Shown here: positions 1 through 64,000 of the stretch, piece by piece
Layout of the letters: each line of letters opens with the position of its first letter
How positions within the stretch are numbered: position 1 is the stretch's first letter
DNA from: Planctomycetota bacterium
GTDB taxonomy: Bacteria; Planctomycetota; SZUA-567; JAKLDR01
Assembly (NCBI GenBank): GCA_022703445.1
Contig: JAKLDR010000003.1
Coordinates: 36,407 to 100,406, forward strand
DNA: 64,000 nucleotides
Reading direction: 5' to 3'
The notes under the pieces: generated by a model
Databases searched by the model: none
Told to the model about the DNA's origin: nothing
Seen by the model: the letters and a program-made list of their open reading frames with translations, nothing else
Program-made: the position numbers and the translations under genes

Positions 1-2
1 AC

Positions 3-617
3 GGCGCCGGCCTCGACGCGGTGGTCCAGAACGGCTACCTCGGCGGCCTGCTGGCCGCCAAACACCTGCTGGGTCTCGGCTGCCGGCGGATCGCCTGGTT
101 CGGAATGAGCGGCGACGACTTCCATCCGCTGGACCGGCTGGGCGGGGCGCTGGCCGGGCTTGCCGCGGCCAACCCGAGCGTTTCCCCCGAGCTCCGGTTC
201 GCACCGAGAGGCGGCGACCTCGAGGCCGAGGCCAGGCGGATGCTCTCGGGTGCGAAGCGGCCGGAGGCGGTCATCGCCCTGTGGCAGGGCTACACCTTCG
301 CCGTCAAGCGGGCGGCGGACGGCCTGGGCCTCAAGCTGGGCCGCGACTTGGAGCTCGTGGGTTGGTGCGCCGAGGAAATGTACGACGGCTTCTACCGCCA
401 GTCGCTGGGAAGCGGCCCGCTGCCGGCCACGGTCACCTGGAGCCTCGAGACCATGGCGGCCACGGCGGTCTCGCGCCTGGCCGAACGGCGCGAGGCTCCG
501 GGGCTGCCGCCGCTCTGGCTGAAGATCCCGGTCCAGCTGCGACCGGCCACGGATGCCGGTGCGGAGGCGGTCAGTTCGGCGGCGCGGGGGGAATCGAAGC
601 GGGGGGCGCGGCGATGA
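3..617 (+). CDS. LacI-type sugar-binding domain transcriptional regulator (5' end outside window; paralog of 29833..30921)
   Basis: Frame is open from the left edge (GAGLDAVVQNGYLGGLLAAKHL...RRIAWFG...ELVGW...TVTWS) and aligns by eye with the C-terminal domain of 29833..30921. Confidence 0.8.
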   Translation, partial: GAGLDAVVQNGYLGGLLAAKHLLGLGCRRIAWFGMSGDDFHPLDRLGGALAGLAAANPSVSPELRFAPRGGDLEAEARRMLSGAKRPEAVIALWQGYTFAVKRAADGLGLKLGRDLELVGWCAEEMYDGFYRQSLGSGPLPATVTWSLETMAATAVSRLAERREAPGLPPLWLKIPVQLRPATDAGAEAVSSAARGESKRGARR

Positions 618-3469
618 TCGCGAATGCGTTTGGATCGATGGCCCTGGTCTGCGTCCTGTGTGCGACCCGGGCGCTCGCGGCCAACGGAGGCCCCGACGCC
701 CTGGCCGCGGCGGCGGCCAAGGCCGCGCGGTGCGATCAGGGCCTCTGCGTCGTGCTCGGCGACGCCGACGGGAAGCTCTCGACCGCCCTGGCCAAGGGCA
801 GCCGTTTCTACGTGCAGGCCCTGTCCGGAGAGCGCGAAGGCGCCGAGAAGATCCGGCGCACGCTTGACGAGGCCGGTCTCGCCGGGCGCTCCTCGGCAGT
901 ATGGCGGCGGACGCCGCACCTGCCGTACCTCGACGATCTGCTCAACCTGGTGGTGGCCAATGGCTGGGGCCGGCCGGAGCTCAAGGGCCTGACGCTCTCC
1001 GAGATCGCGCGGGTCCTCTGCCCCGGGGGCGTCGCAGTCGTGGGCGCCGACGCCGGACTCGACGCCGATGCCCTCCTGGCCGAGGCCGGCAAGTTGAAGC
1101 TCGTCAAGGCCGAGAAACTCGCCCTGCCCGGCGCGTGGATCAGGCTCACCAAGCAGATGAACCCGGACTTCGGCGAGTGGACCGGCGTAGGCGGCGGGCC
1201 CGGGCTCACCCTGGTCTCGCCGGACAAGGCCTTCACCGCCCCGTACCGGGAGATCCGCTGGTGCCAGGGCCCGACCTGGGGCGCTTTCGGAACCGCCGCC
1301 TACGCCGGCGGGCGCTCCTTCCATCTGGAAAGCACCTACATATCTCCGACCGCCAACCAGTTGTGGCTGGCAGCCCGCGACGCCCACAACGGCTGCGACC
1401 TCTGGCGAGAGAAGATCACCGGCGGCGCCGGGCTCTGCGCCGACGAGAAGCGCGTCTACTGCGCCGACGGCAAGGAACTGGTCGGCCGCGACGCGGCCAC
1501 CGGCAAGGTCGACCGGCGCTACGGGCCGCCCGCCGCCACCAGCATCGGCGTCATGGTCAGCTCGCTGGAAGACTGTCTGATCGTCAGCGGCCAGGTCATC
1601 GAGAAGGAGACCGGCAAGGTCCGCTGGAGCCGCCGCGCGAGCTGCCAGCCGGCCGGCGCGGACGGCGCGGTCTACGTCTACGACGGCCAGGGCGTGGAGG
1701 CGGTGAAGCTCGCCGACGGCTCGACGCTCTGGAAGTCCGCGCCCGCGGAGCTCTCCACGCCCAAGAACGCCTTCCGCGTCGCGATCTCCGTCAGAACGGA
1801 TACGGTTTTCCTCCAGCGCGACTCGCTGCAGGAGCCGCAGCACGTCCTCTCAGCCCTGGACCGGGCCACCGGCGCGCTGCGCTGGTCGCGCCCCTACGCC
1901 GGCACGGTGCTGCCCTACGCCGACGCCGTCTACATGATGGGCCAGGTGAACATCAAGGGCAACCCCGGGCCGACCTGGACGGAGTTGGACATCAAGACCG
2001 GCCAGGAGAAGCGCAAGCTCGATCCTCAGGTGGTGACCGGCGCGCGCTGCTGGGCGCCCACCGCCACCGAGCGCTTCATCACCAGCATAGAGGAGTCCTT
2101 CTACTTCGACCGGATCGCCTTCAAGGAGGTGCGCACCGGCCGCGGGGTGCGCTCGGGGTGCAAGATCGGCCCGGCCTTCGCCTACGGGCTGATGTACGAC
2201 CTGCCCCACACCTGCAACTGCGGCACGGTGCTGCGCGGGGTCTCGGCGCTATCCGGAGGCAGCGCGCTCCCGAAGGTCGAGGCCGCTCCGGCGCTGGTGA
2301 GCCTCGGGGCAGCCCCGGCCGGCGCGGCCGCCGCCCCCGGCGACTGGCCGCTATACCGCGGCACCCCGCAGCGGAGCTCCGCGACTGCCACGGAACTGCC
2401 CGCCGAGCTCAAGCCCGCCTGGTCCGCGGCGGTCGGCAAGTCGGCGCTGAGCCAGGCGACCGGAGCGGCGGGGCGCGTCTTCGTCGCCGAGCCCGACGCC
2501 CACCGGGTGGTGGCGCTCGACCTGGCCACCGGCAAGCCGGCCTGGACCTTCGTTGCCGAGGGGCGCGTGCCGCTGCCGCCGACCTATCACAAGGGCCTGG
2601 CCCTCTTCGCCGACAACGCCGGCTGGGTCTATTGCCTGGACGCCGCCAACGGCCGGCTCGTGTGGCAGCTCCAGGCCGCTCCGGAGCAGAAGTACATGGG
2701 CGCCTTCGGCCAGCCCGAGTCGGCCTGGCCGGTGAAGAGCGGCGTGCTGGTGCTGGGCGAGACGGCCTGCTTCTCCGCCGGCCGCACCGGGATCACCGAC
2801 GGCGGGATCACCGTCTACGGCGTCGACCCGGCCACCGGCCAGGGGCGCTGGAAGAAGACCCTGGCGCGGCTCATGCCCAACGACCTGCTGGTCGGCGACG
2901 GGACGAACCTCTTCCTGGAGCGGGTCCGCCTGAGCGCCGCCGACGGGAACGATGCCAAGCTGGGCCGGGGCTGGGACGAGATGGTCCTCCAGTCCCACGG
3001 CTACGAGCAGAACGCCGGCAACTCGATCCTCGACCTGCTCAATTCCTCCGACCCGGGCCAGATCTGGATCCGCAAGAGCCAGCCGGGCAACGCACGCGGC
3101 GGAGGGCAGGCCGTGGCCTTCGATAAAGAACGTACAGTCATGACCGGCCGAGTGGCGGTGCCGCCCAAGTTCACGCTGACCGAAGCCGAGGTGCGCGCGG
3201 CTGGCGCCTCGACCTGGACGAACCGGAGCTACACCCATCAGATGCTGGGCCTGGTCCTGGCCGGACCGCGGGTCTACTGCGCGGGCATCCCCCAGTACCG
3301 GGACAGCGAGGACAAGCCGGCGCTCTGGATTCTGTCCTCGGCCGATGGCAAGGAGCTGCAGAAGCTCCCGCTCGACGGGACACCGGTCATCGACGGGCTC
3401 TCGGCGGTCGGCGGCCGGCTGCTGCTGAGCACCGCCGACGGCCGGCTGATGTGCTTCGAGAAGAAGTGA
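614..3469 (+). CDS. Secreted PQQ-like beta-propeller repeat protein with N-terminal class I methyltransferase-like domain
   Basis: ATG 614 overlaps the upstream stop (ATGA); signal peptide; GLCVVLG...LPYLDDLLNLVV methyltransferase-like segment; DWPLYRGTPQRS and many ALDxxTGxxxW repeats. Confidence 0.8.
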   Translation: MIANAFGSMALVCVLCATRALAANGGPDALAAAAAKAARCDQGLCVVLGDADGKLSTALAKGSRFYVQALSGEREGAEKIRRTLDEAGLAGRSSAVWRRTPHLPYLDDLLNLVVANGWGRPELKGLTLSEIARVLCPGGVAVVGADAGLDADALLAEAGKLKLVKAEKLALPGAWIRLTKQMNPDFGEWTGVGGGPGLTLVSPDKAFTAPYREIRWCQGPTWGAFGTAAYAGGRSFHLESTYISPTANQLWLAARDAHNGCDLWREKITGGAGLCADEKRVYCADGKELVGRDAATGKVDRRYGPPAATSIGVMVSSLEDCLIVSGQVIEKETGKVRWSRRASCQPAGADGAVYVYDGQGVEAVKLADGSTLWKSAPAELSTPKNAFRVAISVRTDTVFLQRDSLQEPQHVLSALDRATGALRWSRPYAGTVLPYADAVYMMGQVNIKGNPGPTWTELDIKTGQEKRKLDPQVVTGARCWAPTATERFITSIEESFYFDRIAFKEVRTGRGVRSGCKIGPAFAYGLMYDLPHTCNCGTVLRGVSALSGGSALPKVEAAPALVSLGAAPAGAAAAPGDWPLYRGTPQRSSATATELPAELKPAWSAAVGKSALSQATGAAGRVFVAEPDAHRVVALDLATGKPAWTFVAEGRVPLPPTYHKGLALFADNAGWVYCLDAANGRLVWQLQAAPEQKYMGAFGQPESAWPVKSGVLVLGETACFSAGRTGITDGGITVYGVDPATGQGRWKKTLARLMPNDLLVGDGTNLFLERVRLSAADGNDAKLGRGWDEMVLQSHGYEQNAGNSILDLLNSSDPGQIWIRKSQPGNARGGGQAVAFDKERTVMTGRVAVPPKFTLTEAEVRAAGASTWTNRSYTHQMLGLVLAGPRVYCAGIPQYRDSEDKPALWILSSADGKELQKLPLDGTPVIDGLSAVGGRLLLSTADGRLMCFEKK

Positions 3470-3483
3470 GTGCCTGGTGCGCT

Positions 3484-3585
3484 GGGTGTATGTGGGTGTG
3501 TGGGTGCGCGAGTGTGTGGGTGGGGAGGCCGACGTCCGGGCTCCGATCACTCACACACTCACATACCCACAACTCACCCACGCTC
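3484..3585. repeat. Intergenic imperfect hairpin built from 8-bp GGGTGTGT / ACACACCC-like units
   Basis: GGGTGTGT, GGGTGCGC, GAGTGTGT, GGGTGGGG at 3494-3525 face ACACACTC, ACATACCC and similar units at 3553-3585. Confidence 0.75.
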
Positions 3586-3613
3586 TGAGCACTGGCCCAC
3601 GCGGAGGTTCCCC

Positions 3614-6600
3614 ATGCATCGAGTCCTGATCTGCGCACTGTCCCTCGGCCTGGCGACGGCGTCCGCCACGGCGGCGGAGCCGGCCCCGCCCAAGTTCGTC
3701 AAGAAGCCGGCCGTCGCCAGGGCCGGCGATAGGACCACCATTAGCTTCGCCGTCGACCGCGAGACCGACGTGGCCGTCTACATCGAAGACGCCAAGGGCA
3801 CGATCGTCCGGCACCTGGTCGCCGGCGTCCTCGGGAAGAACCCGCCCGAGCCGCTCAAGGCCAACTCGCTGGAGCAGTCGCTGGAGTGGGACGACAGGGA
3901 CGACGACGGCAAGCAGGCGGCCGGGGGCCCCTTCAAGATCCGCGTGGGCCTGGGCCTCAGCGCCAGCTACGCCGGCCAGCCCTTCGCGGCCAAGGGACAG
4001 TCGGGTCCGGACGCGGTCGAAAACGTTGCCGGCCTGGCCTGCGCCGGCGACGGGCGGCTCTTGGTCCTGGACAGGGGCGTGGCTTTCGAGGGCGACCACT
4101 TCTGGATGTACAAGCTGCACGCATTCCTGCGCGACGGCTCCTACGAGCGAACCATCAAGCCCTTCCCGCCGGGCACGCCGCCCGAGCGCGCCAAGGGTGC
4201 CTTCGTCAACGCCTACGGCAAGTTGAACCCACTGGTCCACTCCGTCCCCAAGATGTCCTTCTACACCCACGACGAGGTCCCGGGCCAGCCGGCGGTGCTG
4301 CCCGACGGCCGGCTGGTGCTGGCGGTCACCCCGGGACTGGCGAACCTCTCGCCCAAGGGCGGCATCGCCCACCTGGCGACGCTCGACGCCGACGGCGGGA
4401 TCTCCAGCGAGACCTACGCCGGCCCGGTGCTCAGGGCCGGCCAGGGCTGGACCGGCTTTCCCTGCCTGGCCGCCTCTGGGGATGGCAAGGCGGTCTACCT
4501 CACCGGCCTCGGTCCGATGGATCACTACGGGCCATCCAAGCCCACCCACGCGGTCTACATCGCGAAGCTGCCCGAGCGCGGCCCGGCGGAGGTCTTCTTC
4601 GGCGACCCGGCCAAGGCCGGCGCCGACGATGCCCACCTGAGCGACCCGCGCGGCCTGGCCGTCGACGGCAAGGGGCACCTGCTGGTGGCCGACCGCGGCA
4701 ACAACCGGGTGCTGGTCCTCAACGAGAAGGACCGGTCGGTGGCCGGCTCGATCCCGGTCGACGCCCCCTTCTGGGTCGCGGTCCATCCCAAGACCGGCGC
4801 GCTCTACGTCGCCTGCAAGGAGACCAGCCTGGTCAAGCTTGCCGGCTGGGACAACCCCAAGGAGCTGGCCCGCGCCGACTTTGCCAGTCTGAGGGCCAAG
4901 ACCCCCGAGCCCTACCGCTGGAGCTACCGGATGATGTTCGCGCTGGATCCGTCGGGCGCGGCGCCGCGCATCTGGGTCGCCACCAGCAGCGCTCTGCCCC
5001 AGGGCCGCGCACTGGCCGGCCTGGACGACCAGGGCGAGCGCTTCTCCGAGCCGGCTCCGGCCAGGTTCTTCATGCCTCCGCTCTTCCGCCGGCCGGCCGC
5101 CGACCCGACCCGCCGGGAGGTGGGCACCTCAACCGACAACGATTTCCGGATCCTGGACGAAACGACCGGCGCCTTCCGCACGCTCGCCGGCCTATCCGCC
5201 CAGGGCCGCAGCCATCGGATCGGGCCGGACGGGGCCATCTACGCTCAGGATCACTGGGGCAAGGGCGGCGGCGTCTGCCGCTGGGACCGCAACGGCAAGC
5301 CGCTGCCCTTCGCGGCTACGGCCTCCGACCCGTGGCTGCGCGGGCGGATGCCCTATGGCAGCAACGGGTTCACCGACTGGGAGCGCGACTTCTCGGTGGC
5401 CCGCAACGGCGACATCTACGTCAAGGCCCAGGGGCCGGTCTACCACGGGCTCAGCACCGTCCGGGTCTACGACCGGGACGGCAACTTCAAGCGCGTCGCC
5501 ATCCACTCGGTGACGGAGGGCGGCTACGGCCCGCGGCTTGACGCGCGCGGCAACCTCTACTTCATGGAGGCCTGCAAGGAGCCCGGCCGGCTCTGGCCCG
5601 ACGAGTTCAAGGGGCGCCTGATCAACTCGGCACACGAGGCCTGGATCGACAACATCTACGGCAGCATCGTCAAGTTCGGCCCGGAGGGCGGCGCGCTCTG
5701 GTACCAGTCCGATTCGCTGTCGCCGGTGACCTACGAGGGCTGGGGCGTGGCCTTCGAGAAGGGCCGGCCCGGAGGCAAGAAGACGCTGTCCGAGCTCAAG
5801 ACGACGGGCGGCGCGCTCGTCGGGACCATCGCCCAGGCGCCGGTGTGGCTGGCCTTCCCGCGGATGGGCATCGACGCCGCGGCCCACAAGAAGGTGACCC
5901 TGCGGCTGAAGAACGGCACCGGCGGCGACAAGGCGACGCTCGCCTGGCAAACGGTGTCCGGGGACGGCAGGGAATTCACCAAGTCCGTGGAGATCAAGCC
6001 CAACAGCGACTTCACCGAGTACGTCTTCGACCTAGCCGGTGAGGCCGGCTGGAAGGGCGCCCTCTGGAACCTGCAGCTGAGCCCCACCAACGCGGCCTCG
6101 GGCTCCTTCCAGATCGCCTCGGTCCGGATCGGCGAGGCCGACTCCAAGCTGGCCTGGAACTTCGACGCCGAGGACTCGCCCGAACTCCGCCTGCCGGCGG
6201 CCATGAAGAAGGAGAAGGTGGCGGCCAACCACCGGAACTCCGCGGTCGAGCTCCAGGGTGCCAAGTGGTGGCGGCCGGGGTTCTCGCCGATCGCCAGCGG
6301 GGCCACCGGCTTCTGCGCCTGTACCGCCTCGGACTTCGACGTCGACGACTTCGGCCGGGTCTTCGCGCCGGACACCGGCCGTTTCCGGGTGGGGGTGCTC
6401 GACGCCAACGGCAACGAGATTGCCTCCATCGGCGAGTACGGCAACCAGGATTGCTGCGGGCCGGACAGCTACGTCCTCGACCCGGCCGGCAGGTTCCTGC
6501 GCCCTCGGAAGGCCGACGACCCCAAGGAGATCGCCAGCCCATCGGCCAAGCCGGAGATCGGCCTGGCCTGGGTCATCGGCGTCGCTGTCACCGACCGGCA

Positions 6601-6685
6601 CGCCTACGTGGACGACCTCATCAACAAGCGCATCCTGCGCCTCCGGCTCGGCTACGCCGCGGAGGAGACGGTCGGAGTGCCGTGA
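3614..6685 (+). CDS. Secreted FlgD-like Ig plus NHL/SMP-30-type beta-propeller protein with an inserted CBM-like domain
   Basis: GGAGG at 3603-3607, ATG 3614, signal peptide; ISFAVDRETDVAVYIEDAKGTIVRHL (FlgD-like); PRGLAVDGKGHLLVADRGNNRVLVL (NHL). Confidence 0.7.
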   Translation: MHRVLICALSLGLATASATAAEPAPPKFVKKPAVARAGDRTTISFAVDRETDVAVYIEDAKGTIVRHLVAGVLGKNPPEPLKANSLEQSLEWDDRDDDGKQAAGGPFKIRVGLGLSASYAGQPFAAKGQSGPDAVENVAGLACAGDGRLLVLDRGVAFEGDHFWMYKLHAFLRDGSYERTIKPFPPGTPPERAKGAFVNAYGKLNPLVHSVPKMSFYTHDEVPGQPAVLPDGRLVLAVTPGLANLSPKGGIAHLATLDADGGISSETYAGPVLRAGQGWTGFPCLAASGDGKAVYLTGLGPMDHYGPSKPTHAVYIAKLPERGPAEVFFGDPAKAGADDAHLSDPRGLAVDGKGHLLVADRGNNRVLVLNEKDRSVAGSIPVDAPFWVAVHPKTGALYVACKETSLVKLAGWDNPKELARADFASLRAKTPEPYRWSYRMMFALDPSGAAPRIWVATSSALPQGRALAGLDDQGERFSEPAPARFFMPPLFRRPAADPTRREVGTSTDNDFRILDETTGAFRTLAGLSAQGRSHRIGPDGAIYAQDHWGKGGGVCRWDRNGKPLPFAATASDPWLRGRMPYGSNGFTDWERDFSVARNGDIYVKAQGPVYHGLSTVRVYDRDGNFKRVAIHSVTEGGYGPRLDARGNLYFMEACKEPGRLWPDEFKGRLINSAHEAWIDNIYGSIVKFGPEGGALWYQSDSLSPVTYEGWGVAFEKGRPGGKKTLSELKTTGGALVGTIAQAPVWLAFPRMGIDAAAHKKVTLRLKNGTGGDKATLAWQTVSGDGREFTKSVEIKPNSDFTEYVFDLAGEAGWKGALWNLQLSPTNAASGSFQIASVRIGEADSKLAWNFDAEDSPELRLPAAMKKEKVAANHRNSAVELQGAKWWRPGFSPIASGATGFCACTASDFDVDDFGRVFAPDTGRFRVGVLDANGNEIASIGEYGNQDCCGPDSYVLDPAGRFLRPRKADDPKEIASPSAKPEIGLAWVIGVAVTDRHAYVDDLINKRILRLRLGYAAEETVGVP

Positions 6686-6726
6686 AGGATGGGTGGAAGG
6701 CGGAATGCCCTTCTTCCGCTCAGTCC

Positions 6727-6749
6727 CCCTCTCCCCTTGAGGGAGAGGG
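6727..6749. repeat. REP-like perfect hairpin CCCTCTCCC-CTTGA-GGGAGAGGG
   Basis: 9-bp perfect stem with 5-nt loop, intergenic, after the stop at 6685. Confidence 0.7.
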
Positions 6750-6781
6750 AATCTGCAAGGAAGACTTAATTCCTCCCCGCC

Positions 6782-6810
6782 TTGACCGGGTCCGGCCGGG
6801 CCCCTACAAT
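6782..6810 (+). promoter_or_regulatory. sigma70-type promoter, probably giving a leaderless mRNA
   Basis: TTGACC (6782-6787) - 17 nt - TACAAT (6805-6810); ATG follows 7 nt later, no Shine-Dalgarno. Confidence 0.7.
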
Positions 6811-6817
6811 CCGGGCC

Positions 6818-7714
6818 ATGATCGATCTGAAGAAGCTGCTCAAGGACAGGCGCGTCCTGGTCTCCGACGGGGCCTGGGGCACGGAGCTGGCCAAGCGGGG
6901 CCTCGGCGCCGGAGAGGTGCCCGAGCGGTGGAACGTTGAGCGGCCGGACGAGGTCCGCGGCGTGGCCGCGTCCTATGTGGCGGCCGGCAGCGACATCATC
7001 CTCACCAACAGCTTCGGCGGGACGAGCATCAAACTGGCGCGCTCGGGGCTGGCCGGCCGGGCCGGTGAGTTCAACCTCGCTGCCGCGGAACTCTCGAAGA
7101 AGGCGGCGGCAGGGAAGGCGCTGGTCTTCGCCTCGGTCGGATCCTGCGGGGAGATCCTCGAGCCCTACGGGGAGCTCACGCCGGAGAAGGCCCAGGCCAG
7201 CTTCGCCGAGCAGGTCCGCTGGCTGGCCGAGGGCGGGGCCGACGGCATCGTCATCGAGACCCTGGCCGACCTGGGCGAGGCCAGGATCGCGCTGTCCGCC
7301 GCTAAGGAGTCCTGCCGCCTGCCCGTCGTGGTATCGATGACCTTCGAGAAGGGTCCGGGCGGGATCGCCACCATGATGGGCGTGCGGCCCGAGCAGGCCG
7401 CCGCCGAGCTCACCGCCGCCGGTGCCGACATGGTCGGCGCCAACTGCGGCGCGGGCATCGAGCAGATGATCGAGGTGACCCGGGCGCTCCGCGCCGCCAC
7501 CAAGCTGCCGCTCTGGATCAAGCCCAACGCCGGCAAGCCCGAGCTGGTCGGCGGCCGGACCGTGTACCGCGAGACGCCGGCCGAGTTCGCGGCGCGGGCA
7601 GCGGAACTCGTCGCCGCCGGTGCCGCGGTGGTCGGCGGCTGCTGCGGCACGACGCCCGAGCACATCCGGCTGATGGTCGAGGCCGTGGCCAGGCTGCGGG
7701 CGGCCAAGAGATGA
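6818..7714 (+). CDS. Homocysteine S-methyltransferase family protein (stand-alone MetH N-terminal domain)
   Basis: DGAWGTEL, DIILTNSFG, VGANC, KPNAG, VGGCCGTTPEHI motifs. Confidence 0.92.
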   Translation: MIDLKKLLKDRRVLVSDGAWGTELAKRGLGAGEVPERWNVERPDEVRGVAASYVAAGSDIILTNSFGGTSIKLARSGLAGRAGEFNLAAAELSKKAAAGKALVFASVGSCGEILEPYGELTPEKAQASFAEQVRWLAEGGADGIVIETLADLGEARIALSAAKESCRLPVVVSMTFEKGPGGIATMMGVRPEQAAAELTAAGADMVGANCGAGIEQMIEVTRALRAATKLPLWIKPNAGKPELVGGRTVYRETPAEFAARAAELVAAGAAVVGGCCGTTPEHIRLMVEAVARLRAAKR

Positions 7715-8745
7715 GCGGCCCCGCGCCAGCCGAGCCCCGGCGCAGCCCCTGGCGCCGCACGCTGCTCATCGTCGCCGCCAACGCCGGCCTGCTGCTCCTC
7801 GGACTGGCCGCGCTGCTCTGGCTCGACTGCCGCCGCACCGGCGGGGTCGCGCTGGCCTTCGCCTCGGACGATCCGCCGGTCCCGGCACGCGACTGCATCG
7901 CGCGGCTGGGGGGGCAGGAGTGGGCACTGCGGCATCTGCGCCTCTACCTGGCCATGCCCGGCTGGGTGGCGCCGCACCGCGCCCAGGCGGTGGGGCTGCT
8001 CGGACCGTGCGGGCCGGCGGCCCGGGAGCGCCTCCTGGCAACGCTGGCCGACGACGACCCGGCGGTGCGCGCCGCGGCGGCCCGCGGAACCGGGATGCTC
8101 GGCCGCGATGCCGCCGATGCCCAGCCCGGGCTCGCCCGCATGCTCTCCGACCCTTCGGCCGAGGCCCGCGCCGCGGCGGCCGGGGCCCTGGGCCTGGCCG
8201 GCCCGCCCTTCAGTTCCGCCGTCGGCCCCCTGGCCACCACCCTGGAGATCGACCCCGACGGGCAGGCCCGCGCCGCGGCGGCCGAAGCCCTCGGCCGGAT
8301 CGGGCCCATCGAGCCCGTGGCGGAGACCGCGGTCAAGGCCCTGGCCGGGGCCCTGGCCGACCGGGACTGGCTGGTCTGCGACGCCGCCGCCGAGGCCCTG
8401 GGGCGCTTCGGGCCCGCGGCGCGGCCGGCGGTTCCGGTGCTGATCCGGGCGCTGGGAGCGCGCCCCGAGGGCCGCTCCGAGCAGGCCGACGCCCTGGCCC
8501 GCTCCGCGGCCATCGGCGCTCTGGGCCGGCTCGGCCCGGCCGCGGCGGAGGCCGCGCCGACCCTGACCCGCCTGCTGGGCGACCGCAAGCCGGTGGTGCG
8601 CGCCGCCGCCGCCGAGGCGCTCGGCCGGATCGGCCCGTCAGCCGTTCCGTCGCAGGCGGCGCTGGAACGCACGCTCATGGACGAGTCCCCCGAAGTGCGC
8701 GCGGCCGCCTCGGCGGCGCTGCGGGCGCTGCGCGGCGGGAAGTGA
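7711..8745 (+). CDS. Membrane-anchored HEAT (PBS lyase-like) repeat protein
   Basis: N-terminal hydrophobic helix; repeated L.D.dp.VRaAAAeALGriG units; ATGA overlap with the upstream gene. Confidence 0.85.
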   Translation: MSGPAPAEPRRSPWRRTLLIVAANAGLLLLGLAALLWLDCRRTGGVALAFASDDPPVPARDCIARLGGQEWALRHLRLYLAMPGWVAPHRAQAVGLLGPCGPAARERLLATLADDDPAVRAAAARGTGMLGRDAADAQPGLARMLSDPSAEARAAAAGALGLAGPPFSSAVGPLATTLEIDPDGQARAAAAEALGRIGPIEPVAETAVKALAGALADRDWLVCDAAAEALGRFGPAARPAVPVLIRALGARPEGRSEQADALARSAAIGALGRLGPAAAEAAPTLTRLLGDRKPVVRAAAAEALGRIGPSAVPSQAALERTLMDESPEVRAAASAALRALRGGK

Positions 8746-8781
8746 CCGGCGGCACCGTCCCCGGACGAAACGGAACCGATT

Positions 8782-10110
8782 ATGCTGGTGATTCTCAGCG
8801 ATCTGCATTTCTCCGACGGCACCCTGGCCCCCGAGGGGGCGCGTGAGGGCTGGAACATCCCGGCGCGGGCCTTCCGGTACCTGGCCGACGACCTGCGGGC
8901 CATCATCGGCAACGAGCGGATCAACGTCCGCGAGGTCCGGCTGGTGCTGCTCGGCGACGTCTTCGACCTGCTGCGCTCGGCCTCCTGGGGCCGGCCCGGC
9001 CCGGCGCCCTGGGACGCGCCCTACCCGGACCTGGAGGCCCGCGCGGCGGAGATCCTCGAGGGCGTCGTGCGCGAGAACGACCTGGCCTTCTCCGAGATCC
9101 GCGACTGGAAGGAGATGCTCGGACTGCTCCCCGAGAGGGTCCACGTCCACTATGTGCCCGGCAACCACGACCGGCTGGTCAACCTGTTCCCCTCGACGCG
9201 CCGGATCGCCGCCGGGGCCCTGGGACTGGACCCGGGCGTCCAGCCCCCAGACGCGCCCTTCGCCCACGGCTTCTCCTCAGCCGAGTACGGCGTGCTCGCC
9301 AGGCACGGCCAGCAGTTCGACGGGCTCAACTGGGGCGGCTCCTTCGAGGCCGCCGGCCTCGGCGAAGCCGTGGTGGCGCGGCTCTTCAACGCCTTCCCGG
9401 AGCGGGCCCGGGCGCTCCTCGATCCGGCCGACCCGGAGACGGCTCCGATTCTGGAGCGGCTCGAGGAGCTCGACCACGTCCGGCCGCTCTGGGCCGTGCC
9501 ACGCTGGTTCCAGGGCATGCTGGCCTCCGCGGGCCGGGAGTCGACCCGCGCGGCACTGCGCGCCGCCTGGTCCGAGACCGCCGCGGCCTTCGCCGCCGAG
9601 CCGTTCGTCCACGGGCAGATGAGCCCCTGGAACCCGCTGGCCAGGGCCAACCTCGCCGCCCGGCTGATCCGCACGCCCTGGGGCCTGGCCGAGCGCCTCT
9701 GCCGGCTCAGGCCCCTGCGCTGGCTGATCGACGATTCGGACGCGAAGTACGCCAGGGCCGCGGCCGAGGAGGCGGCCGCGCAGTTCCCAGATCGCAGCTC
9801 CCAGTTCCCAGCGGAACATGGGGTCCGCACACTGGGAACTGAGAACAGGGAACTGGGAACTGGCCACTCCGTCGTCTACGGCCACACCCACGTCGCCCGA
9901 CAGGTGGCCATCGACGTCCGCGGCGACGCGCCGCTGATGTACTTCAACTCCGGCACCTGGCGGCGGGTGGTAGGCCCCGCGGAGCTCGGCCCCTCCGGCG
10001 CGACCGCGCGGCCCTTCGCCTCCTGGCAGGTGATGAGCTACCTGCTCTTCTACCGCCCGGAGGAGAACCGCGGCTACCGCTTCGAGACCTGGCAGGGAAC
10101 GCGCGGGTAG
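8782..10110 (+). CDS. Calcineurin-like metallophosphoesterase
   Basis: SDLH, LGDVFD, GNHD, HG, GHTH and NSGTW motifs in canonical order. Confidence 0.85.
   Translation: MLVILSDLHFSDGTLAPEGAREGWNIPARAFRYLADDLRAIIGNERINVREVRLVLLGDVFDLLRSASWGRPGPAPWDAPYPDLEARAAEILEGVVRENDLAFSEIRDWKEMLGLLPERVHVHYVPGNHDRLVNLFPSTRRIAAGALGLDPGVQPPDAPFAHGFSSAEYGVLARHGQQFDGLNWGGSFEAAGLGEAVVARLFNAFPERARALLDPADPETAPILERLEELDHVRPLWAVPRWFQGMLASAGRESTRAALRAAWSETAAAFAAEPFVHGQMSPWNPLARANLAARLIRTPWGLAERLCRLRPLRWLIDDSDAKYARAAAEEAAAQFPDRSSQFPAEHGVRTLGTENRELGTGHSVVYGHTHVARQVAIDVRGDAPLMYFNSGTWRRVVGPAELGPSGATARPFASWQVMSYLLFYRPEENRGYRFETWQGTRG
9781..9862. repeat. Heptamer hairpin (CAGTTCC / CTGGGAA) lying in frame inside the CDS
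   Basis: CAGTTCC CAGATCG CAGCTCC CAGTTCC (9781-9808) opposite CTGGGAA CTGAGAA CAGGGAA CTGGGAA (9832-9859). Confidence 0.8.
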
Positions 10111-10130
10111 CGCACCGCCGCCCCCTGCTG

Positions 10131-10158
10131 TTGCTTCAGCCCCCGGCGATGCTAGAAT
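10131..10158 (+). promoter_or_regulatory. sigma70-type extended -10 promoter, probably giving a leaderless mRNA
   Basis: TTGCTT (10131-10136) - 16 nt - TAGAAT (10153-10158) preceded by TGc; ATG 10166 follows 7 nt later. Confidence 0.65.
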
Positions 10159-10165
10159 CCCGGCC

Positions 10166-12745
10166 ATGATAGAGTTCCATCGGACCGGGCCGGACGCCGG
10201 CCGGAGCCTCCGTCCGGCGCGGCGCCCATGGCTGCTGCTGCCCGCGCTGCTCGCCCTGGCGGCGGGCTGCGACCCGATCATCATCACCTGGGGCGCGCCG
10301 AAAGGGCCGGTGCCCCGCGAGGAGCAGGCCTTCCGGAAGGTCGAGGCCGAGTACCTCCGGCACATCGCGCGCAACCCCGCGGACCCGGCCGCCCCGGCGG
10401 AACTGGCCGAGCGCTACCGCGCCCGCGGGGACTTCGCCCGGGCCGAAGAGTACTTCCGCAAGTCGCTGGCCGCCTCGGAGCGCTTCTACTTCGCCCGCGC
10501 CGGGCTGGCCCGCCTCTACCTGGACTCGGGTCGCCCGGCCGAGGCCGCGACGGAGGCCGAGAAGGCCGCCGCCGACAACCCCGGCGACGCCCGGGCCTTC
10601 GCCCTGCTGGCCCGCGCCCGGCGCGCCAACTCCGATGCGGCCGGCGAGCGCAAGGCGCTCGACGACGGGCTCCGGCTCGACCCGGAGAGCGTCGAGCTGC
10701 TCCTCGACAAGGCCGGCCTGGAGCTCCGCGCGAAGCGCCCCGCCGCCGCCGAGGCGCTCTGCCGCCGGGCCGTCAAGGTCGCCCCGGACAACGCCTCCGC
10801 CCGCGCCGACCTGGCCATGGCGCTGGCCGCCGCGGGCCGCCCGGCCGAGGCGGTCGCTTCCGCCGAGGAGGCCGCCCGGCTCGACGCATCCTCGCCCGCC
10901 GTCTGGGAGACGCTGGGCCGCTGCCGGGAACTGGCCGGCGACGGTCCGGGCGCGGAAGAGGCCCTGCGCCGGGCGCTGAAGCTCGACCCCGACCTGGCCT
11001 CCGCGCGCGAGCGCCTGGCCCTGCTGCTGGAGCTCTCCGGCCGGCCGTTCGAAGCCGAGACCGAGTTCCGCGAGCTGGTCACCCGGGCGCCGCAGCAGCG
11101 CCTGCCCCTGGAACACCTGGCGCTGCTGTGCCGCGCGCGGGGCTCGTCCGCCGGAGAGCTCGACGCCCGGCTGAGGCTGGCCCGGGCCTTTCCGGATGAC
11201 GCCGAGGCCCAGCGCGAAGCGGCGCTGGCCCTGGAGCGCTGCGGCGACCTGCCCCGGTCCCTGGAGCTCTGGGAGCGCCTGCGGAAACTGCGCCCCGGCG
11301 ACGCCGAGGCCCACCGGGCCCTGGCCCGGATCTGGACCAGGCTCGGCAAGGCCGGCACGGCCACGTTCCACCACAAGGCGGCGCTCGAAAAGGACCCCAA
11401 CGACTGCGACGCCCTGGCCGCGCTGGCGGCCATGGCCGTCGAGGAGGGGCGCCTGGACGAGGCCCGCGCCCTCTGCGAGCGGTGGGTCAAGGCCGACCCG
11501 GACGGCGTCGGGGCCCGCCTCGCCCTGGGCGCCGTGCTGGCCGCCGCCGGCGACAACGCCCGCGCCGCCGAGGAACTCGAGGCAGCCATCCGGCTCGACG
11601 CCTCGGTGGCCGTCGCCCACCGCGAACTGGCCGCCGTCCTGCGCAAGCTCGACCAGCCGGAGCGCGCCGCGGCCGAGGCCCGCCGGGCCGTGGAACTGGC
11701 CCCCCACGATGCCGCAGCCTGGGCGGTGCTCGGCCGCATCGAGAAGGACGCCGGGCGCAAGGCCGAGGCGGCCGCCGCGCTGGCCCGCGCCGTCGAGGAG
11801 TCCCCGGCCCCCGGCCCCGATCGGCTCTGGGCGGCCTTCGACGCCGCCTCCGAAGCCGGCGACTCCCGCGCCGCCGCCGGCTTCGCCCGGAAGCTGGCGG
11901 TCATGGAGCGCGAGCGGCCCGCGGCGGCCCGGGCGCTGGCCCGGATGTCCGCGGCGGGCTCCGCCCCCGGCGAGGAGCTTTACTGGCTGGGCACGGCCCT
12001 GGCCGCCTCCACGCCGGCCGACCCGCGCTGGCGCGGGGACCGCCGTAGGTTCGATGAACTCTGCCGCGAGGCCCGCGCGGCCGAGGCGGCGCTCGGGCTC
12101 TACCGGGCGGACCTGGAGCGCGACCCGCGCAGCACGACGGCCCTGGCCGGCATGGCCGCCGTCGAGCGGCTGCGCGGCAACCTGGCGGCGGCCGCCGGCC
12201 TCTACGAGCGCTGGCTCGCCGTCGAACCGGCCTCGCGGCCGGCCGCGGCGGCGCTCTCGGTGATCTACGCCCGGCAGACCCGGGATGCGGCCGCCGGGAG
12301 CCGTCCCGAGGAGAAACGCATGCGCGAGAAGGCCCTCGGCGCGGCGCTGCGCCTGGTGGCCATCGACCCGCAGAGCGCCCCGGCCCGGCTGATCCTGGCC
12401 CGGGCCTACGGCGCGACCGGCGATGCCCGCCGGCGGGAGCTGGAGCTCCGCGCGGCCATCAAGTTCGACCCCAAGAACGCCGCCGCCCGCAACAACCTTG
12501 GCGTCGCCCTGGCCGGCTCCGGGCGCCTGGCCGAGGCCCGCGCGGAGTTCGAGCGGGCCGCCGAGCTGGCCCCCAAGGCCGCCTGGCCGCCCCACAACCT
12601 GGCGGTGCTCACCAGCCGGGACCTGGCTGATCCCGAGGTGGCCGGGCGCCACCGGGCCAGGGTCGCGGCGCTGACCGGCGCCGGCGCCGAGGCCCCGCCC
12701 GACGCCGACGGCTACTGGGAGTTCGTCCCCGAAGAGGAGCGCTGA
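10166..12745 (+). CDS. Tetratricopeptide repeat lipoprotein
   Basis: Lipobox-like LALAAGC; many TPR units (A..LDP....A...LG..L). Confidence 0.85.
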   Translation: MIEFHRTGPDAGRSLRPARRPWLLLPALLALAAGCDPIIITWGAPKGPVPREEQAFRKVEAEYLRHIARNPADPAAPAELAERYRARGDFARAEEYFRKSLAASERFYFARAGLARLYLDSGRPAEAATEAEKAAADNPGDARAFALLARARRANSDAAGERKALDDGLRLDPESVELLLDKAGLELRAKRPAAAEALCRRAVKVAPDNASARADLAMALAAAGRPAEAVASAEEAARLDASSPAVWETLGRCRELAGDGPGAEEALRRALKLDPDLASARERLALLLELSGRPFEAETEFRELVTRAPQQRLPLEHLALLCRARGSSAGELDARLRLARAFPDDAEAQREAALALERCGDLPRSLELWERLRKLRPGDAEAHRALARIWTRLGKAGTATFHHKAALEKDPNDCDALAALAAMAVEEGRLDEARALCERWVKADPDGVGARLALGAVLAAAGDNARAAEELEAAIRLDASVAVAHRELAAVLRKLDQPERAAAEARRAVELAPHDAAAWAVLGRIEKDAGRKAEAAAALARAVEESPAPGPDRLWAAFDAASEAGDSRAAAGFARKLAVMERERPAAARALARMSAAGSAPGEELYWLGTALAASTPADPRWRGDRRRFDELCREARAAEAALGLYRADLERDPRSTTALAGMAAVERLRGNLAAAAGLYERWLAVEPASRPAAAALSVIYARQTRDAAAGSRPEEKRMREKALGAALRLVAIDPQSAPARLILARAYGATGDARRRELELRAAIKFDPKNAAARNNLGVALAGSGRLAEARAEFERAAELAPKAAWPPHNLAVLTSRDLADPEVAGRHRARVAALTGAGAEAPPDADGYWEFVPEEER

Positions 12746-12770
12746 GGCCGCCCAGGCGGAGCATCCGTCC

Positions 12771-13517
12771 ATGAGCCACCGACAACCCGGGGAGTTCACC
12801 GACCGCAGCGCCTATCGCCGGCGCATGGAGCCCTCCGGCCTGGCCGCGTTCGTAGTCCGGGCCGGCGAGAGCGACCTGCACATCTCCGCCTCGCGGGAGC
12901 TGCCCGGACTGGCCGGGAGGGAGCTGGAGTCCGTCCGCGCGGCGCTCGAGGGCTACATCCGATCCAACCCGAAGTTCCGGACCACCCTGGAGCCCTGGCC
13001 CGAGGACCCGGCCGCGCCGCAGATCGTGCGCGAGATGATCGCCGCCGGGGCGACCGCCGGCGTCGGGCCGATGGCCGCGGTGGCCGGGGCGGTGGCCGCG
13101 GCCGTGGGCCGGAGGCTCCTCGGGCAGTGCCGGGAGGTCATCGTCGAGAACGGCGGGGACATCTTCATCGCCGGGCGCGAGGAGCGCATCGCGGCGATCT
13201 TCGCCGGGGATTCGCCGCTCTCCATGAAGCTGGGCCTGAAGCTCCCGCCGGCGCCGGCCGGCTGCGGCCTGGCCACCAGCTCCGGGACGGTGGGGCCGTC
13301 GCTGTCCTTCGGCAAGGCCGACGCAGCCGTGGCCTTCGCCGCCGACGCGGCGCTGGCCGACGCCGCGGCCACGGCCATCGGCAACCGGGTGAAGCGCCCC
13401 GAGGACCTGGCCGCGGCCATGGAGTTCGCCGAGGGCATCCCCGGCCTCGCCGGCGCCCTGGCCGTAATCGGCGAGAACCTGGCGGCGTGGGGCGAGATGG
13501 AGCTGGTCGAACTATAG
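12771..13517 (+). CDS. UPF0280 family protein (ApbE superfamily)
   Basis: ESDLHI, VGPMAAVAGAVA, VENGGDIF, ATSSGTVGPSLSFGKADAA, ADAAATAIGN. Confidence 0.88.
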   Translation: MSHRQPGEFTDRSAYRRRMEPSGLAAFVVRAGESDLHISASRELPGLAGRELESVRAALEGYIRSNPKFRTTLEPWPEDPAAPQIVREMIAAGATAGVGPMAAVAGAVAAAVGRRLLGQCREVIVENGGDIFIAGREERIAAIFAGDSPLSMKLGLKLPPAPAGCGLATSSGTVGPSLSFGKADAAVAFAADAALADAAATAIGNRVKRPEDLAAAMEFAEGIPGLAGALAVIGENLAAWGEMELVEL

Positions 13518-13521
13518 GATG

Positions 13522-13748
13522 CCGCGGAGACGCGGAGGCGGCCGCGGAACGACGTCTCAACAGTCAACAACCAACGATTGGCGCAAGAGGCCGATCTCCA
13601 ATAAGAACGGCGCGGCCACCAGCCGCTGAAGCGTCCATTGTCATCGATGAGATCACTCCTTGGTTGTTGGTGGTTGGTTGTTGCATGTTGCGTGTTCGTG
13701 CTGTCCACGCGTCCTCGCGTCGCCGTGCCGCTCCGTTGCTCTCCGCGG
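13522..13748. repeat. Nested intergenic hairpin: outer CCGCGGAG/CTCCGCGG inverted repeat, inner heptamer arms
   Basis: TCAACAG TCAACAA CCAACGA (13557-13577) opposite TGGTTGT TGGTGGT TGGTTGT TGCATGT TGCGTGT (13661-13695). Confidence 0.7.
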
Positions 13749-13838
13749 ATTTTCCCGTGCCCTGACCGCTCCACGGGTGTTTAGCTTCCCTCATGGCCGC
13801 TCCCGCCCCGCCGGATGGGAGCCGAAGGAGACGAGGAC

Positions 13839-14885
13839 ATGATGCCACGCAGAGCGATTATCCCCCTGTTGGCCCTGGCGCTGCTGACCGGAGCGGGTCC
13901 GGGCCGGACCACCGCCGGCGAGGAGGTCGCCGTCGGCAGCGCCGACCGGGTCATCCGCGCCACGGTCAGCAAGGTCGAGGAGAAGGACGGCGTCCTGGCC
14001 GTGACCATCCCGGCCGGCAAGGCCGACGGGGTCCGCGAGGGGTTCGAGTTCATCAGCCAGTGGCGGGGCTGGACCGGCAAGGTGATCGCGGTGACCGAGG
14101 GCAGCTCGGTCCTCGAGGTCAAGGCCGAGCTCAAGCCCAGGGTCTCTGTCGGCGATCTCGCCGAGACACGCCTGACTACCGTCCTGGCCGAGGCCAGGCC
14201 CGGCGAGAAGCCGCCCGAGCCCGCCCCGGTCAGGGCCGAGGCCGTCGAAGGCCTGCAGCTCGTCCTGATCAAGCGCGAGACCGTCACCAAATTCGCGGCC
14301 TACGTCGACAAGGACGGCAACCCAGTCAGACCCGCGTGGGGCCAGCAGAAGCCGCCGGAGGGAGCCGTGGAGAAGGTCACGGAGACCAAGTCCTACGAGC
14401 TCTGCGCGCGGCTTAGAAACGTCGGCGACAAGCCCGTCGCCCTGGGCTGCAACCGGGGCCAGTGGGGCCTGGCTTGGTCCGCGCCATCCATAAAGCTCTC
14501 CGCCCGCGACGCGGAGGGCAAGGAGGTGCCCCGCGCGGACATGGGCATGCCCACCGGCGAGAGGACCGGACCGTCGGCCGTCGTGGTGCTCAAGCCCGGC
14601 CAGTTCCTGGAGCAGCAGTTCCAGTGGCTGCCGTTCAGGTTCCCGGCCGAGGGCAAGTACGTGATCTGGGCCACGCTCGAAGACCAGCCCCGCCCCGAGG
14701 CTCTGCCCGGGGTGACCCCCTGGAGCGGCAAGCTCAAGAGCAACGACGTGGACTGGGAGTACAAGGGCAGGATGGCCGTTCCCGGCGGCGGCCCATGGGG
14801 CGGTCCGGGCGGAGGCCAAGGCGGAGGCCCCGGCGGGCAGCCCGCACCGGCCCCGGTTCCGCTGCCGGGAAAGGAAGTGTTCTGA
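13839..14885 (+). CDS. Secreted hypothetical protein with Gly/Pro-rich C-terminus
   Basis: Purine-rich leader, signal peptide MMPRRAIIPLLALALLTG, normal codon usage; no family recognised. Confidence 0.65.
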   Translation: MMPRRAIIPLLALALLTGAGPGRTTAGEEVAVGSADRVIRATVSKVEEKDGVLAVTIPAGKADGVREGFEFISQWRGWTGKVIAVTEGSSVLEVKAELKPRVSVGDLAETRLTTVLAEARPGEKPPEPAPVRAEAVEGLQLVLIKRETVTKFAAYVDKDGNPVRPAWGQQKPPEGAVEKVTETKSYELCARLRNVGDKPVALGCNRGQWGLAWSAPSIKLSARDAEGKEVPRADMGMPTGERTGPSAVVVLKPGQFLEQQFQWLPFRFPAEGKYVIWATLEDQPRPEALPGVTPWSGKLKSNDVDWEYKGRMAVPGGGPWGGPGGGQGGGPGGQPAPAPVPLPGKEVF

Positions 14886-14948
14886 CGAAGCCGGACGGAG
14901 TAAGGCAGCCGCTCTTCCGCCGCGGCGGGGACCAGATGGGACGCCTGC

Positions 14949-15842
14949 CTATTCCGCCCTGGCAGCCGGCCTGGTCAATCTGCACCCCGCCGGCACCTCG
15001 AAGAGCCCCGGGTCGAGCTTCTCGGGCAGCTCCAGTCTGGTGACCTCGAACTCGGAGAGCCGCGGGATGCCCGAGCCGGGCAGCCGGCCGATGATCCGGG
15101 CCTTCAGCGCGAAGCTCTGGCGGCGCCTGAGCTCCTTGAGCAGGCCGGGCGAGAAGTCGCCCGTCAGCGCGCGGATCTCGCTCATGTCGCAAGGGATGAG
15201 CAGTCCCTCGGCCGCCCATTCCTCTATGCGCAGCTCGCCGTCCTCAAGGTAGCTGATGTGCCGGCATTTGCGGCCGAGGATCTCGACGGTCTGCGGGTCG
15301 GCCCGAACCTCGATCCGCGGCTGGCGCTGGCCGAGGACCACTTCGTAGGCCCTGCGCTTCTCGGGAGGCAGCCGCTCCTCGCGGAGGCGCCTGGCCAGCA
15401 ACTCGCGAACGCCGCGCACGCTTTCCGCCGCTTCGGCGAAGGTGACCTCGGCATAGGTGCCGTCGGCGGCGTTGATCTGCCACATGAGCTTCCGGTCCAG
15501 ACGGAGGATGCCGACCGGGGCCGGGGCTGAAGGCCGTGCACCGGAGGCCGGGCTCAGCGTCTCGGTGCGCAGCCCCTTGTCAGAGGCATAGATGCGCTGC
15601 GCCAGTCTGGACTCCGAATCGTTGCCCAGGGCGTCGGTCATGACCCGTCGGCCGGTCGTCTCATACACCAGGAAAGGCGGTCGGAGCGCCGCGACGTCCG
15701 GCACCGGTCCGGCGGGCGCCTGGCCGGCCGCTCCGGGGCCGTCCGGGCCCGCGGAAGCCTCCTGGCCACGGAAGCAGCCGGCCGGGGCCAGGAGCAGGAT
15801 CATCACAAGCGGCAGGGCGATGGCGGAGCACAGTTCACGCAT
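14949..15842 (-). CDS. Probable lipoprotein, DUF4412-like
   Basis: LLLAPAGC lipobox-like signal; GILRLDRKLMWQINAADGTY, ILGRKCRHI, LDPGLFEVPAG patterns. Confidence 0.6.
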   Translation of the reverse strand: MRELCSAIALPLVMILLLAPAGCFRGQEASAGPDGPGAAGQAPAGPVPDVAALRPPFLVYETTGRRVMTDALGNDSESRLAQRIYASDKGLRTETLSPASGARPSAPAPVGILRLDRKLMWQINAADGTYAEVTFAEAAESVRGVRELLARRLREERLPPEKRRAYEVVLGQRQPRIEVRADPQTVEILGRKCRHISYLEDGELRIEEWAAEGLLIPCDMSEIRALTGDFSPGLLKELRRRQSFALKARIIGRLPGSGIPRLSEFEVTRLELPEKLDPGLFEVPAGCRLTRPAARAE

Positions 15843-15947
15843 GGGAAGCGACCTCCGCCGGGCAGTGTAGCGCCGGGACACCCGCTGTCAAAGCGGGGAG
15901 CGCGGATCCGAGGTACGGCCGCCCCACCCGTCGCTGGAGAATCTGCC

Positions 15948-15979
15948 TTGACAACGGGGGGGGGCGGGCGTATCAATAT
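15948..15979 (+). promoter_or_regulatory. Possible sigma70 promoter of the TPR-rpsT unit
   Basis: Perfect TTGACA (15948-15953); -10 is ambiguous (TATCAA 15971 or CAATAT 15974); G9 run in the spacer. Confidence 0.45.
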
Positions 15980-15985
15980 CGAACC

Positions 15986-17392
15986 ATGGCTACCGACACC
16001 AGCAAACTGATCGAGAAGGCCCGCGAGGCGGTCCAGCGCCGGAACTACGCCTACGCGCTGGACCTCTACCAGCAGGCCCTGGTGCTCGATCCCGACAAGG
16101 TCGACCCCCGGCGCGAGCTGCGGGCCACCGCCAGCCGCTACGTCAAGGAAAACGGCATATCCCCCAGCTCGGCGTGGATCAAAGGCCTGGGCTCGGTCTT
16201 CAAGATCCTGCTCATGGGCTCCTCGCCCAAGAACGCCGAGAAGCTGATGATCGAGTGCGAGAAGTTCCTGGTCAACGACCCCGGCAACCTGTGGGTCTCG
16301 ACCAAGCTGGGCCTGGCCGCCCTGCAGCTGGGCTACTACAACGCGGCCGTGGCCGTCTTCGAGGACGTCCGCCAGAGCCACCCCGGCAACGTCCCGAACC
16401 TCTACCACCTGGGAGCCGCCTACGAGGCCAAGGAGGACAGCAAGGCGGCCATCGCCGTCTACGAGGCCGTCGTCAAGCTGGCCCCCCACGAGCACCTCGC
16501 ACCGCAGAAGATCAAGGACCTCTCGGCCATCGTCACCACCGGGGTCTTCACCAAGGGGGCCATGCAGGGCGCCAAGAGCATCGTCAAGGACGACAAGGCC
16601 CACGAGAAGTTCGAGGTCGAAGCCCACGAGATCCGTTCGCTGGAACAGCGCTCCAAGGCACTGGCCTTCCAGCAGGAGGCCCTGGCCAAGGCCGGAACCG
16701 ACCCGCGCCACCAGGCCACCTACCAGATGAAGATCGGCGACCTCTGGCTGCTGGTCGATCCGGACTTCGCGCAGGCCGAGGCCGCCTACCGCAAGGCCAA
16801 GGAGCTCCAGCCCACCGACAAGACCTACGACTTCCGCCTCGACGACGTCGAGATCAAGCGGATGGACAAGGCCCTCAAGGAGCTGGAAGCCAGGCAGGCC
16901 GCCGCCCCGTCCGACGCGGGCCTGAAGGCCGAGGCCCAGAAGCTCAAGGCCAAGCGCAACGAGTTCCGGATGAAGTCCTACGAACAGCGCGCTGCCTTCC
17001 GCCCCATGGACATGAACGTGGCCTTCACCCTGGGCAACATCTACTTCGCCCTGGGCAAGCTGGACGAGGCCATCGGCCAGTACCAGCGCACGGTCGGCGA
17101 CCCGTCCAAGCGCAGCGATTCGCTCAATTCGCTGGGCATCTGCTTCTCCCGCAAGCAGCAGTTCGATCTCGCCGCCAAGCAGTTCCAGACCGCGCTCGAC
17201 GGCATCGAGGTGATGAACGAGCGCAAGAAGGCCATCCTCTACAACCTGGGCGACTGCCTGGCCAAGATGCCCGGCCGGCACGACGAAGCCCTCAAGATCT
17301 TCACCCAGCTGTACGAGGCGGACATCGGTTTCAAGGACGTCGCCAAGCGCCTGGAAGAGCTGCGGAAGTCCCCCAGCCCCAAGGCCGGCTGA
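15986..17392 (+). CDS. Tetratricopeptide repeat protein
   Basis: TPR units such as YALDLYQQALVLDP, LGNIYFALGKLDEAIGQYQ, LGICFSRKQQFDLAAKQFQ. Confidence 0.85.
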   Translation: MATDTSKLIEKAREAVQRRNYAYALDLYQQALVLDPDKVDPRRELRATASRYVKENGISPSSAWIKGLGSVFKILLMGSSPKNAEKLMIECEKFLVNDPGNLWVSTKLGLAALQLGYYNAAVAVFEDVRQSHPGNVPNLYHLGAAYEAKEDSKAAIAVYEAVVKLAPHEHLAPQKIKDLSAIVTTGVFTKGAMQGAKSIVKDDKAHEKFEVEAHEIRSLEQRSKALAFQQEALAKAGTDPRHQATYQMKIGDLWLLVDPDFAQAEAAYRKAKELQPTDKTYDFRLDDVEIKRMDKALKELEARQAAAPSDAGLKAEAQKLKAKRNEFRMKSYEQRAAFRPMDMNVAFTLGNIYFALGKLDEAIGQYQRTVGDPSKRSDSLNSLGICFSRKQQFDLAAKQFQTALDGIEVMNERKKAILYNLGDCLAKMPGRHDEALKIFTQLYEADIGFKDVAKRLEELRKSPSPKAG

Positions 17393-17421
17393 CCGTTTAG
17401 AGAAGAGAGGAAAGTTCCAGG

Positions 17422-17706
17422 ATGCCCCACACCAACAGCGCCATGAAGCGGGTTCGCCAGAACCAGCGCCGCAACGCCACCAACCGCGCCGCCCGCACCC
17501 AGCTGCACACCGTCCTCAAGAAGGCCCGCGCGGCCATCGCCGCAGCCCCCAAGGATGCGGCCACCGAGAAGGTCCTGCGCACGGCGTTCGGCGTGCTCGA
17601 CCGCTCCGCCCGCAAGGGGCTGATCAAGAAGAACGAGGCCGACCGCCGCAAGGCGCGGCTGTGCCTGGCCCGCGACAAGGCCGCGGCCGGCTCGCGTCAG
17701 GGCTGA
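17422..17706 (+). CDS. rpsT: 30S ribosomal protein S20
   Basis: SAMKRVRQNQRRNATNR...LDRSARKGLIKKNEADRRKARL; 94 aa and basic. Confidence 0.95.
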   Translation: MPHTNSAMKRVRQNQRRNATNRAARTQLHTVLKKARAAIAAAPKDAATEKVLRTAFGVLDRSARKGLIKKNEADRRKARLCLARDKAAAGSRQG

Positions 17707-17748
17707 CCTCAGACGCTTCGCAGGCAGGCCTCCGGCCCGGGAATGCCC

Positions 17749-17771
17749 CGGCGCCGGAGGCGCTGTTTTTT
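17749..17771 (+). terminator. Intrinsic terminator after rpsT
   Basis: CGGCGCC-GGA-GGCGCTG stem followed by TTTTTT. Confidence 0.7.
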
Positions 17772-17793
17772 CCGGCGGCCGCCAGCCCGGACG

Positions 17794-18753
17794 TCAGCCC
17801 CTGTCGAACGGTTTCTGGCGATCGAAGTCCGGGTTCCAGTCGTCGGCCGACTCCAGCTCCTGGCGCCAGCCGTTCTCGAAGCCCAGCCGGTCGGCCTCGT
17901 CGAGGACCGCCTGGTACTCCTCCGGACGCAGGCGGCGGCCCAGGTCCGGGTCGCCGGCCACCTCCGGCGTCGGCCGGTACTGGGACATCAGCGAGAGCCA
18001 CACCGCCGGTGAGAGCTCCCTGGCAACGAGCCGCAGCGCCTCGACGGAGTTGTCCACGTGGCCGGGGATCACCAGATGCCGGACGATCATTCCGCGCATG
18101 GCCACGCCGGAGTCCGGGTCCAGCACCAACTCCGCTCCGGTGCGCACATAAAGCCCCCGGAGGGCGGTCATGGCCACCTCCGGGTAGTTGCCGGCGCCAG
18201 AGAGCCGCGCGGCCAGCTCGCCGTCCGCATACTTGAAATCCGGCAGGTAGACATCGATCAGCCCGGAAATCCCCCGCAGGCTTTCCGGGCACTCGTAGGC
18301 ATTGGTGTTCAGCACGAAGGGCACGGCGGCACCGCGCGCACGCAACGCCGCGGCCAGGGCCTCCACCTGCGGGCCCACATGCGCGGTGGACACGAAGCCC
18401 ACCCCGGATGCGCCGCCCTCGAGCAGCCGCAGGACCTCGTCGGCGGCTACGTCCAGGGATCCGATCCGCGCCGGGGAACCCGGCCGGCTGATCTGCCAGT
18501 TCTGGCAATAGACACATTTCAAATTACAGCCGGCGAAGAAGACGTTGGCAATGCCTCCCGGCCCGGAGATGGCCGGCTCTTCGCCGCGGTGCAGGCAGAT
18601 GGAGGCCACCTCGGCTCCGGCGCCGGCCCCGCATCGACCGCGCCCGCCGGAGCGGCGGTCAACGCGGCACTGCCGCGGGCAGGCCGCGCAGCTGGCCAGG
18701 CGGCCGTCGGCAGACAGCCGCAGATCGGGGCTGGGCATCGGCGTCAGGGTCAT
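17794..18753 (-). CDS. Radical SAM protein, PflX-like family
   Basis: CAACPRQCRVDR N-terminus; GCNLKCVYCQN; DVYLPDFKY; IVRHLVIPG; SLMSQYRP. Confidence 0.88.
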   Translation of the reverse strand: MTLTPMPSPDLRLSADGRLASCAACPRQCRVDRRSGGRGRCGAGAGAEVASICLHRGEEPAISGPGGIANVFFAGCNLKCVYCQNWQISRPGSPARIGSLDVAADEVLRLLEGGASGVGFVSTAHVGPQVEALAAALRARGAAVPFVLNTNAYECPESLRGISGLIDVYLPDFKYADGELAARLSGAGNYPEVAMTALRGLYVRTGAELVLDPDSGVAMRGMIVRHLVIPGHVDNSVEALRLVARELSPAVWLSLMSQYRPTPEVAGDPDLGRRLRPEEYQAVLDEADRLGFENGWRQELESADDWNPDFDRQKPFDRG

Positions 18754-18759
18754 GCCGTC

Positions 18760-18787
18760 AGGATACGGCCGCCGGCCCGGAGGTCAA
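18760..18787 (-). promoter_or_regulatory. sigma70-type promoter, probably giving a leaderless mRNA
   Basis: Minus strand TTGACC (18787-18782) - 16 nt - TATCCT (18765-18760); ATG 18753 follows 6 nt later. Confidence 0.6.
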
Positions 18788-18799
18788 AGGCAGGCGACG

Positions 18800-18870
18800 G
18801 GTTCAGGTGTCAGGTGTCAGCACGGGGCTCGGCTCTGACACCTGACACCTGACACCTGACACCTGACACC
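18800..18870. repeat. Heptamer hairpin (GTGTCAG)2 ... (CTGACAC)5
   Basis: Five perfect CTGACAC copies at 18835-18869; inverted copies at 18807-18820. Confidence 0.9.
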
Positions 18871-18883
18871 GGGGACTCCCGTC

Positions 18884-21535
18884 TTACTTCTTCGCCGCTC
18901 CCATCGCCGGCTCGAAGGTCTTCAAGCTCGCCTTCTCCAGCCGCGCGGCCAGGATCTCCTGAGAGTTCGAGTGGAAGAGGGCCAGCTTCATCCCGGGGTC
19001 GTAGGCCACGACCAGGTTGATGTCCGAGTAGGGCTTGTCGTTGACCCGCGGCTGCCCGTCGCTGCAGGGGAGCGCGAGGCCGACCCACTTCTTCCCCTCG
19101 ATGTCGTAGGCCAGGTTGCCGGTCGAGCCGCCCGAGGTCTGCCGGCCGGCCGACAAGACCATGTCCAGCTCGGGGATGTAGGCGCACCCGCGCATGTAGA
19201 TGCCCACCGGCGAGCCGGGCGACTCGGAGGTGACTTCGCCGGTCTTCATGTCGTAGCGGCACACGGGGTTGCCGCCGTTCGAGATCCACAGGCAGTCGCG
19301 CTTGGCGTCGTGGCAGACGCCGGCGGTGTCGCAGTAGGCCGACGGCAGCTTGCCCTTGACCGGCAGCTTGCTCCAGCTCTTCGCCTTGGCATCGTAGAGC
19401 TGGAGGTTGCCGTTGTAGTCCCAGTAGACGACTCCCCGGGGCGTGCCGGTCATGTTGACCTTGGTCCCGCCGCCGTTCTCCTGGAGCGGCGGGTACTCCC
19501 ACTCGCGGCGGGCCGGGTCGTAGACCCAGGTGTGGCCGCGCACGCAGTAGACCGCCTTGCCGGAGGCCTCGTCGAAGGCCGAACAGTCCCAGACGTGGGT
19601 CGGCACGGTCGGCCGGTTGCGGAAGGTCTGGTTGAAAAATGCGCAGAAGCTGGCCGCCTGGTAGGGGAACTCCTCGCCGTAACCCTGGCTCCAGGCCGCG
19701 GTGCGCAGGCTGTAGTGGGCCACGTCGGTGAAGTGGCAGACGCTGTGCCCGCCGCCGAAGGAGATCCACTGGTGGCGCCCGGTGTCGTAGAGCGCCTTGC
19801 CCCAGGGGTGCGAGTTGGCCGCCTTGGGCGGCTTGGGCAGGGCGGTCCACTGGTTGGCGGGCATCTCCTTGAGAAGCTTCCCGATGGCCTCCGGGTCGGG
19901 CTTGGCCGCCCGGTCGTAGTCGGCGGGTGTGTCGAAGACGATCCTGGCGGAGCCCGGCGCGACGCCGGCCTTGTCCGACCCGGCGTCGGCGGCGCCCGGG
20001 TCGACCTTCATGCCGCAGGTGATCCGGGCGTTCTTGTTCTTGGGATCCACTCCGGCCACGACCAGCACGTCATCGGCGCCAACGTCCCCGTAGGCGTCGA
20101 CCGGACCGTCCTTCGACGGGCCCGCCAGCTGCTTCCACTCGTTGGCGTCGAGGTCGTAAGTCCAGAGATCCTGAGGCGACGGCGCGTTGCCGTGCGGCGA
20201 GCCGTAGCCGCTGGTGAAGGCGATGGCGCCGTAGAGCACCACGCGCTTGCTCTTGGGGAGCCAGGCCATGACCTGGCCGGAACGCGGCGCGGGGGCGACC
20301 TTGGGCCAGCGCTGCTCCCAGCTGCGCGTCTTGCAGTCGTAGACCCAGGTGTCGGCCAGGTACCCGTCGAGGCGGCAGCCGCCGAAGAGGACGAGCCTGT
20401 CCTTGCCGGCGCAGGCCACCATCCCGGCCGCGGCCCGGCCGCAGGGCTCGACGTCGAGAGCCCGCTCGGCGAAGTCCGCGGTTTCGACCAGGGCCTGGCC
20501 CTCGGCCAGCGTCTCCCCGGAGATCTTGCCGCCGACCTTGCCGGCCAGCGCCTTGAAGCCGGCCGCGACCTTCTCCAGCATCGGCAGCGCCGCCTTGGGC
20601 GCGCCGGCCTCGCCTCCGGACAGCTTGGCCGCGCCAAGCTTGCCAGCGAGCTTCTCGGCGGCGGCGGCAACCGCGTTGGCCGCGGCGGCTAGGTCCGCCT
20701 TGGCCTCGGCCTCGTTCTCGGTGACGTGGTAGCGGTTGCGACAGGCGTTGAGGCACGCGGACGCGGAGGCCAGGAGCGCGCCGGCCTCGGCGTTGAGATC
20801 CTTCATCTCCTTGGAGCCGGGCGAGAGCTTCTTCCATTCCTTGCCGGCGGGCGAGAAGGTCCAGGTCCCGGGCGTGCCGCCGGCCTCGTCGCTGGTGCCG
20901 CCGATGGAGACGATCTCCTTGTTGACCGGGTCCCAGGCCATGGTCCCGTAGATCAGCCAGCAGTTGGTGCTCTTGCTGAACTTCGGCACTTTGAGATTCG
21001 TCCAGACGCCGGTCTTGGGGTCCAACGTCAGGGTGGCGTCGAAGTGGTAGGCGTAGAGCTTGCCGTCGTCCGGGTTGTAGGCCCACTGGCGGAAGAGCCC
21101 CGGATCCCACTCGTAGGGGTTGTACCCGCGCACGATGCGCATCACGCCGTCCTTGGCGGCCTTGAGCGGGACGTCCCGGCGATCGAAGCCGGCGAACTGG
21201 CCGTCGGAGGGGCCGCTCTCGGCCTTGCCGGCCGAGCCCGGCGGATAGACGTTGGTCCACTTGCCGGCGGCCGGATCGAAGTGCTCGGTGTCCTCGTGGG
21301 CGGTCTTCTTCGCGCTGCCGCCGGCGACCACGAACCGGCCCAGCGCCGGATCGTGGAAGAAGGCCGGCCAATCGCGGGCCCCGGTGGCCTCCTGGGACAG
21401 CTTAACCCAGGTGTTCGCCGGAGCGGACTTCAGGGCCGGGTTGTCGGCCGCGCCTCCGCCGTCCGCCGCGCGTGCCGCCTGCATCGCGGCCAGCAACACC
21501 GCCATGACCAGTAGGGGATGTGATTGCGACCTCAT
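18884..21535 (-). CDS. Secreted kelch-like beta-propeller protein with a helical insert
   Basis: GGAGG upstream; signal peptide; MAWDPVNKEIVSIGG, LVLFGG...LADTWVYD, PAPRSGQVMAW repeats. Confidence 0.75.
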   Translation of the reverse strand: MRSQSHPLLVMAVLLAAMQAARAADGGGAADNPALKSAPANTWVKLSQEATGARDWPAFFHDPALGRFVVAGGSAKKTAHEDTEHFDPAAGKWTNVYPPGSAGKAESGPSDGQFAGFDRRDVPLKAAKDGVMRIVRGYNPYEWDPGLFRQWAYNPDDGKLYAYHFDATLTLDPKTGVWTNLKVPKFSKSTNCWLIYGTMAWDPVNKEIVSIGGTSDEAGGTPGTWTFSPAGKEWKKLSPGSKEMKDLNAEAGALLASASACLNACRNRYHVTENEAEAKADLAAAANAVAAAAEKLAGKLGAAKLSGGEAGAPKAALPMLEKVAAGFKALAGKVGGKISGETLAEGQALVETADFAERALDVEPCGRAAAGMVACAGKDRLVLFGGCRLDGYLADTWVYDCKTRSWEQRWPKVAPAPRSGQVMAWLPKSKRVVLYGAIAFTSGYGSPHGNAPSPQDLWTYDLDANEWKQLAGPSKDGPVDAYGDVGADDVLVVAGVDPKNKNARITCGMKVDPGAADAGSDKAGVAPGSARIVFDTPADYDRAAKPDPEAIGKLLKEMPANQWTALPKPPKAANSHPWGKALYDTGRHQWISFGGGHSVCHFTDVAHYSLRTAAWSQGYGEEFPYQAASFCAFFNQTFRNRPTVPTHVWDCSAFDEASGKAVYCVRGHTWVYDPARREWEYPPLQENGGGTKVNMTGTPRGVVYWDYNGNLQLYDAKAKSWSKLPVKGKLPSAYCDTAGVCHDAKRDCLWISNGGNPVCRYDMKTGEVTSESPGSPVGIYMRGCAYIPELDMVLSAGRQTSGGSTGNLAYDIEGKKWVGLALPCSDGQPRVNDKPYSDINLVVAYDPGMKLALFHSNSQEILAARLEKASLKTFEPAMGAAKK

Positions 21536-21609
21536 GTCTTTGTCCCTCCAAAACAACTTCCGTTGGCAGGGCAGGCAGAAGATTGCCTGCTTCGGCTCCC
21601 GTCGCAGCC

Positions 21610-24279
21610 TCAGCGCGCCCCCCCGATGGCCGCCCCGACTTCCCCGGCTACGACCAACAGCCGTGCGTCAGCTTCAGAGCGCCCCACCTCCCAGCGCCGG
21701 ATGACGGCCTCGGAGCGCGCGTCGAGCAGCCGGTTGACCCGCTGCTCCAGGTCGCCGCTGAGCCGCTTCTCCTCTATCGCCCGCTGCAGGAAGATGAGGG
21801 CCTCGGCGAGCTGCACGCCCTCGCGGAGCATCTCGAAGCGCTCGGTGGCGATGGCCCCGGCCTCGCCGGGGGCCAGTATGGCCCGGGTGCTGTTGTTCGG
21901 GCCGCCGGTCCCGCGGCCGCAGCCGACGGAGTAGAACCGCCCATTGGCGCCCTTGATCGGGAAGAAGTCGGCGCCGAAGTCGCTCAGCCCGTCGTGTCCG
22001 CGCATGATTTCGCTCTCGGGAATGTCGCGCAGCACGGTCAGCTCCGAGTTGTCGTAGAAGCCGTTGCGGAAGGTGTAGCAGCAGAAGCCCGGGCGCGGCT
22101 TGAGCAGCGCCCGGTACCCCCGGGGAGCCACCGGGCCGGCAGTCCAGACGGCGTCCGCCTGGCGCACCGGCATGGAGACGTCCTTCTCCGACGAGACGAA
22201 GCGCATCCCCAGGGTCCCATTGTGCGCGGTGTAGCTCCACTGCGCGTCAGGCCAGATCTTCCGGCAGACATCCACGACCCGCGGGTCCGGCGGGTAGCAG
22301 TAGCTGTTGTGGCCCACAGCCGTCACGTCCCACCACCCGCGCGCCTCGATTCGCTTACGGACCTCGTCGAGCACCGGCTTCCAGAACTTCAGGCTCTCAT
22401 CCGTGCCGGGCATGGGCTGCTCCAGGGACTCGAGCTTGCCCGAAGCCGGGTCGAGCACGGTGACCGGCATGCGGTCGTTGCAGACCATCTGGCCGTTCTT
22501 CATCTTGATCCCGGGCCAGCAATTGACCCGCAGCAGGGTCGGCTTGCCGATGGTCTTGGTGACGAGGTCCATGTACTTGTCGAAGGCGCCGAAGTCGTAC
22601 CGGAATGAGCCGTCCGGCTGCCGGACCCAGCGGACCAGCGACTGCTCGTTGCTGCAGTCCGCCCGGTTCTCGCTGTAGAAGTTGACGGCCAGGTTGACGG
22701 CGACCTGTCGCGAGTTGATCTCGGCCATCAGCTCCAGGGACTTGGCCATCAGCGCCAGGTGCCGGTCGCTCCAGAGTTCGGCGCCGTAGTGCTTGGCGAT
22801 CGCGTCCTCGGAGAGGAGGGCGAAGTTGTGAGTCCGGAAGTCCCGGGGATCGGGCAGGCACCAGGCGGAGACCTCGACCCGCAGCGGAACGGTAGTGGGC
22901 GCCAGGCCCTGGGCGGAGACGGTCACGGAGCCCTCGTAGCGTCCGGGCTGCGCGTCCTTCGGGACCCGCACGCTGAACCAGAGCGGGGCCAGCGCCCCGC
23001 AGGTGCCCCGGAAGCCGGCGCCACGGCGCTCCCGGGGCACAGGGGCGTTGACCACGGCGATCTCGGCGGGGACGGCATCGAGGAGGCCGTCGAAGCGGTG
23101 CGGCGGCGCCCAGGACTTGCCGGTCTCGGCCGGAGCGGCATAGCGCACGCGCACCGCGGCGGCCGGGATGCTCGCGCCGCCCCCGCCAGGCCCCGAGCCG
23201 GTCGACGGGACTCGGACCAGCTCGGAGACCTGCACCTTGAGGCCCCTGATGGCCCGGTCCGAGCTGACCACCAGCCGGCCCGAGAAGACGCCGTTCCTGG
23301 CGGCCGCCACCTCGATGGGCAGAGGCCGGCCCGGATCGCCGTAGTCGAAGGCGGTCACCGTCTCGTAGGCGGCCACGTTCCAGACCTGGATGCCGCCGGG
23401 GCGTCCGATGTTGGGCGTCGCGCCGCCGCCGGGTGCGGTCAGGCTGATGCTCTTGAGGCCGGCGTAGGCCCACATGCCCGGAACGGTGCCCATCCCGCTG
23501 CCCGCGCGGGCGGCGCGCCGGGCGGCTATGGCCGGCTCGTTTATCGCCGCCCGATGAATCCGGACGGCCAGGACGTTGCCCCCCTTGACCAGGAGCCTGG
23601 CGGGAACGGTTACGTCGGTCAGCCGGCGGTAGCGGCGCTCGAAGCCGGCGGGATTCCTGGCCGGATCCTGCAGATAGGTGCCGTCGGCCTCGCAGTGCAG
23701 GTCGTCGGGGTACTTCTCGGCCAGGGTGTCGACCTTGAGCTCTCCAGCCGGCAGGTGGCCGCGGGTCAACTCCTGGCCGTTGACGTAGACCGCTGCACCA
23801 CCTACGTACTCGAGCGAGAGCTTCAGGTCCCCGGCTTTCTCCGGGTCTTCGGCCATGAACTTCCAGCGCAGGCAGATGATCGAGTTGGGCGCCGCGGTGT
23901 AGCGCGCAGCCTGGCTGTGGCCGGTGGCGCTTCCCGGGGCCAACTCCACCGGAGGGTTCTGGCGCTCCCAGCAGGAGTCGTCGAACTCGGGCTTCATCCA
24001 GCCGTCGGGGGGCGGCGGCGACTGGTAGGTTTCCAGCGGCTTGGGGTCCTTGCCGACCGGCTCGAGGGGAACACTGAGCTTGCCGTCCCGGGCGATGCAG
24101 ACGGGTGTCCGGAAGACCAGATAGGAGCGCAGGTAGCTGTCGTTGCTCAGGACGGTCGCTCCGGCCGACGCCGGGACCGCCTTGTCCTCCGCGGACCGCG
24201 CCGGCGGAGCGGCCGCCAACAGCGCTGCGGCCAGGACCACCCGCACGACGAGGTAGCAGATGCGTCTGAACTCGGTCAT
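21610..24279 (-). CDS. Secreted GH123/DUF4091-like protein, paralog 3 (jelly-roll domain plus barrel)
   Basis: GGAGGG RBS; signal peptide; GGAAVYVNGQELTRGHLPAG, PLWFSVRVPKDAQPGRYEGSVTV, TERFEMLREGVQLAE. Confidence 0.7.
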   Translation of the reverse strand: MTEFRRICYLVVRVVLAAALLAAAPPARSAEDKAVPASAGATVLSNDSYLRSYLVFRTPVCIARDGKLSVPLEPVGKDPKPLETYQSPPPPDGWMKPEFDDSCWERQNPPVELAPGSATGHSQAARYTAAPNSIICLRWKFMAEDPEKAGDLKLSLEYVGGAAVYVNGQELTRGHLPAGELKVDTLAEKYPDDLHCEADGTYLQDPARNPAGFERRYRRLTDVTVPARLLVKGGNVLAVRIHRAAINEPAIAARRAARAGSGMGTVPGMWAYAGLKSISLTAPGGGATPNIGRPGGIQVWNVAAYETVTAFDYGDPGRPLPIEVAAARNGVFSGRLVVSSDRAIRGLKVQVSELVRVPSTGSGPGGGGASIPAAAVRVRYAAPAETGKSWAPPHRFDGLLDAVPAEIAVVNAPVPRERRGAGFRGTCGALAPLWFSVRVPKDAQPGRYEGSVTVSAQGLAPTTVPLRVEVSAWCLPDPRDFRTHNFALLSEDAIAKHYGAELWSDRHLALMAKSLELMAEINSRQVAVNLAVNFYSENRADCSNEQSLVRWVRQPDGSFRYDFGAFDKYMDLVTKTIGKPTLLRVNCWPGIKMKNGQMVCNDRMPVTVLDPASGKLESLEQPMPGTDESLKFWKPVLDEVRKRIEARGWWDVTAVGHNSYCYPPDPRVVDVCRKIWPDAQWSYTAHNGTLGMRFVSSEKDVSMPVRQADAVWTAGPVAPRGYRALLKPRPGFCCYTFRNGFYDNSELTVLRDIPESEIMRGHDGLSDFGADFFPIKGANGRFYSVGCGRGTGGPNNSTRAILAPGEAGAIATERFEMLREGVQLAEALIFLQRAIEEKRLSGDLEQRVNRLLDARSEAVIRRWEVGRSEADARLLVVAGEVGAAIGGAR

Positions 24280-24293
24280 CGCGCCCTCCGCTC

Positions 24294-27149
24294 TCACTTG
24301 GCGTCAGAGCCTGTAAAGAACCTGGCACGCTCCTCGGCGCCCGGCGCCTTGCCGCCCGCGGCGGCCGCCGCCGCGGCGTAGAGATCCCAGCTCCGCTCCT
24401 GCCAGCCGCCGCAGTACTCGCCGATGCGCGTCGAGGGCGAGCCCGGCGGCAGTATCAGGGTCTCCTCAATGCGCCGGTCGAGCATGGCCTGGGCGGCGCG
24501 ACCGGGCCCGGTCTGGCCCCAGGCCTCCTCCAGCTTGCGCTCCAGGAAGATGCGCGCTTCGGTCTCCTGTACGCCCTCGACCAGACACTCGAAGCGGGCG
24601 GTGCTCTCCGCGCCCTCCGGCCCGGGGCCGAGCACGGAGTTGACCGTGGCCCCGACGTGGCCGCCCTTATAGATGCCCGCCCAGTAATCCGCGCCCATCC
24701 GGCCGATGCCTCGAACCCCGGCCAATTCCGCCCGCTCCGGCGCGATCCGGAAGCAGAACGGCACCGAGTCGGTGTACAGCGTTATCGCCGAGCTCAGCAC
24801 CCGCGGGAAGACCAGGCGCATCGCCGGGTTCTTCCAGCCGCGGTTGCCGCAGACGACCCAGCGGCCTGTCGCCTTGTCCTTGGCCAGGGGCTCGCGCAAG
24901 TCGTAGATGCTGGTGACCAGCGTGAAGGGATCCTTGGCGGCCTTGTTCATGCCCTTGGAGTGAGCGTGGCAGCCGCGGGCCCAGCCGACCTCGGGGGCCA
25001 CCTCGCCGAAAGCCTTGACCATCCCGAAGAAGTTGGCGTCGAGCCCGTCCCACGGGTAGCCCCAGCACCCGGCTTTCTCCAGACCGCGCTTCTTGAGAAC
25101 CTCGACGAAGCCTTTGGCGAACGGCTCCAGCACCTTCTTCGCGTCGGGGGAATCGAGGGCCGGCAGATCGACCCCTTCGGTCTTGCCGGAGGACTCATCC
25201 CGGGCCAGAACCCGCAGCTTGACGATGTTGGACGCGCCGTAGAAGGGGTCGTTGTAGACCACCGCGCAGACCGCCCGGGGCGTGCAGCCGGCCTTGAGCG
25301 CGACGTCCAGGTACTTCTCGAGCCGGGAGAGATCGCAGCCCCAGCTGCCGTCGGCCTTCTTCACGAATACGACCGGCGAGTCCTGGTTGTTGCCGAACTC
25401 CGAGCCCATGGCCACCGGCACGATCACGATGGCGTTGTTGACGCGCGAGAGCTGCCGGAAGCTCGCGGTCATCAGCTTGAGGTGCTCGTCGGACCAGGCC
25501 GCGACCTTGTACTGCTTGGCCACTCCGTAGGGCGACTGCTCCAGCGCCACCACCGTCTCGAACTTCTGCGGCTCGGGCAGCGTCCAGTCCATGACCTGGA
25601 GGCGCAGCGGCACGCGGACCTCCTCGGCCCCGGCCTTGAGGGCGAGCGCGCCGGAGTACTCGCCCGGCGCGGCGTCGCGCGGCACGGCCACGGTGACCCA
25701 CACCGGCTGGCAGCTGCCGGCCGGGACGGACGCGGGCGCGGCGGCGCCGAGCTGGTCGAAGACCAGGGTTTCGGCGGCGGTCTTGGCGTTGGCCGCCTTG
25801 TCGAGAAGCAGACGGTTGCCGGCCAGGCGCTGCAGCTCCAGCGTGATGTTCGCGCTCTGTCCGGACTCGGTATCGAAGTTGTTCAGGCCCGCGGTGGGCA
25901 CCGGCGTGGACAGGGGCAGCCCCCGGGCGAAGCGGACGGAGACGGCCGCCGCCGGGATCTTCCCTCCGCCGGCCGAGGTCAGCTCGGTGACCGAGGCGGA
26001 GAGGCCGTTGATCGCCTTGTCGGTGCCGAGCACCACCTGCCCGGAATAGGTCCCGCCGCGCGCCCCGACCAGCCGCACCGGACTGGCCGCGGCGCTGCCG
26101 CTGGGGCCGAACTCGGGAGAGAGGTAACGGCGGTGCAGGTCGTCGGACCAGGCCTGCAGTCCGGCCGGCCGGCCCTCCAGAGCCACCGCGCCCGGCGGGT
26201 CGACGGCCGCATCCATCTCGAGCAGGCCCCCGTGCAGCCAGGAGTAGCCGCCCATCGAGTCCCAGACGTCGCCCAGGCGCTTGCGGTCGGTAACGATGGC
26301 GTTGAGGTCGCTGCGGTGGACCTCCACCGCCACGACGTTGACGCCCTTCCGGAGGAGACCGGCCGGGACCTCTAGCGGCCCGAGCGTCCGGTTGCGCAGC
26401 TTGAAGAGCTCGTCCCATTCCGGCCTGGTGATCTGGTAGTTGCCGCCGTTCCACCAGGAGTGGTAGCCGATGGCCTCGGGGTTGGACTTGTTCTTGACCG
26501 GCTCGCCGGTGCGGTAGTCGCCCTTGCCCCAGGCCCGGGAGAACTCCGGCAGCGGCCGGCCCTGGAGCGTGTATGCCTCGGCGGGGTAGACCACTCCGCC
26601 GACGTCGGCCGCCACCTTGCCGGCCGGGAGATGGCCGCGGCCGATCTCCTGGCCGTTGACGTAGACGACCGCACCGCCGCGATAGGCGAGCCTGATGGTC
26701 AGGCGCTTGACCTTGGCCGGATCGTCGACCAGCAGCTGCTGGCGGAAGCAGGACAGGCCCACGCCGTGCGAAGGCGCGCAGCCCTCGGAGCTGAAGCAGG
26801 GCGGCCGCGGGTGGCCGGCGGTGAAGGGCAGGCGCGCGCGCTGCCAGGCGGAGTCGTTGAACTCTGCAGCGGCCCAGTCCGCCGGCGGCGGCGCCGATTT
26901 GATGAGCAGGGTAAGCGGCGACCTCTCGCCGTGCCCCGAGTATACGAACTCGTAGCAGCCGGTGTCTTTGCCGGTCGCCGCGGGGGCCGCCGGATCGGCC
27001 GCCAGCCGCGCCGGCGAGAGCATGAAGTAGTGCCGCCAGTAGCCGGCCATCAGGTCGAGGTTGCCGGCGGCTGCCGGGGGCTCACCGGCCGGGGCCGTGG
27101 CGCACAACAGCGAGCAGAAGAGCCCGGTGATCGCGATGCGTCCGAACAT
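24294..27149 (-). CDS. Secreted GH123/DUF4091-like protein, paralog 2
   Basis: Start at MFGRIAITG with RBS and signal peptide; QPVWVTVAVPRDAAPGEYSG, TARFECLVEGVQETE. Confidence 0.7.
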   Translation of the reverse strand: MFGRIAITGLFCSLLCATAPAGEPPAAAGNLDLMAGYWRHYFMLSPARLAADPAAPAATGKDTGCYEFVYSGHGERSPLTLLIKSAPPPADWAAAEFNDSAWQRARLPFTAGHPRPPCFSSEGCAPSHGVGLSCFRQQLLVDDPAKVKRLTIRLAYRGGAVVYVNGQEIGRGHLPAGKVAADVGGVVYPAEAYTLQGRPLPEFSRAWGKGDYRTGEPVKNKSNPEAIGYHSWWNGGNYQITRPEWDELFKLRNRTLGPLEVPAGLLRKGVNVVAVEVHRSDLNAIVTDRKRLGDVWDSMGGYSWLHGGLLEMDAAVDPPGAVALEGRPAGLQAWSDDLHRRYLSPEFGPSGSAAASPVRLVGARGGTYSGQVVLGTDKAINGLSASVTELTSAGGGKIPAAAVSVRFARGLPLSTPVPTAGLNNFDTESGQSANITLELQRLAGNRLLLDKAANAKTAAETLVFDQLGAAAPASVPAGSCQPVWVTVAVPRDAAPGEYSGALALKAGAEEVRVPLRLQVMDWTLPEPQKFETVVALEQSPYGVAKQYKVAAWSDEHLKLMTASFRQLSRVNNAIVIVPVAMGSEFGNNQDSPVVFVKKADGSWGCDLSRLEKYLDVALKAGCTPRAVCAVVYNDPFYGASNIVKLRVLARDESSGKTEGVDLPALDSPDAKKVLEPFAKGFVEVLKKRGLEKAGCWGYPWDGLDANFFGMVKAFGEVAPEVGWARGCHAHSKGMNKAAKDPFTLVTSIYDLREPLAKDKATGRWVVCGNRGWKNPAMRLVFPRVLSSAITLYTDSVPFCFRIAPERAELAGVRGIGRMGADYWAGIYKGGHVGATVNSVLGPGPEGAESTARFECLVEGVQETEARIFLERKLEEAWGQTGPGRAAQAMLDRRIEETLILPPGSPSTRIGEYCGGWQERSWDLYAAAAAAAGGKAPGAEERARFFTGSDAK

Positions 27150-27163
27150 GGTCACTCCCCCCG

Positions 27164-29836
27164 CTACTTGCTGCCGAAGAACCTGGCCCTGTCGTCTGCC
27201 GACGGCGCGCGCCCGCCGAAGGCCGCCGCGGCAGCGGCGTAGAGGTCCCAGCTGCGCTCCTGCCAGCCGCCGTAGTACTCGCTCATGGCCGTCTCCCCGT
27301 CGCCGCAGGGCACGGCTGAGAGGGCCCGGATGCGCGCCTCGAGCACCGACTTGGCCGGCTCGGCCCCGTCCTTCCCGGCCTTCTCGAGCTGGATGCGGGC
27401 CTCGGCCTCCTGCAGCCCCTCGCGCAGCGCCTCGAAGCGCGCCGAACCTTCGGCCCCCTCCGGGCCCGGGTACAGCAGGTAGGTCTGGAAGGGCGCGTAC
27501 CAGTTGGAGAAGACCAGCGGCGGCCAGTAGTCGGCGCCGATCCGGCCGAACCCGGAGACGCCGTTGACCAGGCAGTTCTCCGGCATCCAGCGCATGGCCA
27601 TGGGCGTCTCGAAGACGCCGGCGGCCTGGATGGCTGAGGCGCACCGCGGGAAGAGCACCAGGCCGGGCTTCTTCCAGCCCTGCCGGCTGACCACCTGGCC
27701 CTCCCGGGTGAACGGCTCCTGGCCGGTGCGGATGACCATGTCCAGGTTGGCCGTGGTGCTGCCCTTGGGGAACGCCTGCCCGCGGAAGCCCTCGTGGCTG
27801 GCCCGGGCCCAGCCCACGCCCGGGCACTCGGCCGCCAGCGCCTCGGCCATGGCCATCACGCCGTTGGGCGAGTCGTAGAACCAGGCCCAGTACATCTTCT
27901 CGAAACCCTTCGACTTCACACGGGCGCTGACCGCCTTGGCGAAGGGCACGAAGAGCTTCTTCCACTCGTCGGAGTCGCCAGGCGGCAGCTTGAGTTCGCC
28001 CTTCTGCCCGCCGTCGAGGGTGGTCACACCGCGGTAGGTCATCGCCCAGCCCTTGCCGCTGTTGCTCCAGCCGAGCTCGAGCACCACGCTGGCGTTCTTG
28101 CCCCAGTGCTTGGCGACCAGGTCGAGGTAACGGTCGAGGTTCTTCCAGTCGTAGTCGTAGCCGCCGCCCGTCTTCACCCAGGGAACCAGCGACTCGGTGT
28201 TGTCGGACTCGCCGCCGGTCACCAGCGGCAGGATGACCAGGTCGTTGCCGACCTCGGCCAGCATCCGGACGGAGCGCTCCAGGTGCTTCCAGTGGTCCTC
28301 GGACCACGGCGCGCACTTGTACTGGGCAGGGGCGCTCCAGGGAGAGCTCTGCAGCCCCGTGAAGGTGGCCAGGTCCCGGCCATCGGGCAGAAGCCAGTCC
28401 ATGACCTGGAGCCGCACCTCGGCCTTGAGCGCCTGACCAGCCTGGATGGTGAGCGTGCCGCGGTACTGCCCGGCCGGCGCGTCCTTCGGCACCCGGACCG
28501 TCACCCAGACAGGCTGGCAGCTGTTCGCCGGGACCGAGACCGGGGGCTTCTCGGCCAGCTGGTCAAAGAGGGCGATGACCTTGCCCTCGGCCCAGACCTC
28601 CTTGCCCGGCCAGCCGCGCCCGAAGCCCCAGCCCCGGTAGTCGCAGCCATCCAGGGCGTTGAAGGCCAACAGCCGGAGGGCGTGGTCGTCGTAATTCTCG
28701 CGCTTGCCGTAGGCCCAGGCCCGCGGGAGGTTGTCCAGGGGCGTGCCGAGGCCGTAGCGCAGCTGGACGGCCGAGGCCGGGATCTTCCCGGCGCCCCCGA
28801 CCTGCTCCAGGTCGCTCATCTGCGCGGAGACGCCGCCCAGGGCCGCCGAGGTACCGACCACGGCCATCCCGGAGTGGACGCCGTTGCGCCCGCCGACGAT
28901 GCGCACGATTGCGGGGGCGGCGCCCGTCTCGCCCCAGTCGCGGCTGACGACGCGCCGGTGGATGTCCTCGGCCCACACCTGCACTCCGGAAGGCCGGGAC
29001 GGACGGACCGCCGCGTCGGCGGGCGTTGGCTTGAGCGAAAGGTTGAGCACGTACAGGTGCGGCCAGGGCAGATCCTTGTAGCCGTTCATGGAGCCCGGGC
29101 TCCACTTGTTCGCCAGAGGCTGGTAGCCCGAGCGGATTACGGCCAACGCCAGGACGTTGCTGCCCTTGACCAGCAGCTTGGGGTCGAGCGACAGGGTCAC
29201 GCGGCGGAAGCGCTCGGCCGTCTCGGAGGGGGCCTTCCAGTCGTTCATGTCCGCGGGGTAGTTGTGCTTGTTGACGGGGATGCCCCAGGCATAGGCCTCC
29301 GGCGGATAGCCCTCGGCCAGCGTCTCGGGGGTGAGCGCCCCGGCGGCCAGGCCCTTGCGGGCGACTTCCTTGCCGTTGAGGTAGACGACCGCCCCGCCGA
29401 TGAACGTGACCGCGAACTCGAGCTTGGTCACCCGGGCCGGGTCGGGGACCTCGAAGCTGGCGCGGGCCAGGGCCATGCGGACCCCTGGGTCGTACATGTA
29501 GCCGCCCTCGTGCGGGCCGGCCTTCTGCCTGACCCAGAGAGAGTCGTCGAAACCCGGCTCGGCCCAGCCGGCGGGGATGTCCCCGGACTGGACCCGCGCC
29601 TGGCTGGCGCCGATATGCCAGCCGCGGTAGTAGTTGAGGATGCCGGTGGGCTTGCCGGCCGCATCCACGACCATCGGCGGGCGCAGCACCAGGCGGTAGC
29701 GCCAGTAGCTGCCCTCCCACTTGAGGATCGCGCCGTCCGAGGCGGCCGCGGGTGCGGCTGGCTCAGCGGCCCGGACGTTTCCGAAGAGGATCGCGGAGAA
29801 GGACAGGAGCACCGCAGCCATCGCGTGGATCTTCAT
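27164..29836 (-). CDS. Secreted GH123/DUF4091-like protein, paralog 1
   Basis: Start MKIHAMAAV overlaps the regulator stop (ATGA); QPVWVTVRVPKDAPAGQYRG, SARFEALREGLQEAE. Confidence 0.7.
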   Translation of the reverse strand: MKIHAMAAVLLSFSAILFGNVRAAEPAAPAAASDGAILKWEGSYWRYRLVLRPPMVVDAAGKPTGILNYYRGWHIGASQARVQSGDIPAGWAEPGFDDSLWVRQKAGPHEGGYMYDPGVRMALARASFEVPDPARVTKLEFAVTFIGGAVVYLNGKEVARKGLAAGALTPETLAEGYPPEAYAWGIPVNKHNYPADMNDWKAPSETAERFRRVTLSLDPKLLVKGSNVLALAVIRSGYQPLANKWSPGSMNGYKDLPWPHLYVLNLSLKPTPADAAVRPSRPSGVQVWAEDIHRRVVSRDWGETGAAPAIVRIVGGRNGVHSGMAVVGTSAALGGVSAQMSDLEQVGGAGKIPASAVQLRYGLGTPLDNLPRAWAYGKRENYDDHALRLLAFNALDGCDYRGWGFGRGWPGKEVWAEGKVIALFDQLAEKPPVSVPANSCQPVWVTVRVPKDAPAGQYRGTLTIQAGQALKAEVRLQVMDWLLPDGRDLATFTGLQSSPWSAPAQYKCAPWSEDHWKHLERSVRMLAEVGNDLVILPLVTGGESDNTESLVPWVKTGGGYDYDWKNLDRYLDLVAKHWGKNASVVLELGWSNSGKGWAMTYRGVTTLDGGQKGELKLPPGDSDEWKKLFVPFAKAVSARVKSKGFEKMYWAWFYDSPNGVMAMAEALAAECPGVGWARASHEGFRGQAFPKGSTTANLDMVIRTGQEPFTREGQVVSRQGWKKPGLVLFPRCASAIQAAGVFETPMAMRWMPENCLVNGVSGFGRIGADYWPPLVFSNWYAPFQTYLLYPGPEGAEGSARFEALREGLQEAEARIQLEKAGKDGAEPAKSVLEARIRALSAVPCGDGETAMSEYYGGWQERSWDLYAAAAAAFGGRAPSADDRARFFGSK

Positions 29837-30921
29837 TTCTGTGCCTCCCTCAGGGTGACCGGAATCTTGATGAGCACTGGGCGCAGCTTCGGCTCGGCGC
29901 GCCGCTCGGACAGCCGCCGGACGGCCGCGCGGCCGAGTTCCGCAGCGCTCCAGACCATGGTGGCCGGCGGCCCGTCGCCGCCGAATAGCGGGCGGTAGAC
30001 CCGCTCGTACTGCTCCTCCGGAGACCAGCCCACGATCTCCAGGTCCCTGCCCGGCACCATGCCGCGCTCGCGGGCGGCGCGGTGCAGCGCCGCCGCCGAC
30101 TCGTGCCACAGGCCCAGCGCCGCGGTCGGCCGCTCCGGCCGGGAGAGCATCTCCCGGGCCGCCTCGAGCGCCCCGGCGCGCGCGGTGTCGGCCAGCAGCT
30201 CCGGCTCGATCCGCAGCCCGGCCAGGGCCAGGCCCGCTACGGCTCCGCCGAAGCGCTCGGCGCCCTGGGCGCTTTCGGAGATCGGACCGAGCCAGCCGAT
30301 CCGCCTGTGCCCGCGCGAGGCCAGGTGGCTCACGGCCAGCAGCGCGCCCTGGAAACCGTCCTGCACCACCGCATCCATGCCCATCTCCGGAACCCAGGCA
30401 TCGACCATGACCGCCGGCAGCCCCATCCCCCGAACCGCCGCCGTCAGCTCCGGGCGGTTGGTGTCCAGGATCATGCCGCACGCGCGGCAGCTCTGGAGCT
30501 GCGCGGCGACCTCCTGCACCGGCCGGGCGCCGGCATCGATCGTCAGCAGCGACCACCCCCGGGCCGAGGCGGCCTGTTGGAGCGCAGCGAGGAGCATCTG
30601 ACGGAAGAGATCCCAGGACCCGGGGCCGGCCGGATCGCTCATGACGAAGGCGACCGGCAGCCCGCGGTCCGGGTCGTTCGCCATGGCCTGGGCGCGATGC
30701 CCATGGCGCGGCTCGCAGGCCACCAGCCCCTCCGCCTGCAGGCGTTTGACAGCGCGCCGCGCCGTCTCGCGGGAGACGCCGTACTTGGCACCCAGCTCGC
30801 GCACGGTGGGCAGGACCTGCCCGGCGGCGATGGCGCCGGAGTAAAGCATGCTCTTAAGTTCATCGGCAAGGGCTGCGTATCCCTGTCCGCAGCTCACTTG
30901 CGACAACCTTTTGACACGCAT
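29833..30921 (-). CDS. GntR winged-HTH plus LacI-type ligand-binding transcriptional regulator (AraR-like architecture)
   Basis: GQVLPTVRELGAKYGVSRETARRAVKRLQAEGLV followed by a periplasmic-binding-protein-like domain; GGAGG 8 nt upstream. Confidence 0.88.
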   Translation of the reverse strand: MRVKRLSQVSCGQGYAALADELKSMLYSGAIAAGQVLPTVRELGAKYGVSRETARRAVKRLQAEGLVACEPRHGHRAQAMANDPDRGLPVAFVMSDPAGPGSWDLFRQMLLAALQQAASARGWSLLTIDAGARPVQEVAAQLQSCRACGMILDTNRPELTAAVRGMGLPAVMVDAWVPEMGMDAVVQDGFQGALLAVSHLASRGHRRIGWLGPISESAQGAERFGGAVAGLALAGLRIEPELLADTARAGALEAAREMLSRPERPTAALGLWHESAAALHRAARERGMVPGRDLEIVGWSPEEQYERVYRPLFGGDGPPATMVWSAAELGRAAVRRLSERRAEPKLRPVLIKIPVTLREAQK

Positions 30922-30939
30922 GGTGACAACCTCCGGACA

Positions 30940-30968
30940 ACATTACACCGCAGGGATGACATTGTCAA
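30940..30968 (-). promoter_or_regulatory. sigma70 promoter of the regulator/GH123-like operon with an overlapping palindrome
   Basis: Minus strand TTGACA (30968-30963) - 17 nt - TAATGT (30945-30940); TGACA-T-TGTCA palindrome at 30957-30967. Confidence 0.7.
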
Positions 30969-31162
30969 TGGAATTTGGAAATGTGCGATCGCTCACCACA
31001 AGACGCCTGATTATGCCACTTGCTGATGCGCGGCCTTGGCAATGATGGAGTTCAGCGATAGCACGTAGGTCATATCAGCTGCACACCAGAGGAGGTTGTC
31101 AAGGAGTCAGGGCGCCGGGTGAGCGTAGAGGAGGGCTGTGCTATGGGTCTGGCTCGGAATGG

Positions 31163-31861
31163 CTAGGCCGGAATTGACAGGGTACTCGTTCGCTGCTGAC
31201 CGACCTCGTTGGTCTGCCAGACCTTCCTGGTCTCAACATCCAGACATGACAGCCAGCCGCCGTCGGAGGCGTTGGTGTCAAGGCAGACGGCAAACCCTCT
31301 GTCCACCGGCAGCCCGGAGCGCTGCCTGGTATGGCCGCAGACGATGATCTTGCCGGAGACGTGCGGGGCGGCGGTTTCGAAGAGTGCCCAACGGAGTGCC
31401 TTGGGATCCTGCTCGACGAGAGGCCGGTCTGGTGCGCACATTCCGTGGACGAAGATGTGCTGCTCGGTCTCGAAGAAGTCGACGCAGGATGCGACGAACT
31501 GCCAGTGGGCGACCGGCACTGCCCTGAGGTCGTTGCCGCCGCCCGGGGGCGCATAGGAGGCCAAGGTCCGGTCGCCGCCGAAGTTCATCCAGGTGCCGAC
31601 GGCGCTGAACCCGTCCCGGGCCGCAAGCATCAGTTCCTCGTGGTTGCCCAGGAGGGCGACGAGGTTCGTTTGGCTCTTCAGCGCGATGAGCCGGTCAATC
31701 ACCCGGCGGGAGTCTGGCCCGGTGTCGACGAAGTCCCCGAGGACCACGACGGTGTCCTCCAGCCGCGGGGCGACCGCATCCAGCAGGGCCGAGAGCGCGG
31801 TGTGGCAGCCGTGGATGTCGCCGATGGCCAGGAGTCTGGCCCCACCGGGCCTCATGTGCAT
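31163..31861 (-). CDS. Ser/Thr protein phosphatase (PphA-like metallophosphoesterase)
   Basis: IGDIHGC, LGDFVDTGPDS, LGNHE, FVHG, CGHT, DT motifs. Confidence 0.9.
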   Translation of the reverse strand: MHMRPGGARLLAIGDIHGCHTALSALLDAVAPRLEDTVVVLGDFVDTGPDSRRVIDRLIALKSQTNLVALLGNHEELMLAARDGFSAVGTWMNFGGDRTLASYAPPGGGNDLRAVPVAHWQFVASCVDFFETEQHIFVHGMCAPDRPLVEQDPKALRWALFETAAPHVSGKIIVCGHTRQRSGLPVDRGFAVCLDTNASDGGWLSCLDVETRKVWQTNEVGQQRTSTLSIPA

Positions 31862-31869
31862 GCGTTGCC

Positions 31870-32313
31870 TCAGTCTTCTTCCACGGGAACGACGCGGATT
31901 CCGGCCTCGATCAACATGGCGGCTATTCGCTCGGCTTCTTCTTCGTCTTCCAGGAGCAGGGCTTGTTGTGCCGTAAGGTCCCGTGGTTGCCAGATGGTGA
32001 CGGAAGCATCCTTTGCCACGATCTTCAGGCCTTGCAGATCCGCGTTCTTCATCAGCCGTCTGGCTTCCATGCCTGACCGTACGCCCAGATCCACCTGCCC
32101 GATTCCGCGTATGGCCGCGACAACTTCTGCTGCGGGCTTCTCTCGATACTCCGGGATGACCCGGCGCAAGGCTGCTATCTCATCTGTCGTCGGGGATGCA
32201 CCCCTGAAACACACCGCAAGTGCCAGTTGGTCGCGGTTGTGGCGGACGAGCTCCCACTCATGGGACGGATCCATGCCGCACTGCTGCAAAGCCCGTCGCA
32301 GCTTATCTGTCAC
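31870..32313 (-). CDS. Hypothetical protein
   Basis: GTG with GGAGAAGG upstream, TAGAAT at 32348-32343; lies 8 bp upstream of the phosphatase; no family recognised. Confidence 0.55.
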   Translation of the reverse strand: MTDKLRRALQQCGMDPSHEWELVRHNRDQLALAVCFRGASPTTDEIAALRRVIPEYREKPAAEVVAAIRGIGQVDLGVRSGMEARRLMKNADLQGLKIVAKDASVTIWQPRDLTAQQALLLEDEEEAERIAAMLIEAGIRVVPVEED

Positions 32314-32378
32314 GCATGCCTTCTCCCGCCGAGCCAGATGAGATTCTAGCGTTACATGGCCTGTTCGTCATCGTCATG

Positions 32379-32445
32379 ATCCGCGTTCATCTGCGCTTGC
32401 CGCGGCGCAGCCGAAGGCGAAGCCGGGTTCATCTGCGGCTGATCC
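32379..32445. repeat. REP-like element with a GTTCATCTGCG direct repeat
   Basis: 11-mer at 32385-32395 and 32427-32437 with a GCC-GAA-GGC mini-hairpin between; sits just after a stop codon. Confidence 0.6.
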
Positions 32446-32461
32446 GTCGCCGTTGTTGTGG

Positions 32462-35400
32462 TTACTGCGCGCCCTTGCTGATGCTCTCGTAATACCTCTT
32501 CACCAGCTCCTCGTACCCCGCCGGCACGCCGCCTTCCATGGCGTCGTAGAGCTCGTCTCTGAGGCGCTTGGGGATCATCGCGGAGTTGTCCTGCCGGACC
32601 TGGCTCTCGGCCGCGGCGAAATCGCGGGTGGTCTTGAGGCCCTCGAGCATCACGTTGCGCTTCCGGGCGATGTTCTGGTAGCGGCCGTCCTTCATGTCCA
32701 CGGAGGTCTCGCGCATGAGGTTGATCACCCGGTCGAGGTCGGTGGTGGGCTGGTTCCGGACCTTGAGGTCCAGGGCCAGCCGCTCGGCGCGGGCGAGCAA
32801 CTGGGCCTGCTTGCCGGCGAGGCGCCCCACGTCCTTCTGGACCTCGGGGGGCGGGGGACCCTCCAGCCCCTCGCCGCCGCCGCCGCCGACCTTGCCGCCG
32901 CCGGTGGCGCCGCCGGCCGGGTCCTTGGACGTGTCCTTGATGTCGCCCTTGAGGAATGCGTCGGGCGTGAGCCTGGTCGGCGTGTTCCGGCCGCCCTTGC
33001 CGGTGGCGGTGTCCTCCACGAACTCGCCGGCGGCCTTCCCCGTGCGGCCCTCGCCGGAGCGGCCGTTGATCTCCGAGGAGTTGGGCAGGCGGTTGCCGGT
33101 CACGCCCTGGGCGGACATGTTGCTGATCGGCCCGTCCATGGCGTCCCAGCCGGCGCCCTTGTCGAGCGAGTCGGCCCAGGCCGAGGTGGCGTCCTCCATG
33201 TCCTCGAAGATGTCCTCCTGCTCCTCCATGAGGTCGCCGATCAGGTCCTCGAGTTCGTGGGGCAGCTCGGCCATGGGCGTCTGGTTCTCGCCCACCGGCT
33301 CCTCCATCTTCCACTGCTGGCGGTCGGGCGTGTCCGGCAGCCACTTCTCGATGTGGGTGGTGAGCGCCTCGGCCAGCTCCAGCCCGGCCTGCTCCAGCGG
33401 CACGGCGACCTCGGCCGTCTTCTGGGTGAGCGCGTCCTTGGCCATCTCCACTTCGCTGTAGGTCTCCACGAGCTCCTTGAGCAGCTGGGCGTCGGTGAAG
33501 TCCTGCTTCTGGAGCTTGGAGAGGTCCGAGGCCGCGTCCTTCATGAACTTGGCCCACTTGTCCTCAGTGGCGGCCAGGGCCTCCTGCTTCTTCTTGTCGG
33601 CCTCGGTCATGTCCTCGACCGGGGTCTTGGCCAGGTCGTGGGTGGCCTCGATGACCTTCTTCTGCTCGTCGATGAAGTTCTTGAGGAGCTCGTCCAGCCT
33701 GGCCAGGGCCTTCCTGGCGTCATCGGGCAGATCCGTGCCGGTCTTCAGATCCTCCTTGGTCGCCTGGGCCTCGAGCTTCTCGACCAGGGCCAGGAGCTCG
33801 CGCAGCGTCTTGATGACCAGGTCCTGGGCGCCGGTGAGCCTGGCCTGGGCGGCCGGCTCGCGCGCGGCCTTGGCCGAGCCGGCCAGCGCCGCGGCGGCCT
33901 TCTCGGCGTCGAGCTCCGGGCCGGCGGCCAGGAGCAGCACCGCGCCGCGGATCCTCCGGGCGGCCGCGTCCTCCTGCGGCGCGGCGTCGGCAGCCGAGAT
34001 GGTCTCCCGGCGGACGGCCTCCTGCGCCGCCCCCAGCGCGGCGCAGCCGGCGAGCAGCGCCTTGTCGTCGGCCGGGGGCCTGCCCAGCAGCGTCCCGGCC
34101 TCGGCCCGGGCGGCGGTCTGGCGCTCGAGGACCTTCTTGAGGCGCGCCAGGAACTCGGCCAGGTCCTTGAGGCGCTCGGCGCCGGCCTTCTTGGGATCGA
34201 CCAGCTTGACCTGGAAGGTCGGGCTCTGGCCGGTCTGGAGGCGATCGGAGGCCTCCAGGTGGTAGATGATGACGTCGCCGGGGTCGAAGTCCCGCGCGGA
34301 GAGCGTCCAGCTGCGCACGAGCTGGGCGGACTTCCGGTCCGGAAAGTCCTTCCACTCGGTCAGCGTCTGAAGCTCACCGCCGCGGTTGCGGCGGTAGCGC
34401 AGCGCCGCCGACTTCAGCCCGTAGTCGTCGGTGGCCACGGCGGCGACGGCCAGCGTCGCGCCGACCGGCAGCTCCACGTCGCGCCCCGGGGCGCTGACCC
34501 GCACGGCCGGGGGGGCGTCGGGCACGGCCACTATCGGGTAGCTCGGCGGGTTGAGGTTGCGCGTGCCGGCCTCATCGGTCACCGCGATGGAGTAGCTGCC
34601 GGACTTCTCCACCAGGAACCGGCCGGAGAGCCCCGCGCCGCCGGGGAGCGGTTCGAGCCGCACCGACTCGGCCCCGGCGATGTCCACGCGGCCGTCGACG
34701 ACCGGGTGGTTGGCGCGCACCGCGATGGTCACCTCGGTGCCGACCGGCACGCGGATCTCGCGGTTCCGGGTCCGGGGGAAGCTCACGGGCTCCAGTCCGG
34801 CATAGGCCGGGTAGCGGTAGGCCAGGTCCACCTCGCGGACTTCCGGCCGCTCGACGACCGTGAGGGTGTAGCGCCCGGTCTGGCTGTCGCCGACTTCGAT
34901 CCGATAGCGGACCTCGCGCTCCAGACGGCTGAAGGTGTAGGTGTAGGTCTCGCCGTCGGCCGACTCCATGCGCCGGACGAACTCCGGACCGCTCCGCTCG
35001 CGGTAGACGATCCGACCGTCCGGGGCGCGCCCTTCGCCGGCCGGCGCGATCCTCGCGGTGACGGTCACGTCCGAGCCGGCCACGACGGTGGCGTCCCCGG
35101 GCTCCACGCCCAGGATGCTGACGCTGCCCTTCTGGGGTATGAAGGTGCCGGGCATGGCCAGGCGCGCCAGGGCCGAACCCATCCGGGCGGGGGCCAGCGC
35201 GAAGACCAGGGCCAGCAGCAGGAGACTCGCCCCGGCGAACTGCACGAGGCGCGTCCGGCGCCGGCGGTCGACGATCACCGCCGGGTCCAGCGCCGCGGCC
35301 GACTCGGCGGCCAGCGCCACCGTCGCGGCCACCAGGTCCCCCCCGACCGGTCTGACCTGTCCGCCTTCTTCGTTGCCCAGCTGCAGTCCGGCGATGAGCA

Positions 35401-35716
35401 GGTTGCCGAGCTCCGGCTCGCTGGTCTCGGCCAGCCGGGCCACGCGCTCGAGCGGGATGCGCTCGAACATGGGCCGGCCGACGAGCCAGCCGATCCCGGC
35501 GGCCAGCGCGGCCAGCGCCAGGACGAGCAGCGCCCAGCGCACCCCGTCCGGGAAGTGGAAGAGGGCCTCGGCTCCGGCCAGGAGCAGGACCAGCGCGGCC
35601 AGCCCCGCCGCCAGCTGGAGCAGCCCGGCCAGCACCAGGCTGGTCCGCCAGCGGTCGCGCACGACCGCCAGGCGGTCGGCGAGGATCAGCCTGGAGCGCT
35701 GGGCTTCCGGGGACAT
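32462..35716 (-). CDS. DUF4175-like membrane-anchored Ig-fold and coiled-coil protein
   Basis: N-terminal TM helices; YRYPAYAGLEP, VPDAPPAVRV, ATDDYGL; acidic helical C-terminus ending VPAGYEELVKRYYESI; GGAGG before ATG 35716. Confidence 0.72.
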   Translation of the reverse strand: MSPEAQRSRLILADRLAVVRDRWRTSLVLAGLLQLAAGLAALVLLLAGAEALFHFPDGVRWALLVLALAALAAGIGWLVGRPMFERIPLERVARLAETSEPELGNLLIAGLQLGNEEGGQVRPVGGDLVAATVALAAESAAALDPAVIVDRRRRTRLVQFAGASLLLLALVFALAPARMGSALARLAMPGTFIPQKGSVSILGVEPGDATVVAGSDVTVTARIAPAGEGRAPDGRIVYRERSGPEFVRRMESADGETYTYTFSRLEREVRYRIEVGDSQTGRYTLTVVERPEVREVDLAYRYPAYAGLEPVSFPRTRNREIRVPVGTEVTIAVRANHPVVDGRVDIAGAESVRLEPLPGGAGLSGRFLVEKSGSYSIAVTDEAGTRNLNPPSYPIVAVPDAPPAVRVSAPGRDVELPVGATLAVAAVATDDYGLKSAALRYRRNRGGELQTLTEWKDFPDRKSAQLVRSWTLSARDFDPGDVIIYHLEASDRLQTGQSPTFQVKLVDPKKAGAERLKDLAEFLARLKKVLERQTAARAEAGTLLGRPPADDKALLAGCAALGAAQEAVRRETISAADAAPQEDAAARRIRGAVLLLAAGPELDAEKAAAALAGSAKAAREPAAQARLTGAQDLVIKTLRELLALVEKLEAQATKEDLKTGTDLPDDARKALARLDELLKNFIDEQKKVIEATHDLAKTPVEDMTEADKKKQEALAATEDKWAKFMKDAASDLSKLQKQDFTDAQLLKELVETYSEVEMAKDALTQKTAEVAVPLEQAGLELAEALTTHIEKWLPDTPDRQQWKMEEPVGENQTPMAELPHELEDLIGDLMEEQEDIFEDMEDATSAWADSLDKGAGWDAMDGPISNMSAQGVTGNRLPNSSEINGRSGEGRTGKAAGEFVEDTATGKGGRNTPTRLTPDAFLKGDIKDTSKDPAGGATGGGKVGGGGGEGLEGPPPPEVQKDVGRLAGKQAQLLARAERLALDLKVRNQPTTDLDRVINLMRETSVDMKDGRYQNIARKRNVMLEGLKTTRDFAAAESQVRQDNSAMIPKRLRDELYDAMEGGVPAGYEELVKRYYESISKGAQ

Positions 35717-35784
35717 CGACCCTCCGGCGATCAGTCCTCCACCCCGACAGCCGGCCCGATGGCCGCCTGCCCGAGCATACAACT

Positions 35785-35790
35785 ATTATA
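35785..35790 (-). promoter_or_regulatory. Perfect -10 box TATAAT
   Basis: ATTATA on the plus strand in an AT-rich patch; no clear -35. Confidence 0.5.
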
Positions 35791-35910
35791 ACGGGAGCTG
35801 CCGCGAAATCTTTAGCGCCCGGGAACCGGGCCTGGCGGCCCGTATGAGTTGAATGAGTGGCGGGGACCGCGTTGCGCCCGTACCGTCCACTTGCTCAGCG
35901 GGCCGCCAGC

Positions 35911-36849
35911 CTAACCACCGCAGCCGCCGCAGCCCCCACCGCAACCGCCGCCTCCGCAGCCACCGCCACCGCCTCCGTCCCCACCCCCGCCGATGTCCAG
36001 CCCTCCCCAGCCACCCCCGCCGCAGCCGGAGCCGCAGCCTCCGGTCCAGCTGCCGCCGTCGCTGCCGGACTTGACCGCCTTGGGATAGGCCGTCTTCACA
36101 AACGGGAACTTGATGGCGGGCAGGGCGGCCAGTCCCCACAGGGCCGCCAGAAGCACAACCTCACTGCTGGCCCCTCCGGCGGCGAGATCCCGGGCCCGGG
36201 CCCTGAGCCCGCGGAAGGAGCGCCGCAGCTCGCTCAACAACCGGTCGCCCAGGGCCGTCCTTGGACGACGGGTCACCACGCGCACAGAGAAAATGGCTAT
36301 GCCGGCGAGGACCAGCAGGAAGATGACGTTGTGGTGCCCACGGGACACGGCCACGCAGATCTTGACGGCAGCCGTCCCCAGCAGGACGACCAGCGCGACG
36401 GTTATGGCGATGGCCCGCGCGCGCCGCCGGTCCGCTCCGGGGACGAGATCCAGCCGTTCCAGTTCCTCCTGGTACTGCTGGCATACGGCGCACACCGAGA
36501 GGGGAGGATGCTCGAAGATGGAACAGGCCGGGTTCCTCGTCTTGAAGTGCGTGAGGACGATCTTCTCCAGAGGACGCCGGACCATGGCCTCCGACCACTC
36601 TAGGGCCAGGACCTCCCCGTTGCTGGCCTTGAGCAGACCGCGGTCGATCAGCGACACGGTGGCCACCCGCAGGGCCTCGTCCCGTCCCCCGCGCAGATAG
36701 GCTATGGCATAGGGGTCGGTCAGGCGCGGCAGTTCCTGGTCTCCCGACTCGCTCCCCCAGAGCCAGAACCGCAGGGCGACCAGGACGGCGAATCCCAGGC
36801 CAACATAGAAGGCCAGAAATTCAGGCCCGGACAGGTCGAAGGGGTTCAT
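35911..36849 (-). CDS. TIGR04222-like membrane protein with Gly/Cys-rich C-terminal tail
   Basis: MNPFDLSGPEFLAFY start; DPYAIAYLRGG; TM helices; tail GGCGSGCGGG...GCGGGGCGGGCGGCGG. Confidence 0.85.
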   Translation of the reverse strand: MNPFDLSGPEFLAFYVGLGFAVLVALRFWLWGSESGDQELPRLTDPYAIAYLRGGRDEALRVATVSLIDRGLLKASNGEVLALEWSEAMVRRPLEKIVLTHFKTRNPACSIFEHPPLSVCAVCQQYQEELERLDLVPGADRRRARAIAITVALVVLLGTAAVKICVAVSRGHHNVIFLLVLAGIAIFSVRVVTRRPRTALGDRLLSELRRSFRGLRARARDLAAGGASSEVVLLAALWGLAALPAIKFPFVKTAYPKAVKSGSDGGSWTGGCGSGCGGGGWGGLDIGGGGDGGGGGGCGGGGCGGGCGGCGG

Positions 36850-37598
36850 CGCAGGTTCTCCCGCGCGAGGAATTCCTCCGCGCGGGCCTGGAGCGCTTCG
36901 GCCAGTTCCATCAGACGGAAGACCAGGCGGGGCCCCGCGCCGGGAGGAAGGCTCTCCCGTTCCCGCGCCTCGGAGATGCCGGCGAGCGCCTCGTCCCAGG
37001 GGCCGCCGGGCAGCCCGGAAGCCAGACGCCGGAGCGACTCACGGGGGGACGCGGCCGGACGACCCTCCAGGCAGCACAGGGCCGCGGCTCCGGAGCGCAG
37101 AGGACCGGCCACTCCGGCCACCACGGCGGCCAGCTGCTCCTCGCGCGCGCCGGCCAGAGCGTAACTGGCGCGCAGCCTCAGGCGCAGGTTGAGAAGCACC
37201 TGCCGGGCGTGGCGGGCCAGCAGGGCCGGGGGAATGCACCGGCCCTCGAACGGATCGCGGCCGAAGATCACCTGCCGGCGGACCAGCACGTCAGCGAACT
37301 TGACCGGGAAGGCCTCCATGGCCGCGGGGACCTCGGCCTCCAGCAGGAACATGATCTCCAGGCGCACAGCGGCATGGGCCAGGCTGCAGGCCTCGCGCAG
37401 GCCGTCGGCCAGCGTCCTATCGAAGCGCTTGAGCACCAGGATGAGGTTCACATCCGAGGCCGGCCGTATCCGGCCCTCGGCCGCCGAGCCGTACAACACG
37501 GCGGCGAGCAGATCCCCGCCGAGCGCGGCCCGGGCCGCGCCGAGAAACTCGTCGAGATGCTTCCGGACCATTTCCGTCATCGAACCGTCCCGACTCAT
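36846..37598 (-). CDS. Nucleotidyltransferase-domain protein (pol-beta-like)
   Basis: AVLYGSAAEGRIRPASDVNLILVL; helical C-terminal part. Confidence 0.75.
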   Translation of the reverse strand: MSRDGSMTEMVRKHLDEFLGAARAALGGDLLAAVLYGSAAEGRIRPASDVNLILVLKRFDRTLADGLREACSLAHAAVRLEIMFLLEAEVPAAMEAFPVKFADVLVRRQVIFGRDPFEGRCIPPALLARHARQVLLNLRLRLRASYALAGAREEQLAAVVAGVAGPLRSGAAALCCLEGRPAASPRESLRRLASGLPGGPWDEALAGISEARERESLPPGAGPRLVFRLMELAEALQARAEEFLARENLR

Positions 37599-37620
37599 GG
37601 CTTCCTCCCTACGACGGCCA

Positions 37621-38739
37621 TCACGCCCCAGCCCCGCTGCGAATCAGCGCCGCAACCTCCGAGTCGAATCCGCCCTGCGGATCATCCGCCGCATCCTGCC
37701 GGCGGGCCAGCCAGCATCCCGGATCGGCGCGGAAGGCGTCGCCGCCGGCCGCCAGGGCCAGGCATCGCGCGCCGCCGCGGCATTCCAGCGAGTGGAAGCA
37801 GCGCTCACATCCGGCCGGCACTCGCCGGCGGTCGCGGAGCTCCCTGAGAATCGGAGACTCGAAGTACAGGTCGCGCAACGATGCATGCCGGACGTCACCA
37901 ACCGGGAGCGGCAGGCGGCGGCAGGGCAGAACTGCTCCGTCGGGCAAAAGGGCCAGCAGGGACTCGCCGGCAACGCAGCGGTACGGGAGGCCGCCGGCGA
38001 CCAGGAACTGCAGCGCCCGGCCCATGGCGATCTCGGTGCGGCCGGCCGGCCGGCAGCGGCGCTCCCGCAGCATCAGCCGGAAGAACCCCTCGGCCTCCTC
38101 CGGCCCGAGGGTCGCACCCGAGAGGTCCGCGCCGCGACCGCAGGGCACCAGGCGATCGGCCCAGACCCGCCGGACGCCGAGCCGCCGTCCGAGGCCGGCC
38201 ACGTCCGGGAACTCCCGCCAGTTGCCACGGTGCGCGGTGAAGGCGATCACCGCGTGGATCCCGGCGGCCACCAGGTGACGCAGGCCGGCGGTGGCCGCCG
38301 CGTGACTGCCGCGCCCGCGGATGCGGTCGTGGGTCTCCTCTCCGCCCTCGACGCTCACCTGGACGAACGCCGGGCGGAGTTCCGCCAGGCGCCGGGCCAG
38401 GCCTCCGTCGATGAGCGTGCCGTTGGTCAGGATGGCGAAGGAACGGCGCGGAGAGGAGCCGGCCAGGAGCTCAAGCAGCCCCCACAGGTCGGGCCGCAGG
38501 AAGGGCTCGCCGCCGGTCAGGGTTATGTGGCCGCGCGCCGGGCGTCCGCCGAGGCGGCCCATCTCCGCCAGCAGCAACTCGAACTGGGCGAGGACTCCGG
38601 GCAGTTCCCCGAAGGGCATCTCCGTGCCGTCCGCGTCGTCCTGATAGCAGTGGGCGCAGCTCAGGTTGCAGCGATCAGTTAGGTGCCACTGAAGGAGAAG
38701 GCGGCCGACCGCCGGCTGGGCATGTTCCGGAAGCGGCAT
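37621..38739 (-). CDS. Radical SAM/SPASM domain protein
   Basis: CNLSCAHC, LTGGEPFL, ILTNG; C-terminal C...DGAVLPC...CERC...CRGGARC...DPGC; GGAGGG before ATG 38739. Confidence 0.9.
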   Translation of the reverse strand: MPLPEHAQPAVGRLLLQWHLTDRCNLSCAHCYQDDADGTEMPFGELPGVLAQFELLLAEMGRLGGRPARGHITLTGGEPFLRPDLWGLLELLAGSSPRRSFAILTNGTLIDGGLARRLAELRPAFVQVSVEGGEETHDRIRGRGSHAAATAGLRHLVAAGIHAVIAFTAHRGNWREFPDVAGLGRRLGVRRVWADRLVPCGRGADLSGATLGPEEAEGFFRLMLRERRCRPAGRTEIAMGRALQFLVAGGLPYRCVAGESLLALLPDGAVLPCRRLPLPVGDVRHASLRDLYFESPILRELRDRRRVPAGCERCFHSLECRGGARCLALAAGGDAFRADPGCWLARRQDAADDPQGGFDSEVAALIRSGAGA

Positions 38740-38915
38740 TCGGCCCTCCGCCACCGCGCCGGCGGCATCGCCCGCCCCGCGGCACCGGCGCGGATTATCC
38801 GCCGGCTCCGGAGGAAAGCAAGGCTCGGAACCGAGGCATGCTCCGGGCCAGGCACAGTCCACTCCCGGCGCCCAGGCCGAGGCCGGTCCGGGTGGGGAAG
38901 GGGCTTACCGGCCGA

Positions 38916-40082
38916 CTAAGATCCGCCGCCGGACGAAGCCGGCGTTCGGTCGTCGGCCGGGCCCGGCCGGCCCATCTCCCGCAGCCAGCGGTAGTGCGCG
39001 GCCACCCCCGCCCAGAACGAGCGGTGCTCACGGTACTTCACCCCGAAGTCCCGGCAGGTCTCCTCGACCACCTTGGACAGGGCCGGATAGTTGATGTGGC
39101 AGACTATCGGCAGCAGGTGGTGCTCGCAGTGATAGTTGAGTCCGCCCAGGGCCCAGGTGGCCACCGGGTTGCGCTTGGAGAAGTCCAGGGCCACCCGGGC
39201 CTGATGGACCGCCCAGGGCGTTTCGATGCGGCCGTCCCGCGGCAGCGGGAACTCCGACTCGGCCACGCAGTGCGGCAGCTGGAAGACGACGCTGAGCAGG
39301 ATGCCCAGGACCAGCACCACCACCCCATAGTAGAAGGCCACGACCCAGACGGGATGGAAGAGCAGCGGCATCCCGAAGGCCAGCGCCAGGAAGACCGCCT
39401 TGCCCCCCAGGAAGAGGGCCAGGTCCAGCCCCTTGGGCCGGGGGAAGCGGTGCGGGCCGAGCTGGCCGCTGAAGATGATCTTGAAGTCTGTGACCAACTG
39501 CAGTTTGACGGCCAGCAGGCCGTAGAGCGGCCAGAGGTAGAGATGCTGCCAGCGGTGGAACCACAGCCGCCGCTTGTGCGGGCTCAGCCGGCCGATCCCG
39601 CCCAGGTCGATGTCGGTGTCGTAGCCGGTGATATTGACGTAGCGGTGGTGGATGACGACGTGCTTGCGATGCCAGACATAGGAGCTGGCCCCGATCAGGT
39701 CCATGGTCATGGCCGCTAACTTGTTGACCCATGGGTGCGCCGAATAGGCCTTGTGGCCGCCGTCGTGCTGGATGTTGAAGCCGATGCCCGCCGTGCAGAT
39801 CCCCAGGGCAACGGCCAGCGACAGTCCCTGCCAAAGGGTCGAGGCCGCAAACACCAGGAGGACGTAGGAGGCCGCGAACGCGACGAGGATGACCGCTGAC
39901 TTGAGGTACATCTGCCAGCAGTCGCGCGGCCGCCGCCCGGTGGTGCGGAAGTACTCGTCGACCCGGCGGCGCAGCTCGAGTTCGAAGGCGTTGTCACCGG
40001 CGAATTCCAGGCGGACCGGCTCCGCCCCGGCTGGCTCGGGCCGGCGGGGAGGGCCTTCGCCCAGCATCTGTTCGTCCGACAT
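38916..40082 (-). CDS. Membrane fatty acid (acyl-lipid/acyl-CoA) desaturase
   Basis: Three histidine boxes QHDGGH, HVVIHH, HCEHH; TM segments. Confidence 0.9.
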   Translation of the reverse strand: MSDEQMLGEGPPRRPEPAGAEPVRLEFAGDNAFELELRRRVDEYFRTTGRRPRDCWQMYLKSAVILVAFAASYVLLVFAASTLWQGLSLAVALGICTAGIGFNIQHDGGHKAYSAHPWVNKLAAMTMDLIGASSYVWHRKHVVIHHRYVNITGYDTDIDLGGIGRLSPHKRRLWFHRWQHLYLWPLYGLLAVKLQLVTDFKIIFSGQLGPHRFPRPKGLDLALFLGGKAVFLALAFGMPLLFHPVWVVAFYYGVVVLVLGILLSVVFQLPHCVAESEFPLPRDGRIETPWAVHQARVALDFSKRNPVATWALGGLNYHCEHHLLPIVCHINYPALSKVVEETCRDFGVKYREHRSFWAGVAAHYRWLREMGRPGPADDRTPASSGGGS

Positions 40083-40266
40083 GATGGTTCCCGGCAACGG
40101 TTCCAACACCCGCTCCCCAGACGGTGTCGCTCTGTCATTCCTGGTCCCCGCCAACGACCAAGGCCGGGGGCCGAGACTAGTAACGCGTTCGAGGGCAATA
40201 CTCATCCCGAGTTCGTCGCCCCAACCGCACGCTGCGACCGGCCCGGACGCCGGCGCAGTAGAGCGG

Positions 40267-43200
40267 CTATGGCTGGGCGGTCTTCCTGTCCAACACCTCT
40301 CGGATCTTCGCGGCCAGCGCCTCGGCCGTGAAAGGCTTGCCGATGAAGTCCACGCCGTCGGCCAGAATCCCGCGCTGAACTATGTGCTTCTCGGCGTGGC
40401 CGGACATGAACAGCACCCGCTTGACCTTGCCGCGGTCCTTGAGCATTTTGACCAGCGTGGGCCCGCTCACCCCGGGCAGGACCACGTCGGAGAGCAGCAG
40501 GTCGACCGGCCCCTCGCGCGCCTCGGCCTTGCGGATGGCGTCGCCCGCGGTCCTGCAGGGCAGCACCATGTACCCCAGCTCCTGGAGCTCGTCGGTCAGG
40601 AGCTGGCAGACGGAGGGCTCGTCCTCCAGGAGGAGGATGGTCTCGGACCCGCGCGGCGTGGCGGCCTTGGGTTCGTTCGGGGCGGCGTTGGTCGCCCCTC
40701 TCGCGTTCTCCGTCCCCTCGGCCGGGAAGTAGATGCTGAAGGTCGTGCCTCGCCCGGCCAGGCTGTCCACGCGGATGTGGCCGCCGCTCTGCTGAACGAT
40801 CCCGTATACCGAGGACAGCCCCAGGCCGGTGCCATCCCCGACCTGCTTGGTGGTGAAGAACGGCTCGAAGAGATGCTCGCGGGCCTCCGCGCTCAAGCCC
40901 GCCCCGGTGTCGGCGACGGCCAAGAGCGCGTAACGGCCCGGGGGAATGTCCCCGTGACCCCCGCTGGCGGCGGCCGGGATCCGGATGTTCGCCGTGCGGA
41001 TGATGAAGCGCCCCCCGGCGGGCATGGCGTCCCGGGCATTGGCGGCCAGGTTCATGATGACCTGGGCGATCTGGGTCGGGTCGGCCAGCACCGGCCAGGG
41101 GTCGGACTGGAGTTCGAAGGCCACGGCGATGTCCTCGCCCAGGACCGTGGGCAGCATCTTGCGCATTCCGTCCACGGTTTCGTTGAGATCCAACACCACC
41201 GGGTTGATGACCTGCTTGCGGCTGAAAGCCAGGAGCTGCCGGGTCAGGTTGACGGCCTGTTCGCCGGCCTTGGTCATCTGTTCGACGGCGGAACGATGCC
41301 CGGCGCCCAGCCCGCCGTCGCGCAGCACCCGCCGGCCGTAGCCGGTGACCACCGTCATCAGATTGTTGAAGTCGTGAGCCACGCCGCCGGCCAGCCGCCC
41401 CACAGCCTCCAACTTCTGGGAATGGGCCAGCTGCTCCGTGGCCTTCCTGAGCCCCGCCTCGGCCCGCTCGCGCTCGGCTATTTCCTCCCGGAGGGTGCCG
41501 ACCAGCCGCTCCAGCTCATTGGTGCGCTCACGAACCAGCTCCTCCAGGCGCTCCCGGTGCTGCTGGAGCGCCTGCTCCGCCCGCTGGCGTTGTATGGCGA
41601 TGGACACCAGGTCGGCCACCGCTTTCATGAGGGACAGCTCGTCGGCGGCAAAGCGCGGGCGCGTCCTGGTGCCGAACGACAGCGTGCCCAGCACCTCCCC
41701 CTGGGCCATCAGCGGGTGGCAGGCGTAGGCCTGGATGCCGTAGGACTTGACCAGTTCGGTGCGCGGGTCGGGCGTCTCCTGGATGTTCTCGGCCACGATG
41801 CGCTGGGCGCTCTGCGCCGCGCACCCGCAGACGGCCACGCCGTAGTCCAGCCACTGGATCTCGCGGGCCTCCTCCTCTGGGATGCCGGCGCAGGCGTTGA
41901 GGCGCAGCCGCCCGGAGGGTTTGTCGGCCAGGAAATTGAAGAAGGCCTGGCAGTCCAGGAAGGCCATGACCTCCCGGCAGAGGCCCTCCACCGTGGCCTG
42001 GGGGGAGCCGGCCTTGAGGAGCTCCCCGGCCGTCTTGGCCAGGACGTCGTTGCGCCAGTTGCTGCGGCGCAGGTTCTCCTCAGCCCGCTTGCGTTCGGAG
42101 ATGTCCATGCCCGTGGCGACGGCACCGCGCACCCGACCATGAGCATCGAAGAGCGGCACGGCGCTCATGAGCAGGGATAGCACACGCCCGTCCGGGAACC
42201 GCAGTTCGATCGTTTCGTTGGCCACCGGCCGGCCGGTGGCGGCCGCAACCTGTGCGGGCAGTTCCTCGGGTCTCAGCTCCACCCCGTCGCGGAACGCCTT
42301 GTAGGTAGTGGCCGCATCACCCGGCGAGGCACTGGCGGAGATGTTCGCGCCCCGCGGCACCCGCATTACCAGCGCGTCGGCATAGCTGTTGCCGGTGATC
42401 CGCAGACACCGGGGGTCGTGCGCAATCCACACGGCCACGGGAGCGGCGTCCAGCAGCGTCTGGACCTCCGCGGCGCGCAGTTCGGCCTCGGCCCGGGCTG
42501 AGGCCAGCGCCTCTTCGCCCCGCTTGCGCTCGGTGATGTCGAAGCACAGGCCGGACATGCGCACCGCTTTGCCGTTCCCGTCCCGGCTGGTTTCGCCGAC
42601 GGCACTGATCCAGCGCACTTCCCCCGAGGGCAGGACCACCCGGTACTCATTGTTGAGTCTGGTGCCATCGCGGATGGCGGCGTTCCCCCGCTCCTCTGCA
42701 GCCTGGCGGTCGTCCGGATGCATGATCTCGCGCCAGGTGTCGAAATCGGCCACCTTCCTGGACGGGTCCAGCCCGAACAGACGGTACAGCTCGGGAGACC
42801 AGTCCAGCCTGGCCGTGGCCAGGTCCCAGTCCCAGGCTCCGGCTCCCGCCGATTGCTGCGCGATTGCCAGTTTGCCGTGAGCGGCCTGCAGCGCCTGCTC
42901 GGCCCGCGCGCGCTCCGCTCGCGCGCGGAGCGCGGCGATCCCTTGGGACAGGTCGCCGGCCAGTTCAGCCAGCAGTCGGGTCTCGTCCTCCGAGAACGCA
43001 TCCGGTTCCTGCGAGTAGACGTTGATGGCTCCGAAGGCCTTGCCTCCCTCCAGGAGCGGCAGGACCACGGACGAAGCATAGCCGCGCCTGCGGGCATCCT
43101 CGCACCAGGGCGCAAAGGCCGGGTCGACGAGCATGTTCCGGCAGCCGGTCGGCCGGCCCGTGCGGATGGCCGTGCCCGTGGGGCCGCGGCCGCGCTCGGT

Positions 43201-44937
43201 GTCGGCCCAGGTGATCTGCAGGGTTGCGAGGTACCCCGCCTCCATACCGGCCCAGGCCACCGGCCGGACGGTCTTGGCCTCGTCGTCATCGGCGTAGCCG
43301 ATCCAAACCATGGCGTGGCCGCAGTCCTCGCTGACGATCCGGCAGACCTCCCTGAGGTACTGGCCCTCGTCCTCGGCGCGCAGCATGGCCTGATTGCTGT
43401 TGCTGATCGCCCGCAGGGCGCGGTTGAGCTTGCGGAGTTCGGCCTCATGGGCGTCGCGCTCGGCCAGCAACCGGGCCAGCTTGATGTTGCCGTAGCTCAG
43501 CTGCGAGATCATCCGGGCCAGCTTCAGGAAGAAGCGCATGCCCGTTTCCACCGCCTCACGGCTCAAGCGCGGCACCCGGTCGAGCGCGGCCAGGTAGCCT
43601 GCCTCGTCGAACCCGTAGCGCCGGGACTGCGATCTGAAGAGCTCGCGATCGGGCTGTTCGTCATCGAAGAAGAACTGGCCCATGAACACGTTGCCGACGT
43701 GCCGCTCGCCGATCATGATCGGCGTCGAGACGTCCCACATGTGGTTCTTGCACTTGTAGAGCTTGAACTCTCCCGCCGGCACGTCCTTGGTCAACAACAG
43801 GTCGCTCTCGACGCAGTTGCGGCAGGTCTCGGGATGCACGCGGTGGAACTGCGTGCAGATGTCCTGCCAGCCCTCGCCGACCAGCACCTTGCCCTTGAGG
43901 TCGATGATGGCCATGGGCACGCCGACCAGCTTGTGGAACTCGTCCATCAGCGACTGGATGGCCCCGGCGTCGATGATGTCGGACAGCTCCAGATGGCCAA
44001 CATCGCCCTCGGGGGTCAGGATGCTCTCGAGTTTGCGGCGGACACGCTCCTCGCTCTCCCGCAGGGCCTCCTGCGCGCGGCGCTTGTCGGTGGCGTCGTG
44101 GAAGACCAGCACCGCGCCGGTCACGACGCCGGCCGCGTCGCGAATGGGGGCGGCGCTGTCCTCGATGGGCACCTGGCGGCCGTCGCGGGAAATCAGAGCG
44201 GTGTGGTTGGCCAGGGCGATTACCTTGCCCTCACGGAGCACGCGGGTGAAGACGTCTTCGCCAGGCGCCCCGGTCTGCTCGTCGACAATCCGGAACACCT
44301 CCTGCGCCGGCCGGCCGATGGCCTCCGCCTCGGGCCAGCCGGTCAGTTCCGAGGCGCTCGGGTTGATGAACGCGATCTTCCCGGAGGAATCGGCCGCCAG
44401 CACGGCATCGCCGATGCTGACCAGCGTGACCCGCAGCCATTCGCGCTGCTGAGCGAGCGCCTCCCGGCTCTCGCGCAGCGCCGCTTCGCGGTCGTAGGCC
44501 GCCGCCTTGGTCCGGTCGCGCCGGTAGAGCGCGGCGACGGCGCTCATGAACAGGCCCATGCCGGCGAAGATGACCAGCCCCAGGCGTTCGACGGGTGACT
44601 CGACGGCCAGCCCTTCCGGAGGAAGGATCCACAGCGCCGTGGCCAGCATGGACAGGGCGGTGGCCAGCAGGCCCGGCCAGAAACCGGCCAGCAGCGCCGC
44701 GGCCATGACCATGGGATAGAACGTGATGTAGGTGGGCAGTCCGGGGCCGACCCAGGCGGTCAGCGCCAGCCGCAGGCCCAGCCCAGCCGCCGCCGCCGCC
44801 GCCGCCAGGCCGAAGCGCCACGCCCACCCGAGCGGCGCCTGCGGCCGGAGGCCCGCCGGGAACGGAGCGATCAGCCCGATCCATCGGCTCAGGACGTTCT
44901 GGTCGGACGATCCGGGTGCTTCTGAGTCAGGCGTCAT
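40267..44937 (-). CDS. Hybrid sensor kinase: TM sensor - PAS - PocR - GAF - PAS - PAS - GAF - HisKA - HATPase - REC
   Basis: H-box GGVAHDFNNLM, N-box NLAANARDAM, GTGLGL; PocR-like WQDICTQFHR..HPET..NC; REC DLLLSDVVLP. Confidence 0.9.
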   Translation of the reverse strand: MTPDSEAPGSSDQNVLSRWIGLIAPFPAGLRPQAPLGWAWRFGLAAAAAAAGLGLRLALTAWVGPGLPTYITFYPMVMAAALLAGFWPGLLATALSMLATALWILPPEGLAVESPVERLGLVIFAGMGLFMSAVAALYRRDRTKAAAYDREAALRESREALAQQREWLRVTLVSIGDAVLAADSSGKIAFINPSASELTGWPEAEAIGRPAQEVFRIVDEQTGAPGEDVFTRVLREGKVIALANHTALISRDGRQVPIEDSAAPIRDAAGVVTGAVLVFHDATDKRRAQEALRESEERVRRKLESILTPEGDVGHLELSDIIDAGAIQSLMDEFHKLVGVPMAIIDLKGKVLVGEGWQDICTQFHRVHPETCRNCVESDLLLTKDVPAGEFKLYKCKNHMWDVSTPIMIGERHVGNVFMGQFFFDDEQPDRELFRSQSRRYGFDEAGYLAALDRVPRLSREAVETGMRFFLKLARMISQLSYGNIKLARLLAERDAHEAELRKLNRALRAISNSNQAMLRAEDEGQYLREVCRIVSEDCGHAMVWIGYADDDEAKTVRPVAWAGMEAGYLATLQITWADTERGRGPTGTAIRTGRPTGCRNMLVDPAFAPWCEDARRRGYASSVVLPLLEGGKAFGAINVYSQEPDAFSEDETRLLAELAGDLSQGIAALRARAERARAEQALQAAHGKLAIAQQSAGAGAWDWDLATARLDWSPELYRLFGLDPSRKVADFDTWREIMHPDDRQAAEERGNAAIRDGTRLNNEYRVVLPSGEVRWISAVGETSRDGNGKAVRMSGLCFDITERKRGEEALASARAEAELRAAEVQTLLDAAPVAVWIAHDPRCLRITGNSYADALVMRVPRGANISASASPGDAATTYKAFRDGVELRPEELPAQVAAATGRPVANETIELRFPDGRVLSLLMSAVPLFDAHGRVRGAVATGMDISERKRAEENLRRSNWRNDVLAKTAGELLKAGSPQATVEGLCREVMAFLDCQAFFNFLADKPSGRLRLNACAGIPEEEAREIQWLDYGVAVCGCAAQSAQRIVAENIQETPDPRTELVKSYGIQAYACHPLMAQGEVLGTLSFGTRTRPRFAADELSLMKAVADLVSIAIQRQRAEQALQQHRERLEELVRERTNELERLVGTLREEIAERERAEAGLRKATEQLAHSQKLEAVGRLAGGVAHDFNNLMTVVTGYGRRVLRDGGLGAGHRSAVEQMTKAGEQAVNLTRQLLAFSRKQVINPVVLDLNETVDGMRKMLPTVLGEDIAVAFELQSDPWPVLADPTQIAQVIMNLAANARDAMPAGGRFIIRTANIRIPAAASGGHGDIPPGRYALLAVADTGAGLSAEAREHLFEPFFTTKQVGDGTGLGLSSVYGIVQQSGGHIRVDSLAGRGTTFSIYFPAEGTENARGATNAAPNEPKAATPRGSETILLLEDEPSVCQLLTDELQELGYMVLPCRTAGDAIRKAEAREGPVDLLLSDVVLPGVSGPTLVKMLKDRGKVKRVLFMSGHAEKHIVQRGILADGVDFIGKPFTAEALAAKIREVLDRKTAQP

Positions 44938-45032
44938 GCTGTTAGTAGCCCAGACTGCCTGGCAGCGTCGGCCGCCCCTATTCCAGATGGTCGATCATGC
45001 AGGACCAACCCGATGTTTCAAGCGCAACAGAT

Positions 45033-45608
45033 TCAGGCCCGGAGACCGTTGGCCGTGGCGTAGCCGGCCAGCTGTCTCTTGAGCATCTGCCGGCCCCGGA
45101 AGATCCGGCTCATGACCGTGCCTATCGGACACCGCAGGGCACGGGCGATTTCCGCATAGCTCAGATCCTCCACTGCGGAAAGCAGCAGCGGGATGCGGAA
45201 GTCCGCCGGAATTGATGCCACCGCCCTGCTGACCTCGTCATCCAGGCCCTCCGAGAAGGAGCGGCCTCCGTCGGGGAGGGAGTCGCCCTCACCCGTACCC
45301 ATGAAGGGCTGCACGTCCTCGTAGCGGACGTTCTCAAACCTGGCGGAGCAGCGGCTGAAGCGGTCCACATTGAGGTTCGAAAGGATCTTGAGCAGCCAGG
45401 CCTTGCAGTTGGTGTCCGCCCTGAACCGGTGGAAGGCCCGGAAGGCCCGATAGTAGGCCTCCTGCACCAGATCGTCGGCATCGTGGTCGTTGCGGGTCAT
45501 GTAGCGCGCCACCCGATACACCGAGTCGAGATGCGGCAGCGCAATCCTCTCGAAATCTGTCTTGGCATCCGACTTCTCCGGGGCTTCCTTCACGATCGCT
45601 CTGATCAC
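45033..45608 (-). CDS. ECF RNA polymerase sigma factor
   Basis: DADDLVQEAYYRAF, AWLLKIL, SYAEIARALRCPIGTVMSRIFRGR; GTG 45608 with AAGGAG. Confidence 0.88.
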   Translation of the reverse strand: MIRAIVKEAPEKSDAKTDFERIALPHLDSVYRVARYMTRNDHDADDLVQEAYYRAFRAFHRFRADTNCKAWLLKILSNLNVDRFSRCSARFENVRYEDVQPFMGTGEGDSLPDGGRSFSEGLDDEVSRAVASIPADFRIPLLLSAVEDLSYAEIARALRCPIGTVMSRIFRGRQMLKRQLAGYATANGLRA

Positions 45609-45653
45609 CGGCAGCTCCTTTCGTCGTTTTCCCTTATTGGCGATGGGCCATTG

Positions 45654-45669
45654 AGCAACGCTCATGCCA
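45654..45669 (-). promoter_or_regulatory. sigma54 (-24/-12) promoter
   Basis: TGGCATG-AGCG-TTGCT on the minus strand. Confidence 0.75.
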
Positions 45670-45798
45670 CCTGCGTCGACCGCCAGCGCCATAGCGTTTG
45701 GCTCTGAACCGGGGCTACAGTCGACTTGCCCGGCATAGCCGATTGCGATGGTCGGGTGGGTGGACCATAGCGTTTGGCTGCGGTCACGGCATGGTCGG

Positions 45799-47979
45799 CT
45801 ATCGGCTGCAGACCGAGCGGACCTCCTCCATGGTGGTGTGGCCGGCCAGGTGCTTCTCGATCCCATCCTGCTTGAGGGTGCGCATGCCCTGGCTTGCGGC
45901 CACCTTGCGGATCTCCGCGGCGCTGGCCTGGCGGCAGACCAGCTCCTTGATCTCGTCGGTGGCCACCAGCAGTTCGTGCACCGCCATGCGCCCGCGGTAG
46001 CCCAGGTCTCCGCACTCCGGACAGCCGCCGGGACGCGCGGAGCAGACCGGCCGGGCCGGCGGAAAGCCCAGCGCGTCGAAGGCCTCGTCGGCCCGGTATT
46101 CCTGGCGAAGGGCCCCCAGCCGCCCGGCGGTCAGCGGCCCGGCCAGGCGGCAGCGCCGACAGAGGGTGCGCACCAACCGCTGAGCGAGCACCCCCAGGAG
46201 CGCATCCGAGAAGGAGTAGGGATCCAGGCCCAGATTCAGAAGCCGCACCACGGTCTCCGGCGCGCTGTTGGTGTGCAGGGTGGAGAACACCAGGTGCCCG
46301 GTGAGGCTGGACTCCACGGCGATGCCGGCGGTCTCCCGGTCGCGCATCTCCCCGATCATGATCACATCCGGGTCGGCGCGCAGGAAGGAGCGCAGCGCCG
46401 AGGCGAAGGTCACGCCCGCCTTGGGATTGACCTGCACCTGGCGCAGGCCAGGCTGGCTGATCTCCACCGGATCCTCCACCGTGAGTATCTTGACGTCGTC
46501 CCGGCTGATCTGGGCCAGGGCGCTGTGCAGCGTGGTGGTCTTGCCCGAGCCGGTCGGCCCCACGCACAGGACGATCCCGTAGGGCTGGTGGATGAGTCGC
46601 AGGAAGGCCTCGCGGTTCGCAGCGGACAGGGCCAACTCGTCGATGGGCCGGGCCTGGGCGGCCGCCAGGAGGCGCAGCACGGCGTCCTCGGCGCCCGCGA
46701 CCGTGGGATAGGTCTCCACCCGGATGTCCAGGTCCAGCTTGGCCCAACGCCGGAACTTGATCTTGCCGGACTGCGGCTTGCGCCGTTCGGCGATGTCCAG
46801 GTCGGCCATGATCTTGAGCCTGGAAATCAGGGCCTTGCCGTGCTTACGGGGCAGGCTCCCCGTCCGACGCATGATCCCGTCGACCCGGTAGCGCACCGCG
46901 CCATCGCCCTGCACGGCGGGTTCGAAATGGATGTCCGAGGCGCCGAGGGCGTGGGCTTCCTCGATCCGCTGGTTGACCAGCCGGGCGACCTCGCTGTCGT
47001 CCTCCAGGATGGAACGGTCCTCCTCCTCCTGGAGCGATGCCAGCTGCTCGGCGGACAGGCTGTCGACCAGATCGCCGGTGCCGGCGTCGTCCCGGGCGGG
47101 CTCCACCCCGGCCAGCCGGTCGAGGGCCGCAAGGATGTCCTCGGCCAGGGCCACGCGGCACTCCAGGGCCCCGCCGTCCAGCAGCGACCGGACGTGGTCG
47201 CGGGCGACAACGTCCTTGGGGTTGGCCATGGCCACCACGGTCTTCCAGCCAACGGTTGCCACCGGCACGCTCAGTGTGGACCGGAGCTGGTCGATGTGTT
47301 CCAGCACGGCCTGGCGGGGCGGTTCCGGCGGACTGGAGAAATCGTGGGCGGCGCAGCCGAAGAAGTCCTCCAGGCTGGCCAGCAGCTCAGCCTTGGGGAC
47401 CCCGTAGGCCCCGAGCAGGACCTGGTCGGCGGAGATGCCCTCCTCCTTGGCCACGCCCATGGCCATCTCCACCTGCCGCTCGGTGAGCACTCCGCGGTCG
47501 ATCAGACCCTGATGGCGGCTGCGGCGCCGGCCGAAGTCATCGATGCGATGGCTGTGGGCCTCGGTGGCGCTGCCAAGCTCGCTGAGGATCTTCGCGGCGG
47601 GCCCGGAGGGGGCGACGAAGTGCTCGAACAGCCGCGCCTCGATCATGAAGGTCTCGATCTCCTGGGCCATGGCCAGGGCCCGGAGCGCCGAGACCCCGTT
47701 GGCGTCCACGTCCTCCAGGCGGGAGCTGGTCTGCTCGACGGCCCGCAACACCAGGACGGTCAGCCGCCCGACATTGGCCGCGGTCAGCGCCTGCTCGTCG
47801 GCAATGGTCCGGAGCTGGCGGAGCAGCCTGCCGTGGCCCGCCTCTTCGGCGGCCAGCCGATCCCAGAACTCGCGCTGGCCGGAAAGCTTGGTGGCGAAGA
47901 TCTCGTAGAGCCGCTGGATCGCCTCCTCGTGGGCGGCGAGCAGCTCGATCAGCCGCAGGACTTCAGCGTTGCCTGGCAT
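45799..47979 (-). CDS. GspE/PilB-family ATPase with N-terminal ferritin/rubrerythrin-like domain
   Basis: GPTGSGKTT, TVEDPVE, RADPDVIMIGEMRD, GHLVFSTLHTN, CxxC..CxxC; N-terminal EExxH and ExxH helices. Confidence 0.88.
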   Translation of the reverse strand: MPGNAEVLRLIELLAAHEEAIQRLYEIFATKLSGQREFWDRLAAEEAGHGRLLRQLRTIADEQALTAANVGRLTVLVLRAVEQTSSRLEDVDANGVSALRALAMAQEIETFMIEARLFEHFVAPSGPAAKILSELGSATEAHSHRIDDFGRRRSRHQGLIDRGVLTERQVEMAMGVAKEEGISADQVLLGAYGVPKAELLASLEDFFGCAAHDFSSPPEPPRQAVLEHIDQLRSTLSVPVATVGWKTVVAMANPKDVVARDHVRSLLDGGALECRVALAEDILAALDRLAGVEPARDDAGTGDLVDSLSAEQLASLQEEEDRSILEDDSEVARLVNQRIEEAHALGASDIHFEPAVQGDGAVRYRVDGIMRRTGSLPRKHGKALISRLKIMADLDIAERRKPQSGKIKFRRWAKLDLDIRVETYPTVAGAEDAVLRLLAAAQARPIDELALSAANREAFLRLIHQPYGIVLCVGPTGSGKTTTLHSALAQISRDDVKILTVEDPVEISQPGLRQVQVNPKAGVTFASALRSFLRADPDVIMIGEMRDRETAGIAVESSLTGHLVFSTLHTNSAPETVVRLLNLGLDPYSFSDALLGVLAQRLVRTLCRRCRLAGPLTAGRLGALRQEYRADEAFDALGFPPARPVCSARPGGCPECGDLGYRGRMAVHELLVATDEIKELVCRQASAAEIRKVAASQGMRTLKQDGIEKHLAGHTTMEEVRSVCSR

Positions 47980-48024
47980 TCAGGTCTTCGCGTCCCCTCA
48001 CGGCCCGGCTTCGGGCGGGCGGAC

Positions 48025-49392
48025 TCAGCGCGGCACAGGCTGCGGCCGGAAGCGGCTGGCGCCCTGGACCATGCAGGTGCGCACCCAGGCCTGCTCGTTG
48101 CCGTCCGGGAAGTGGTCGATCTGGCAGTGCAGATGGTGCTCACCCTCGTACTCGACGGGCTCGACCCGCTGCGGCGTGCACCCCATGTTCAGGGACCGGT
48201 TCAGGCTGGGGCAGTCCACCTGGATGTCCATGCGCAGGGCCTCCTCCGCGATGCGCCCGGCGCTCACGCCGCCGGGCAGCGGTCCGACCAGCAGGAGCTC
48301 CGAGGCGGATATCTCGCGGGTCAGACCGAAGCTGGGCCCGTTGTCCACCGGGGCCTTGCGTTGGCTGTCCAGGAAGCGGTACTCCGCCCGGAGTTGGGCG
48401 GGGAAGCGCAGCAGATAGCGGGCCGGGCCCTCCGTCTGGTTGTAGACCAGCTTGCGCCAGGCGGCCATGGCCGACTCGGGGGCCACGCACACCCGGATCC
48501 GGCGGCCCAGTCCCGCGCGGAGTTCCTCGACCGCGGCCGGGGCGGGCGGGACGCCCATGGCCAGGGTCACGGCGCCGTCCTGCTCGCCGAGCGGGATGGA
48601 GTGGTGCTTCATGAGCAGGTGCCGGGGCAGCGCGGCGGCCAGCTTCAGGTCCGGCTTCTCGACACCCGGGTCGGCGAAAGGCAGCCGGGCCTGCTCGGCC
48701 AGGGCCCTGGCCACGGCGGCCTCGTCGACCAGGCCGCGCTGGACCAGTTCCTGCCCGATGGGGTGTATCCCGGAGAACTCATCCTTGAGAAACCGCTCGA
48801 AGCGCATCGGGTCCAGAGCCCCGTTGTGCAGCAGAATCTCGCCCAGGAAGAGCTTGTCCCGGCCGGCGTCCGGCGGCGCATCCGACCCGGTCGGGACGGA
48901 GGACGCCCGCTCCGCGGAGCTTTCCGGTTTCCCGGAATCGGAGAGGGCCTTCTCCGACCGGCCGGGCTCGTGCTGGCTGGCCCCTGTCGACAGAGGCTCC
49001 GTGCGCCAGACGCGCAGTTTGGTCATGGCCAGCGAGACCAGCACCTCCTTGAGTCGCTCGCGGATGCCGGCATCCAGCCCCAGGAAACTGACGCCCACGC
49101 CCACCCGCCCACGGCGGTCGCGCGGATCGATCCGGTGGACGATGCTCCAGACCTCGAAACCCCGACTCTCGCCTTCCACCTTCAGATGGAACCCCATTCC
49201 GTCGCCGATCTGCAGGGGGAAGCGGGCCTCCTCCGGCCAGTCGAAGAGCAGGTGCACGCCGCCATCGCTGATGTCGGCCACCAGCGCCTGGTCCGGCAGC
49301 GTCCCGCAGCGCTCGCAGGTGAACCCCGCGGCGCTGCTCAGCTTGGAGGTCAGGCGCACACCCTGGCGCCGCTCCGCCCTCGATTCGATCAT
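48025..49392 (-). CDS. PilZ - MshEN/GspE-N - PilZ-like protein
   Basis: ERRQGVR...DISDGG; LFLGEILL and IGQELVQRGLV; RFPAQL...REISAS. Confidence 0.72.
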   Translation of the reverse strand: MIESRAERRQGVRLTSKLSSAAGFTCERCGTLPDQALVADISDGGVHLLFDWPEEARFPLQIGDGMGFHLKVEGESRGFEVWSIVHRIDPRDRRGRVGVGVSFLGLDAGIRERLKEVLVSLAMTKLRVWRTEPLSTGASQHEPGRSEKALSDSGKPESSAERASSVPTGSDAPPDAGRDKLFLGEILLHNGALDPMRFERFLKDEFSGIHPIGQELVQRGLVDEAAVARALAEQARLPFADPGVEKPDLKLAAALPRHLLMKHHSIPLGEQDGAVTLAMGVPPAPAAVEELRAGLGRRIRVCVAPESAMAAWRKLVYNQTEGPARYLLRFPAQLRAEYRFLDSQRKAPVDNGPSFGLTREISASELLLVGPLPGGVSAGRIAEEALRMDIQVDCPSLNRSLNMGCTPQRVEPVEYEGEHHLHCQIDHFPDGNEQAWVRTCMVQGASRFRPQPVPR

Positions 49393-49432
49393 GGCTGGCC
49401 CTCCCGGCTGCGGACTCACGATGACGTCCTGG

Positions 49433-49448
49433 AGCAAGGCTCGTGCCA
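49433..49448 (-). promoter_or_regulatory. sigma54 (-24/-12) promoter
   Basis: TGGCACG-AGCC-TTGCT on the minus strand, full consensus. Confidence 0.85.
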
Positions 49449-49542
49449 TCGGAGCCCTGCCTGGAAACCGGGCGGAACGGCCGTTATGCCTCATCGATTG
49501 CGATGGTGGACGGCAGCGCCTCTAGTCTTTGGAATCGGTCCT

Positions 49543-49570
49543 TTGACAAGGGGAGGGAATAACTTACACT
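49543..49570 (+). promoter_or_regulatory. sigma70 promoter of the kinase/activator pair
   Basis: TTGACA (49543-49548) - 16 nt - TACACT (49565-49570) in an AT-rich patch. Confidence 0.65.
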
Positions 49571-49609
49571 GCGAAGCCGTAAAGCACCCGGAAGGCGGGA
49601 TAGCGATCT

Positions 49610-50380
49610 GTGGACCAGGCCATAGTGAACAGCGGCGACACGGCGGCGAAATTCGCTGGACCCCGGCGGCGGGAGCGCGATGTGCAGGCCCCTGGCCGGG
49701 AGCAGGCTCTGGTGCTTAGCGAGCTGGCCTCCAGCCTGGCCCACGAGATGAAGAACCCCCTGGCGGGCATGATGCTTTCGGCCGGCCGCCTGGAGCGGGC
49801 GCTGCACCAAGACGAGAAGCTCGGGCTCATCGCCGGATCCCTGTGCGCGTCCATCCGCGCCCTGTCCGATACCGTGGACCGCATAACCGGGGCGATGGGC
49901 CAGCCGGAGCCGAACCTGGAACCGATGGATCTCAACCGGGCCATAGAGGATGCGGCCGGGGTCATCGAGCGCCAGGCCGAGGCCCAGGGGATCAGGATCG
50001 TCCGGGCGCTGGCCCCGGGAATCCCCGCGGTCCGCGGTGACCCGGCGCTGCTCGGGTGTGCGCTCCGGAACATCCTGGCCAACGCCGTCGAGGCCATGCC
50101 CTCCGGGGGCGTCCTGCGCCTGGAGTCGCGGGCCACGCCGGAGGGCGGGGCCGAGGCGCTCGTCGCGGACAGCGGTCCGGGCGTGCCTCCCGAGCTGGCC
50201 GCCAATCCCTTCAAGCCGTTCCGCTCCACCAAGCCGGGCCGGGCCGGGCTGGGGCTGAGCTTGGTGCGCCGGGTGCTGGAGCTGCACGGCGGCGAGGCCG
50301 GGCTGCGCCCGGGCGCGGGCGGCGGGACCGAGGCGGTGCTCGCGTTCCCCGCGGCCGGAGAGGGCGGTCGACCGGCATGA
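49610..50380 (+). CDS. Histidine kinase (HisKA + HATPase) without an evident sensor domain
   Basis: LAHEMKNPLAGM, NILANAVEAM, DSGPGV, GLGLSLV. Confidence 0.88.
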   Translation: MDQAIVNSGDTAAKFAGPRRRERDVQAPGREQALVLSELASSLAHEMKNPLAGMMLSAGRLERALHQDEKLGLIAGSLCASIRALSDTVDRITGAMGQPEPNLEPMDLNRAIEDAAGVIERQAEAQGIRIVRALAPGIPAVRGDPALLGCALRNILANAVEAMPSGGVLRLESRATPEGGAEALVADSGPGVPPELAANPFKPFRSTKPGRAGLGLSLVRRVLELHGGEAGLRPGAGGGTEAVLAFPAAGEGGRPA

Positions 50381-51735
50381 GGACTCCGCCCAGGATCCTG
50401 GTCATCGAGGACGACACCGACGTCCGCGAGCAGTTGCTGGCCACCTTCCGCGACGAGGGCTACGAAGTCACGGCCTGCGGCACGGTCCGGGAGGGCAAGG
50501 CCCTCCTGAAGAGCACCGGCTTCGCCCTGGTGACCACCGACCTGCGCCTGCCCGACGCCAGCGGCCTGGAGGTGGTGCGGCACATCCAGGCCTCCTGCCC
50601 GGACTGTCCGGTCCTGGTGCTCACCGCCTTCGCCAGCGTCGACTCGGCGGTCGAGGCCATGCGCCACGGGGCGTTTCACTACCTGGCCAAGCCCTTCTCG
50701 GTGAACGGCCTGTTGGTCGAGGTCGAGCGGGCCCTGGAGCACGCGCGGCTGCTCCGCGAGCGGAGCCAGCTCCGGGAGCGGCTCTCGGCCGAGAGCGGCC
50801 TGGGCCGCATCCTGGGCGGCAGTCCGGCCATCGAGTCGGTGCGCGGGCTGATCCGCGAGGTGGCCAGGACCTCCACCACCGTGCTGATCACCGGCGAGAC
50901 CGGGACCGGCAAGGAACTGGTGGCCAACGCCCTGCACTACGAGAGCCCCCGGGCCACCGGTCCGCTGGTCAAGCTGAACTGCGCTGCGCTCACCGAGACC
51001 CTGCTGGAGTCGGAGCTCTTCGGTCACGAGAAGGGCGCCTTTACCGGGGCCGAGCGCTCCCGTGCGGGCCGGTTCGAGCGGGCCGACGGCGGGACCCTGT
51101 TCCTGGACGAGATATCGGAGATGGGCCCCCACGTCCAGGCCAAGCTGCTGCGGGTGCTCCAGGGCGAGGCTTTCGAGCGGGTGGGCGGCGACCAGCCGCT
51201 GCGGCCGGACGTCCGGTTGGTGGCCGCCACCAACCGTGATCCGCAGCAGGCGGTCGCGGAGGGCAAGCTGCGCCAGGACCTGTTCTTCCGGCTGAACATC
51301 GTCTGCGTCGAAGTCCCCCCGCTCCGGAAGCGGCCCGAGGACATCCCGCTGCTGGCCAGGCACTTTCTGGGGATCTTCGCGGACCGGTTCGGCAGAGGCC
51401 AGGCCTCCCTGGACGACGAGGCGCTCAACGCCCTGTGCGCCTACCCGTGGCCCGGGAACGTCCGGGAGCTGGAGAACTGCATCGAACGGGCGGTGATCGT
51501 GGCGCAGGACGGCACCGTGCGCCGGCGGAACCTCCCCGCGCCCATCAGCGGGATCGAAGCAGAGCCGCCCGGCGCGCCCCTGAACCTCGAAGCCCTGGAG
51601 AAGCGGGCCATCCTGCAGGCCCTGCGCGAAACGGGCGGCAACAAGTCCCAGGCCGCCGCCAAGTTGGGGATCTTCCCCTCTTCCCTTTATAAGAAGATGA
51701 AACGCTTTGACATACCTCTGCAGCCTGAACCGTAG
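50377..51735 (+). CDS. sigma54-dependent response regulator (NtrC/AtoC type)
   Basis: REC domain; GETGTGKE; GAFTGA; FLDEI; WPGNVRELEN; Fis-type HTH. Confidence 0.95.
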   Translation: MRTPPRILVIEDDTDVREQLLATFRDEGYEVTACGTVREGKALLKSTGFALVTTDLRLPDASGLEVVRHIQASCPDCPVLVLTAFASVDSAVEAMRHGAFHYLAKPFSVNGLLVEVERALEHARLLRERSQLRERLSAESGLGRILGGSPAIESVRGLIREVARTSTTVLITGETGTGKELVANALHYESPRATGPLVKLNCAALTETLLESELFGHEKGAFTGAERSRAGRFERADGGTLFLDEISEMGPHVQAKLLRVLQGEAFERVGGDQPLRPDVRLVAATNRDPQQAVAEGKLRQDLFFRLNIVCVEVPPLRKRPEDIPLLARHFLGIFADRFGRGQASLDDEALNALCAYPWPGNVRELENCIERAVIVAQDGTVRRRNLPAPISGIEAEPPGAPLNLEALEKRAILQALRETGGNKSQAAAKLGIFPSSLYKKMKRFDIPLQPEP

Positions 51736-51823
51736 CCTTCGGCCATGGCCGCGTCTGCCGGACACAGCTGAAGTGTACGCTCGTAGCCTCTGCGCAGCAC
51801 ACCCCCACCGCAGCCTGATTCCG

Positions 51824-51839
51824 TGGCATGGAGCTTGCG
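51824..51839 (+). promoter_or_regulatory. sigma54 (-24/-12) promoter
   Basis: TGGCATG-GAGC-TTGCG. Confidence 0.75.
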
Positions 51840-51883
51840 AATCCGCGCTGCGTGGGCGAACTGACAGCTAAGGAGGGCCGATA

Positions 51884-52264
51884 GTGGCGAAGATCCTGGT
51901 GCTCGACGATGAGAGTCAGTGGCTGGAGCTGGTTCGGGACAAGCTCCTCGCCATGGGCCACGAGGTGCGGACCACGGCCGACTGCCTGGACGCCCTCAGA
52001 CAGATCGAGGCCGACCTTCCCGACCTGGCAATCATAGACCTACGCATGCCGGTCAGCGGGAGCACCATGCTCCGAGCGATGCGCGAGGACTGGCCGGAGC
52101 TACCGGTGGTGATGCACACCGTCTACAGCGGCTATCGCGACGCCCCCAGTCTCAATGGCATCGCCGGCTTCGCAGTCAAGAACCCGGAGCTGACCGAGCT
52201 GATCAAGGTGGTGGAGAACGTGCTGGCGCAGAAGCAGCGCTGCGCCGAGACGTCTTCGACTTGA
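51884..52264 (+). CDS. Single-domain response regulator
   Basis: KILVLDDE, DLAIIDLRMP; AAGGAGG before GTG. Confidence 0.88.
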   Translation: MAKILVLDDESQWLELVRDKLLAMGHEVRTTADCLDALRQIEADLPDLAIIDLRMPVSGSTMLRAMREDWPELPVVMHTVYSGYRDAPSLNGIAGFAVKNPELTELIKVVENVLAQKQRCAETSST

Positions 52265-52358
52265 TGCCCTGGAGGTTGGACGCGACTGCCTGGCCATCGC
52301 GATGCGCGCACCAGTGGCCATGCGGCCCATTGGGGAGCTCGCACGAAGGGAGGATCCG

Positions 52359-52550
52359 ATGAAGGTCCTGGTCGACGCCAACCTCTGCGAGGGATGCGGC
52401 CCGTGCGAAGAGGTCTGCCCGGAGGTGTTCCGGATAGTCGACAACCTCGCCCGGGTCATAGCCGATCCGGTGCCCCCCGAGTCCGAAGGGGCCTGCCGTC
52501 AGGCGGTCGAGAGCTGTCCGACCAACGCCATATCCGTTGTGGAAGAGTAG
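52359..52550 (+). CDS. Ferredoxin (single cluster type)
   Basis: CEGCGPCEEVCPEVF...CPTNAI; GGGAGG RBS. Confidence 0.9.
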   Translation: MKVLVDANLCEGCGPCEEVCPEVFRIVDNLARVIADPVPPESEGACRQAVESCPTNAISVVEE

Positions 52551-52585
52551 GATCACATCGAGCCGAAGAGGCGTCGGGACCAAAC

Positions 52586-53152
52586 ATGCAGGTAATTGGC
52601 CCGTTGATGATCGAGCACCGCCTGATCGGGCGCATGCTCGCGCTCGTGCGCCTCGAACTGGAGGGTGTCCGGCGCGGCCGACCGCTGAACCCCGGCTTCG
52701 TCCAGGCGGCGGTCGACTTCATCCGCGTCTATGCGGACCGGGTCCATCACGGCAAGGAGGAGGACCTTCTGTTCCGCGAACTGGCCCGGAAGAGCCTGAC
52801 GCCGCCTGACCGGGCGGCGATGGATGAGCTGGTCAGGGAGCACGCCTGGGCGCGCAAGCGCGCCGGAGAACTGGCCGGCGCCTCCGAGCGGCTGGCCGGG
52901 GGTGGTTCGGGGGCTGCCGACGATATCGCCAAGGCTCTCCTGGACCTGGTCGAGTTCTACCCGAAGCACATCGAACGCGAGGACCGAAGGTTCTTCCCCG
53001 CTGCCACGGCGTACCTCTCCGAGCAGGAGCAGCAGGCCATGCTCCGGGAGTTTGCGGATTTCGACCGCGGTCTGATCCACGAGATATACAGGGGGCTGGT
53101 CGCCAGCCTCGAGATGGCCCGATTGCCGGGGCAAGAGCCGGAATCAGATTAG
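52586..53152 (+). CDS. Hemerythrin/HHE cation-binding domain protein
   Basis: EHRLI, HHGKEEDLLF, EHAWAR, HIEREDRRFFP. Confidence 0.88.
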   Translation: MQVIGPLMIEHRLIGRMLALVRLELEGVRRGRPLNPGFVQAAVDFIRVYADRVHHGKEEDLLFRELARKSLTPPDRAAMDELVREHAWARKRAGELAGASERLAGGGSGAADDIAKALLDLVEFYPKHIEREDRRFFPAATAYLSEQEQQAMLREFADFDRGLIHEIYRGLVASLEMARLPGQEPESD

Positions 53153-53357
53153 CCAGGAATTACCTGCGTCCGAGTCCCGTTGACCTTGCGCATCCTGAAG
53201 AAGGAAAGCTCCGGCCGCGACGGGCCGGGAACGAGTTGGAGGAAGGGGGCCAGGCAACCCGCGGGCAAGGCGACGCCCCGATGCCAACGCACGTGGCTCC
53301 GCCCGGTGGCGGCGCCTGACGGATACGACCTGAGGCACTCTGACGGGAGAGACTGAG

Positions 53358-53582
53358 ATGGAAAGCGCCACGAACAAGACCGAAACCCAGGAGCTCCGCG
53401 AGAAGCTGGACGTGCTCAAGCAGGACTTCGTCGATGTCGCCAGGACGGCGAAGGCCCGCGCGGTCGACGGCACCACCCAATGGGTCAGGGAGCACCCCCT
53501 GGCAGGCATGGGCATCGCAGCGGGCCTCGGCGCAGGCGTCGGGCTGGCGATCGGCCTGTTGGTCGGACGCAACCGCAGTTAG
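53358..53582 (+). CDS. DUF883 / ElaB-YqjD-like tail-anchored small protein
   Basis: LREKLDVLKQD...WVREHPLAGMGIAAGLGAGVGLAIGLLVGR. Confidence 0.75.
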   Translation: MESATNKTETQELREKLDVLKQDFVDVARTAKARAVDGTTQWVREHPLAGMGIAAGLGAGVGLAIGLLVGRNRS

Positions 53583-53627
53583 CACAGGCATAGCGGCCGC
53601 GGGATCATTCCGCACGGGACGTCCGAA

Positions 53628-55460
53628 ATGTGCGGGATAATCGGCTGCGTGGGCCGCACGCCCGCCGCGGCCATCGTGCTCGACGGTCTGCAGGCCCTCG
53701 AATACCGCGGCTACGATTCGGCGGGCCTGGCCGTCCTGGATGGCGACAAGCTCCTGGTCGAGCGGGTCTCCGGCCGGATCGCCGACCTCCGGGCCCGGCT
53801 AGCGGGCCGCCGGCTCCCGGGCACGACGGCCATCGGCCACACGCGCTGGGCCACCCACGGCATGCCCAGCGAGGCCAACGCCCACCCTCATGCGGACTGC
53901 GCCGGCCGGGTGGCGGTCGTGCACAACGGGATCATCGAGAATCATCGCGCGCTCCGCCGGGCGCTGGAAGCCGATGGCCACAAGTTCAGCTCGGAGACCG
54001 ACTCGGAGGTGCTCGCCCACCTGGTGGAGCGGAGCCTGGCCGGCGGGGCCGACCTGCCCTCGGCGCTCCGGCGGGCCATGCGCGAAATCGAGGGCTCGGC
54101 GGCGGTGGCCTGCATCTCGGCCGACTCGCCGGGCGTGATCGTCGCGGCGCGCCGGGGGAGCCCGCTGGCCATCGGCGTGTCCGAGGGCCGGCAGTTCGTG
54201 GCCTCCGACGCCCTGCCCATCGTCGAGCACACCCGCCGGGTCATCTACCTGGAGGACGACGAGCTGGCGGTTCTCGCCTCCGACCGGGTCGAGCTGTTTG
54301 ACCGCGACGGGCTGCCCGTGCCGCGATCGCCCACCGTCATCGTCTGGAACGCGGTGGCCATCCAGAAGGAAGGCTACGCACACTTCATGCTCAAGGAGAT
54401 CCACGAGCAGCCCCGGGCCATCGAAGACACGCTCCGCGGGCGGGTCGCCCCGGGCCTCATTGGCGTCGAGTTCGGCGAGGAACTGCCGGCCGGGCTCCTC
54501 GCCGGCATGCAGCGCATGGTCATCGTCGGGATGGGCACGTCCTGGCACGCCGGCCTCATCGGCCGGAACATGATCGAGCGCCTGGCCCGCCTGCCCGTTC
54601 AGGTGGACTACGCTGCCGATTTCCGGTACCGGGATCCGGTGATCGACGAGCACACCCTGGTGCTGGCCATCTCCCAGTCCGGGGAGACGGCCGACACCCT
54701 GGAAGCCGTGCGCCTGGCCAAGTCCCTGGGAGTCCGCACGGCGGTCATCGCCAACGTGGTGGACTCGTCACTGGCCCGCGAAGCGGATGGCGTCCTCTAC
54801 ACCCGTGCCGGGCCCGAGGTGGGGGTGGCCTCCACCAAGGCCTTCACCAGCCAGATCACCGCGCTCTGCATGCTGGCCATCCGCCTCGGGCTGGAGCGCG
54901 GGGCGCTGGCCAAGGCGGAGGCCGTCCGGCGCATCAACGACCTCTGCGCCACCGGCGGGGAACTCCGCAAGGTGCTGGATACGGGCGCGGCGGTCGAGCG
55001 GCTCGCCGGGAAATACGCCCAGGCGCGGGACTTCCTGTTCCTGGGGCGCGGCGCGGGGTACCCGCTGGCCCTTGAAGGGGCGCTGAAGCTCAAGGAGGTG
55101 GCCTACATTCACGCCGAGGGCTACCACGCCGCCGAGATGAAGCACGGTCCCATCGCGCTGGTCGACGCCAACATGCCGGTGCTCTTCCTGGCCCTGAAGG
55201 GCCGGCGCTACGAGAAGATCATGAGCAACATCCAGGAGATCCGGGCCCGCGGCGGCAGGGTCATTGCCGTGGCCTCGCTCGGCGACGAGGAGATCGTCAA
55301 CCAGGCCGACGACGTGCTCTACGTGCCCGACGAGGTGGGCATGATGAACGCGGTCCTGGCAACCGTGCCGCTGCAGCTGCTCGCCTACCACGTGGCGGTG
55401 GCCCGCGGCTGCGACGTGGACCGGCCGCGGAACCTGGCCAAGAGCGTTACCGTGGAGTGA
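53628..55460 (+). CDS. glmS: Glutamine-fructose-6-phosphate transaminase (isomerizing)
   Basis: MCGI start; LEYRGYDSAG; GHTRWATHG; SQSGETADT; VASTKAFT; EMKHGPIAL; PRNLAKSVTVE. Confidence 0.97.
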   Translation: MCGIIGCVGRTPAAAIVLDGLQALEYRGYDSAGLAVLDGDKLLVERVSGRIADLRARLAGRRLPGTTAIGHTRWATHGMPSEANAHPHADCAGRVAVVHNGIIENHRALRRALEADGHKFSSETDSEVLAHLVERSLAGGADLPSALRRAMREIEGSAAVACISADSPGVIVAARRGSPLAIGVSEGRQFVASDALPIVEHTRRVIYLEDDELAVLASDRVELFDRDGLPVPRSPTVIVWNAVAIQKEGYAHFMLKEIHEQPRAIEDTLRGRVAPGLIGVEFGEELPAGLLAGMQRMVIVGMGTSWHAGLIGRNMIERLARLPVQVDYAADFRYRDPVIDEHTLVLAISQSGETADTLEAVRLAKSLGVRTAVIANVVDSSLAREADGVLYTRAGPEVGVASTKAFTSQITALCMLAIRLGLERGALAKAEAVRRINDLCATGGELRKVLDTGAAVERLAGKYAQARDFLFLGRGAGYPLALEGALKLKEVAYIHAEGYHAAEMKHGPIALVDANMPVLFLALKGRRYEKIMSNIQEIRARGGRVIAVASLGDEEIVNQADDVLYVPDEVGMMNAVLATVPLQLLAYHVAVARGCDVDRPRNLAKSVTVE

Positions 55461-55514
55461 GGCCGAGGACGAAGGCAGCCTGCCGGGCCGTGTTGCGCAT
55501 GATGCTCCAGGGCC

Positions 55515-56567
55515 TCAGCGCCTCACCCCGTCCAGGACCTCGCGCACGCGGCCGATCAGCGCCTCCGCCGTGAAGGGCTTCTGGAGGTAATTCGTACCCG
55601 GCGGAAGCGCCCCGCTCCGGACGGCCGCGTGTTCGGGGTAGCCGGACATGAAGAGCACCTTGATGCCCGGGCGCGCGGCGCCGAGCCGCTCCGCCACCTC
55701 CGGCCCGCCCACCCGGGGCATGATCATGTCGGTGACCAGCAGGTCGATGGCCCCGCAGTGCCCGCTGGCCGCATGCAGAGCCTGATCGCCGTCGCAGGCT
55801 TCCAGGATGACATAGCCCTGACCGGCGAGGGCCTCGAGAACCTCCGCCCGGATCGAGGGCTCGTCCTCCGCCAACAGGATGGTCTCCGTGCCACGCAAAA
55901 GCACGACCGGCTCGTCCGGAGACTGGGGCGATCCGACGCGACCATCGGCGCGGGGCAGGTAGATTCTGAGGATCGTGCCGTGGCCGGGCTCGCTGTAGAG
56001 CCAGATGTGCCCGCCGTTCCGGCTGACGATGCCATGGACAATGCACAGGCCCAGGCTGGCGCCCTCGCCCGGCGTCTTGGCGGGGAAGAAGGGCTCGAAG
56101 AGCCGGCTACGGGTCGTGGCATCCATGCCCGCCCCGGTGTCGCTGATCGTCAGCATGACGTATTGCCCGGGCGCGACCCGCTCGTGCCAGAACGCGCTCT
56201 TCTCGTCAACTTCGGCATTGCCGGTTTCGATAGTGAGCTCGCCGCCCTCGGGCATGGCATCACGGGCGTTGGCGGACAGGTTCAGAAGCACCTGCTCCAT
56301 CTGGGCGGTATCGGCCCTGGCAGCCCAGAGATCGGCAGCCAGGCACATCCGGAGATCGACGCCATCGCCGATCTCTCGCCTGATCATCGTCTCCATGCCC
56401 TTGAGTATGGAGTTGAGGTCCAGCGGGCCTGGCCGGACCGCCTGCCTGCCATCCGGGACCGGATGCCGCCGGGCGGGCGCGGCGGCGTGGTCGCAACGGC
56501 CCCTATGAGAGCTCGCGTCACCAGCGCGCAACCGTTCGTCGGTCAGACTGCTTTCGGCAACGCTCAT
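55515..56567 (-). CDS. HATPase + REC protein lacking the HisKA/H-box (truncated hybrid kinase)
   Basis: GGAGG before ATG 56567; NLSANARDAM, DTGAGMD, FEPFF, REC DLLVTD; no AHDFNN-like box. Confidence 0.7.
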   Translation of the reverse strand: MSVAESSLTDERLRAGDASSHRGRCDHAAAPARRHPVPDGRQAVRPGPLDLNSILKGMETMIRREIGDGVDLRMCLAADLWAARADTAQMEQVLLNLSANARDAMPEGGELTIETGNAEVDEKSAFWHERVAPGQYVMLTISDTGAGMDATTRSRLFEPFFPAKTPGEGASLGLCIVHGIVSRNGGHIWLYSEPGHGTILRIYLPRADGRVGSPQSPDEPVVLLRGTETILLAEDEPSIRAEVLEALAGQGYVILEACDGDQALHAASGHCGAIDLLVTDMIMPRVGGPEVAERLGAARPGIKVLFMSGYPEHAAVRSGALPPGTNYLQKPFTAEALIGRVREVLDGVRR

Positions 56568-56885
56568 GGTCGCGCCTCCGCTCGCCCGATGCCGCCCCTG
56601 GCGCGACGCGTTCGACAGCCCGCGCCCCAAGGCACCGGGATCGGGATCATCAGGCAGCTACTTAATGGCCTGGGGTCCGGATTTATTCCGGCGGCCCGGA
56701 AGTGCCCTATCTCTGGACGCCCCGGGGATCGCTCCATACGGGTCGCTTGCCCTTTGCAGCCACCCAGGCATGTCCTTTGGCTAGATCTGGCCGGACAGGT
56801 CATAGCCTGAGTGTCTGCAGGTCCTCAGTGCGGGCCGGACGGGCGCCGAGGTCCGGCCAGGGGAGGACGAGGCAGGCATCATCCC

Positions 56886-56901
56886 TGGCCCGCCAGTTGC
56901 T
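56886..56901 (+). promoter_or_regulatory. sigma54 (-24/-12) promoter
   Basis: TGGCCCG-CCAG-TTGCT, ending 12 bp before ATG 56914. Confidence 0.65.
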
Positions 56902-56913
56902 GGACCGCCAGCC

Positions 56914-57480
56914 ATGCCCCGACTCGCGAACCTGCCGCTGAACCCCGAGACCATCGTCTACCCCGGCGGAGACCTGGGGAAGGCCAGGGCCAGCGCCTAT
57001 CTCAACGTCCTGATGCGGATGCTGGCCCTGCCCGGCATGAGTCGGCTCGGACTGGTGACCAGGCTGCTGCGCCACGGGCTGGGAGTGCCGGCCTCGACCT
57101 CCATCAACCCCGGGTTCCACTGTCACGCGGGGAATATCCATTGTGGCGAGGGCGTGGACCTCTCCGACACCCTTTTCATCGACTATGCGCCGGTCTACAT
57201 CGGCGATGGCACCTGGTTCTCCTATCGCAACATGGTGATCACCGCCGCTCGGGACTACGAGAAGGTCACCGCCCGGCCGGTGGTGCTGGAGAGGAACGTC
57301 TGGGTCACCAGCAACGTGACCATCCTGCCCGGGGTGCGCATCGGCGAGAACAGCGTGATCGGCGCCGGCAGCGTGGTCGTCCGGGACATACCCCCCAACG
57401 TCCTGGCGGCCGGCAATCCCTGCCGGCCGATCCGGGCCGTTCAGCGCACCCGCCCCAAGCGGTCCCGGCCGGGCAGCTAG
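56914..57480 (+). CDS. Hexapeptide-repeat (LbH) O-acetyltransferase
   Basis: PVVLERNVWVTSNVTILPGVRIGENSVIGAGSVVVRDIPPNVLAAGNPCRPI. Confidence 0.9.
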   Translation: MPRLANLPLNPETIVYPGGDLGKARASAYLNVLMRMLALPGMSRLGLVTRLLRHGLGVPASTSINPGFHCHAGNIHCGEGVDLSDTLFIDYAPVYIGDGTWFSYRNMVITAARDYEKVTARPVVLERNVWVTSNVTILPGVRIGENSVIGAGSVVVRDIPPNVLAAGNPCRPIRAVQRTRPKRSRPGS

Positions 57481-57496
57481 CAGCGGAACCTGGCGT

Positions 57497-59017
57497 GTGG
57501 ACCTCAAGGCCCTCGGACGGAACACCCTGATCTACGCCGTCGGCAACATCGGGCTGCGCGCCGTGGCCTTCCTGCTCATCCCGCTCTACGCCCACCTGCT
57601 TTCCCAACCCGACTTCGGGATGCTCTACACCATCTTCTTCACCATGCAGATCATGCTGGTGCTCATGAACCTGGGCGTCCGCGAGAGCCTGGTCCGCTTC
57701 GCCAGCGAGGCCGGGCGCGCCGGCCGGATGGGCACACTGCTGGGCAGCTGCCTGCTGGTCAACCTGGCCGGCGGGGCGCTGGTGACCGGCGCAGCCATGG
57801 CCTTCCTGCTCCCCTTCCTCGGCGGGCTGCTCCACGTCGAAAACCCCGGGCGCTATGTGCTGCTGGCTTCGGCCATCACCCTGGCCCAGGTGCTCACCAA
57901 CCAGATGCTCAACTACTTCCGGGCCATCAACTCGGCCCTGCGGTTCATGGCCGCCGGGCTCTGCGTGGCCGTCGCGCTGGTCATCGCCAACGTCCTGCTG
58001 CTCGGGGTCTTCCACATGGGCATCATCGGGGCGCTGGTCGCCCAGCTGATCGTCTACGGACTGGCCTTCGCGGTGCTGGCGGCGCTGATCCTCCCCCGAC
58101 TGGGCCTGGGCGCCTCCCGGCAGGTGCTCCGCCAGGTGCTGGCCTTCGGCTCCCCCCTGGTGCTCTCCGAGTTCGCCTGGTCGGTGATGATCGCCGTGCC
58201 CGCCTACTTCCTGAGTTACCACGTGGGTCTGGCCGAAGTGGCCACCTACTCGCTGGGCGTGCGCCTGGCCCAGGTGGTGACCATCGTGCTGATCCTCCCG
58301 TTCCAGCTGGCCTACGCCCCCTACGTCTTCGCGCACCTGGACAACGCCGCCATCCGCCAGTCCATGAGCCGGGTGCTGACCTACCTGGTGCTGGCCTTCG
58401 GCGCGGTGGCCTTCGCGGTGCTGACCGGCTCGCGCTTCCTGGTGCCCCTGATCGTGCCGGCGGGCTATTCCGGGGCGGTGCTGGTGCTGCTGATGATGCT
58501 GCCGGCCGTCGGCTTCGAGGCGCTCTATGCCTTCTCGTCGACGCTGCTGCTCATCAGGCGCCGAAGCCGCGTCGCCGGGGGGCTCGCCGTGCTGGCCGGA
58601 GGAATCAGCCTGGGGCTGAATCTGGCATTGGTTCCGGCTTTCGGCCTGTACGGGGCCATCCTGGTTGTGAACCTGGCCACCGGCTTCATGGCCCTGGCGG
58701 TGCTCATTGCCGGGCTGCGCACCTACCCCTTGCGGCTGGAGGTGAAGCGCATGACCGTGGGCCTGGCCGCCTTCGCCGGGCTGGGCCTGCTCTTCCTGGC
58801 CGCGCGCGAGGCTTCCCCCCCGGCTTTCATCGCGGCAGTGGTCCTGCCGGGCCTGGCCGTTCCGGTGCTGCTCTACGTCAGCGGTTTCTTCGACCCGTCC
58901 GAGAAACGCGGCATCCGCGACGTTCTCGGGAGGAAGATCTCCTTCTGGAGACGCCCGGCCGCCCGGCCGGCGTTGCCTTCGCGGCTGGCGCAGGTTCTGC
59001 CTTCGGACCGGGTTTGA
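57497..59017 (+). CDS. Oligosaccharide flippase (Wzx family)
   Basis: LGRNTLIYAVGN...LLIPLYAHLLS..DFG; many TM helices; ATYSLGVRLA. Confidence 0.88.
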   Translation: MDLKALGRNTLIYAVGNIGLRAVAFLLIPLYAHLLSQPDFGMLYTIFFTMQIMLVLMNLGVRESLVRFASEAGRAGRMGTLLGSCLLVNLAGGALVTGAAMAFLLPFLGGLLHVENPGRYVLLASAITLAQVLTNQMLNYFRAINSALRFMAAGLCVAVALVIANVLLLGVFHMGIIGALVAQLIVYGLAFAVLAALILPRLGLGASRQVLRQVLAFGSPLVLSEFAWSVMIAVPAYFLSYHVGLAEVATYSLGVRLAQVVTIVLILPFQLAYAPYVFAHLDNAAIRQSMSRVLTYLVLAFGAVAFAVLTGSRFLVPLIVPAGYSGAVLVLLMMLPAVGFEALYAFSSTLLLIRRRSRVAGGLAVLAGGISLGLNLALVPAFGLYGAILVVNLATGFMALAVLIAGLRTYPLRLEVKRMTVGLAAFAGLGLLFLAAREASPPAFIAAVVLPGLAVPVLLYVSGFFDPSEKRGIRDVLGRKISFWRRPAARPALPSRLAQVLPSDRV

Positions 59018-59160
59018 TGTCCGATCATTTCGTTTGACCAGCTCGCGAGCATCGGAAGTGTATGCCCACTCGGGCTGCGGCGGCCGATTGGGAATGCCGC
59101 GGACCTGCATCCCGAACAATTGCCAGCTCATCCATGAACACCCCGGAGCCGCGACCGCCA

Positions 59161-59176
59161 TGGCATGGACCTTGCT
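59161..59176 (+). promoter_or_regulatory. sigma54 (-24/-12) promoter
   Basis: TGGCATG-GACC-TTGCT upstream of ATG 59211. Confidence 0.78.
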
Positions 59177-59210
59177 CAACGGCCCCCTCGGGAAAGGCGG
59201 TGCTCCGACC

Positions 59211-60026
59211 ATGCATCCTCAAGGCAGGGCAATCATCCGGAGCGCCGTCGTCCCCGTGGCCGAACCATCCTCGAGTTCCGGTTCGGCCAGGAGCGCGGCA
59301 TATCTAGTATGCGTCGCCGCGCTCTTGCTGGCCGGGGCGGCGGGCTGTCGCGGGTCTTCGGTGGCGTCGAATCCCGCGTTGCCCGTCGACCCCGGCCCTA
59401 TACCGACTGTCCTGGTGCCGGGCGACACCATCGAGGTCAAGTTCTACTACACTCCGGAGCTCAACGACGTCCAGACCATCAGGCCCGACGGCAGGATCAT
59501 GCTCCATCTGGTCGGCGAGGTGGTCGCCAGTGGCAGGACGCCGGTCGAGCTGGCCAACGCGATCCGGGACCTGTACCTCAAACAGCTCCGCGAGCCCATG
59601 CCGGTGGTGCTGGTGCGCAGCTTCAGCACCAGGCGGGTCTACGTGATCGGCGAGGTGCTCACCCCCGGGGCGGTGGCCGTCCCCGGCGCGCCGCTGTCGG
59701 TGCTCGAGGCCGTGGCCCTCGCCGGCGGCCCCAATCCGCGGACCGCCGAGACCCGCAGCGTGCTGGTCATCCGCAGGATGCCCGACGGCCGCTGCCGGGG
59801 CTTCGGGGTCGATCTCAGCGGGACCCTGGCCGGCGGGTCCGCCGATATCGGCAGCCTTCAGCCGCAGGACATCGTGTATGTGCCGCGCACCCGGATCGTC
59901 GAGATCGACCAGTGGATCAACCAGCACATCAACCAGATCATCCCCCGGCTGGGGCTGATCTACACGTACACCTCGGGCGGCGTGACTTCCGGGGTGAACC
60001 TGAGCAACGGAGTGGCCGGCCCCTGA
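59211..60026 (+). CDS. Polysaccharide export lipoprotein (Wza family)
   Basis: LLAGAAGC lipobox; LVPGDTIEV...IRPDGRI; VYVIGEV; LQPQDIVYVP. Confidence 0.88.
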   Translation: MHPQGRAIIRSAVVPVAEPSSSSGSARSAAYLVCVAALLLAGAAGCRGSSVASNPALPVDPGPIPTVLVPGDTIEVKFYYTPELNDVQTIRPDGRIMLHLVGEVVASGRTPVELANAIRDLYLKQLREPMPVVLVRSFSTRRVYVIGEVLTPGAVAVPGAPLSVLEAVALAGGPNPRTAETRSVLVIRRMPDGRCRGFGVDLSGTLAGGSADIGSLQPQDIVYVPRTRIVEIDQWINQHINQIIPRLGLIYTYTSGGVTSGVNLSNGVAGP

Positions 60027-60077
60027 TGGCCCGTCGGCGCGGTGCCGGGGCGGTCAGAAGTCCGGTTGGAGGCGACC

Positions 60078-62411
60078 ATGGCCACCGACAGTGAGCAGCG
60101 CGGTAGAGCCACGGCCGGCGACCTGCGCGATGTCGCCGGCGTGCTCTTTCGCCGCGCGTGGCTGATCGCCGGCTCGATCGCCGTGGTCGTGGGCCTGAGC
60201 GCCGCGGTGCTGGCCGTGCTGGGCAGCGTCTACCGCTCGGAGGCCAAACTGCTGGTGCGCGTCGGCCGGGAGAGCGTGGCTCTGGACCCCACCGCCACCA
60301 CCGGACAGATGGTCAGCCTGGCCCTGAACCGCGTCAACGAGATCAACTCGGAGATCGAGATCCTCACCAGCCGGCAGCTGGCCAGCCGGGTGGTGGCCGA
60401 CATCGGCGCGGGGAACATCCTCCGGCCGGCAGGCCGCTGGTCCGGGATGGCCGCGGCCGTCGCCGACGAGGGGGCCGCCCCGGGCGATCAGCAGGACGAC
60501 TCCGGGATGCAGCGCGCTGTGGACGCATTCGCCAAGCGCCTGGAGGTCCGGGCGATCAAGGACAGCAGCGTCCTGACCGTCTCCTACGAGGCGGCCGACC
60601 CGCTCATGGCCCAGGAGGTGCTGCAGAAGCTGCTGGCCAACTACCTCGATGCGCACATCACCGCGCACCGCACAGCCGGGTCGCTGGGATTCTTCGCGCG
60701 CGAGACCACGGCGCTCGGCGAGAGCCTCGGCCGCACCGAACTGGCCCTCCGGGACCTCAAGAACGAGTCCGGGATCGTCTCCGTAGAGGCCCAGCGCGAG
60801 ACGCTCTCGCAGCGCCTGGCCGAGCTCAACCAGGCCTCCAGCCGCAACCGGACCGCCCTGGCCGTCTCCCGGGCGCGGCTGGCCGTCCTCTTGAAGCAGC
60901 TGGCCGCGCAGCCTGCCATGGTCCTGGCCCAGGAGAACACCGGCATGGCCGGCACCGCGGTGGAGTTCATGCGCCAGAAACTCTACGAACTGCAGACCGA
61001 GGAGCAGGCGCTCCTGATCCGCTACATGCCGGAGAGCGCCCCGGTGACCAGCATCCGCAGGCAGATCGAGGAGTCCAAGGTCATCCTGGCGCGCGAGGAG
61101 TCCGGCCACAAGGAGATCCACCTGGAGGCCAACGTGGTCCGCCGGGAACTGGAGCTCAAATCCCTGGCCGAGCAAGACAACCTGGCCGCGCTCGAGGCCG
61201 AGGGCGCCGCACTGGCCGGCAACCTGGCCGCGGCGAGCGACACGCTGCGGACGCTCAACGAGGTCACCCGGCGCAGCGCGCAGCTCGAGCGGCAGCGGGA
61301 CTTCGAGAAGGCCATGCTGGAAGGCTATGCCGGCAAGAGCGAGCAGGCCCGGATCGACCAGGAACTGGAGGCCCAGCGGATCTCCAACATCAGCGTGCTC
61401 CAGGCGGCAACGCTCCCGGACAAGCCGGTGCGCCCTAACAAGTCGCTGGTGCTGGCCCTGGCCCTGCTGCTGGGCCTGACCGGCGGGCTGGCCCTGGCCT
61501 TCACGGTTGACCGCCTGGACCACTCCTTCCACGGCCCCCAGGACCTGGAGCGGGCCATTTCCGCCCCGGTGCTCACCGCGGTGCCCCGCGCCGGAACGCC
61601 GGTAGTGCTGCTCGATGCTCTGGTCGCCCAGGGCAAGCCAGCCGCCAAAGCGCCGGCCCTCACGGTGCTCGCCCTGGACGGTCCGCCTGCACCTTCCGCA
61701 CCGGCCACGTCCGCCGCCGGTTCCCGGCCCACGGACGGTACGGATCCCGGCGCCAGCAGGAGGCACCACCGCCACCATCGGCACATGCGGCGCCAGTTGG
61801 ATGCCTACGACGAGCTGCGCGACGAACTGATGATCCTGCGGGGCGGGACCCTGCCGGCCACCTTCGGTGTGCTCGGGCCCACCGGCGGGGAGGGTGCCAG
61901 CACGGTGGCCACCAATCTGGCCATCAAGCTGGCCGGCAGCGGCGACGGCCCGGGGCTGCTGGTGGATTGCCACCTGGACCGGCCGGCCATGCACGACATG
62001 TTCGACCTGCCCCTGTCACCCGGCTTGGGCGAGTTGATCAGCGGGCGCGTGGCCGACGGGGCGCTGATCCGGTCGCCCCTCCCGCACCTGGACGTGCTGA
62101 CCGCCGGCCGGACCGGACGCTTCCTGCCCATGACCCAGAAACTGCAAGCGCTGAGGCTGCTCCTGGGCGAGTGGAAGAAGCGCTACCGTTTCGTGGTGCT
62201 GGATCTGCCGCCCGCCTGTGGTGCGGGCAGCGCGGTGCGCAAGGCCAGCCTGCTTGACGGGGTGGTCATGGTGGTCCAGGCCGAACGCTCGCGCCGCGAG
62301 ATCGTGGAGCGCGCCTGGCGGCTGCTGACCACGGCCAAGATCGAACTTCTCGGCCTGGTCCTCAATCAGCGCCGGTTCCCGCTTCCCCAGTGGCTGTACG
62401 AAAGACTCTGA
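60078..62411 (+). CDS. Polysaccharide co-polymerase (Wzc/GumC-like) with a degenerate tyrosine-kinase domain
   Basis: GGAGG RBS; two TM helices flanking a coiled coil; GEGAST in place of GEGKST; LLVDC; VVLDLPP. Confidence 0.88.
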   Translation: MATDSEQRGRATAGDLRDVAGVLFRRAWLIAGSIAVVVGLSAAVLAVLGSVYRSEAKLLVRVGRESVALDPTATTGQMVSLALNRVNEINSEIEILTSRQLASRVVADIGAGNILRPAGRWSGMAAAVADEGAAPGDQQDDSGMQRAVDAFAKRLEVRAIKDSSVLTVSYEAADPLMAQEVLQKLLANYLDAHITAHRTAGSLGFFARETTALGESLGRTELALRDLKNESGIVSVEAQRETLSQRLAELNQASSRNRTALAVSRARLAVLLKQLAAQPAMVLAQENTGMAGTAVEFMRQKLYELQTEEQALLIRYMPESAPVTSIRRQIEESKVILAREESGHKEIHLEANVVRRELELKSLAEQDNLAALEAEGAALAGNLAAASDTLRTLNEVTRRSAQLERQRDFEKAMLEGYAGKSEQARIDQELEAQRISNISVLQAATLPDKPVRPNKSLVLALALLLGLTGGLALAFTVDRLDHSFHGPQDLERAISAPVLTAVPRAGTPVVLLDALVAQGKPAAKAPALTVLALDGPPAPSAPATSAAGSRPTDGTDPGASRRHHRHHRHMRRQLDAYDELRDELMILRGGTLPATFGVLGPTGGEGASTVATNLAIKLAGSGDGPGLLVDCHLDRPAMHDMFDLPLSPGLGELISGRVADGALIRSPLPHLDVLTAGRTGRFLPMTQKLQALRLLLGEWKKRYRFVVLDLPPACGAGSAVRKASLLDGVVMVVQAERSRREIVERAWRLLTTAKIELLGLVLNQRRFPLPQWLYERL

Positions 62412-62438
62412 CCGGCCGGGCAGGAAGGAGACCAGCGC

Positions 62439-63638
62439 ATGTCATTCTGGAGAAGTATCCACGGCCTCCTGCCCACCGCCCCACGGCGCGAGGAGGAGGG
62501 CCTCGCCTCCGGGGCCGCGATGCACCGGTTGCTGGAGCAGGAACGCGCCCGCGCCGAGCGGACCGGGTTGGAGTTCTCACTGCTGACCTTCCATGTTCCG
62601 GCCGGCGAGGAGGGCCGGCGGCTCGTGCCGCGACTGGCCGCCGAGCTGTCCAGTCGCGTGCGGGCCACCGACACGGTCGGCTGGCTGGACCAGGGCCGGG
62701 TCGGCGTGCTCCTGCCGGCGACCATCCCGCCGGGCGCCCACAGGTTGGGCGACGAGACCGTCAAGCGCATGGCGGCGCTGGGCTGGCCGGTGGAGTACCA
62801 TGTCTGCGTCTTCTCCGCGCACTGCCGGCCCTGGAACCCCGCCCGGGGCTCCGGAGACGGCAATGGCGACAGCGGACACCTTCGGGACGGCGATGCGGCC
62901 GAGGCCCTCCGCGGCCAGCCGACTTCGGACGCCGGCCACCTCCGCCCGGAGGACGACGAGCCCATGGAGCCGCTGTTCGCGGTGCGCACACCCCTATGGA
63001 AGCGGACCATGGACGTGGTCGGCGCTGCGGCCGGGCTGATCGCGCTCGCGCCGCTGATGCTGCTGGTGGCGCTGGCCGTGAAGCTGACTTCGCCGGGACC
63101 GGTGCTCTTCCGGCAGGAGCGGGTGACCGTGGCCGGCCGGATCTTCACCTTCCTGAAATTCCGGAGCATGCGCTCGGACAACGACGCCTCCGGACACCGC
63201 AACTACGTGGCCGGACTGATCCACTCCGACCGGCCCATGAGGAAGCTCGAGGACGACCCGCGCATCCTGTCCCTGGGCCGGTTCCTGCGCAGAACCTGCC
63301 TGGACGAACTGCCCCAGCTCATCAACGTGCTCCGCGGGGAGATGAGCCTGGTCGGCCCGCGGCCCTGCCTGCCCTACGAGGCGGCGGAGTACGCCCGCTG
63401 GCATGCGCGGCGTTTCGACCTGCTGCCAGGCATGACCGGGCTCTGGCAGGTAAGCGGCAAGAACGAGTGCACCTTCCGGGAGATGGTCCGGCTGGACATC
63501 GCCTATGCCCGGAGACTGTCCCTGTGGCTGGATCTAAAGATCCTGTTCAGAACCCCCCTGGCGGTGCTGGGCAGCGCCGGAGGCGCTCGCTCCCAGGCCA
63601 ACGCGATGAAGGGAATGGTCCATGAGCAATCGGCTTAA
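62439..63638 (+). CDS. Priming phosphoglycosyltransferase (sugar transferase) with N-terminal degenerate GGDEF domain
   Basis: KRTMDV, SPGPVLFRQER, FLKFRSM, DDPRI, LDELPQLINVLRGEMSLVGPRP; N-terminal EQERARAER...RATDTVGW...GVLLP. Confidence 0.88.
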   Translation: MSFWRSIHGLLPTAPRREEEGLASGAAMHRLLEQERARAERTGLEFSLLTFHVPAGEEGRRLVPRLAAELSSRVRATDTVGWLDQGRVGVLLPATIPPGAHRLGDETVKRMAALGWPVEYHVCVFSAHCRPWNPARGSGDGNGDSGHLRDGDAAEALRGQPTSDAGHLRPEDDEPMEPLFAVRTPLWKRTMDVVGAAAGLIALAPLMLLVALAVKLTSPGPVLFRQERVTVAGRIFTFLKFRSMRSDNDASGHRNYVAGLIHSDRPMRKLEDDPRILSLGRFLRRTCLDELPQLINVLRGEMSLVGPRPCLPYEAAEYARWHARRFDLLPGMTGLWQVSGKNECTFREMVRLDIAYARRLSLWLDLKILFRTPLAVLGSAGGARSQANAMKGMVHEQSA

Positions 63639-64000
63639 CCTCGCCGTGGTCGGATGCGGTTACTGGGGGCCCAATCTGGCCCGCAACTTCGACTCCCTGC
63701 CGACCTGCCGGCTGGGGGCCATCTGCGACTCGAGCCGCGAGCGCCTGGGCAAGGCGCTGGTCCGCCATCCCGCGGCGCGGCCGCTGGCGTCCTTCGACGA
63801 ACTCCTTAGCGACGGGGATCTGGAGGCCGTGGCCATCGCCACCCCGGTGCGCACCCACTATGAGCTGGCCCGGCGGGCGCTCGAGAGGGGCCTGCACGTC
63901 TTCATCGAGAAACCCATGACCTCCTCAACCGCCGAGGCCGAGGAGCTGGTCGCCCTGGCCGACAAGAAGGGCCTGGTCCTGATGGTCGGGCACGTCTTCG
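63622..64000 (+). CDS. Gfo/Idh/MocA family oxidoreductase (runs off the right edge)
   Basis: LAVVGCGYWGPNLARNF, AVAIATP, HVFIEKP, VLMVGHVF. Confidence 0.9.
   Translation, partial: MSNRLNLAVVGCGYWGPNLARNFDSLPTCRLGAICDSSRERLGKALVRHPAARPLASFDELLSDGDLEAVAIATPVRTHYELARRALERGLHVFIEKPMTSSTAEAEELVALADKKGLVLMVGHVF

Follow-up and report, generated by a model that had tools for sequence, protein, structure and literature searches.

The gene cluster studied here places three large exported proteins resembling GH123/DUF4091 between a putative repressor and a Kelch-type protein, with no transporter. This raised the question of what these proteins do, and whether they still act as glycosidases.

A five-gene cassette

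All five genes (designated R, A, B, C and K) lie tightly spaced on the minus strand at 18884-30921 of the window, the whole stretch of 64,000 nucleotides that was analysed (Table 1). Pfam matches and the gene layout bore out the earlier note's operon-like arrangement of one regulator, three exported paralogs and a Kelch protein, co-oriented with gaps of -4, 14, 14 and 74 bp; the 14-bp gap before C assumes its alternative start, an ATG at 24279. The ATG assigned to K stands behind a GGAGG site. An alternative TTG at 21556 would shorten the gap to 53 bp.

Table 1. Features of the locus (window positions) and domain layout of A (residues)
Feature	Position	Strand	Description
R	29833-30921	-	362 aa; AraR-type GntR/LacI repressor
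A	27164-29836	-	890 aa; ATG start; overlaps R by 4 bp; exported GH123-fold protein
B	24294-27149	-	951 aa; 14-bp gap after A; exported GH123-fold paralog
C	21610-24297	-	895 aa with GTG start; overlaps B by 4 bp; exported GH123-fold paralog
K	18884-21535	-	883 aa; 74-bp gap after C; exported tandem Kelch-type beta-propeller
Candidate promoter	30940-30968	-	sigma70-type; TTGACA 30968-30963, 17-nt spacer, TAATGT 30945-30940
Candidate operator	30957-30967		palindrome TGACATTGTCA; overlaps -35 box upstream of R
Hairpin	18776-18873	-	directly after K stop codon; tandem GGUGUCA heptamers and inverted copies
A, signal peptide	residues 1-23
A, jelly roll	residues ~37-271		GH2/GH78-like
A, beta-sandwich	residues ~285-482
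A, barrel	residues ~490-800		(beta/alpha)8; followed by C-terminal helices

The N-termini of A, B, C and K each contain a hydrophobic helix and then an AxA-type site; in the AF2 models of A and K the N-termini have low pLDDT. Export of these four proteins via Sec signal peptides was predicted from the sequences.

The flanking genes encode a radical SAM protein, ribosomal protein S20, a TPR protein, a metallophosphoesterase and an uncharacterised 1106-aa protein. Transporter domains were absent from these flanking genes, and no SusC/SusD-like pair was present within the locus, in line with the transporter-free operon of the earlier note.

Spacing, a promoter-like site, a 3' hairpin and the lack of convincing internal terminators supported the assignment of the five genes to a predicted operon. 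Just two weak terminator-like sites were found inside it, fewer than in shuffled sequences. The hairpin after K gave a minimum free energy of -63 kcal/mol (z -5.7), and none of 200 shuffles folded equally well. It has no U tract; as a terminator or a stabiliser, it probably defines where the transcript ends on its 3' side.

The putative repressor R

Pfam assigned residues 15-74 of R to GntR (4e-17) and residues 108-357 to Peripla_BP_1/3 (~1e-16). Both features of an AraR-type chimera were present, namely an N-terminal GntR winged helix and a C-terminal LacI/GalR-type sugar-binding domain. The PDB matches were the cores of LacI, RbsR and PurR, and both halves of Bacillus subtilis AraR (3tb6 and 4egy). 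R resembles AraR in this architecture and in heading what appears to be a glycan-utilisation operon. On the other hand, its sequence similarity to AraR is low (E ~3e-5 per half), and about 36-60 R paralogs are present in the source genome.

The candidate promoter before R was read from the sequence. The palindrome TGACATTGTCA occurs once in the window, and at least one match was found in 37% of shuffles; it was not significant as a shared operator motif and stays a candidate operator. Most likely, an operator at the promoter of R itself would be occupied by R until a cytoplasmic sugar product binds the repressor.

The GH123 fold of A, B and C

Pfam matches, together with an AlphaFold model of high confidence, put A, B and C in the GH123 fold. 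GH123_cat was matched with E-values of 5e-23 (A), 8e-14 (B) and 1e-16 (C), together with the GH123 N-terminal beta-sandwich in all three. The PF13320 bit scores were 82, 52 and 61, respectively, against a curated cut-off of 23.1, and PF22680 also scored above its curated cut-off. None of the NCBIfam models matched A, B, C or K.

The AF2 model of A had a pLDDT of 90.2 and a pTM of 0.92. Foldseek with this model returned BvGH123 (E 3e-29, TMt 0.76), and next GH2 enzymes with the same order of jelly roll, Ig and TIM domains. The PDB profile search gave 5l7r at 1.5e-53 and the N-terminal region of GH78 SaRha78A at 1e-11. Overall, the closest structures were BvGH123, CpNga123 and the Nga groups.

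The proteins were compared with the GH123 enzymes BvGH123 (5l7r/5l7u/5l7v), CpNga123 (5fqe), NgaDssm, NgaLy and NgaP2. Shared with them are the beta-sandwich, the (beta/alpha)8 barrel and the C-terminal helices, the motifs PVWxxVxVPxxAxxGxYxG and RxExLxEGxQxxE, and two structural residues, a Gly where beta8 begins and an Arg. The aligned polar residues H225, D278, H391 and R434 of BvGH123 are also shared. In contrast to GH123, the A/B/C-type proteins carry an additional N-terminal GH2/GH78-like jelly roll of ~250 aa. The three motifs noted earlier as common to A, B and C were indeed found in them, but C has PLW instead of PVW.

A is 40% identical to B and 31% identical to C. Within the A clade, B sits on a long branch, and it is missing from the cluster of a sister species; C belongs to a distant subfamily. 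The nearest paralogs of A (68%) and C (61%) are on other contigs. Diversification by tandem duplication, as proposed in the earlier note, was wrong for A versus C, which have nearer paralogs elsewhere and whose orthologs stand side by side in the sister species already. A recent tandem triplication was ruled out by the tree and the orthology. Of the three, B alone may derive from A by an old local duplication.

A proposed rebuilt active site

The residues aligned with D361-E362 of BvGH123 were D-S in A, D-G in B and S-Y in C, where equivalences in the beta4 region move by 1-2 positions from alignment to alignment. The end of beta4 reads FYDS in A (D655, no Glu), PWDG in B and GHNSY in C (no Asp). 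At beta8, A has GFGRIGAD (R765 and D769), B has GIGRMGAD, and C has GLSDFGAD, with Asp at 765. We designated D655 with R765 (A and B) class I, and Y655 with D765 (C) class II.

The adjacent Asp-Glu catalytic pair, absent from all three proteins, was present in only 2 of the 261 family members. Glu is almost always lost, and Asp also in class II. Position 655 was D in 202 members and Y in 37; position 765 was R in 203 and D in 19. In combination, D/R occurred 185 times, Y/D 18 times and D/D not at all. Across these sequences the carboxylate is kept by a coupled swap, as D655 with R765 or Y655 with D765, never as two Asp.

The residues that recognise the acetamido group were located through the BvGH123 profile alignment (Tyr: NgaLy Y392, BvGH123 Y426/427; Trp: NgaLy W431, BvGH123 W464). 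Both are replaced in the A/B/C-type clade. The Trp corresponds to position 766, which is L, I, V, M or F. The Tyr is not conserved, and positions 725-728 contain no conserved Tyr.

Other residues remained nearly constant. H515, D563, H681, R731, E753, G762 and D769 are each at least 92% conserved in the 261 members, and D769 takes the place of N467 of BvGH123. The structural Gly at the beta8 entry, G762, was found in 255 of the 261, that is, in all sequences not gapped at this column; the structural Arg, R800, was found in 217. Their NgaLy counterparts are G427 and R478. In the AF2 model of A, D655, H681, R731 and D769 are located just past the predicted barrel strands. From this secondary structure, the conserved residues would cluster in one pocket.

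These results bear on whether A, B and C are ordinary GH123 beta-N-acetylgalactosaminidases acting on GalNAc-containing glycans, as their Pfam scores and closest structures would have it. Sumida et al. 2024 (PMC11087588) found the DE pair in 94% of 734 DUF4091 sequences. In the same study, beta-N-acetylgalactosaminidase activity depended on the D, E, Y and W residues, whose mutation left characterised members strongly reduced in activity or nearly inactive. A, B and C have neither the DE pair nor the Tyr and Trp that recognise the acetamido group, which makes them very unlikely to be such enzymes.

The earlier note had regarded the proteins as uncharacterised unless profile searches placed them in a characterised family. 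GH123 was matched formally, but the match fails at the residue level, where the catalytic DE pair is absent. No literature description of the proteins was found, and none of the DE-less GH123-like clade under DUF6067, GH123-like or GH123 in Planctomycetes. The description as uncharacterised was upheld.

The Kelch protein K

K matched the Pfam Kelch models (Kelch_1-6). Its AF2 model (pLDDT 91) contains two all-beta propeller regions and a helical insert at residues 242-359. Three His residues (His597, His607 and His647) are invariant in the second propeller. Foldseek gave a TMt of ~0.7 to Kelch domains, and repeated propeller blades were evident.

The Foldseek list of K was headed by double-propeller HTCS sensor domains, but at a TM-score of only ~0.2. 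We took this as a likeness of architecture in the tandem-propeller layout, and not as evidence of homology between K and HTCS sensor domains.

Fusions to sigma factors

In homologs of these proteins, complete F modules (F denotes a gene or module of the GH123-like A/B/C family) and complete K modules serve as the ectodomain of an ECF sigma factor anchored in the membrane. Fusions of sigma, TM and F segments were found in P0168, P0176, P0205, P0263 and P0275, and of sigma, TM and K segments in P0097-99 and others. In the source genome, a sigma-F gene adjoins a sigma-K gene on contig C293, and sigma-fused homologs are also present on contig C57. In the sister species, a sigma-K fusion occupies the place of R. 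Sequence and Pfam showed no sigma domain in A, B, C or K, each of which starts with a signal peptide.

Similar arrangements exist elsewhere. In Clostridium thermocellum, RsgI anti-sigma factors bear outer sensor modules of the CBM or GH type. The planctomycetal ECF groups with WD40 extensions are examples of membrane-tethered ECF sigma factors that have a C-terminal ectodomain. Common to these and to the F and K homologs are carbohydrate-active or propeller modules outside the membrane, coupled to a sigma factor controlling glycan-degradation genes. In these relatives, sensor and sigma factor are parts of one protein, joined by a single TM helix. The F and K genes of the operon, in contrast, encode free exported proteins under a cytoplasmic repressor, R. 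The fusions support a role of F and K in recognition of a ligand, presumably a glycan.

Binding or cleavage

The sigma-factor ectodomain is a place usually taken by sensor domains. Together with the loss of the acid/base Glu in 259 of the 261 members and the glycan-sensing HTCS domains at the top of K's list, this would fit A, B and C being pseudo-enzymes, that is, non-catalytic GH123-derived glycan binders that serve in capture or sensing with K. The loss of Glu and the ectodomain use fit non-catalytic binding just as well as catalysis.

Other observations argued against pseudo-enzymes. Six charged or polar residues (H515, D563, H681, R731, E753 and D769), most of them in loops just past the barrel strands in the model, are kept at 92% or more, and the D/R to Y/D swap retains a carboxylate beyond the usual need of a lectin site. 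Free F forms share operons with degradative enzymes, e.g. GH1 and PcRGLX-like proteins. Moreover, binding is normally left to small CBMs rather than to 900-aa proteins of four domains. We considered the pseudo-enzyme reading rather unlikely; whether A, B and C are catalytic was judged about evenly balanced.

The explanation that we favoured, with some reserve, is a sugar-inducible cassette for a glycan, which A, B and C bind and most likely cleave, with K as a partner. The glycan would be handled outside the cytoplasm and is probably not a HexNAc glycan. A, B and C would combine the GH123 architecture, behind its jelly roll, with a rebuilt pocket; they may bind a sugar in the former -1 site and have most likely kept the ability to cleave glycosidic bonds, though not by substrate-assisted catalysis. 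K accompanies the A type as a conserved partner and would most likely bind or present the same glycan as A, B and C.

A large planctomycetal family

The 6-Mb source genome, from an uncultured planctomycete, contains 59 PF13320 matches and ~58 family members with the full architecture, a copy number that sets the family apart from GH123, as do the sigma-factor-fused versions. All four genomes of the family-level lineage have 21 to more than 36 copies, and other families of the class have 0-4. At 50% identity, the DE-less clade forms at least 2,287 clusters, nearly all of them from MAGs of Planctomycetota. The special three-protein battery claimed earlier therefore gave way to one of many cassettes drawn from a ~58-member family, and the source genome would hold dozens of them.

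Planctomycetota play a major part in breaking down complex polysaccharides in soils, peat, sediments and digesters, yet a large share of the proteins they export lacks an assigned function. Automatic labels such as "GH123" or "glycoside hydrolase domain-containing protein" mislead for this very large clade, which lacks the defining residues of GH123 chemistry. If active, the proteins would be a new enzyme family of up to ~58 copies per genome; if binding proteins, a large pseudo-enzyme family for glycan capture and signalling. The pocket swap, the conserved K-A pairing and the sigma-factor fusions offer testable handles.

A broader reading, tentative and on balance doubtful, is that the clade is an unrecognised carbohydrate-active enzyme family with a move of the carboxylate between beta4 and beta8 and a dedicated K, and that the cassettes are the planctomycetal counterpart of PULs. 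Substrate-assisted catalysis would then have been abandoned, the carboxylate would have moved between the two strands (D655/R765 versus Y655/D765), and control would lie with AraR-type repressors or with sigma factors carrying the same modules as sensors. Like the PULs of Bacteroidota (SusC/SusD with HTCS, e.g. BT4663), the operon combines a regulator and exported glycan-directed proteins in one co-oriented cluster. It differs in having no SusC/SusD or other transporter, and in phylum.

Conservation of the gene neighbourhood

In the sister species (locus L001), orthologs of K (85%), A (82%) and C (88%) lie next to one another, in a different gene order. Two related cassettes read R-K-A-FlgD_ig-GH1 (L094) and K-A (L093). 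In all three loci the K ortholog is directly upstream of the A ortholog, and this pairing held down to 63-70% identity. No transporter was found in L001, L093 or L094 either, and its absence from the present cassette was therefore no surprise.

Within two genes of an F gene in the source genome, there were 7 K genes (2.1 expected from shuffles), 11 R genes (2.05 expected) and 28 other F genes (3.05 expected). This adjacency above expectation, the K-A pairing and the cluster of K, A and C in the sister species argued against the five genes being neighbours by chance or by paralog clustering, with separate transcripts and unrelated roles. So did their placement on a single strand with gaps of -4 to 74 bp, between one promoter-like site before R and one strong hairpin after K. 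The differing gene order in the sister species would fit chance neighbours, as would the fact that most F genes elsewhere have no K or R within 8 kb; we gave this explanation only a slim chance.

At the F loci of other genomes, K was found within 8 kb in 7 of 78 and R in 8 of 78, and K and R were rejected as universal partners of the F family. Since they adjoin only a minority of F genes, the partnership is specific to subfamilies.

Gene organization and transcription signals

The G+C content of the window is about 70%, and between 18884 and 30921 the coding-type GC3 signature was found only in five minus-strand genes. These encode a repressor (R), three exported GH123-fold paralogs (A, B and C) and an exported Kelch tandem-propeller protein (K). 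Their co-orientation and tight spacing, claimed in the earlier note, were confirmed, and the noted gaps of 14 bp (C, from the ATG at 24279) and 74 bp (K) were reproduced. Pfam detected GH123_cat and the GH123 N-terminal beta-sandwich in A, B and C, and Kelch in K. Pairwise identity was 40% for A and B and 31% for A and C, and the three motifs quoted for the paralogs were found in all of them.

The absence of a transporter also held. The adjoining genes encode a radical SAM protein, ribosomal protein S20, a TPR protein, a metallophosphoesterase and an unannotated ORF of 1106 aa. This ORF lies two genes upstream of the operon; its coding signature is very strong (GC3 0.96), and it matched no family in Pfam or NCBIfam.

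A good sigma70-like promoter (TTGACA, 17 nt, TAATGT) was present 5' of R. The perfect 5-1-5 palindrome TGACATTGTCA, which 37% of shuffles also match, overlaps the -35 box of this promoter. It is a possible autoregulatory operator, not significant alone. Within the locus there were two terminator-like sites, both weak, a count below that of shuffles. The hairpin after K (-63 kcal/mol, z -5.7) consists of five tandem GGTGTCA heptamers (GGUGUCA in RNA) opposite inverted copies. The five genes are likely to be co-transcribed.

Features of the locus and of related loci (C57 to C293, contigs of the same genome; L094, a metagenome contig)
Feature	Location	Strand	Description
PQQ_2 protein	2-3469	+	PQQ_2 propeller
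NHL/FlgD_ig protein	3470-6685	+	1071 aa
Hairpin	18776-18873		directly 3' of K stop codon
K	18884-21535	-	ATG behind GGAGG site; 74-bp gap
C	21610-24297 (GTG) or from 24279 (ATG)	-	14-bp gap with the ATG
B	24294-27149	-	14-bp gap
A	27164-29836	-	ATG start preceded by GGAGG; 4-bp overlap with R stop codon
R	29833-30921	-	GntR + Peripla_BP (Pfam)
Palindrome	30957-30967		candidate operator
1106-aa ORF	32462-35782	-
Sigma fusion	C293:37246-40683		one of the adjoining pair
Sigma fusion	C293:40975-44730		one of the adjoining pair
Sigma-F fusion	C57:28793-32251
Sigma-K fusion	C271:13492-16899
Sigma-K fusion	C112:172995-176102
GH1 enzyme	L094 13116-14444

Fold and putative active site of A, B and C

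An AlphaFold model of A, built with a 55-sequence alignment, was confident (pLDDT 90.2, pTM 0.92). Foldseek placed BvGH123 at the top (E 3e-29, TMt 0.76), followed by other GH123/Nga structures and then by GH2 beta-galactosidases, which have in common the order of jelly roll, Ig-like domain and TIM barrel. The family profile matched 5l7r in the PDB at 1.5e-53, and the N-terminal domain of the family matched part of the GH78 rhamnosidase SaRha78A at 1e-11. Of the quoted motifs, GGAxVYxNGxE is part of an extra N-terminal jelly-roll domain, and the remaining two occur in GH123 generally.

The catalytic residues were compared in an alignment of 261 sequences (members from the source genome, database homologs and 50%-identity representatives). 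Opposite the Asp-Glu pair of BvGH123, D361-E362 (HIAMDERP), A has FYDS, B has PWDG and C has NSY, and the pair was present at this site in only 2 of the 261. In DUF4091 the pair is found in 94% of 734 sequences, and D, E, Y392 and W431 are required for activity (Sumida et al. 2024, PMC11087588). BvGH123 W464, the Trp four residues past the beta8 Gly, is aliphatic in the family of A, B and C, and the Tyr at Y426/427 is unconserved. The fold is that of GH123, but A, B and C do not qualify for the functional family, since they lack both the catalytic pair and the residues that bind the acetamido group.

H515, D563, H681, R731, E753, G762 and D769 (A numbering) are each conserved in at least 92%, and the polar residues of the barrel are under strong constraint. 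D655, H681, R731 and D769 lie just past barrel strands in the model of A. Positions 655 and 765 co-vary, being D/R in 185 sequences (A and B among them), Y/D in 18 (including C) and D/D in none. This indicated that a carboxylate is always kept in that part of the barrel, on differing strands. Together, the constrained polar residues and the retained carboxylate argue that A, B and C keep a functional site handling a sugar, either catalytically or by binding alone. The residues also argue against a 2-acetamido sugar handled via neighbouring-group participation.

The clade lacking the pair is large, and no description of it was found in a literature search. Source names for its members were only 'hypothetical', 'glycoside hydrolase domain-containing' and 'DUF6067'. 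At E<=1e-30 it comprises 2,287 clusters; at E<=1e-3 the number is 24,275, a set that takes in canonical relatives.

K and R

The AlphaFold model of K was also confident (pLDDT 91) and contained two all-beta propeller regions, with a long helical insert (residues 242-359) between them. By sequence, only Kelch blades (residues 357-488) matched solved structures. The top Foldseek matches of K were sensor domains with a periplasmic double propeller, from the Bacteroides HTCS proteins BT4673 and BT4663; the TM-score was only about 0.2, so that the resemblance is one of architecture only.

The second propeller contains invariant His597, His607 and His647, together with Tyr583 and Tyr672, in the motif WGGGHSxxHxxDVAHYS ... 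VPxHxWD (residues 583-672). This cluster, retained in both sigma-fused homologs that were read (P0098 and P0123), could be a metal or ligand site.

R has the same build as AraR, a GntR DNA-binding domain with a LacI-type sugar core, and matched both AraR fragments in the PDB.

Sigma-factor fusions

In several homologs of K (sigma-K: P0097-99, P0104 and P0122-124) an ECF sigma domain is followed by one hydrophobic helix and a complete K module. The best representatives of the GH123-like family included proteins of the same build with a complete GH123-like module (sigma-F: P0168, P0176, P0205, P0263 and P0275); the two sequences read, P0168 and P0205, likewise lack the Glu. In both types the complete modules are predicted extracytoplasmic C-terminal domains joined via one TM helix. 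The linker-TM segments are alike between the two, which suggests one common chassis with swappable outer domains.

The source genome has sigma-F on contigs C293 and C57 and sigma-K on C293, C271 and C112; on C293 the two genes adjoin. Good circumstantial support for recognition of the cassette's glycan by the GH123-like proteins and K comes from the sensor use of these modules.

Conserved neighbourhood

In a sister species of the same genus (MAG CALGYR01), sigma-K was followed by K, A and C, with identities of 85%, 82% and 88%, and then by a short Kelch protein. This cluster lacks B and R; sigma-K, which shares 51% identity with K in its ectodomain, heads it in place of R.

K was also kept directly upstream of A on two metagenome contigs, at 63-86% identity. 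One of these (L094) has the order R-K-A-FlgD_ig-GH1, the GH1 enzyme closing the cassette. This hints at a possible released product, a beta-linked disaccharide or glycoside that GH1 would finish.

Within two genes of a GH123-like gene, K was observed 7 times (2.1 expected from shuffling), R 11 times (2.05) and another GH123-like gene 28 times (3.05). More broadly the association was seldom seen: among 78 loci from other genomes, K was near in 7 and R in 8.

Expansion of the family

The source MAG (5.99 Mb, 81% complete) gave 59 PF13320 matches. A profile search with A, B and C found about 58 full-architecture members, many in tandem; about 45 were full-length and about a dozen lacked the first ~290 positions. 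The genome also contains about 37-39 K-like double propellers and about 36-60 R-like regulators.

The earlier note had attributed the paralogs to tandem duplication. In a tree of catalytic parts, the nearest relative of A was on contig C112 (68% identity) and that of C on C266 (61%), C sitting in a separate 46-member clade; B was a long branch inside the small clade of A. With the nearest relatives of A and C on other contigs, local triplication was not upheld, and the cassette is one of dozens.

All four genomes of the family-level group carried from 21 to more than 36 copies, compared with 0-4 in other families of the same class. The expansion is lineage-specific. Wider relatives were almost only in MAGs of Planctomycetota (Phycisphaerae, Thermoguttaceae, Pirellulaceae and others), where a genome usually carried several.

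Other large sets in the genome were an 88-member FlgD_ig/NHL propeller family, 33 PcRGLX-like proteins, 18 PQQ_2 propellers and about 20 ECF sigma factors with long C-terminal extensions. The FG-GAP family is likewise expanded genome-wide. Genes for a PQQ_2 and an NHL/FlgD_ig protein stand at the start of the window, and 34 members of the NHL/FlgD_ig family adjoin GH123-like genes in the genome.

Follow-up and report, generated by a model that had tools for sequence, protein, structure and literature searches.

The window analysed here, a 64,000-nucleotide stretch of a contig from a Planctomycetota bacterium, contains three ORFs in tandem, all on the minus strand. These encode a 372-aa radical SAM/SPASM (rSAM) enzyme (37621..38739; Pfam PF04055 and PF13186), which is the candidate tail maturase, followed by a 250-aa protein of nucleotidyltransferase (NTase) fold with the two-domain ANT/KNT architecture (36846..37598; AF2 and Foldseek) and by a 312-aa membrane protein (35911..36849; NCBIfam TIGR04222), the putative carrier of the substrate tail. 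The ORF coordinates agree with a preliminary description of this DNA as three co-oriented genes: a 22-bp gap separates the rSAM and NTase-like genes, and the NTase-like and TIGR04222 genes share an ATGA overlap. The rSAM ORF starts with the ATG at 38739, with a GGAGGG sequence located 7 nt upstream, and a promoter and terminator scan of the locus returned no signal exceeding shuffles. As the preliminary description had noted, the ORF scan of the window identified no small precursor ORF in the three-gene block, and the window's cassette encodes neither a precursor-processing protease nor an exporter. An O2-dependent fatty-acid desaturase is encoded directly upstream of the cassette, and the host is therefore not a strict anaerobe. 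In the nearest relative, with 67% identity in the rSAM enzyme and 72% in the NTase-like protein, the trio is kept while the flanking genes differ.

The first protein scores above the Pfam thresholds for both Radical_SAM (PF04055; 77.8 bits, threshold 29.5) and SPASM (PF13186; 29.5 bits, threshold 21.5). Its CX3CX2C motif (Cys24, Cys28 and Cys31; 38647..38670, minus strand), the columns of which are invariant in the homologue alignment, is predicted to provide the ligands of the SAM-cleaving [4Fe-4S] cluster. The seven Cys of the SPASM region (37714..37977, minus strand; residues 255, 273, 311, 314, 320, 326 and 342), detected by Pfam and by conservation in 26 homologues, are the predicted site of two auxiliary [4Fe-4S] clusters; six of the seven are invariant in the alignment, and C326 is at least 90% conserved. 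The preliminary description had noted both the CxxxCxxC motif and a seven-Cys SPASM domain. Only 23 residues precede CX3CX2C, and the enzyme lacks an N-terminal RRE domain.

The rSAM enzyme reached none of the NCBIfam equivalogs, with the best scores (approximately 115-118 bits, for NirJ, AhbD, ACGX and SbtM) falling short of cut-offs of 350-515. The SbtM equivalog TIGR04082 was matched at 115 bits against a cut-off of 350, over model positions 200-515 only, and the sactipeptide and ranthipeptide maturase families (AlbA, SkfB, StsB, PapB and CteB) were matched at 48-92 bits against cut-offs of 300-850. The NCBIfam scores for SbtM, NirJ, AhbD, PqqE and sactipeptide maturases are flat, all at approximately 100-118 bits, so the enzyme has no special affinity to SbtM and its sequence cannot select a chemistry. 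The closest solved structures are those of SkfB, PqqE, CteB and anSME. Homology searches returned 1428 homologues at E ≤ 1e-20, the best of them 50-67% identical, and relatives are present in at least 585 species-level genomes; we found no curated model for this clade.

The NTase-like protein yielded a high-confidence AF2 model (pLDDT 94), for which the best Foldseek matches are AadA, ANT(9) and ANT(4') (PDB 6fzb, 7uy4, 6xz0 and 1kny; TM ~0.6, 11-17% identity), with which it shares a Pol-beta NTase domain joined to a helical bundle. Its Pfam Polbeta score (PF18765; 19.1 bits) lies under the 26.9 cut-off, and the best NCBIfam score for an aminoglycoside nucleotidyltransferase (ANT), approximately 27 bits, lies far from cut-offs of 193-595. 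In the nucleotide-binding motif region (G37-S38 ... S48-D49-V50-N51; 37446..37490, minus strand), delimited by family conservation, the G-S motif of Pol-beta NTases is present, whereas D-x-N stands across the family in place of the D-x-[DE] motif of these enzymes, and the strand expected to bear the third carboxylate shows no conservation. N51 is at least 90% conserved in both TIGR04222-linked and TPM-linked members, and D49 is Asn in a few. The sequence does read GS...SDVN, as had been pointed out for SDVN in place of DxD, but this is a conserved hallmark of the family and not a local substitution. We also considered and rejected the possibility that this protein is a decayed, cassette-specific pseudo-enzyme, as D-x-N is kept across contexts and the family is wider than the cassette.

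The third protein matches TIGR04222 at 101.1 bits (cut-off 43), with residues 15-244 aligning to positions 5-229 of a model of ~229, and its gene is the sole copy in the host genome. The AF2 model (pLDDT 84) presents transmembrane helices at residues 8-34, 139-170 and 176-193 and a winged-helix-like unit at 46-82. Foldseek found no fold match in the PDB (best E = 1.7), and a profile search of PDB sequences matched only Gly linkers. The C-terminal tail, residues 264-312 (~49 residues; 35914..36060, minus strand), is disordered in the model (pLDDT < 50) and, on this basis and that of comparative genomics, is the proposed substrate. It terminates in CGGGGCGGGCGGCGG and contains six Cys (272, 276, 298, 303, 307 and 310), each with a Gly before it, which matches the original account of a tail of about 50 residues with six Cys in Gly runs. 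Across 51 tails compared, Gly precedes Cys in 277 of 283 cases (98%); Gly makes up 58% of the tail, Cys 17% and Ser 13%, with Cys spaced by 2-4 Gly. A regular expression for Cys/Gly C-termini returned five matches in the 5.99-Mb host genome, this being the single long tail. Synthetic peptides of sequence GGCGGGCGGCGG would be candidate substrates of the rSAM enzyme. A cytoplasmic location of the tail is plausible from the model, contrary to the periplasmic tail predicted for other TIGR04222 proteins (PMC12452194); if a fourth hydrophobic stretch were membrane-spanning, the tail would be periplasmic and modification would be needed before translocation.

To survey the gene neighborhood of this enzyme, we examined 81 loci of the rSAM clade, drawn from roughly a dozen phyla, using iterated HMMs to classify neighbor ORFs because blastp clustering lacked the sensitivity to group the divergent TIGR04222 and NTase families. 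An ORF with a (Gly2-4-Cys)n tail adjoins the rSAM gene in 65 of the 81 loci: a TIGR04222 homologue lies directly beside it in 57, and in eight more the neighboring ORF ends in (CG2-4)n. About 12 of the 81 have no tail ORF nearby, as in several Beggiatoaceae. Several of the loci outside the 65 end at a contig edge. Taxa represented among the loci include Thermodesulfobacteriota, Nitrospinota, Nitrospirota, Planctomycetota, Verrucomicrobiota, Chloroflexota, Bacillota, Myxococcota, Thiotrichaceae and archaea. In three loci (L062, L069 and L078), short leader-type precursors lie upstream of clade members, with a YVEPxVLATYxKEELEEAIxPHGP leader followed by a GGCGCG core, in four tandem copies in L078, and PqqD-like, S26-peptidase-like and HprK-like genes are found downstream. 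An apparent TIGR04222-rSAM fusion in L064 was rejected as a frameshift or assembly artefact in which the tail is read through in the wrong frame. The enzyme and the tail are linked tightly and specifically across phyla, and not by chance. The preliminary description had proposed that the neighboring SPASM enzyme acts on the tail in a membrane-tethered, RiPP-like system, and that the proposal would fall if close homologues were not linked to Gly/Cys-tailed proteins; close and distant homologues alike are so linked, and comparative genomics strongly supports the proposal. We found no published description of an rSAM-TIGR04222 pairing.

TIGR04222 proteins have been proposed as substrates of MNIO enzymes (DUF692/PF05114), and the MNIOs encoded beside them are close to bufferin MNIOs (Microb Genom 2025, PMC12452194). 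The literature hence already treats TIGR04222 tails as candidate substrates, of MNIO and not of rSAM enzymes; radical SAM partners are not mentioned in that paper, which predicts a periplasmic tail, as opposed to the possibly cytoplasmic one here. The two kinds of locus share the substrate family, a Cys-containing Gly/Ser-rich C-terminal tail and a maturase gene beside TIGR04222, and the same NTase-like gene lies upstream in several MNIO loci, but the enzyme here is an rSAM/SPASM protein, unrelated to MNIO and O2-independent. Among 251 genomes of the same phylum as the host, TIGR04222 scored above cut-off in 15, and an MNIO gene adjoins it in eight. Three TIGR04222 genomes, including that of the window, harbor an ortholog of the rSAM enzyme, adjacent to TIGR04222 in two and on fragmented contigs in the third, and MNIO is absent throughout these three; in a fourth genome, a divergent rSAM/SPASM gene adjoins TIGR04222. 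No match to PF05114 was found in the host genome (81% complete), which places the locus outside the MNIO-TIGR04222 clusters, and MNIO is missing from 40 of 48 other rSAM-type genomes. The rSAM gene thus occupies the slot beside TIGR04222 that MNIO holds in sister loci, where the MNIO-linked tails likewise end in ...CGGGGCGGCGS. On a tree of TIGR04222 proteins inferred with the tails removed, rSAM-linked and MNIO-linked proteins interleave, and the window's protein falls in a clade with five MNIO-linked members (SH-aLRT 97).

These observations suggest, with a probability that we put at roughly 0.6 for the reading as a whole, that the rSAM enzyme modifies the Cys of the TIGR04222 tail in place of the O2-dependent MNIO, and that the trio is a compact cassette that moves horizontally. 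The O2-dependent desaturase encoded beside the cassette, the rSAM loci with no tail ORF nearby and the failure of the enzyme's sequence to select a chemistry count against it. Under this reading, an RRE-less rSAM/SPASM enzyme would post-translationally modify Cys in the Gly-Cys repeats of the disordered tail, performing the job of MNIO without O2 in a case of non-orthologous displacement. The tail would be modified in the cytoplasm, and the winged-helix domain of the TIGR04222 protein may serve as a built-in docking element. If so, each Gly-Cys unit might be oxidised to a 5-thiooxazole, a tentative assignment that we hold at somewhat under even odds; the chemistry is inferred from SbtM, which forms this product on Gly-Cys/Sec, and from bufferin MNIOs, which do so on Cys. 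This would yield a tail, anchored in the membrane, that chelates a metal, probably copper.

Several characterized systems bear on this proposal. SbtM (TIGR04082) is an rSAM/SPASM enzyme that converts Gly-Cys/Sec to a thio(seleno)oxazole (PMC9204691; Lewis et al. 2021). It resembles the enzyme here in having three clusters, predicted in our case, and a substrate Cys preceded by Gly, and it yields the same product as bufferin-type MNIOs. SbtM is, however, a 516-aa protein with an N-terminal extension of ~200 aa that the rSAM enzyme here lacks, it acts on a short Sec/Cys peptide rather than on the tail of a 312-aa membrane protein, and the taxonomic range of the enzyme here is far wider. The bufferins (BufA/BufB/BufC) are copper-chelating RiPPs with Cys-derived thiooxazoles made by MNIO (PMC11626156), Cys-rich substrates that are likewise modified before or during transit to the envelope, and metal binding is on this comparison the most likely function of the tail. 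Bufferins differ in being small Sec-exported peptides that need MNIO and a DUF2063 partner, whereas the locus here encodes no signal peptide, MNIO or DUF2063 protein and its product would stay membrane-tethered. CrpC, a SPASM rSAM enzyme that installs ranthionine cross-links on the Cys-rich protein CrpA (PMC13692751, 2026), shows that a SPASM enzyme can modify a full-size protein encoded by the neighboring gene, but CrpC has RRE and N-terminal domains, and CrpA is a soluble protein whose side chains are ordinary ones, unlike the Gly/Cys tail, which has no ranthionine option at Gly.

The main alternative chemistry, put forward in general form by the preliminary description as Cys thioether cross-links, is that the rSAM enzyme installs sactionine-type thioethers from Cys S-gamma to Gly C-alpha, stapling the tail into a compact ladder that the regular spacing of 2-4 Gly between Cys would allow. 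The thioether-forming SkfB and CteB are among the closest solved relatives, StsB, AlbA, PapB and SkfB maturases are among the NCBIfam matches, and thioether formation on a Cys-rich protein by a SPASM enzyme was recently shown (PMC13692751). Nonetheless, the tail is mostly Gly, a residue with neither beta nor gamma carbon, which rules out ranthionine links at most positions and leaves only links to C-alpha; the enzyme is also devoid of the RRE usually found at the N terminus of sacti- and ranthipeptide maturases. Moreover, it shares its slot with bufferin-like MNIOs, thiooxazole makers from which thioethers are not known (PMC12452194), and this interchange argues for a shared product. Thioethers are one candidate chemistry, although we consider the ladder unlikely; conversion of Gly-Cys to thiooxazole, as by SbtM and MNIOs, fits the tail at least as well, and SbtM-like thiooxazole formation is favored over Cys-Gly thioethers. 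A different proposal concerns the NTase-like protein, which the earlier account took for a dedicated second modifier or sensor and which might, for instance, nucleotidylate Ser, Cys or the C-terminus. The ANT/KNT fold predicted at high confidence, the retained G-S motif and single Asp, a conserved acidic residue in a DVFP motif and the position of the gene, which in every case directly precedes that of a Gly-rich-tail membrane protein or is translationally coupled to it, would agree with catalysis. Against this stand the D-x-N that replaces the canonical D-x-D/E throughout the family, with even the first Asp changed to Asn in several members, and the lack of conservation of the strand that usually bears the third carboxylate. 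The distribution of the gene also disagrees with a dedicated role: it is present in 33 of the 81 rSAM loci and absent at 48, it is also found where TIGR04222 is paired with MNIO, and in this phylum the majority of the family lies upstream of TPM-domain/LemA genes, an association on which we found nothing relevant in the literature. As the tails of these TPM-domain partners are Gly-rich and Cys-free, any activity cannot be Cys-specific. A second catalytic modifier is thus also unlikely; the family's context of Gly-rich-tail membrane proteins, rather than the resistance cassettes of AadA and its relatives, leads us to infer an accessory of the tail-bearing membrane protein, not of a particular maturase.

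Two further alternatives deny that the tail is modified by its neighbor. Cys-rich tails can hold metals or clusters unmodified, and the window's cassette carries no precursor-processing protease or exporter, so that the TIGR04222 protein could be an anchor, a metal or Fe-S donor or a regulator for an rSAM enzyme acting on some further molecule not seen here. This explanation is improbable, as it leaves unaccounted for both the leader peptides with the same Gly/Cys core beside PqqD and peptidase genes and the presence of an unrelated peptide-modifying family, MNIO, in the same slot. That the adjacency is a fortuitous local operon accident is suggested only by general caution about gene order in a single genome, and is refuted, as a matter of chance, by the 81-locus survey and the genomic background of tails: the pairing recurs in 65 of the 81 loci, in roughly a dozen phyla, against one tail per 6 Mb, and the nearest relative keeps the trio amid different flanking genes. 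We regard such an accident as exceedingly improbable.

RiPPs arise from precursors that combine a recognition region with a core; an enzyme from the same gene cluster modifies the precursor, and proteolysis usually frees the product. The locus presents the gene clustering, but since the cassette has no protease, RiPP-like protein modification is a safer term for tail modification by the rSAM enzyme than RiPP. A bolder extension of this reading would posit a widespread O2-independent pathway in which RRE-less rSAM/SPASM enzymes make metal-binding poly-thiooxazole arrays on TIGR04222 tails and leader peptides in at least 585 species, with rSAM and MNIO interchangeable as the anaerobic and aerobic maturases of one substrate family, like anSME and FGE, and the D-x-N NTase-like family acting as a general, previously undescribed handler of Gly-rich cytoplasmic tails in TIGR04222 and TPM/LemA systems. 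Taken jointly, these propositions are speculative, and we hold them with low confidence.

TIGR04222 proteins number in the thousands and have only recently been proposed as protein-sized MNIO substrates, yet one third of the genomes bearing them lack MNIO, a gap previously unexplained. The locus described here and its at least 585 relatives would explain part of that gap through a dedicated rSAM/SPASM clade that has no curated model. If true, this would widen the reach of RiPP-type chemistry to membrane-anchored proteins of anaerobes, would constitute a natural enzyme swap, rSAM versus MNIO, on the same tail, and may reveal a membrane-tethered metal-binding device.

The three genes of the cassette all run along the minus strand and encode a radical SAM/SPASM protein (rSAM; 37621-38739, 372 aa, with its ATG at 38739 and a GGAGGG box 7 nt 5' of the start), a nucleotidyltransferase-like (NTase-like) protein (36846-37598, 250 aa) and a TIGR04222 membrane protein (35911-36849, 312 aa). 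A 22-bp gap separates the first two genes and an ATGA overlap joins the last two, as outlined in the preliminary description, whose protein assignments were also confirmed by Pfam and NCBIfam. The cassette is flanked, on the same strand, by genes for a protein of 1106 aa that matches nothing in Pfam (32462-35782) and an O2-dependent membrane fatty-acid desaturase (38916-40205; PF00487), and neither is conserved beside the cassette in relatives.

Against the Pfam families Radical_SAM and SPASM, the rSAM protein scores 77.8 and 29.5 bits, in each case above the threshold, with a CX3CX2C motif at residues 24/28/31 and seven SPASM cysteines between residues 255 and 342. No NCBIfam equivalog was reached, with NirJ, AhbD, ACGX, SbtM and others scoring approximately 100-118 bits against cut-offs of 350-650. 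We identified 1428 homologs at E ≤ 1e-20, the best of them 50-67% identical, and the nearest solved structures are SkfB, PqqE, CteB and anSME. With 101 bits, the third protein lies above the TIGR04222 cut-off of 43 and is encoded by the only TIGR04222 gene in the host genome. Its tail carries six cysteines (residues 272-310), each preceded by glycine, and a regular-expression search of the 5.99 Mb genome returned it as the only genuine Cys/Gly C-terminal tail. The cysteine positions in both proteins agree with those described previously.

To establish how consistently the rSAM and the tail co-occur, we scanned one genome per species with a sequence pattern, obtaining at least 585 loci encoding an rSAM relative. 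Eighty of these with their flanks, together with the window's own locus, were analyzed using iterated HMMs built on the window's proteins. This set of 81 spans Thermodesulfobacteriota, Nitrospinota, Nitrospirota, Planctomycetota, Verrucomicrobiota, Chloroflexota, Bacillota, Myxococcota, Armatimonadota, Hydrogenedentota, large sulfur bacteria and archaea. A TIGR04222 homolog directly adjoins the rSAM gene in 57 of the 81 loci, and eight more present an adjacent ORF with a (Cys-Gly2-4)n end (contig-truncated, frameshifted, or belonging to a different small membrane carrier), for a total of 65; in four of the others the contig ends less than 200 bp upstream of rSAM. Thirty-three of the 81 loci contain the NTase-like gene. 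The tails are remarkably uniform (Gly 58%, Cys 17%, Ser 13%), ending in ...CGGGGCGGGCGGCGG, with glycine preceding cysteine in 277 of 283 cases and cysteines mostly 2-4 residues apart.

Two gene orders were observed, TIGR04222-rSAM(-NTase) being more common than the rSAM-NTase-TIGR04222 order of the window. The latter corresponds essentially to a single rSAM clade covering five phyla, which indicates horizontal transfer. The nearest relative retains the trio (rSAM 67% and NTase 72% identical) amid unrelated flanking genes. One locus (L039:8047-9843) has a single rSAM gene followed by two tandem TIGR04222 paralogs with short Gly/Cys tails and no NTase gene. A TIGR04222-rSAM fusion ORF (L064:5417-9250) was rejected as a frameshift or assembly error, its tail region being translated out of frame (AAGGAEAEAVEVAGAG) and continuing into rSAM. 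Three Beggiatoaceae clade members (L056, L063 and L067) have no nearby Gly/Cys-tail ORF; in L063 and L067, rSAM is preceded by a Cys-free membrane protein of 71-77 aa with an acidic tail.

Three loci without TIGR04222 instead encode short precursor-like peptides upstream of rSAM (L062:6551-6802, L069:6655-6924 and L078:5908-6934, the last in four tandem copies), in which the leader YVEPxVLATYxKEELEEAIxPHGP is conserved and the core is of the GGCGCG type. These peptides match no NCBIfam model, and HprK-related-kinase-like, S26-peptidase-like and PqqD-like genes lie downstream. At a further locus (L077), the same kind of tail is borne by a 100-aa membrane protein. The Gly/Cys stretch is thus the constant partner of the rSAM clade while its carrier varies, which is the strongest argument for the tail as substrate, as the preliminary description had proposed for a membrane-tethered RiPP-like system. 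We estimate a probability of roughly 0.75-0.8 that rSAM modifies the tail cysteines.

TIGR04222 tails have already been proposed as substrates of MNIOs (DUF692, PF05114), O2-dependent iron enzymes that are absent from a third of TIGR04222 genomes (PMC12452194); neither the text of that article nor the supplements examined mention radical SAM partners. Among 251 genomes from the window's phylum, 15 encode TIGR04222 above cut-off, eight of them with an MNIO gene immediately beside it. An rSAM ortholog (E ≤ 1e-149) is present in three of the 15, adjacent in two and on fragmented contigs in the third, and no MNIO was found in any of these three; MNIO is also absent from 40 of 48 other rSAM-type genomes. 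In one more of the 15 (G178; locus L095, G178:C10:117500-122500), NTase and TIGR04222 genes are followed by a divergent rSAM/SPASM gene (143 bits to the clade HMM), suggesting that a second rSAM lineage was recruited to the same kind of tail. MNIO-linked tails (...CGGGGCGGCGS) resemble rSAM-linked ones, and four of the eight MNIO-type loci have the NTase-like gene upstream. On a TIGR04222 domain tree built after removing the tails, rSAM-linked and MNIO-linked members interleave, and the window's protein groups with five MNIO-linked members (SH-aLRT 97). The simplest reading is that two unrelated maturases have been repeatedly swapped on one substrate family. Most genomes with the rSAM type come from anaerobes or microaerophiles, as would suit a counterpart of MNIO that works without O2, although the window's genome also encodes the O2-dependent desaturase beside the cassette.

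Bufferin MNIOs, to which those beside TIGR04222 are close (PMC12452194), convert cysteine to copper-chelating 5-thiooxazoles (PMC11626156), and the rSAM/SPASM enzyme SbtM forms the same heterocycle at a Gly-Cys/Sec motif by abstracting Cys beta-hydrogens (PMC9204691). Because the near-absolute Gly-Cys rule of the tails fits the SbtM reaction, and glycine cannot take ranthionine links, we tentatively favor, at somewhat less than even odds, a scheme in which rSAM, if it acts on the tail cysteines, would convert them to thiooxazoles. The main alternative is a C-alpha (sactionine) thioether from Cys to Gly, in keeping with SkfB and CteB being among the nearest solved relatives, together with PqqE and anSME. 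The rSAM sequence itself does not discriminate between these chemistries.

The NTase-like protein yields only weak Pol-beta/ANT matches in Pfam and NCBIfam, and is modeled as a two-domain ANT/KNT fold (AF2 pLDDT 94) for which Foldseek returned AadA, ANT(9) and ANT(4') at TM ~0.6 and 11-17% identity. In place of D-x-D/E, practically every member has D-x-N, with the first Asp replaced by Asn in some, and conservation is instead found in the FPVKF/DVFP and CEQE..N motifs. The family occurs in 45 of the 251 phylum genomes. In 14 of 16 loci chosen for having no TIGR04222 hit nearby, the gene lies just 5' of one for a membrane protein with a TPM domain (PF04536), and a LemA gene (PF04011) usually comes next, in what looks like a conserved NTase-TPM-LemA operon (L100-L113). 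Among the complete TPM-domain sequences, most have a TM helix and a basic stretch followed by a Gly-rich C-tail, ...GGFGGGGSFGGGGASGSW, ending GGGGASGSW, so that the NTase-like family partners Gly-rich-C-tail membrane proteins generally. Judged by its gene neighborhoods, the NTase-like protein belongs with the carrier as an accessory, rather than with the maturase; the earlier idea of a second tail modification is neither supported nor refuted.

The components are of kinds already known: peptide maturases of the radical SAM/SPASM type, and TIGR04222 proteins as candidates for modification by MNIO. Searches of the literature and NCBIfam returned neither a publication nor a curated model covering the rSAM-TIGR04222 pairing, the leader-peptide variant of the rSAM clade or the link of the NTase-like family to Gly-rich tails, and no description of the NTase-TPM-LemA operon.

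The AF2 model of the TIGR04222 protein (pLDDT 84) places TM helices at residues 8-34, 139-170 and 176-193. TM1 and TM2 are separated by a domain of 105 residues that includes a winged-helix-like unit (residues 46-82); TM3 is followed by helices rich in Arg, and the tail is disordered from residue 264 onward. Hydrophobic stretch four (H4) is modeled as a helix of only 10 residues (229-238) that gives way to a coil containing Pro, not as a canonical TM helix. Charge counts in 47 homologs, with 6-11 Lys/Arg in the TM3-H4 loop, assign this loop and the large domain to the cytoplasm, and H4 hydrophobicity is borderline (1.2-2.2, Kyte-Doolittle). Together with the non-canonical H4, these counts suggest, at somewhat better than even odds, that the tail may remain in the cytoplasm, unlike the tails of other TIGR04222 members, for which a periplasmic location has been predicted. 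If so, its location would match that of the cytoplasmic rSAM and NTase-like proteins.

Follow-up and report, generated by a model that had tools for sequence, protein, structure and literature searches.

Does the NtrC-type activator encoded in this DNA of an uncultured Planctomycetota bacterium control the sigma-54 promoters around it as one switch? A sequence-only reading of the window (the whole stretch of DNA that was analysed, 64 kb) had answered yes, proposing a local regulon that joins an ECF sigma factor, a motor ATPase unit, redox proteins plus glmS and the EPS locus in a surface/biofilm programme. We favour the explanation that one activator acts through a shared palindrome on five sigma-54 promoters, here called P1 to P5, with P2 and P5 probably included, and put its probability at roughly 0.68. 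One switch would then control a sigma factor, stress and redox genes and a slime (EPS) locus by a mechanism of a known kind. The presumed switch comprises the following features.

49543-49570, + strand: sigma-70-like sequence TTGACA-16-TACACT before the kinase gene
49610-50380, + strand: small histidine kinase (Pfam HisKA and HATPase_c)
50377-51735, + strand: NtrC-family sigma-54 activator (Pfam REC-AAA+-HTH_8)

The activator carries the GAFTGA motif claimed for it (ELFGHEKGAFTGA), a Walker A motif (GETGTGKE) and the receiver residue Asp55, and the genome encodes an intact rpoN with AID, CBD and DBD domains. Its presumed partner, the small kinase, contains no sensor domain recognisable by Pfam; GAF-containing or short kinases occupy this position in orthologous loci. 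The pair is probably transcribed from a sigma-70-type promoter, as had been proposed, the support being a consensus match at 10 of 12 positions. Orthologues of the activator form a group of 58-71% identity, separated by a clear gap from the next tier at no more than 51%, and they retain the recognition helix LGIFPSSLYKKMKRF, which is unlike that of every other activator of the genome. In all, 29 Sigma54_activat genes exceed the cut-off with strong E-values. The five boxes are given with their scores on a hand-made sigma-54 matrix, built from the literature consensus and reaching at most 18.9.

45654-45669, - strand: P1 box TGGCATGAGCGTTGCT, score 18.9; box end 46 nt from GTG 45608, SD-like purine run present
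49433-49448, - strand: P2 box TGGCACGAGCCTTGCT, score 18.7; 41 nt from ATG 49392, SD-like purine run present
51824-51839, + strand: P3 box TGGCATGGAGCTTGCG, pattern match; 45 nt from GTG 51884, SD-like purine run present
56886-56901, + strand: P4 box TGGCCCGCCAGTTGCT, variant -24 element, score 14.2; 13 nt from ATG 56914, SD-like purine run absent
59161-59176, + strand: P5 box TGGCATGGACCTTGCT, score 18.9; 35 nt from ATG 59211, SD-like purine run present

These are exactly the five matches to TGGCNNG-N4-TTGC in the window, against a mean of 0.82 in shuffled versions, none of which (0/100) reached five. All are intergenic according to GC3-based gene calls and Pfam, each faces a gene at a distance of 13-46 nt, and no other sequence in the intergenic gaps of the region scores at least 12.5. 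As the sequence-only reading had it, they point away from the kinase/activator pair, P1 and P2 leftward and P3, P4 and P5 rightward. The strict pattern TGGCA[CT]G-N4-TTGC occurs 19 times in the genome (5.99 Mb), four times within the 13.5-kb stretch that holds the boxes and twice more on the same contig. Likewise, four of the 35 genomic matrix matches of at least 15.5 fall into this stretch, the densest sigma-54 box cluster of the genome (scan statistic, random placement P=0.004). P4 is the outlier, with C for consensus A (TGGCCCG) and a predicted start site about 2 nt before the ATG. Judged from sequence, all five are true sigma-54 promoters of the -24/-12 type. The genes that they face, and their neighbours, are as follows.

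40267-44937, - strand: giant hybrid sensor kinase directly downstream of the ECF gene (Pfam DUF4118-PAS-PocR-GAF-PAS-GAF-HisKA-HATPase-REC)
45033-45608, - strand: ECF sigma factor, 191 aa, target of P1 (Pfam Sigma70_r2 and Sigma70_r4_2)
45799-47979, - strand: PilB/GspE-like ATPase of 726 aa that carries an MshEN domain, encoded second in the P2 operon (Pfam T2SSE 2.9e-116, MshEN)
48025-49392, - strand: protein of 455 aa with PilZ and MshEN domains, encoded first in the P2 operon (Pfam)
51884-55460, + strand: P3 unit, putative operon extent, with REC-only protein (51884-52264), hemerythrin (52394-53152), DUF883 protein (53334-53582) and GlmS (53628-55460; all Pfam)
55515-56630, - strand: HATPase_c and REC protein, divergent from P4, without a sigma-54 box of its own
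56914-59017, + strand: hexapeptide acetyltransferase (56914-57480) and Wzx-type flippase (57497-59017; Pfam), downstream of P4
59211-63638, + strand: EPS export and priming genes downstream of P5, Wza (59211-60026), Wzc-like co-polymerase/tyrosine kinase (60042-62411) and polyprenyl-phosphate sugar transferase (62412-63638; Pfam Poly_export/SLBB, Wzz/GNVR, Bac_transf; NCBIfam)

The ECF sigma factor falls below every NCBIfam equivalog cut-off and the ATPase below those for PilB/GspE. No terminator-like site was found on the + strand among the genes of the P3 unit. The giant hybrid kinase may provide input to the switch.

A shared upstream enhancer motif indeed exists at three of the promoters; it is marginal at P2 and degenerate at P5. 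It is a 15-bp palindrome, ATAGCC-N3-GGCTAT, located 30-150 nt upstream of P1, P3 and P4. The extended consensus is (CC)ATAGCC-N3-GGCTAT(GG), and sites often come in tandem, 31-32 bp or three helical turns apart.

45691-45781: P1 putative enhancer, sites 45691-45705 (score 16.1), 45735-45749 (14.8) and 45767-45781 (17.8), the last two 32 bp apart; centres 29, 73 and 105 nt from the box
51732-51778: P3 putative enhancer (score 18.7), site A GTAGCCTTCGGCCAT at 51732-51746, overlapping the activator stop codon, and weak site B ACAGCTGAAGTGTAC at 51764-51778, 32 bp from site A
56770-56816: P4 putative enhancer, ATGTCCTTTGGCTAG at 56770-56784 (score 13.7) and weak ATAGCCTGAGTGTCT at 56802-56816 (4.5), their distances to the box being 109 and 77 nt and the spacing between them 32 bp

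These scores come from a PWM trained on other genomes only, with the window excluded; the palindrome PWMs comprise about 20 sites, partly picked by eye. Because P1 (17.8/16.1/14.8), P3 (18.7) and P4 (13.7) stand against a background in which 0.4% of random low-GC 310-nt windows reach 14, it is well supported that the local activator jointly controls the ECF sigma factor, the first EPS operon and the REC-hemerythrin(-glmS) unit. A 14-mer of the P1 enhancer, GCCAAACGCTATGG, is unique in the genome, both P3 sites are conserved in the alignment of G001, G002 and G003, and the first P4 site reads GCATGTCCGACGGCTATGC in G001, with a score of 15.4.

The palindrome is associated with activator orthologues well beyond this locus. 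A PWM built from the sites of G000-G003 was tested on 154 kb from eight independent metagenome loci with such orthologues, where 10 of 13 palindrome matches have a sigma-54 box 30-260 nt downstream; the null mean was 0.46, and ten were reached in none of 5000 shuffles. In 80 neighbourhoods of other NtrC-family activators (1.28 Mb), one of 21 matches was box-linked. In four loci (L096, L098, L099 and L100) the palindrome occupies the centre between two divergent sigma-54 promoters. Both the ECF and the REC orthologue follow a sigma-54 box in G001-G003, the REC boxes of G001 (cGGCACAGGCGTTGCG) and G002 being read by eye; the ECF orthologues in G001, G002, L098, L099 and L100 and the REC and hemerythrin genes in L099, L101 and L102 likewise lie downstream of such boxes. 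G001 has the same TGGCCCG variant before the gene orthologous to that of P4, with acetyltransferase and flippase genes in synteny (57-62% identity).

The term local regulon proved too narrow. In the whole genome, 12 box-plus-palindrome pairs were found against 1.2 expected, including about five candidate promoters on other contigs and another divergent pair at a distance of 36 kb. Targets conserved among 11 orthologous loci are the ECF sigma factor, a single REC protein, hemerythrin and general stress/redox genes, and no EPS or PilZ/ATPase genes neighbour the activator orthologues outside the genus. To judge from these neighbourhoods, the core of the regulon consists of the genes for ECF sigma, REC and hemerythrin/stress, EPS and c-di-GMP effectors being genus-level additions. 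Since the conserved targets lack EPS and ATPase genes, a surface/biofilm programme is plausible as a genus-specific extension and not as the ancestral role.

At the two remaining promoters, the motor ATPase unit and wza-wzc, the proposal of one switch over all rests on weaker sites.

49495-49536: P2 weak or degenerate enhancer, 12-mer CCATCGCAATCG at 49495-49506 and site CTAGTCTTTGGAATC at 49522-49536
59017-59063: P5 degenerate enhancer remnants ATGTCCGATCATTTC at 59017-59031 and GCATCGGAAGTGTAT at 59049-59063, 32 bp apart

The best P2 site scores a marginal 9.6, a value that about 3-6% of random windows attain, and P5 has no scoring palindrome within 300 nt (best 0.9; remnants about 0-1). With some 29 sigma-54 activators in the genome, another could serve P2 and P5. 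The local activator would then act on P1, P3 and P4 only, and the position of P2 and/or P5 beside it would reflect functional clustering or chance. The closest PilZ-ATPase operon of G001 adjoins a different activator (40% identical), and the neighbourhoods outside the genus are in line with such a mixed regulon. We consider it possible but rather unlikely. The 12-mer of P2 occurs only twice in the genome, the other copy lying in the middle P1 site. Moreover, homology links the P2 promoter region to a further locus on the same contig (C223:124.3-129 kb), in which one paralogue each of PilZ (67-78% identity) and REC126 (72%) diverge and near-identical sigma-54 boxes flank one palindrome scoring 15.7, with which CTAGTCTTTGGAATC aligns. 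For P5, the wza promoter of G001 has two good palindromes (14.6 and 12.2) 31 bp apart, although in that genome the EPS locus and the activator are on separate contigs. Weak evidence is added by the left half and spacer of a P5 remnant, which align with the 14.6 site CCGTATCCGATAGATAGGT, and by GAAGTGTAYGC, common to the P5 remnants and P3 site B. No alternative motif common to the P2 and P5 upstream regions was found, and read-through from P4 could also reach the P5 genes. Owing to the good palindrome of the paralogous pair and the clear sites of the same-genus EPS locus, P2 and P5 probably belong to the regulon through weak or eroded sites.

Activator and palindrome are linked by co-occurrence, and the palindrome might instead be the site of another co-inherited protein, such as a repressor, a nucleoid protein or another regulator, with the true enhancer elsewhere. 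Several high-scoring genomic palindromes do lie away from boxes, and ATATCC-N3-GGATAT precedes two PilZ-ATPase operons (C271 and G001:C126) that both lack a sigma-54 box. We nevertheless find this improbable: dyad-symmetric sites about 30-150 nt upstream are the classic layout for enhancer-binding proteins, as are the 31-32 bp phasing and the central position in divergent pairs; the association is specific to the orthologue group with its distinctively conserved HTH; and the 12 loci share no further conserved gene for a DNA-binding protein. That the boxes match the consensus by chance, as low-GC DNA between genes might, is scarcely credible. The genome contains 120 matches of at least 13.5, many of them intragenic, and P4, which shares this score range, is on its own within noise. 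Against this stand the shuffles, the orientation and spacing of all five boxes and their retention before orthologous genes, whose proteins are 50-70% identical, amid DNA that is not itself conserved.

In the favoured reading, the activator would bind the palindrome through its Fis-type HTH and, once phosphorylated, oligomerise there and remodel the sigma-54 closed complex. P1 would supply an ECF sigma factor and with it a second tier of regulation, P3 REC-hemerythrin-DUF883 and probably glmS, and P4 the EPS acetyltransferase and flippase, probably with read-through into wza-wzc. P2, with a putative c-di-GMP link through PilZ-MshEN and the PilB-like ATPase, and P5, with wza, wzc and the priming transferase, probably join them. 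The signal is possibly redox, O2 or iron, perceived via hemerythrin and the flanking hybrid kinases.

Several known systems resemble this arrangement. With NtrB/NtrC (the glnAp2 paradigm), AtoSC and ZraSR it shares the REC-AAA+(GAFTGA)-HTH_8 architecture, a neighbouring kinase gene and tandem sites of dyad symmetry about 100 nt upstream of a -24/-12 promoter; however, DNA motif and cargo differ, and the activator scores below the equivalog cut-offs for AtoC (459 vs 714), NtrC (424 vs 559) and ZraR (404 vs 760). PrsK/PrsR, the sigma-54 two-component system associated with PEP-CTERM/XrtA EPS loci (Haft et al. 2006, PMC1569441), also combines activator, kinase and EPS locus in environmental bacteria, and the Wzc-like protein partially matches XrtA-system models (NCBIfam). 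Activator (379 vs 503, TIGR02915) and kinase (43 vs 300, TIGR02916) score under the cut-offs and thus are not members; no PEP-CTERM/XrtA genes were seen in the region.

In Pseudomonas syringae, the ECF gene hrpL lacks an adjacent anti-sigma gene and has a sigma-54 promoter needing the enhancer-binding proteins HrpR/HrpS (PMC5263251). The proposed two-tier sigma cascade and the ECF gene without an adjacent anti-sigma factor are alike here. HrpR/HrpS, however, form a hetero-oligomer and have no receiver domain, whereas here one activator with a REC domain is paired with its cognate kinase, and the type III secretion driven by HrpL is absent.

According to PMC10162802 (citing Ray et al. 2013, PMC3837961), SypG of Vibrio fischeri is an NtrC-type response regulator encoded in the syp locus that is fed by several hybrid kinases and activates several sigma-54 polysaccharide operons, each preceded by a repeated enhancer. 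The likeness extends to the locus-encoded regulator, sigma-54 operons, repeated enhancer and hybrid kinases, and is one of arrangement; the activator itself scores under all NCBIfam equivalog cut-offs. The palindrome of the present enhancer spans 15 bp, whereas the syp enhancer is 22 bp long. Unlike syp, the present regulon adds ECF sigma, hemerythrin and c-di-GMP effector genes and extends to other contigs, and its control of EPS is a probable genus-level addition rather than part of the conserved core.

Within the window, the pattern TGGCNNG-N4-TTGC occurs exactly five times, at 45669(-), 49448(-), 51824(+), 56886(+) and 59161(+) (P1 to P5), as the sequence-only reading had it. The chance level in dinucleotide-preserving shuffles was 0.82, and five matches were reached in none of 100. 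In all five boxes GG and GC lie exactly 10 nt apart in the TGGCAC-N5-TTGCW frame. On a hand-made sigma-54 matrix drawn from the literature consensus (maximum 18.9), P1, P2 and P5 scored 18.7-18.9, P3 15.8 and P4, a TGGCCC variant, 14.2. A scan of the 5.99-Mb MAG (314 contigs, approx. 70% GC) against background gave 35 matches of at least 15.5, four of them in this region; this is the densest cluster of the genome, equalled by random placement in 0.4% of trials. The strict form TGGCA[CT]G-N4-TTGC is found 19 times in the whole assembly, with four copies within these 13.5 kb and two others on the same contig, C223, whose positions 36407-100406 make up the window. P1 to P5 are the only intergenic boxes of the region scoring at least 12.5. 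Gene calls place all five between genes, each facing its own gene at short distance, so that their proposed position and orientation hold.

Gene map of the region (GC3-based ORF calling and Pfam), with sigma-54 boxes
40267-44937, minus strand, giant hybrid kinase, no box
45033-45608, minus strand, ECF sigma factor, P1 just upstream
45799-47979, minus strand, PilB/GspE-like ATPase with MshEN, no box
48025-49392, minus strand, PilZ + MshEN protein, P2 just upstream
49610-50380, plus strand, small kinase without sensor domain, no box
50377-51735, plus strand, REC-AAA+-HTH_8 activator, no box
51884-52264, plus strand, REC-only protein (REC126), P3 just upstream
52394-53152, plus strand, hemerythrin, no box
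53334-53582, plus strand, DUF883 protein, no box
53628-55460, plus strand, GlmS, no box
55515-56630, minus strand, HATPase + REC protein, no box
56914-57480, plus strand, hexapeptide acetyltransferase, P4 just upstream
57497-59017, plus strand, Wzx, no box
59211-60026, plus strand, Wza, P5 just upstream
60042-62411, plus strand, Wzc-like protein, no box
62412-63638, plus strand, priming sugar transferase, no box

Operon extents are putative, as is the part played by the PilB-like ATPase. With Pfam (E at most 1), no ferritin/rubrerythrin-like domain was detected in the first 215 aa of the ATPase (47335-47979), and no GGDEF-like one in the first 200 aa of the priming transferase (62412-63011). 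The top NCBIfam match of the ECF sigma factor is a SigH_actino-like model, under its cut-off. The leaders behind P1, P2, P3 and P5 measure 35-46 nt and contain purine-rich ribosome-binding sites. P4 is the outlier: besides its TGGCCC -24 element, its box lies 13 nt from the ATG and no Shine-Dalgarno sequence is present (56886-56916). With a predicted start at approx. 56912, 2 nt ahead of the ATG, its product would be a near-leaderless sigma-54 transcript. In G001, a relative of the same genus, the same box precedes the conserved start codon by 171 nt. The proposed sigma-70-driven centre is consistent with TTGACA-16-TACACT upstream of the kinase gene, a consensus match only; on the matrix scan, no sigma-54 box of at least 9 precedes the kinase operon or the divergent HATPase-REC gene (55515-56630).

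An NtrC-type two-component system acting with sigma-54 through upstream sites is a textbook mechanism. The genome contains the required rpoN as a single, intact copy (535 aa; AID, CBD and DBD domains). The activator combines REC, Sigma54_activat AAA+ and HTH_8 domains (Pfam), and its translation reads GHEKGAFTGA, which bears out the GAFTGA motif ascribed to it, along with Walker A GETGTGKE, receiver D55 and the acidic pocket D12/D13. It scored under all NCBIfam equivalog cut-offs (score/cut-off: AtoC 459/714, NtrC 424/559, ZraR 404/760, the EPS-linked PrsR 379/503, LuxO 358/800). These cut-offs rule out an identity as PrsK/PrsR (PEP-CTERM), AtoC, ZraR or NtrC, and what is left is an unnamed NtrC-family protein. 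A protein search delineated an orthologue group of approx. 60 proteins that are 58-71% identical, several NCBI-named as Planctomycetota, with the next tier at 51% or below. Common to this group is the recognition-helix segment LG(I/V)(F/Y)PSSLYKK(M/L)(K/R)R, found neither in any other activator of the genome nor in the next-tier homologues. The orthologue in G001 (C144:8140-9489, L095) is flagged for one in-frame TGA, which may reflect an assembly error, a pseudogene or an effect at the alignment edge. The partner kinase (256 aa) consists of HisKA and HATPase_c only; at orthologous loci its position is mostly occupied by a GAF-containing kinase of approx. 430-460 aa. In this genome the flanking hybrid kinases (40267-44937, 55515-56630) or REC126/hemerythrin may provide the signal input.

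As the genome encodes approx. 29 bona fide Sigma54_activat proteins, proximity alone cannot assign five promoters to one of them, and the search turned to an enhancer common to the promoters. Three family-level relatives (G001 to G003), whose activator orthologues are 66-70% identical, retain a core of divergent ECF sigma, kinase, activator and REC genes. A sigma-54 box lies ahead of the ECF gene in two of them (G001, G002) and ahead of the REC gene in the third (G003); before the REC gene, the boxes cGGCACAGGCGTTGCG in G001 and TGGCAAGCTACTTGCT in G002 were read by eye. Alignment of the REC-upstream regions revealed a single conserved block, GTAGCC-N3-GGCTATGG, in otherwise diverged DNA, with a weaker second block approx. 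32 bp after it. The same dyad is present upstream of the ECF genes.

This palindrome (15 bp, ATAGCC-N3-GGCTAT) was tested outside the family on eight orthologue-bearing metagenome contigs (154 kb) with a matrix built solely from sites of this genome and its three relatives; the palindrome matrices come from small site sets, some picked by eye. Of the 13 matches, ten have a sigma-54 box 30-260 nt downstream (0.46 expected), a number reached in none of 5000 randomisations. At four loci (L096, L098, L099, L100) a pair of divergent sigma-54 boxes has the palindrome at its centre, and tandem copies 31-32 bp apart occur at L096, L100 and L105 as well as at P1 and P4 of the window. Among 80 control loci around other NtrC-family activators, paralogues at most 48% identical (1.28 Mb, lower GC), only one of 21 matches was box-associated. 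Together with the recognition helix peculiar to the orthologue group, these results suggest that the palindrome is most likely the binding site of the activator. A reading of the palindrome as a terminator hairpin was rejected, given its divergent intergenic position without an upstream gene end and the lack of a T-run. AGTGTA, upstream of P2, P3 and P5, was considered as a second shared element and rejected: on the eight orthologue-bearing contigs it shows no enrichment upstream of sigma-54 boxes, and its P2 copy is TACACT, the -10 match of the divergent kinase promoter, read on the opposite strand.

Scored with a 19-bp matrix whose training sites all lie outside the window, the five promoters differ widely. 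P1 has three sites (17.8, 16.1 and 14.8, centred 105, 29 and 73 nt from the box), P3 one of 18.7 at 85 nt that overlaps the activator stop codon, and P4 one of 13.7 at 109 nt followed 32 bp on by a site scoring 4.5; the best values at P2 and P5 are 9.6 and 0.9. Random low-GC windows of 310 nt reached 14 in 0.4%, 12 in 0.8%, 10 in 3% and 8 in 6% of cases. Thus, P1, P3 and P4 have the enhancer, P2 is a borderline case and at P5 it is absent by score, so that the idea of one switch for all five is supported at three promoters. Genome-wide, 12 pairs of box (at least 12.5) and palindrome (at least 11) were found where 1.2 were expected: P1 (three sites), P3 and P4, the divergent boxes C223:125549(-)/125782(+) on the contig of the window, and single promoters on C34, C45, C57, C71 and C90. 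The regulon thus extends beyond this locus, contrary to its description as local. Overall, the sequence-only reading was right about the boxes and its interpretation is supported in part. The top palindrome of the genome (CCATAGCCAACGGCTACGG, score 23.9) is on C34 (8150-8260, L119), followed 50 nt downstream by cGGCATGGGATTTGCA, a box that faces the gene of an approx. 180-aa signal-peptide-like protein without Pfam family; this promoter is likely a distal member of the regulon.

In G001 the EPS genes are syntenic (57-68% identity) and located on a different contig from the activator. Its acetyltransferase gene is preceded by TGGCCCGGCCCTTGCT with a 15.4-scoring palindrome 100 nt upstream, which confirms P4 including the unusual -24 variant. 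Likewise, TGGCCCGCGCATTGCT and palindromes of 14.6 and 12.2, 31 bp apart, precede wza, placing the wza promoter within the regulon in the sister species. At P5 itself the first site is reduced to its left half and spacer (ATGTCCGAT), with a GTGTAT half-site 32 bp on. P5 may be weakly served, be served from the P4 sites, depend on read-through from P4 or have passed to another activator. A search of 12-mers (up to 2 mismatches) found no other motif common to P2 and P5.

The second locus on the contig (C223:124328-128994; L118:14329-18995), outside the window and 36 kb to the right, supports P2 indirectly. Its boxes, TGGCACGGACGTTGCT at 125549(-) and TGGCATGGTGCTTGCG at 125782(+), are near-identical to those of P2 and P3 and enclose one palindrome at approx. 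125699 (score 15.7). The left arm encodes a PilZ paralogue 67-78% identical to the P2 gene, then NAD synthase and an AMP-ligase (AMP-binding enzyme), and the right arm a REC126 paralogue (72% identical), then a DUF2582 protein and a GGDEF cyclase. The DNA upstream of P2 is homologous to this region, AATCGATGAGGCAYARCGGCC being common to both, and the 9.6-scoring site of P2 aligns with the 15.7-scoring one. The second locus looks like a duplicate of the P2 and P3 arms without the kinase-activator pair; the window would be such a divergent unit with the pair set between its arms. One 12-mer has only two copies in the genome, upstream of P2 and in the middle P1 site.

The genes right behind box-plus-palindrome promoters were surveyed at 12 loci. 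At six of them (the window, G001, G002, L098, L099 and L100) an ECF sigma gene follows the box directly. A single REC gene also occurs behind such promoters, often at the head of an operon with kinase and activator genes, an arrangement in which the activator would regulate itself positively. Further genes in this position encode hemerythrin, ferritin, Usp, a DJ-1 protein and a small protein whose gene has that of the ribosome hibernation factor S30AE behind it; neighbours at the 12 loci include rubrerythrin, rubredoxin, desulfoferrodoxin, GroESL, and CBS and BON proteins. At the orthologue loci examined outside this genus, neither EPS genes nor the PilZ/ATPase operon were among the neighbours. 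The conserved core resembles a response to stress or redox conditions that includes a sigma-54 to ECF cascade, and EPS, glmS and the c-di-GMP components (PilZ, MshEN, GGDEF) are a lineage-specific extension. The suggested surface/biofilm programme is a fair description of the extension but not of the core. A more far-reaching reading, with a probability of about 0.35, is that a widely distributed, uncharacterised planctomycetal family of enhancer-binding proteins with a defined palindrome is an ancestral redox/stress switch (ECF sigma, single-domain REC, hemerythrin, rubrerythrin/ferritin, Usp, hibernation factor), and that one genus captured the EPS locus, the glmS precursor gene and c-di-GMP effector and synthase genes (PilZ-MshEN, PilB-like ATPase, GGDEF) through promoter-plus-enhancer duplication. 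If this is true, sensing of O2 or iron, the presumed signal, would be coupled to a c-di-GMP-gated surface programme via the sigma-54 to ECF cascade.

The regulatory logic matches that of SypG in Vibrio fischeri, where, according to PMC10162802 (citing PMC3837961), a locus-encoded NtrC-type regulator serves four sigma-54 operons of syp through a repeated enhancer. The same enhancer at every promoter, as with SypG, is clear here at P1, P3 and P4, scores 9.6 at P2 and 0.9 at P5, and is present at both G001 orthologues of P4 and P5. The sigma-54 box before the ECF sigma gene, as first tier, resembles HrpR/S and hrpL, where a sigma-54 promoter transcribes an ECF sigma factor (PMC5263251). A literature search found no description of sigma-54 regulons in Planctomycetota. 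To our knowledge, regulation in this phylum is almost unstudied by experiment. The analysis yields a falsifiable regulon model for an uncultured lineage, with an activator, a predicted 15-bp site, approx. ten predicted target promoters in the genome and a core conserved over no fewer than 12 genomes or metagenome contigs. Regulon growth is illustrated as well: the P2/P3 promoter pair is apparently duplicated elsewhere on the contig and EPS promoters carry the enhancer both adjoining the activator and unlinked to it. Its value lies in annotation and testable prediction, not in a new principle.

Two minor observations concern related sequences. GAAGTGTAYGC is common to the weak second P3 site (51770-51780) and the region upstream of P5 (59055-59065), each 32 bp past a first site; its GTGTAC half is kept in G001 and G003, not in more distant loci. 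Another PilZ-MshEN and PilB-like ATPase operon, 53-58% identical, lies at approx. 50,950 on C271 and, in G001, at approx. 5,150 on C126 (L114). No sigma-54 box was found at either copy; the enhancer-like perfect palindrome ATATCC-TGT-GGATAT precedes the C271 operon, with ATATCG-GGT-GGATAT as its G001 form, and on C126 a different activator, 40% identical, divergently adjoins the operon.
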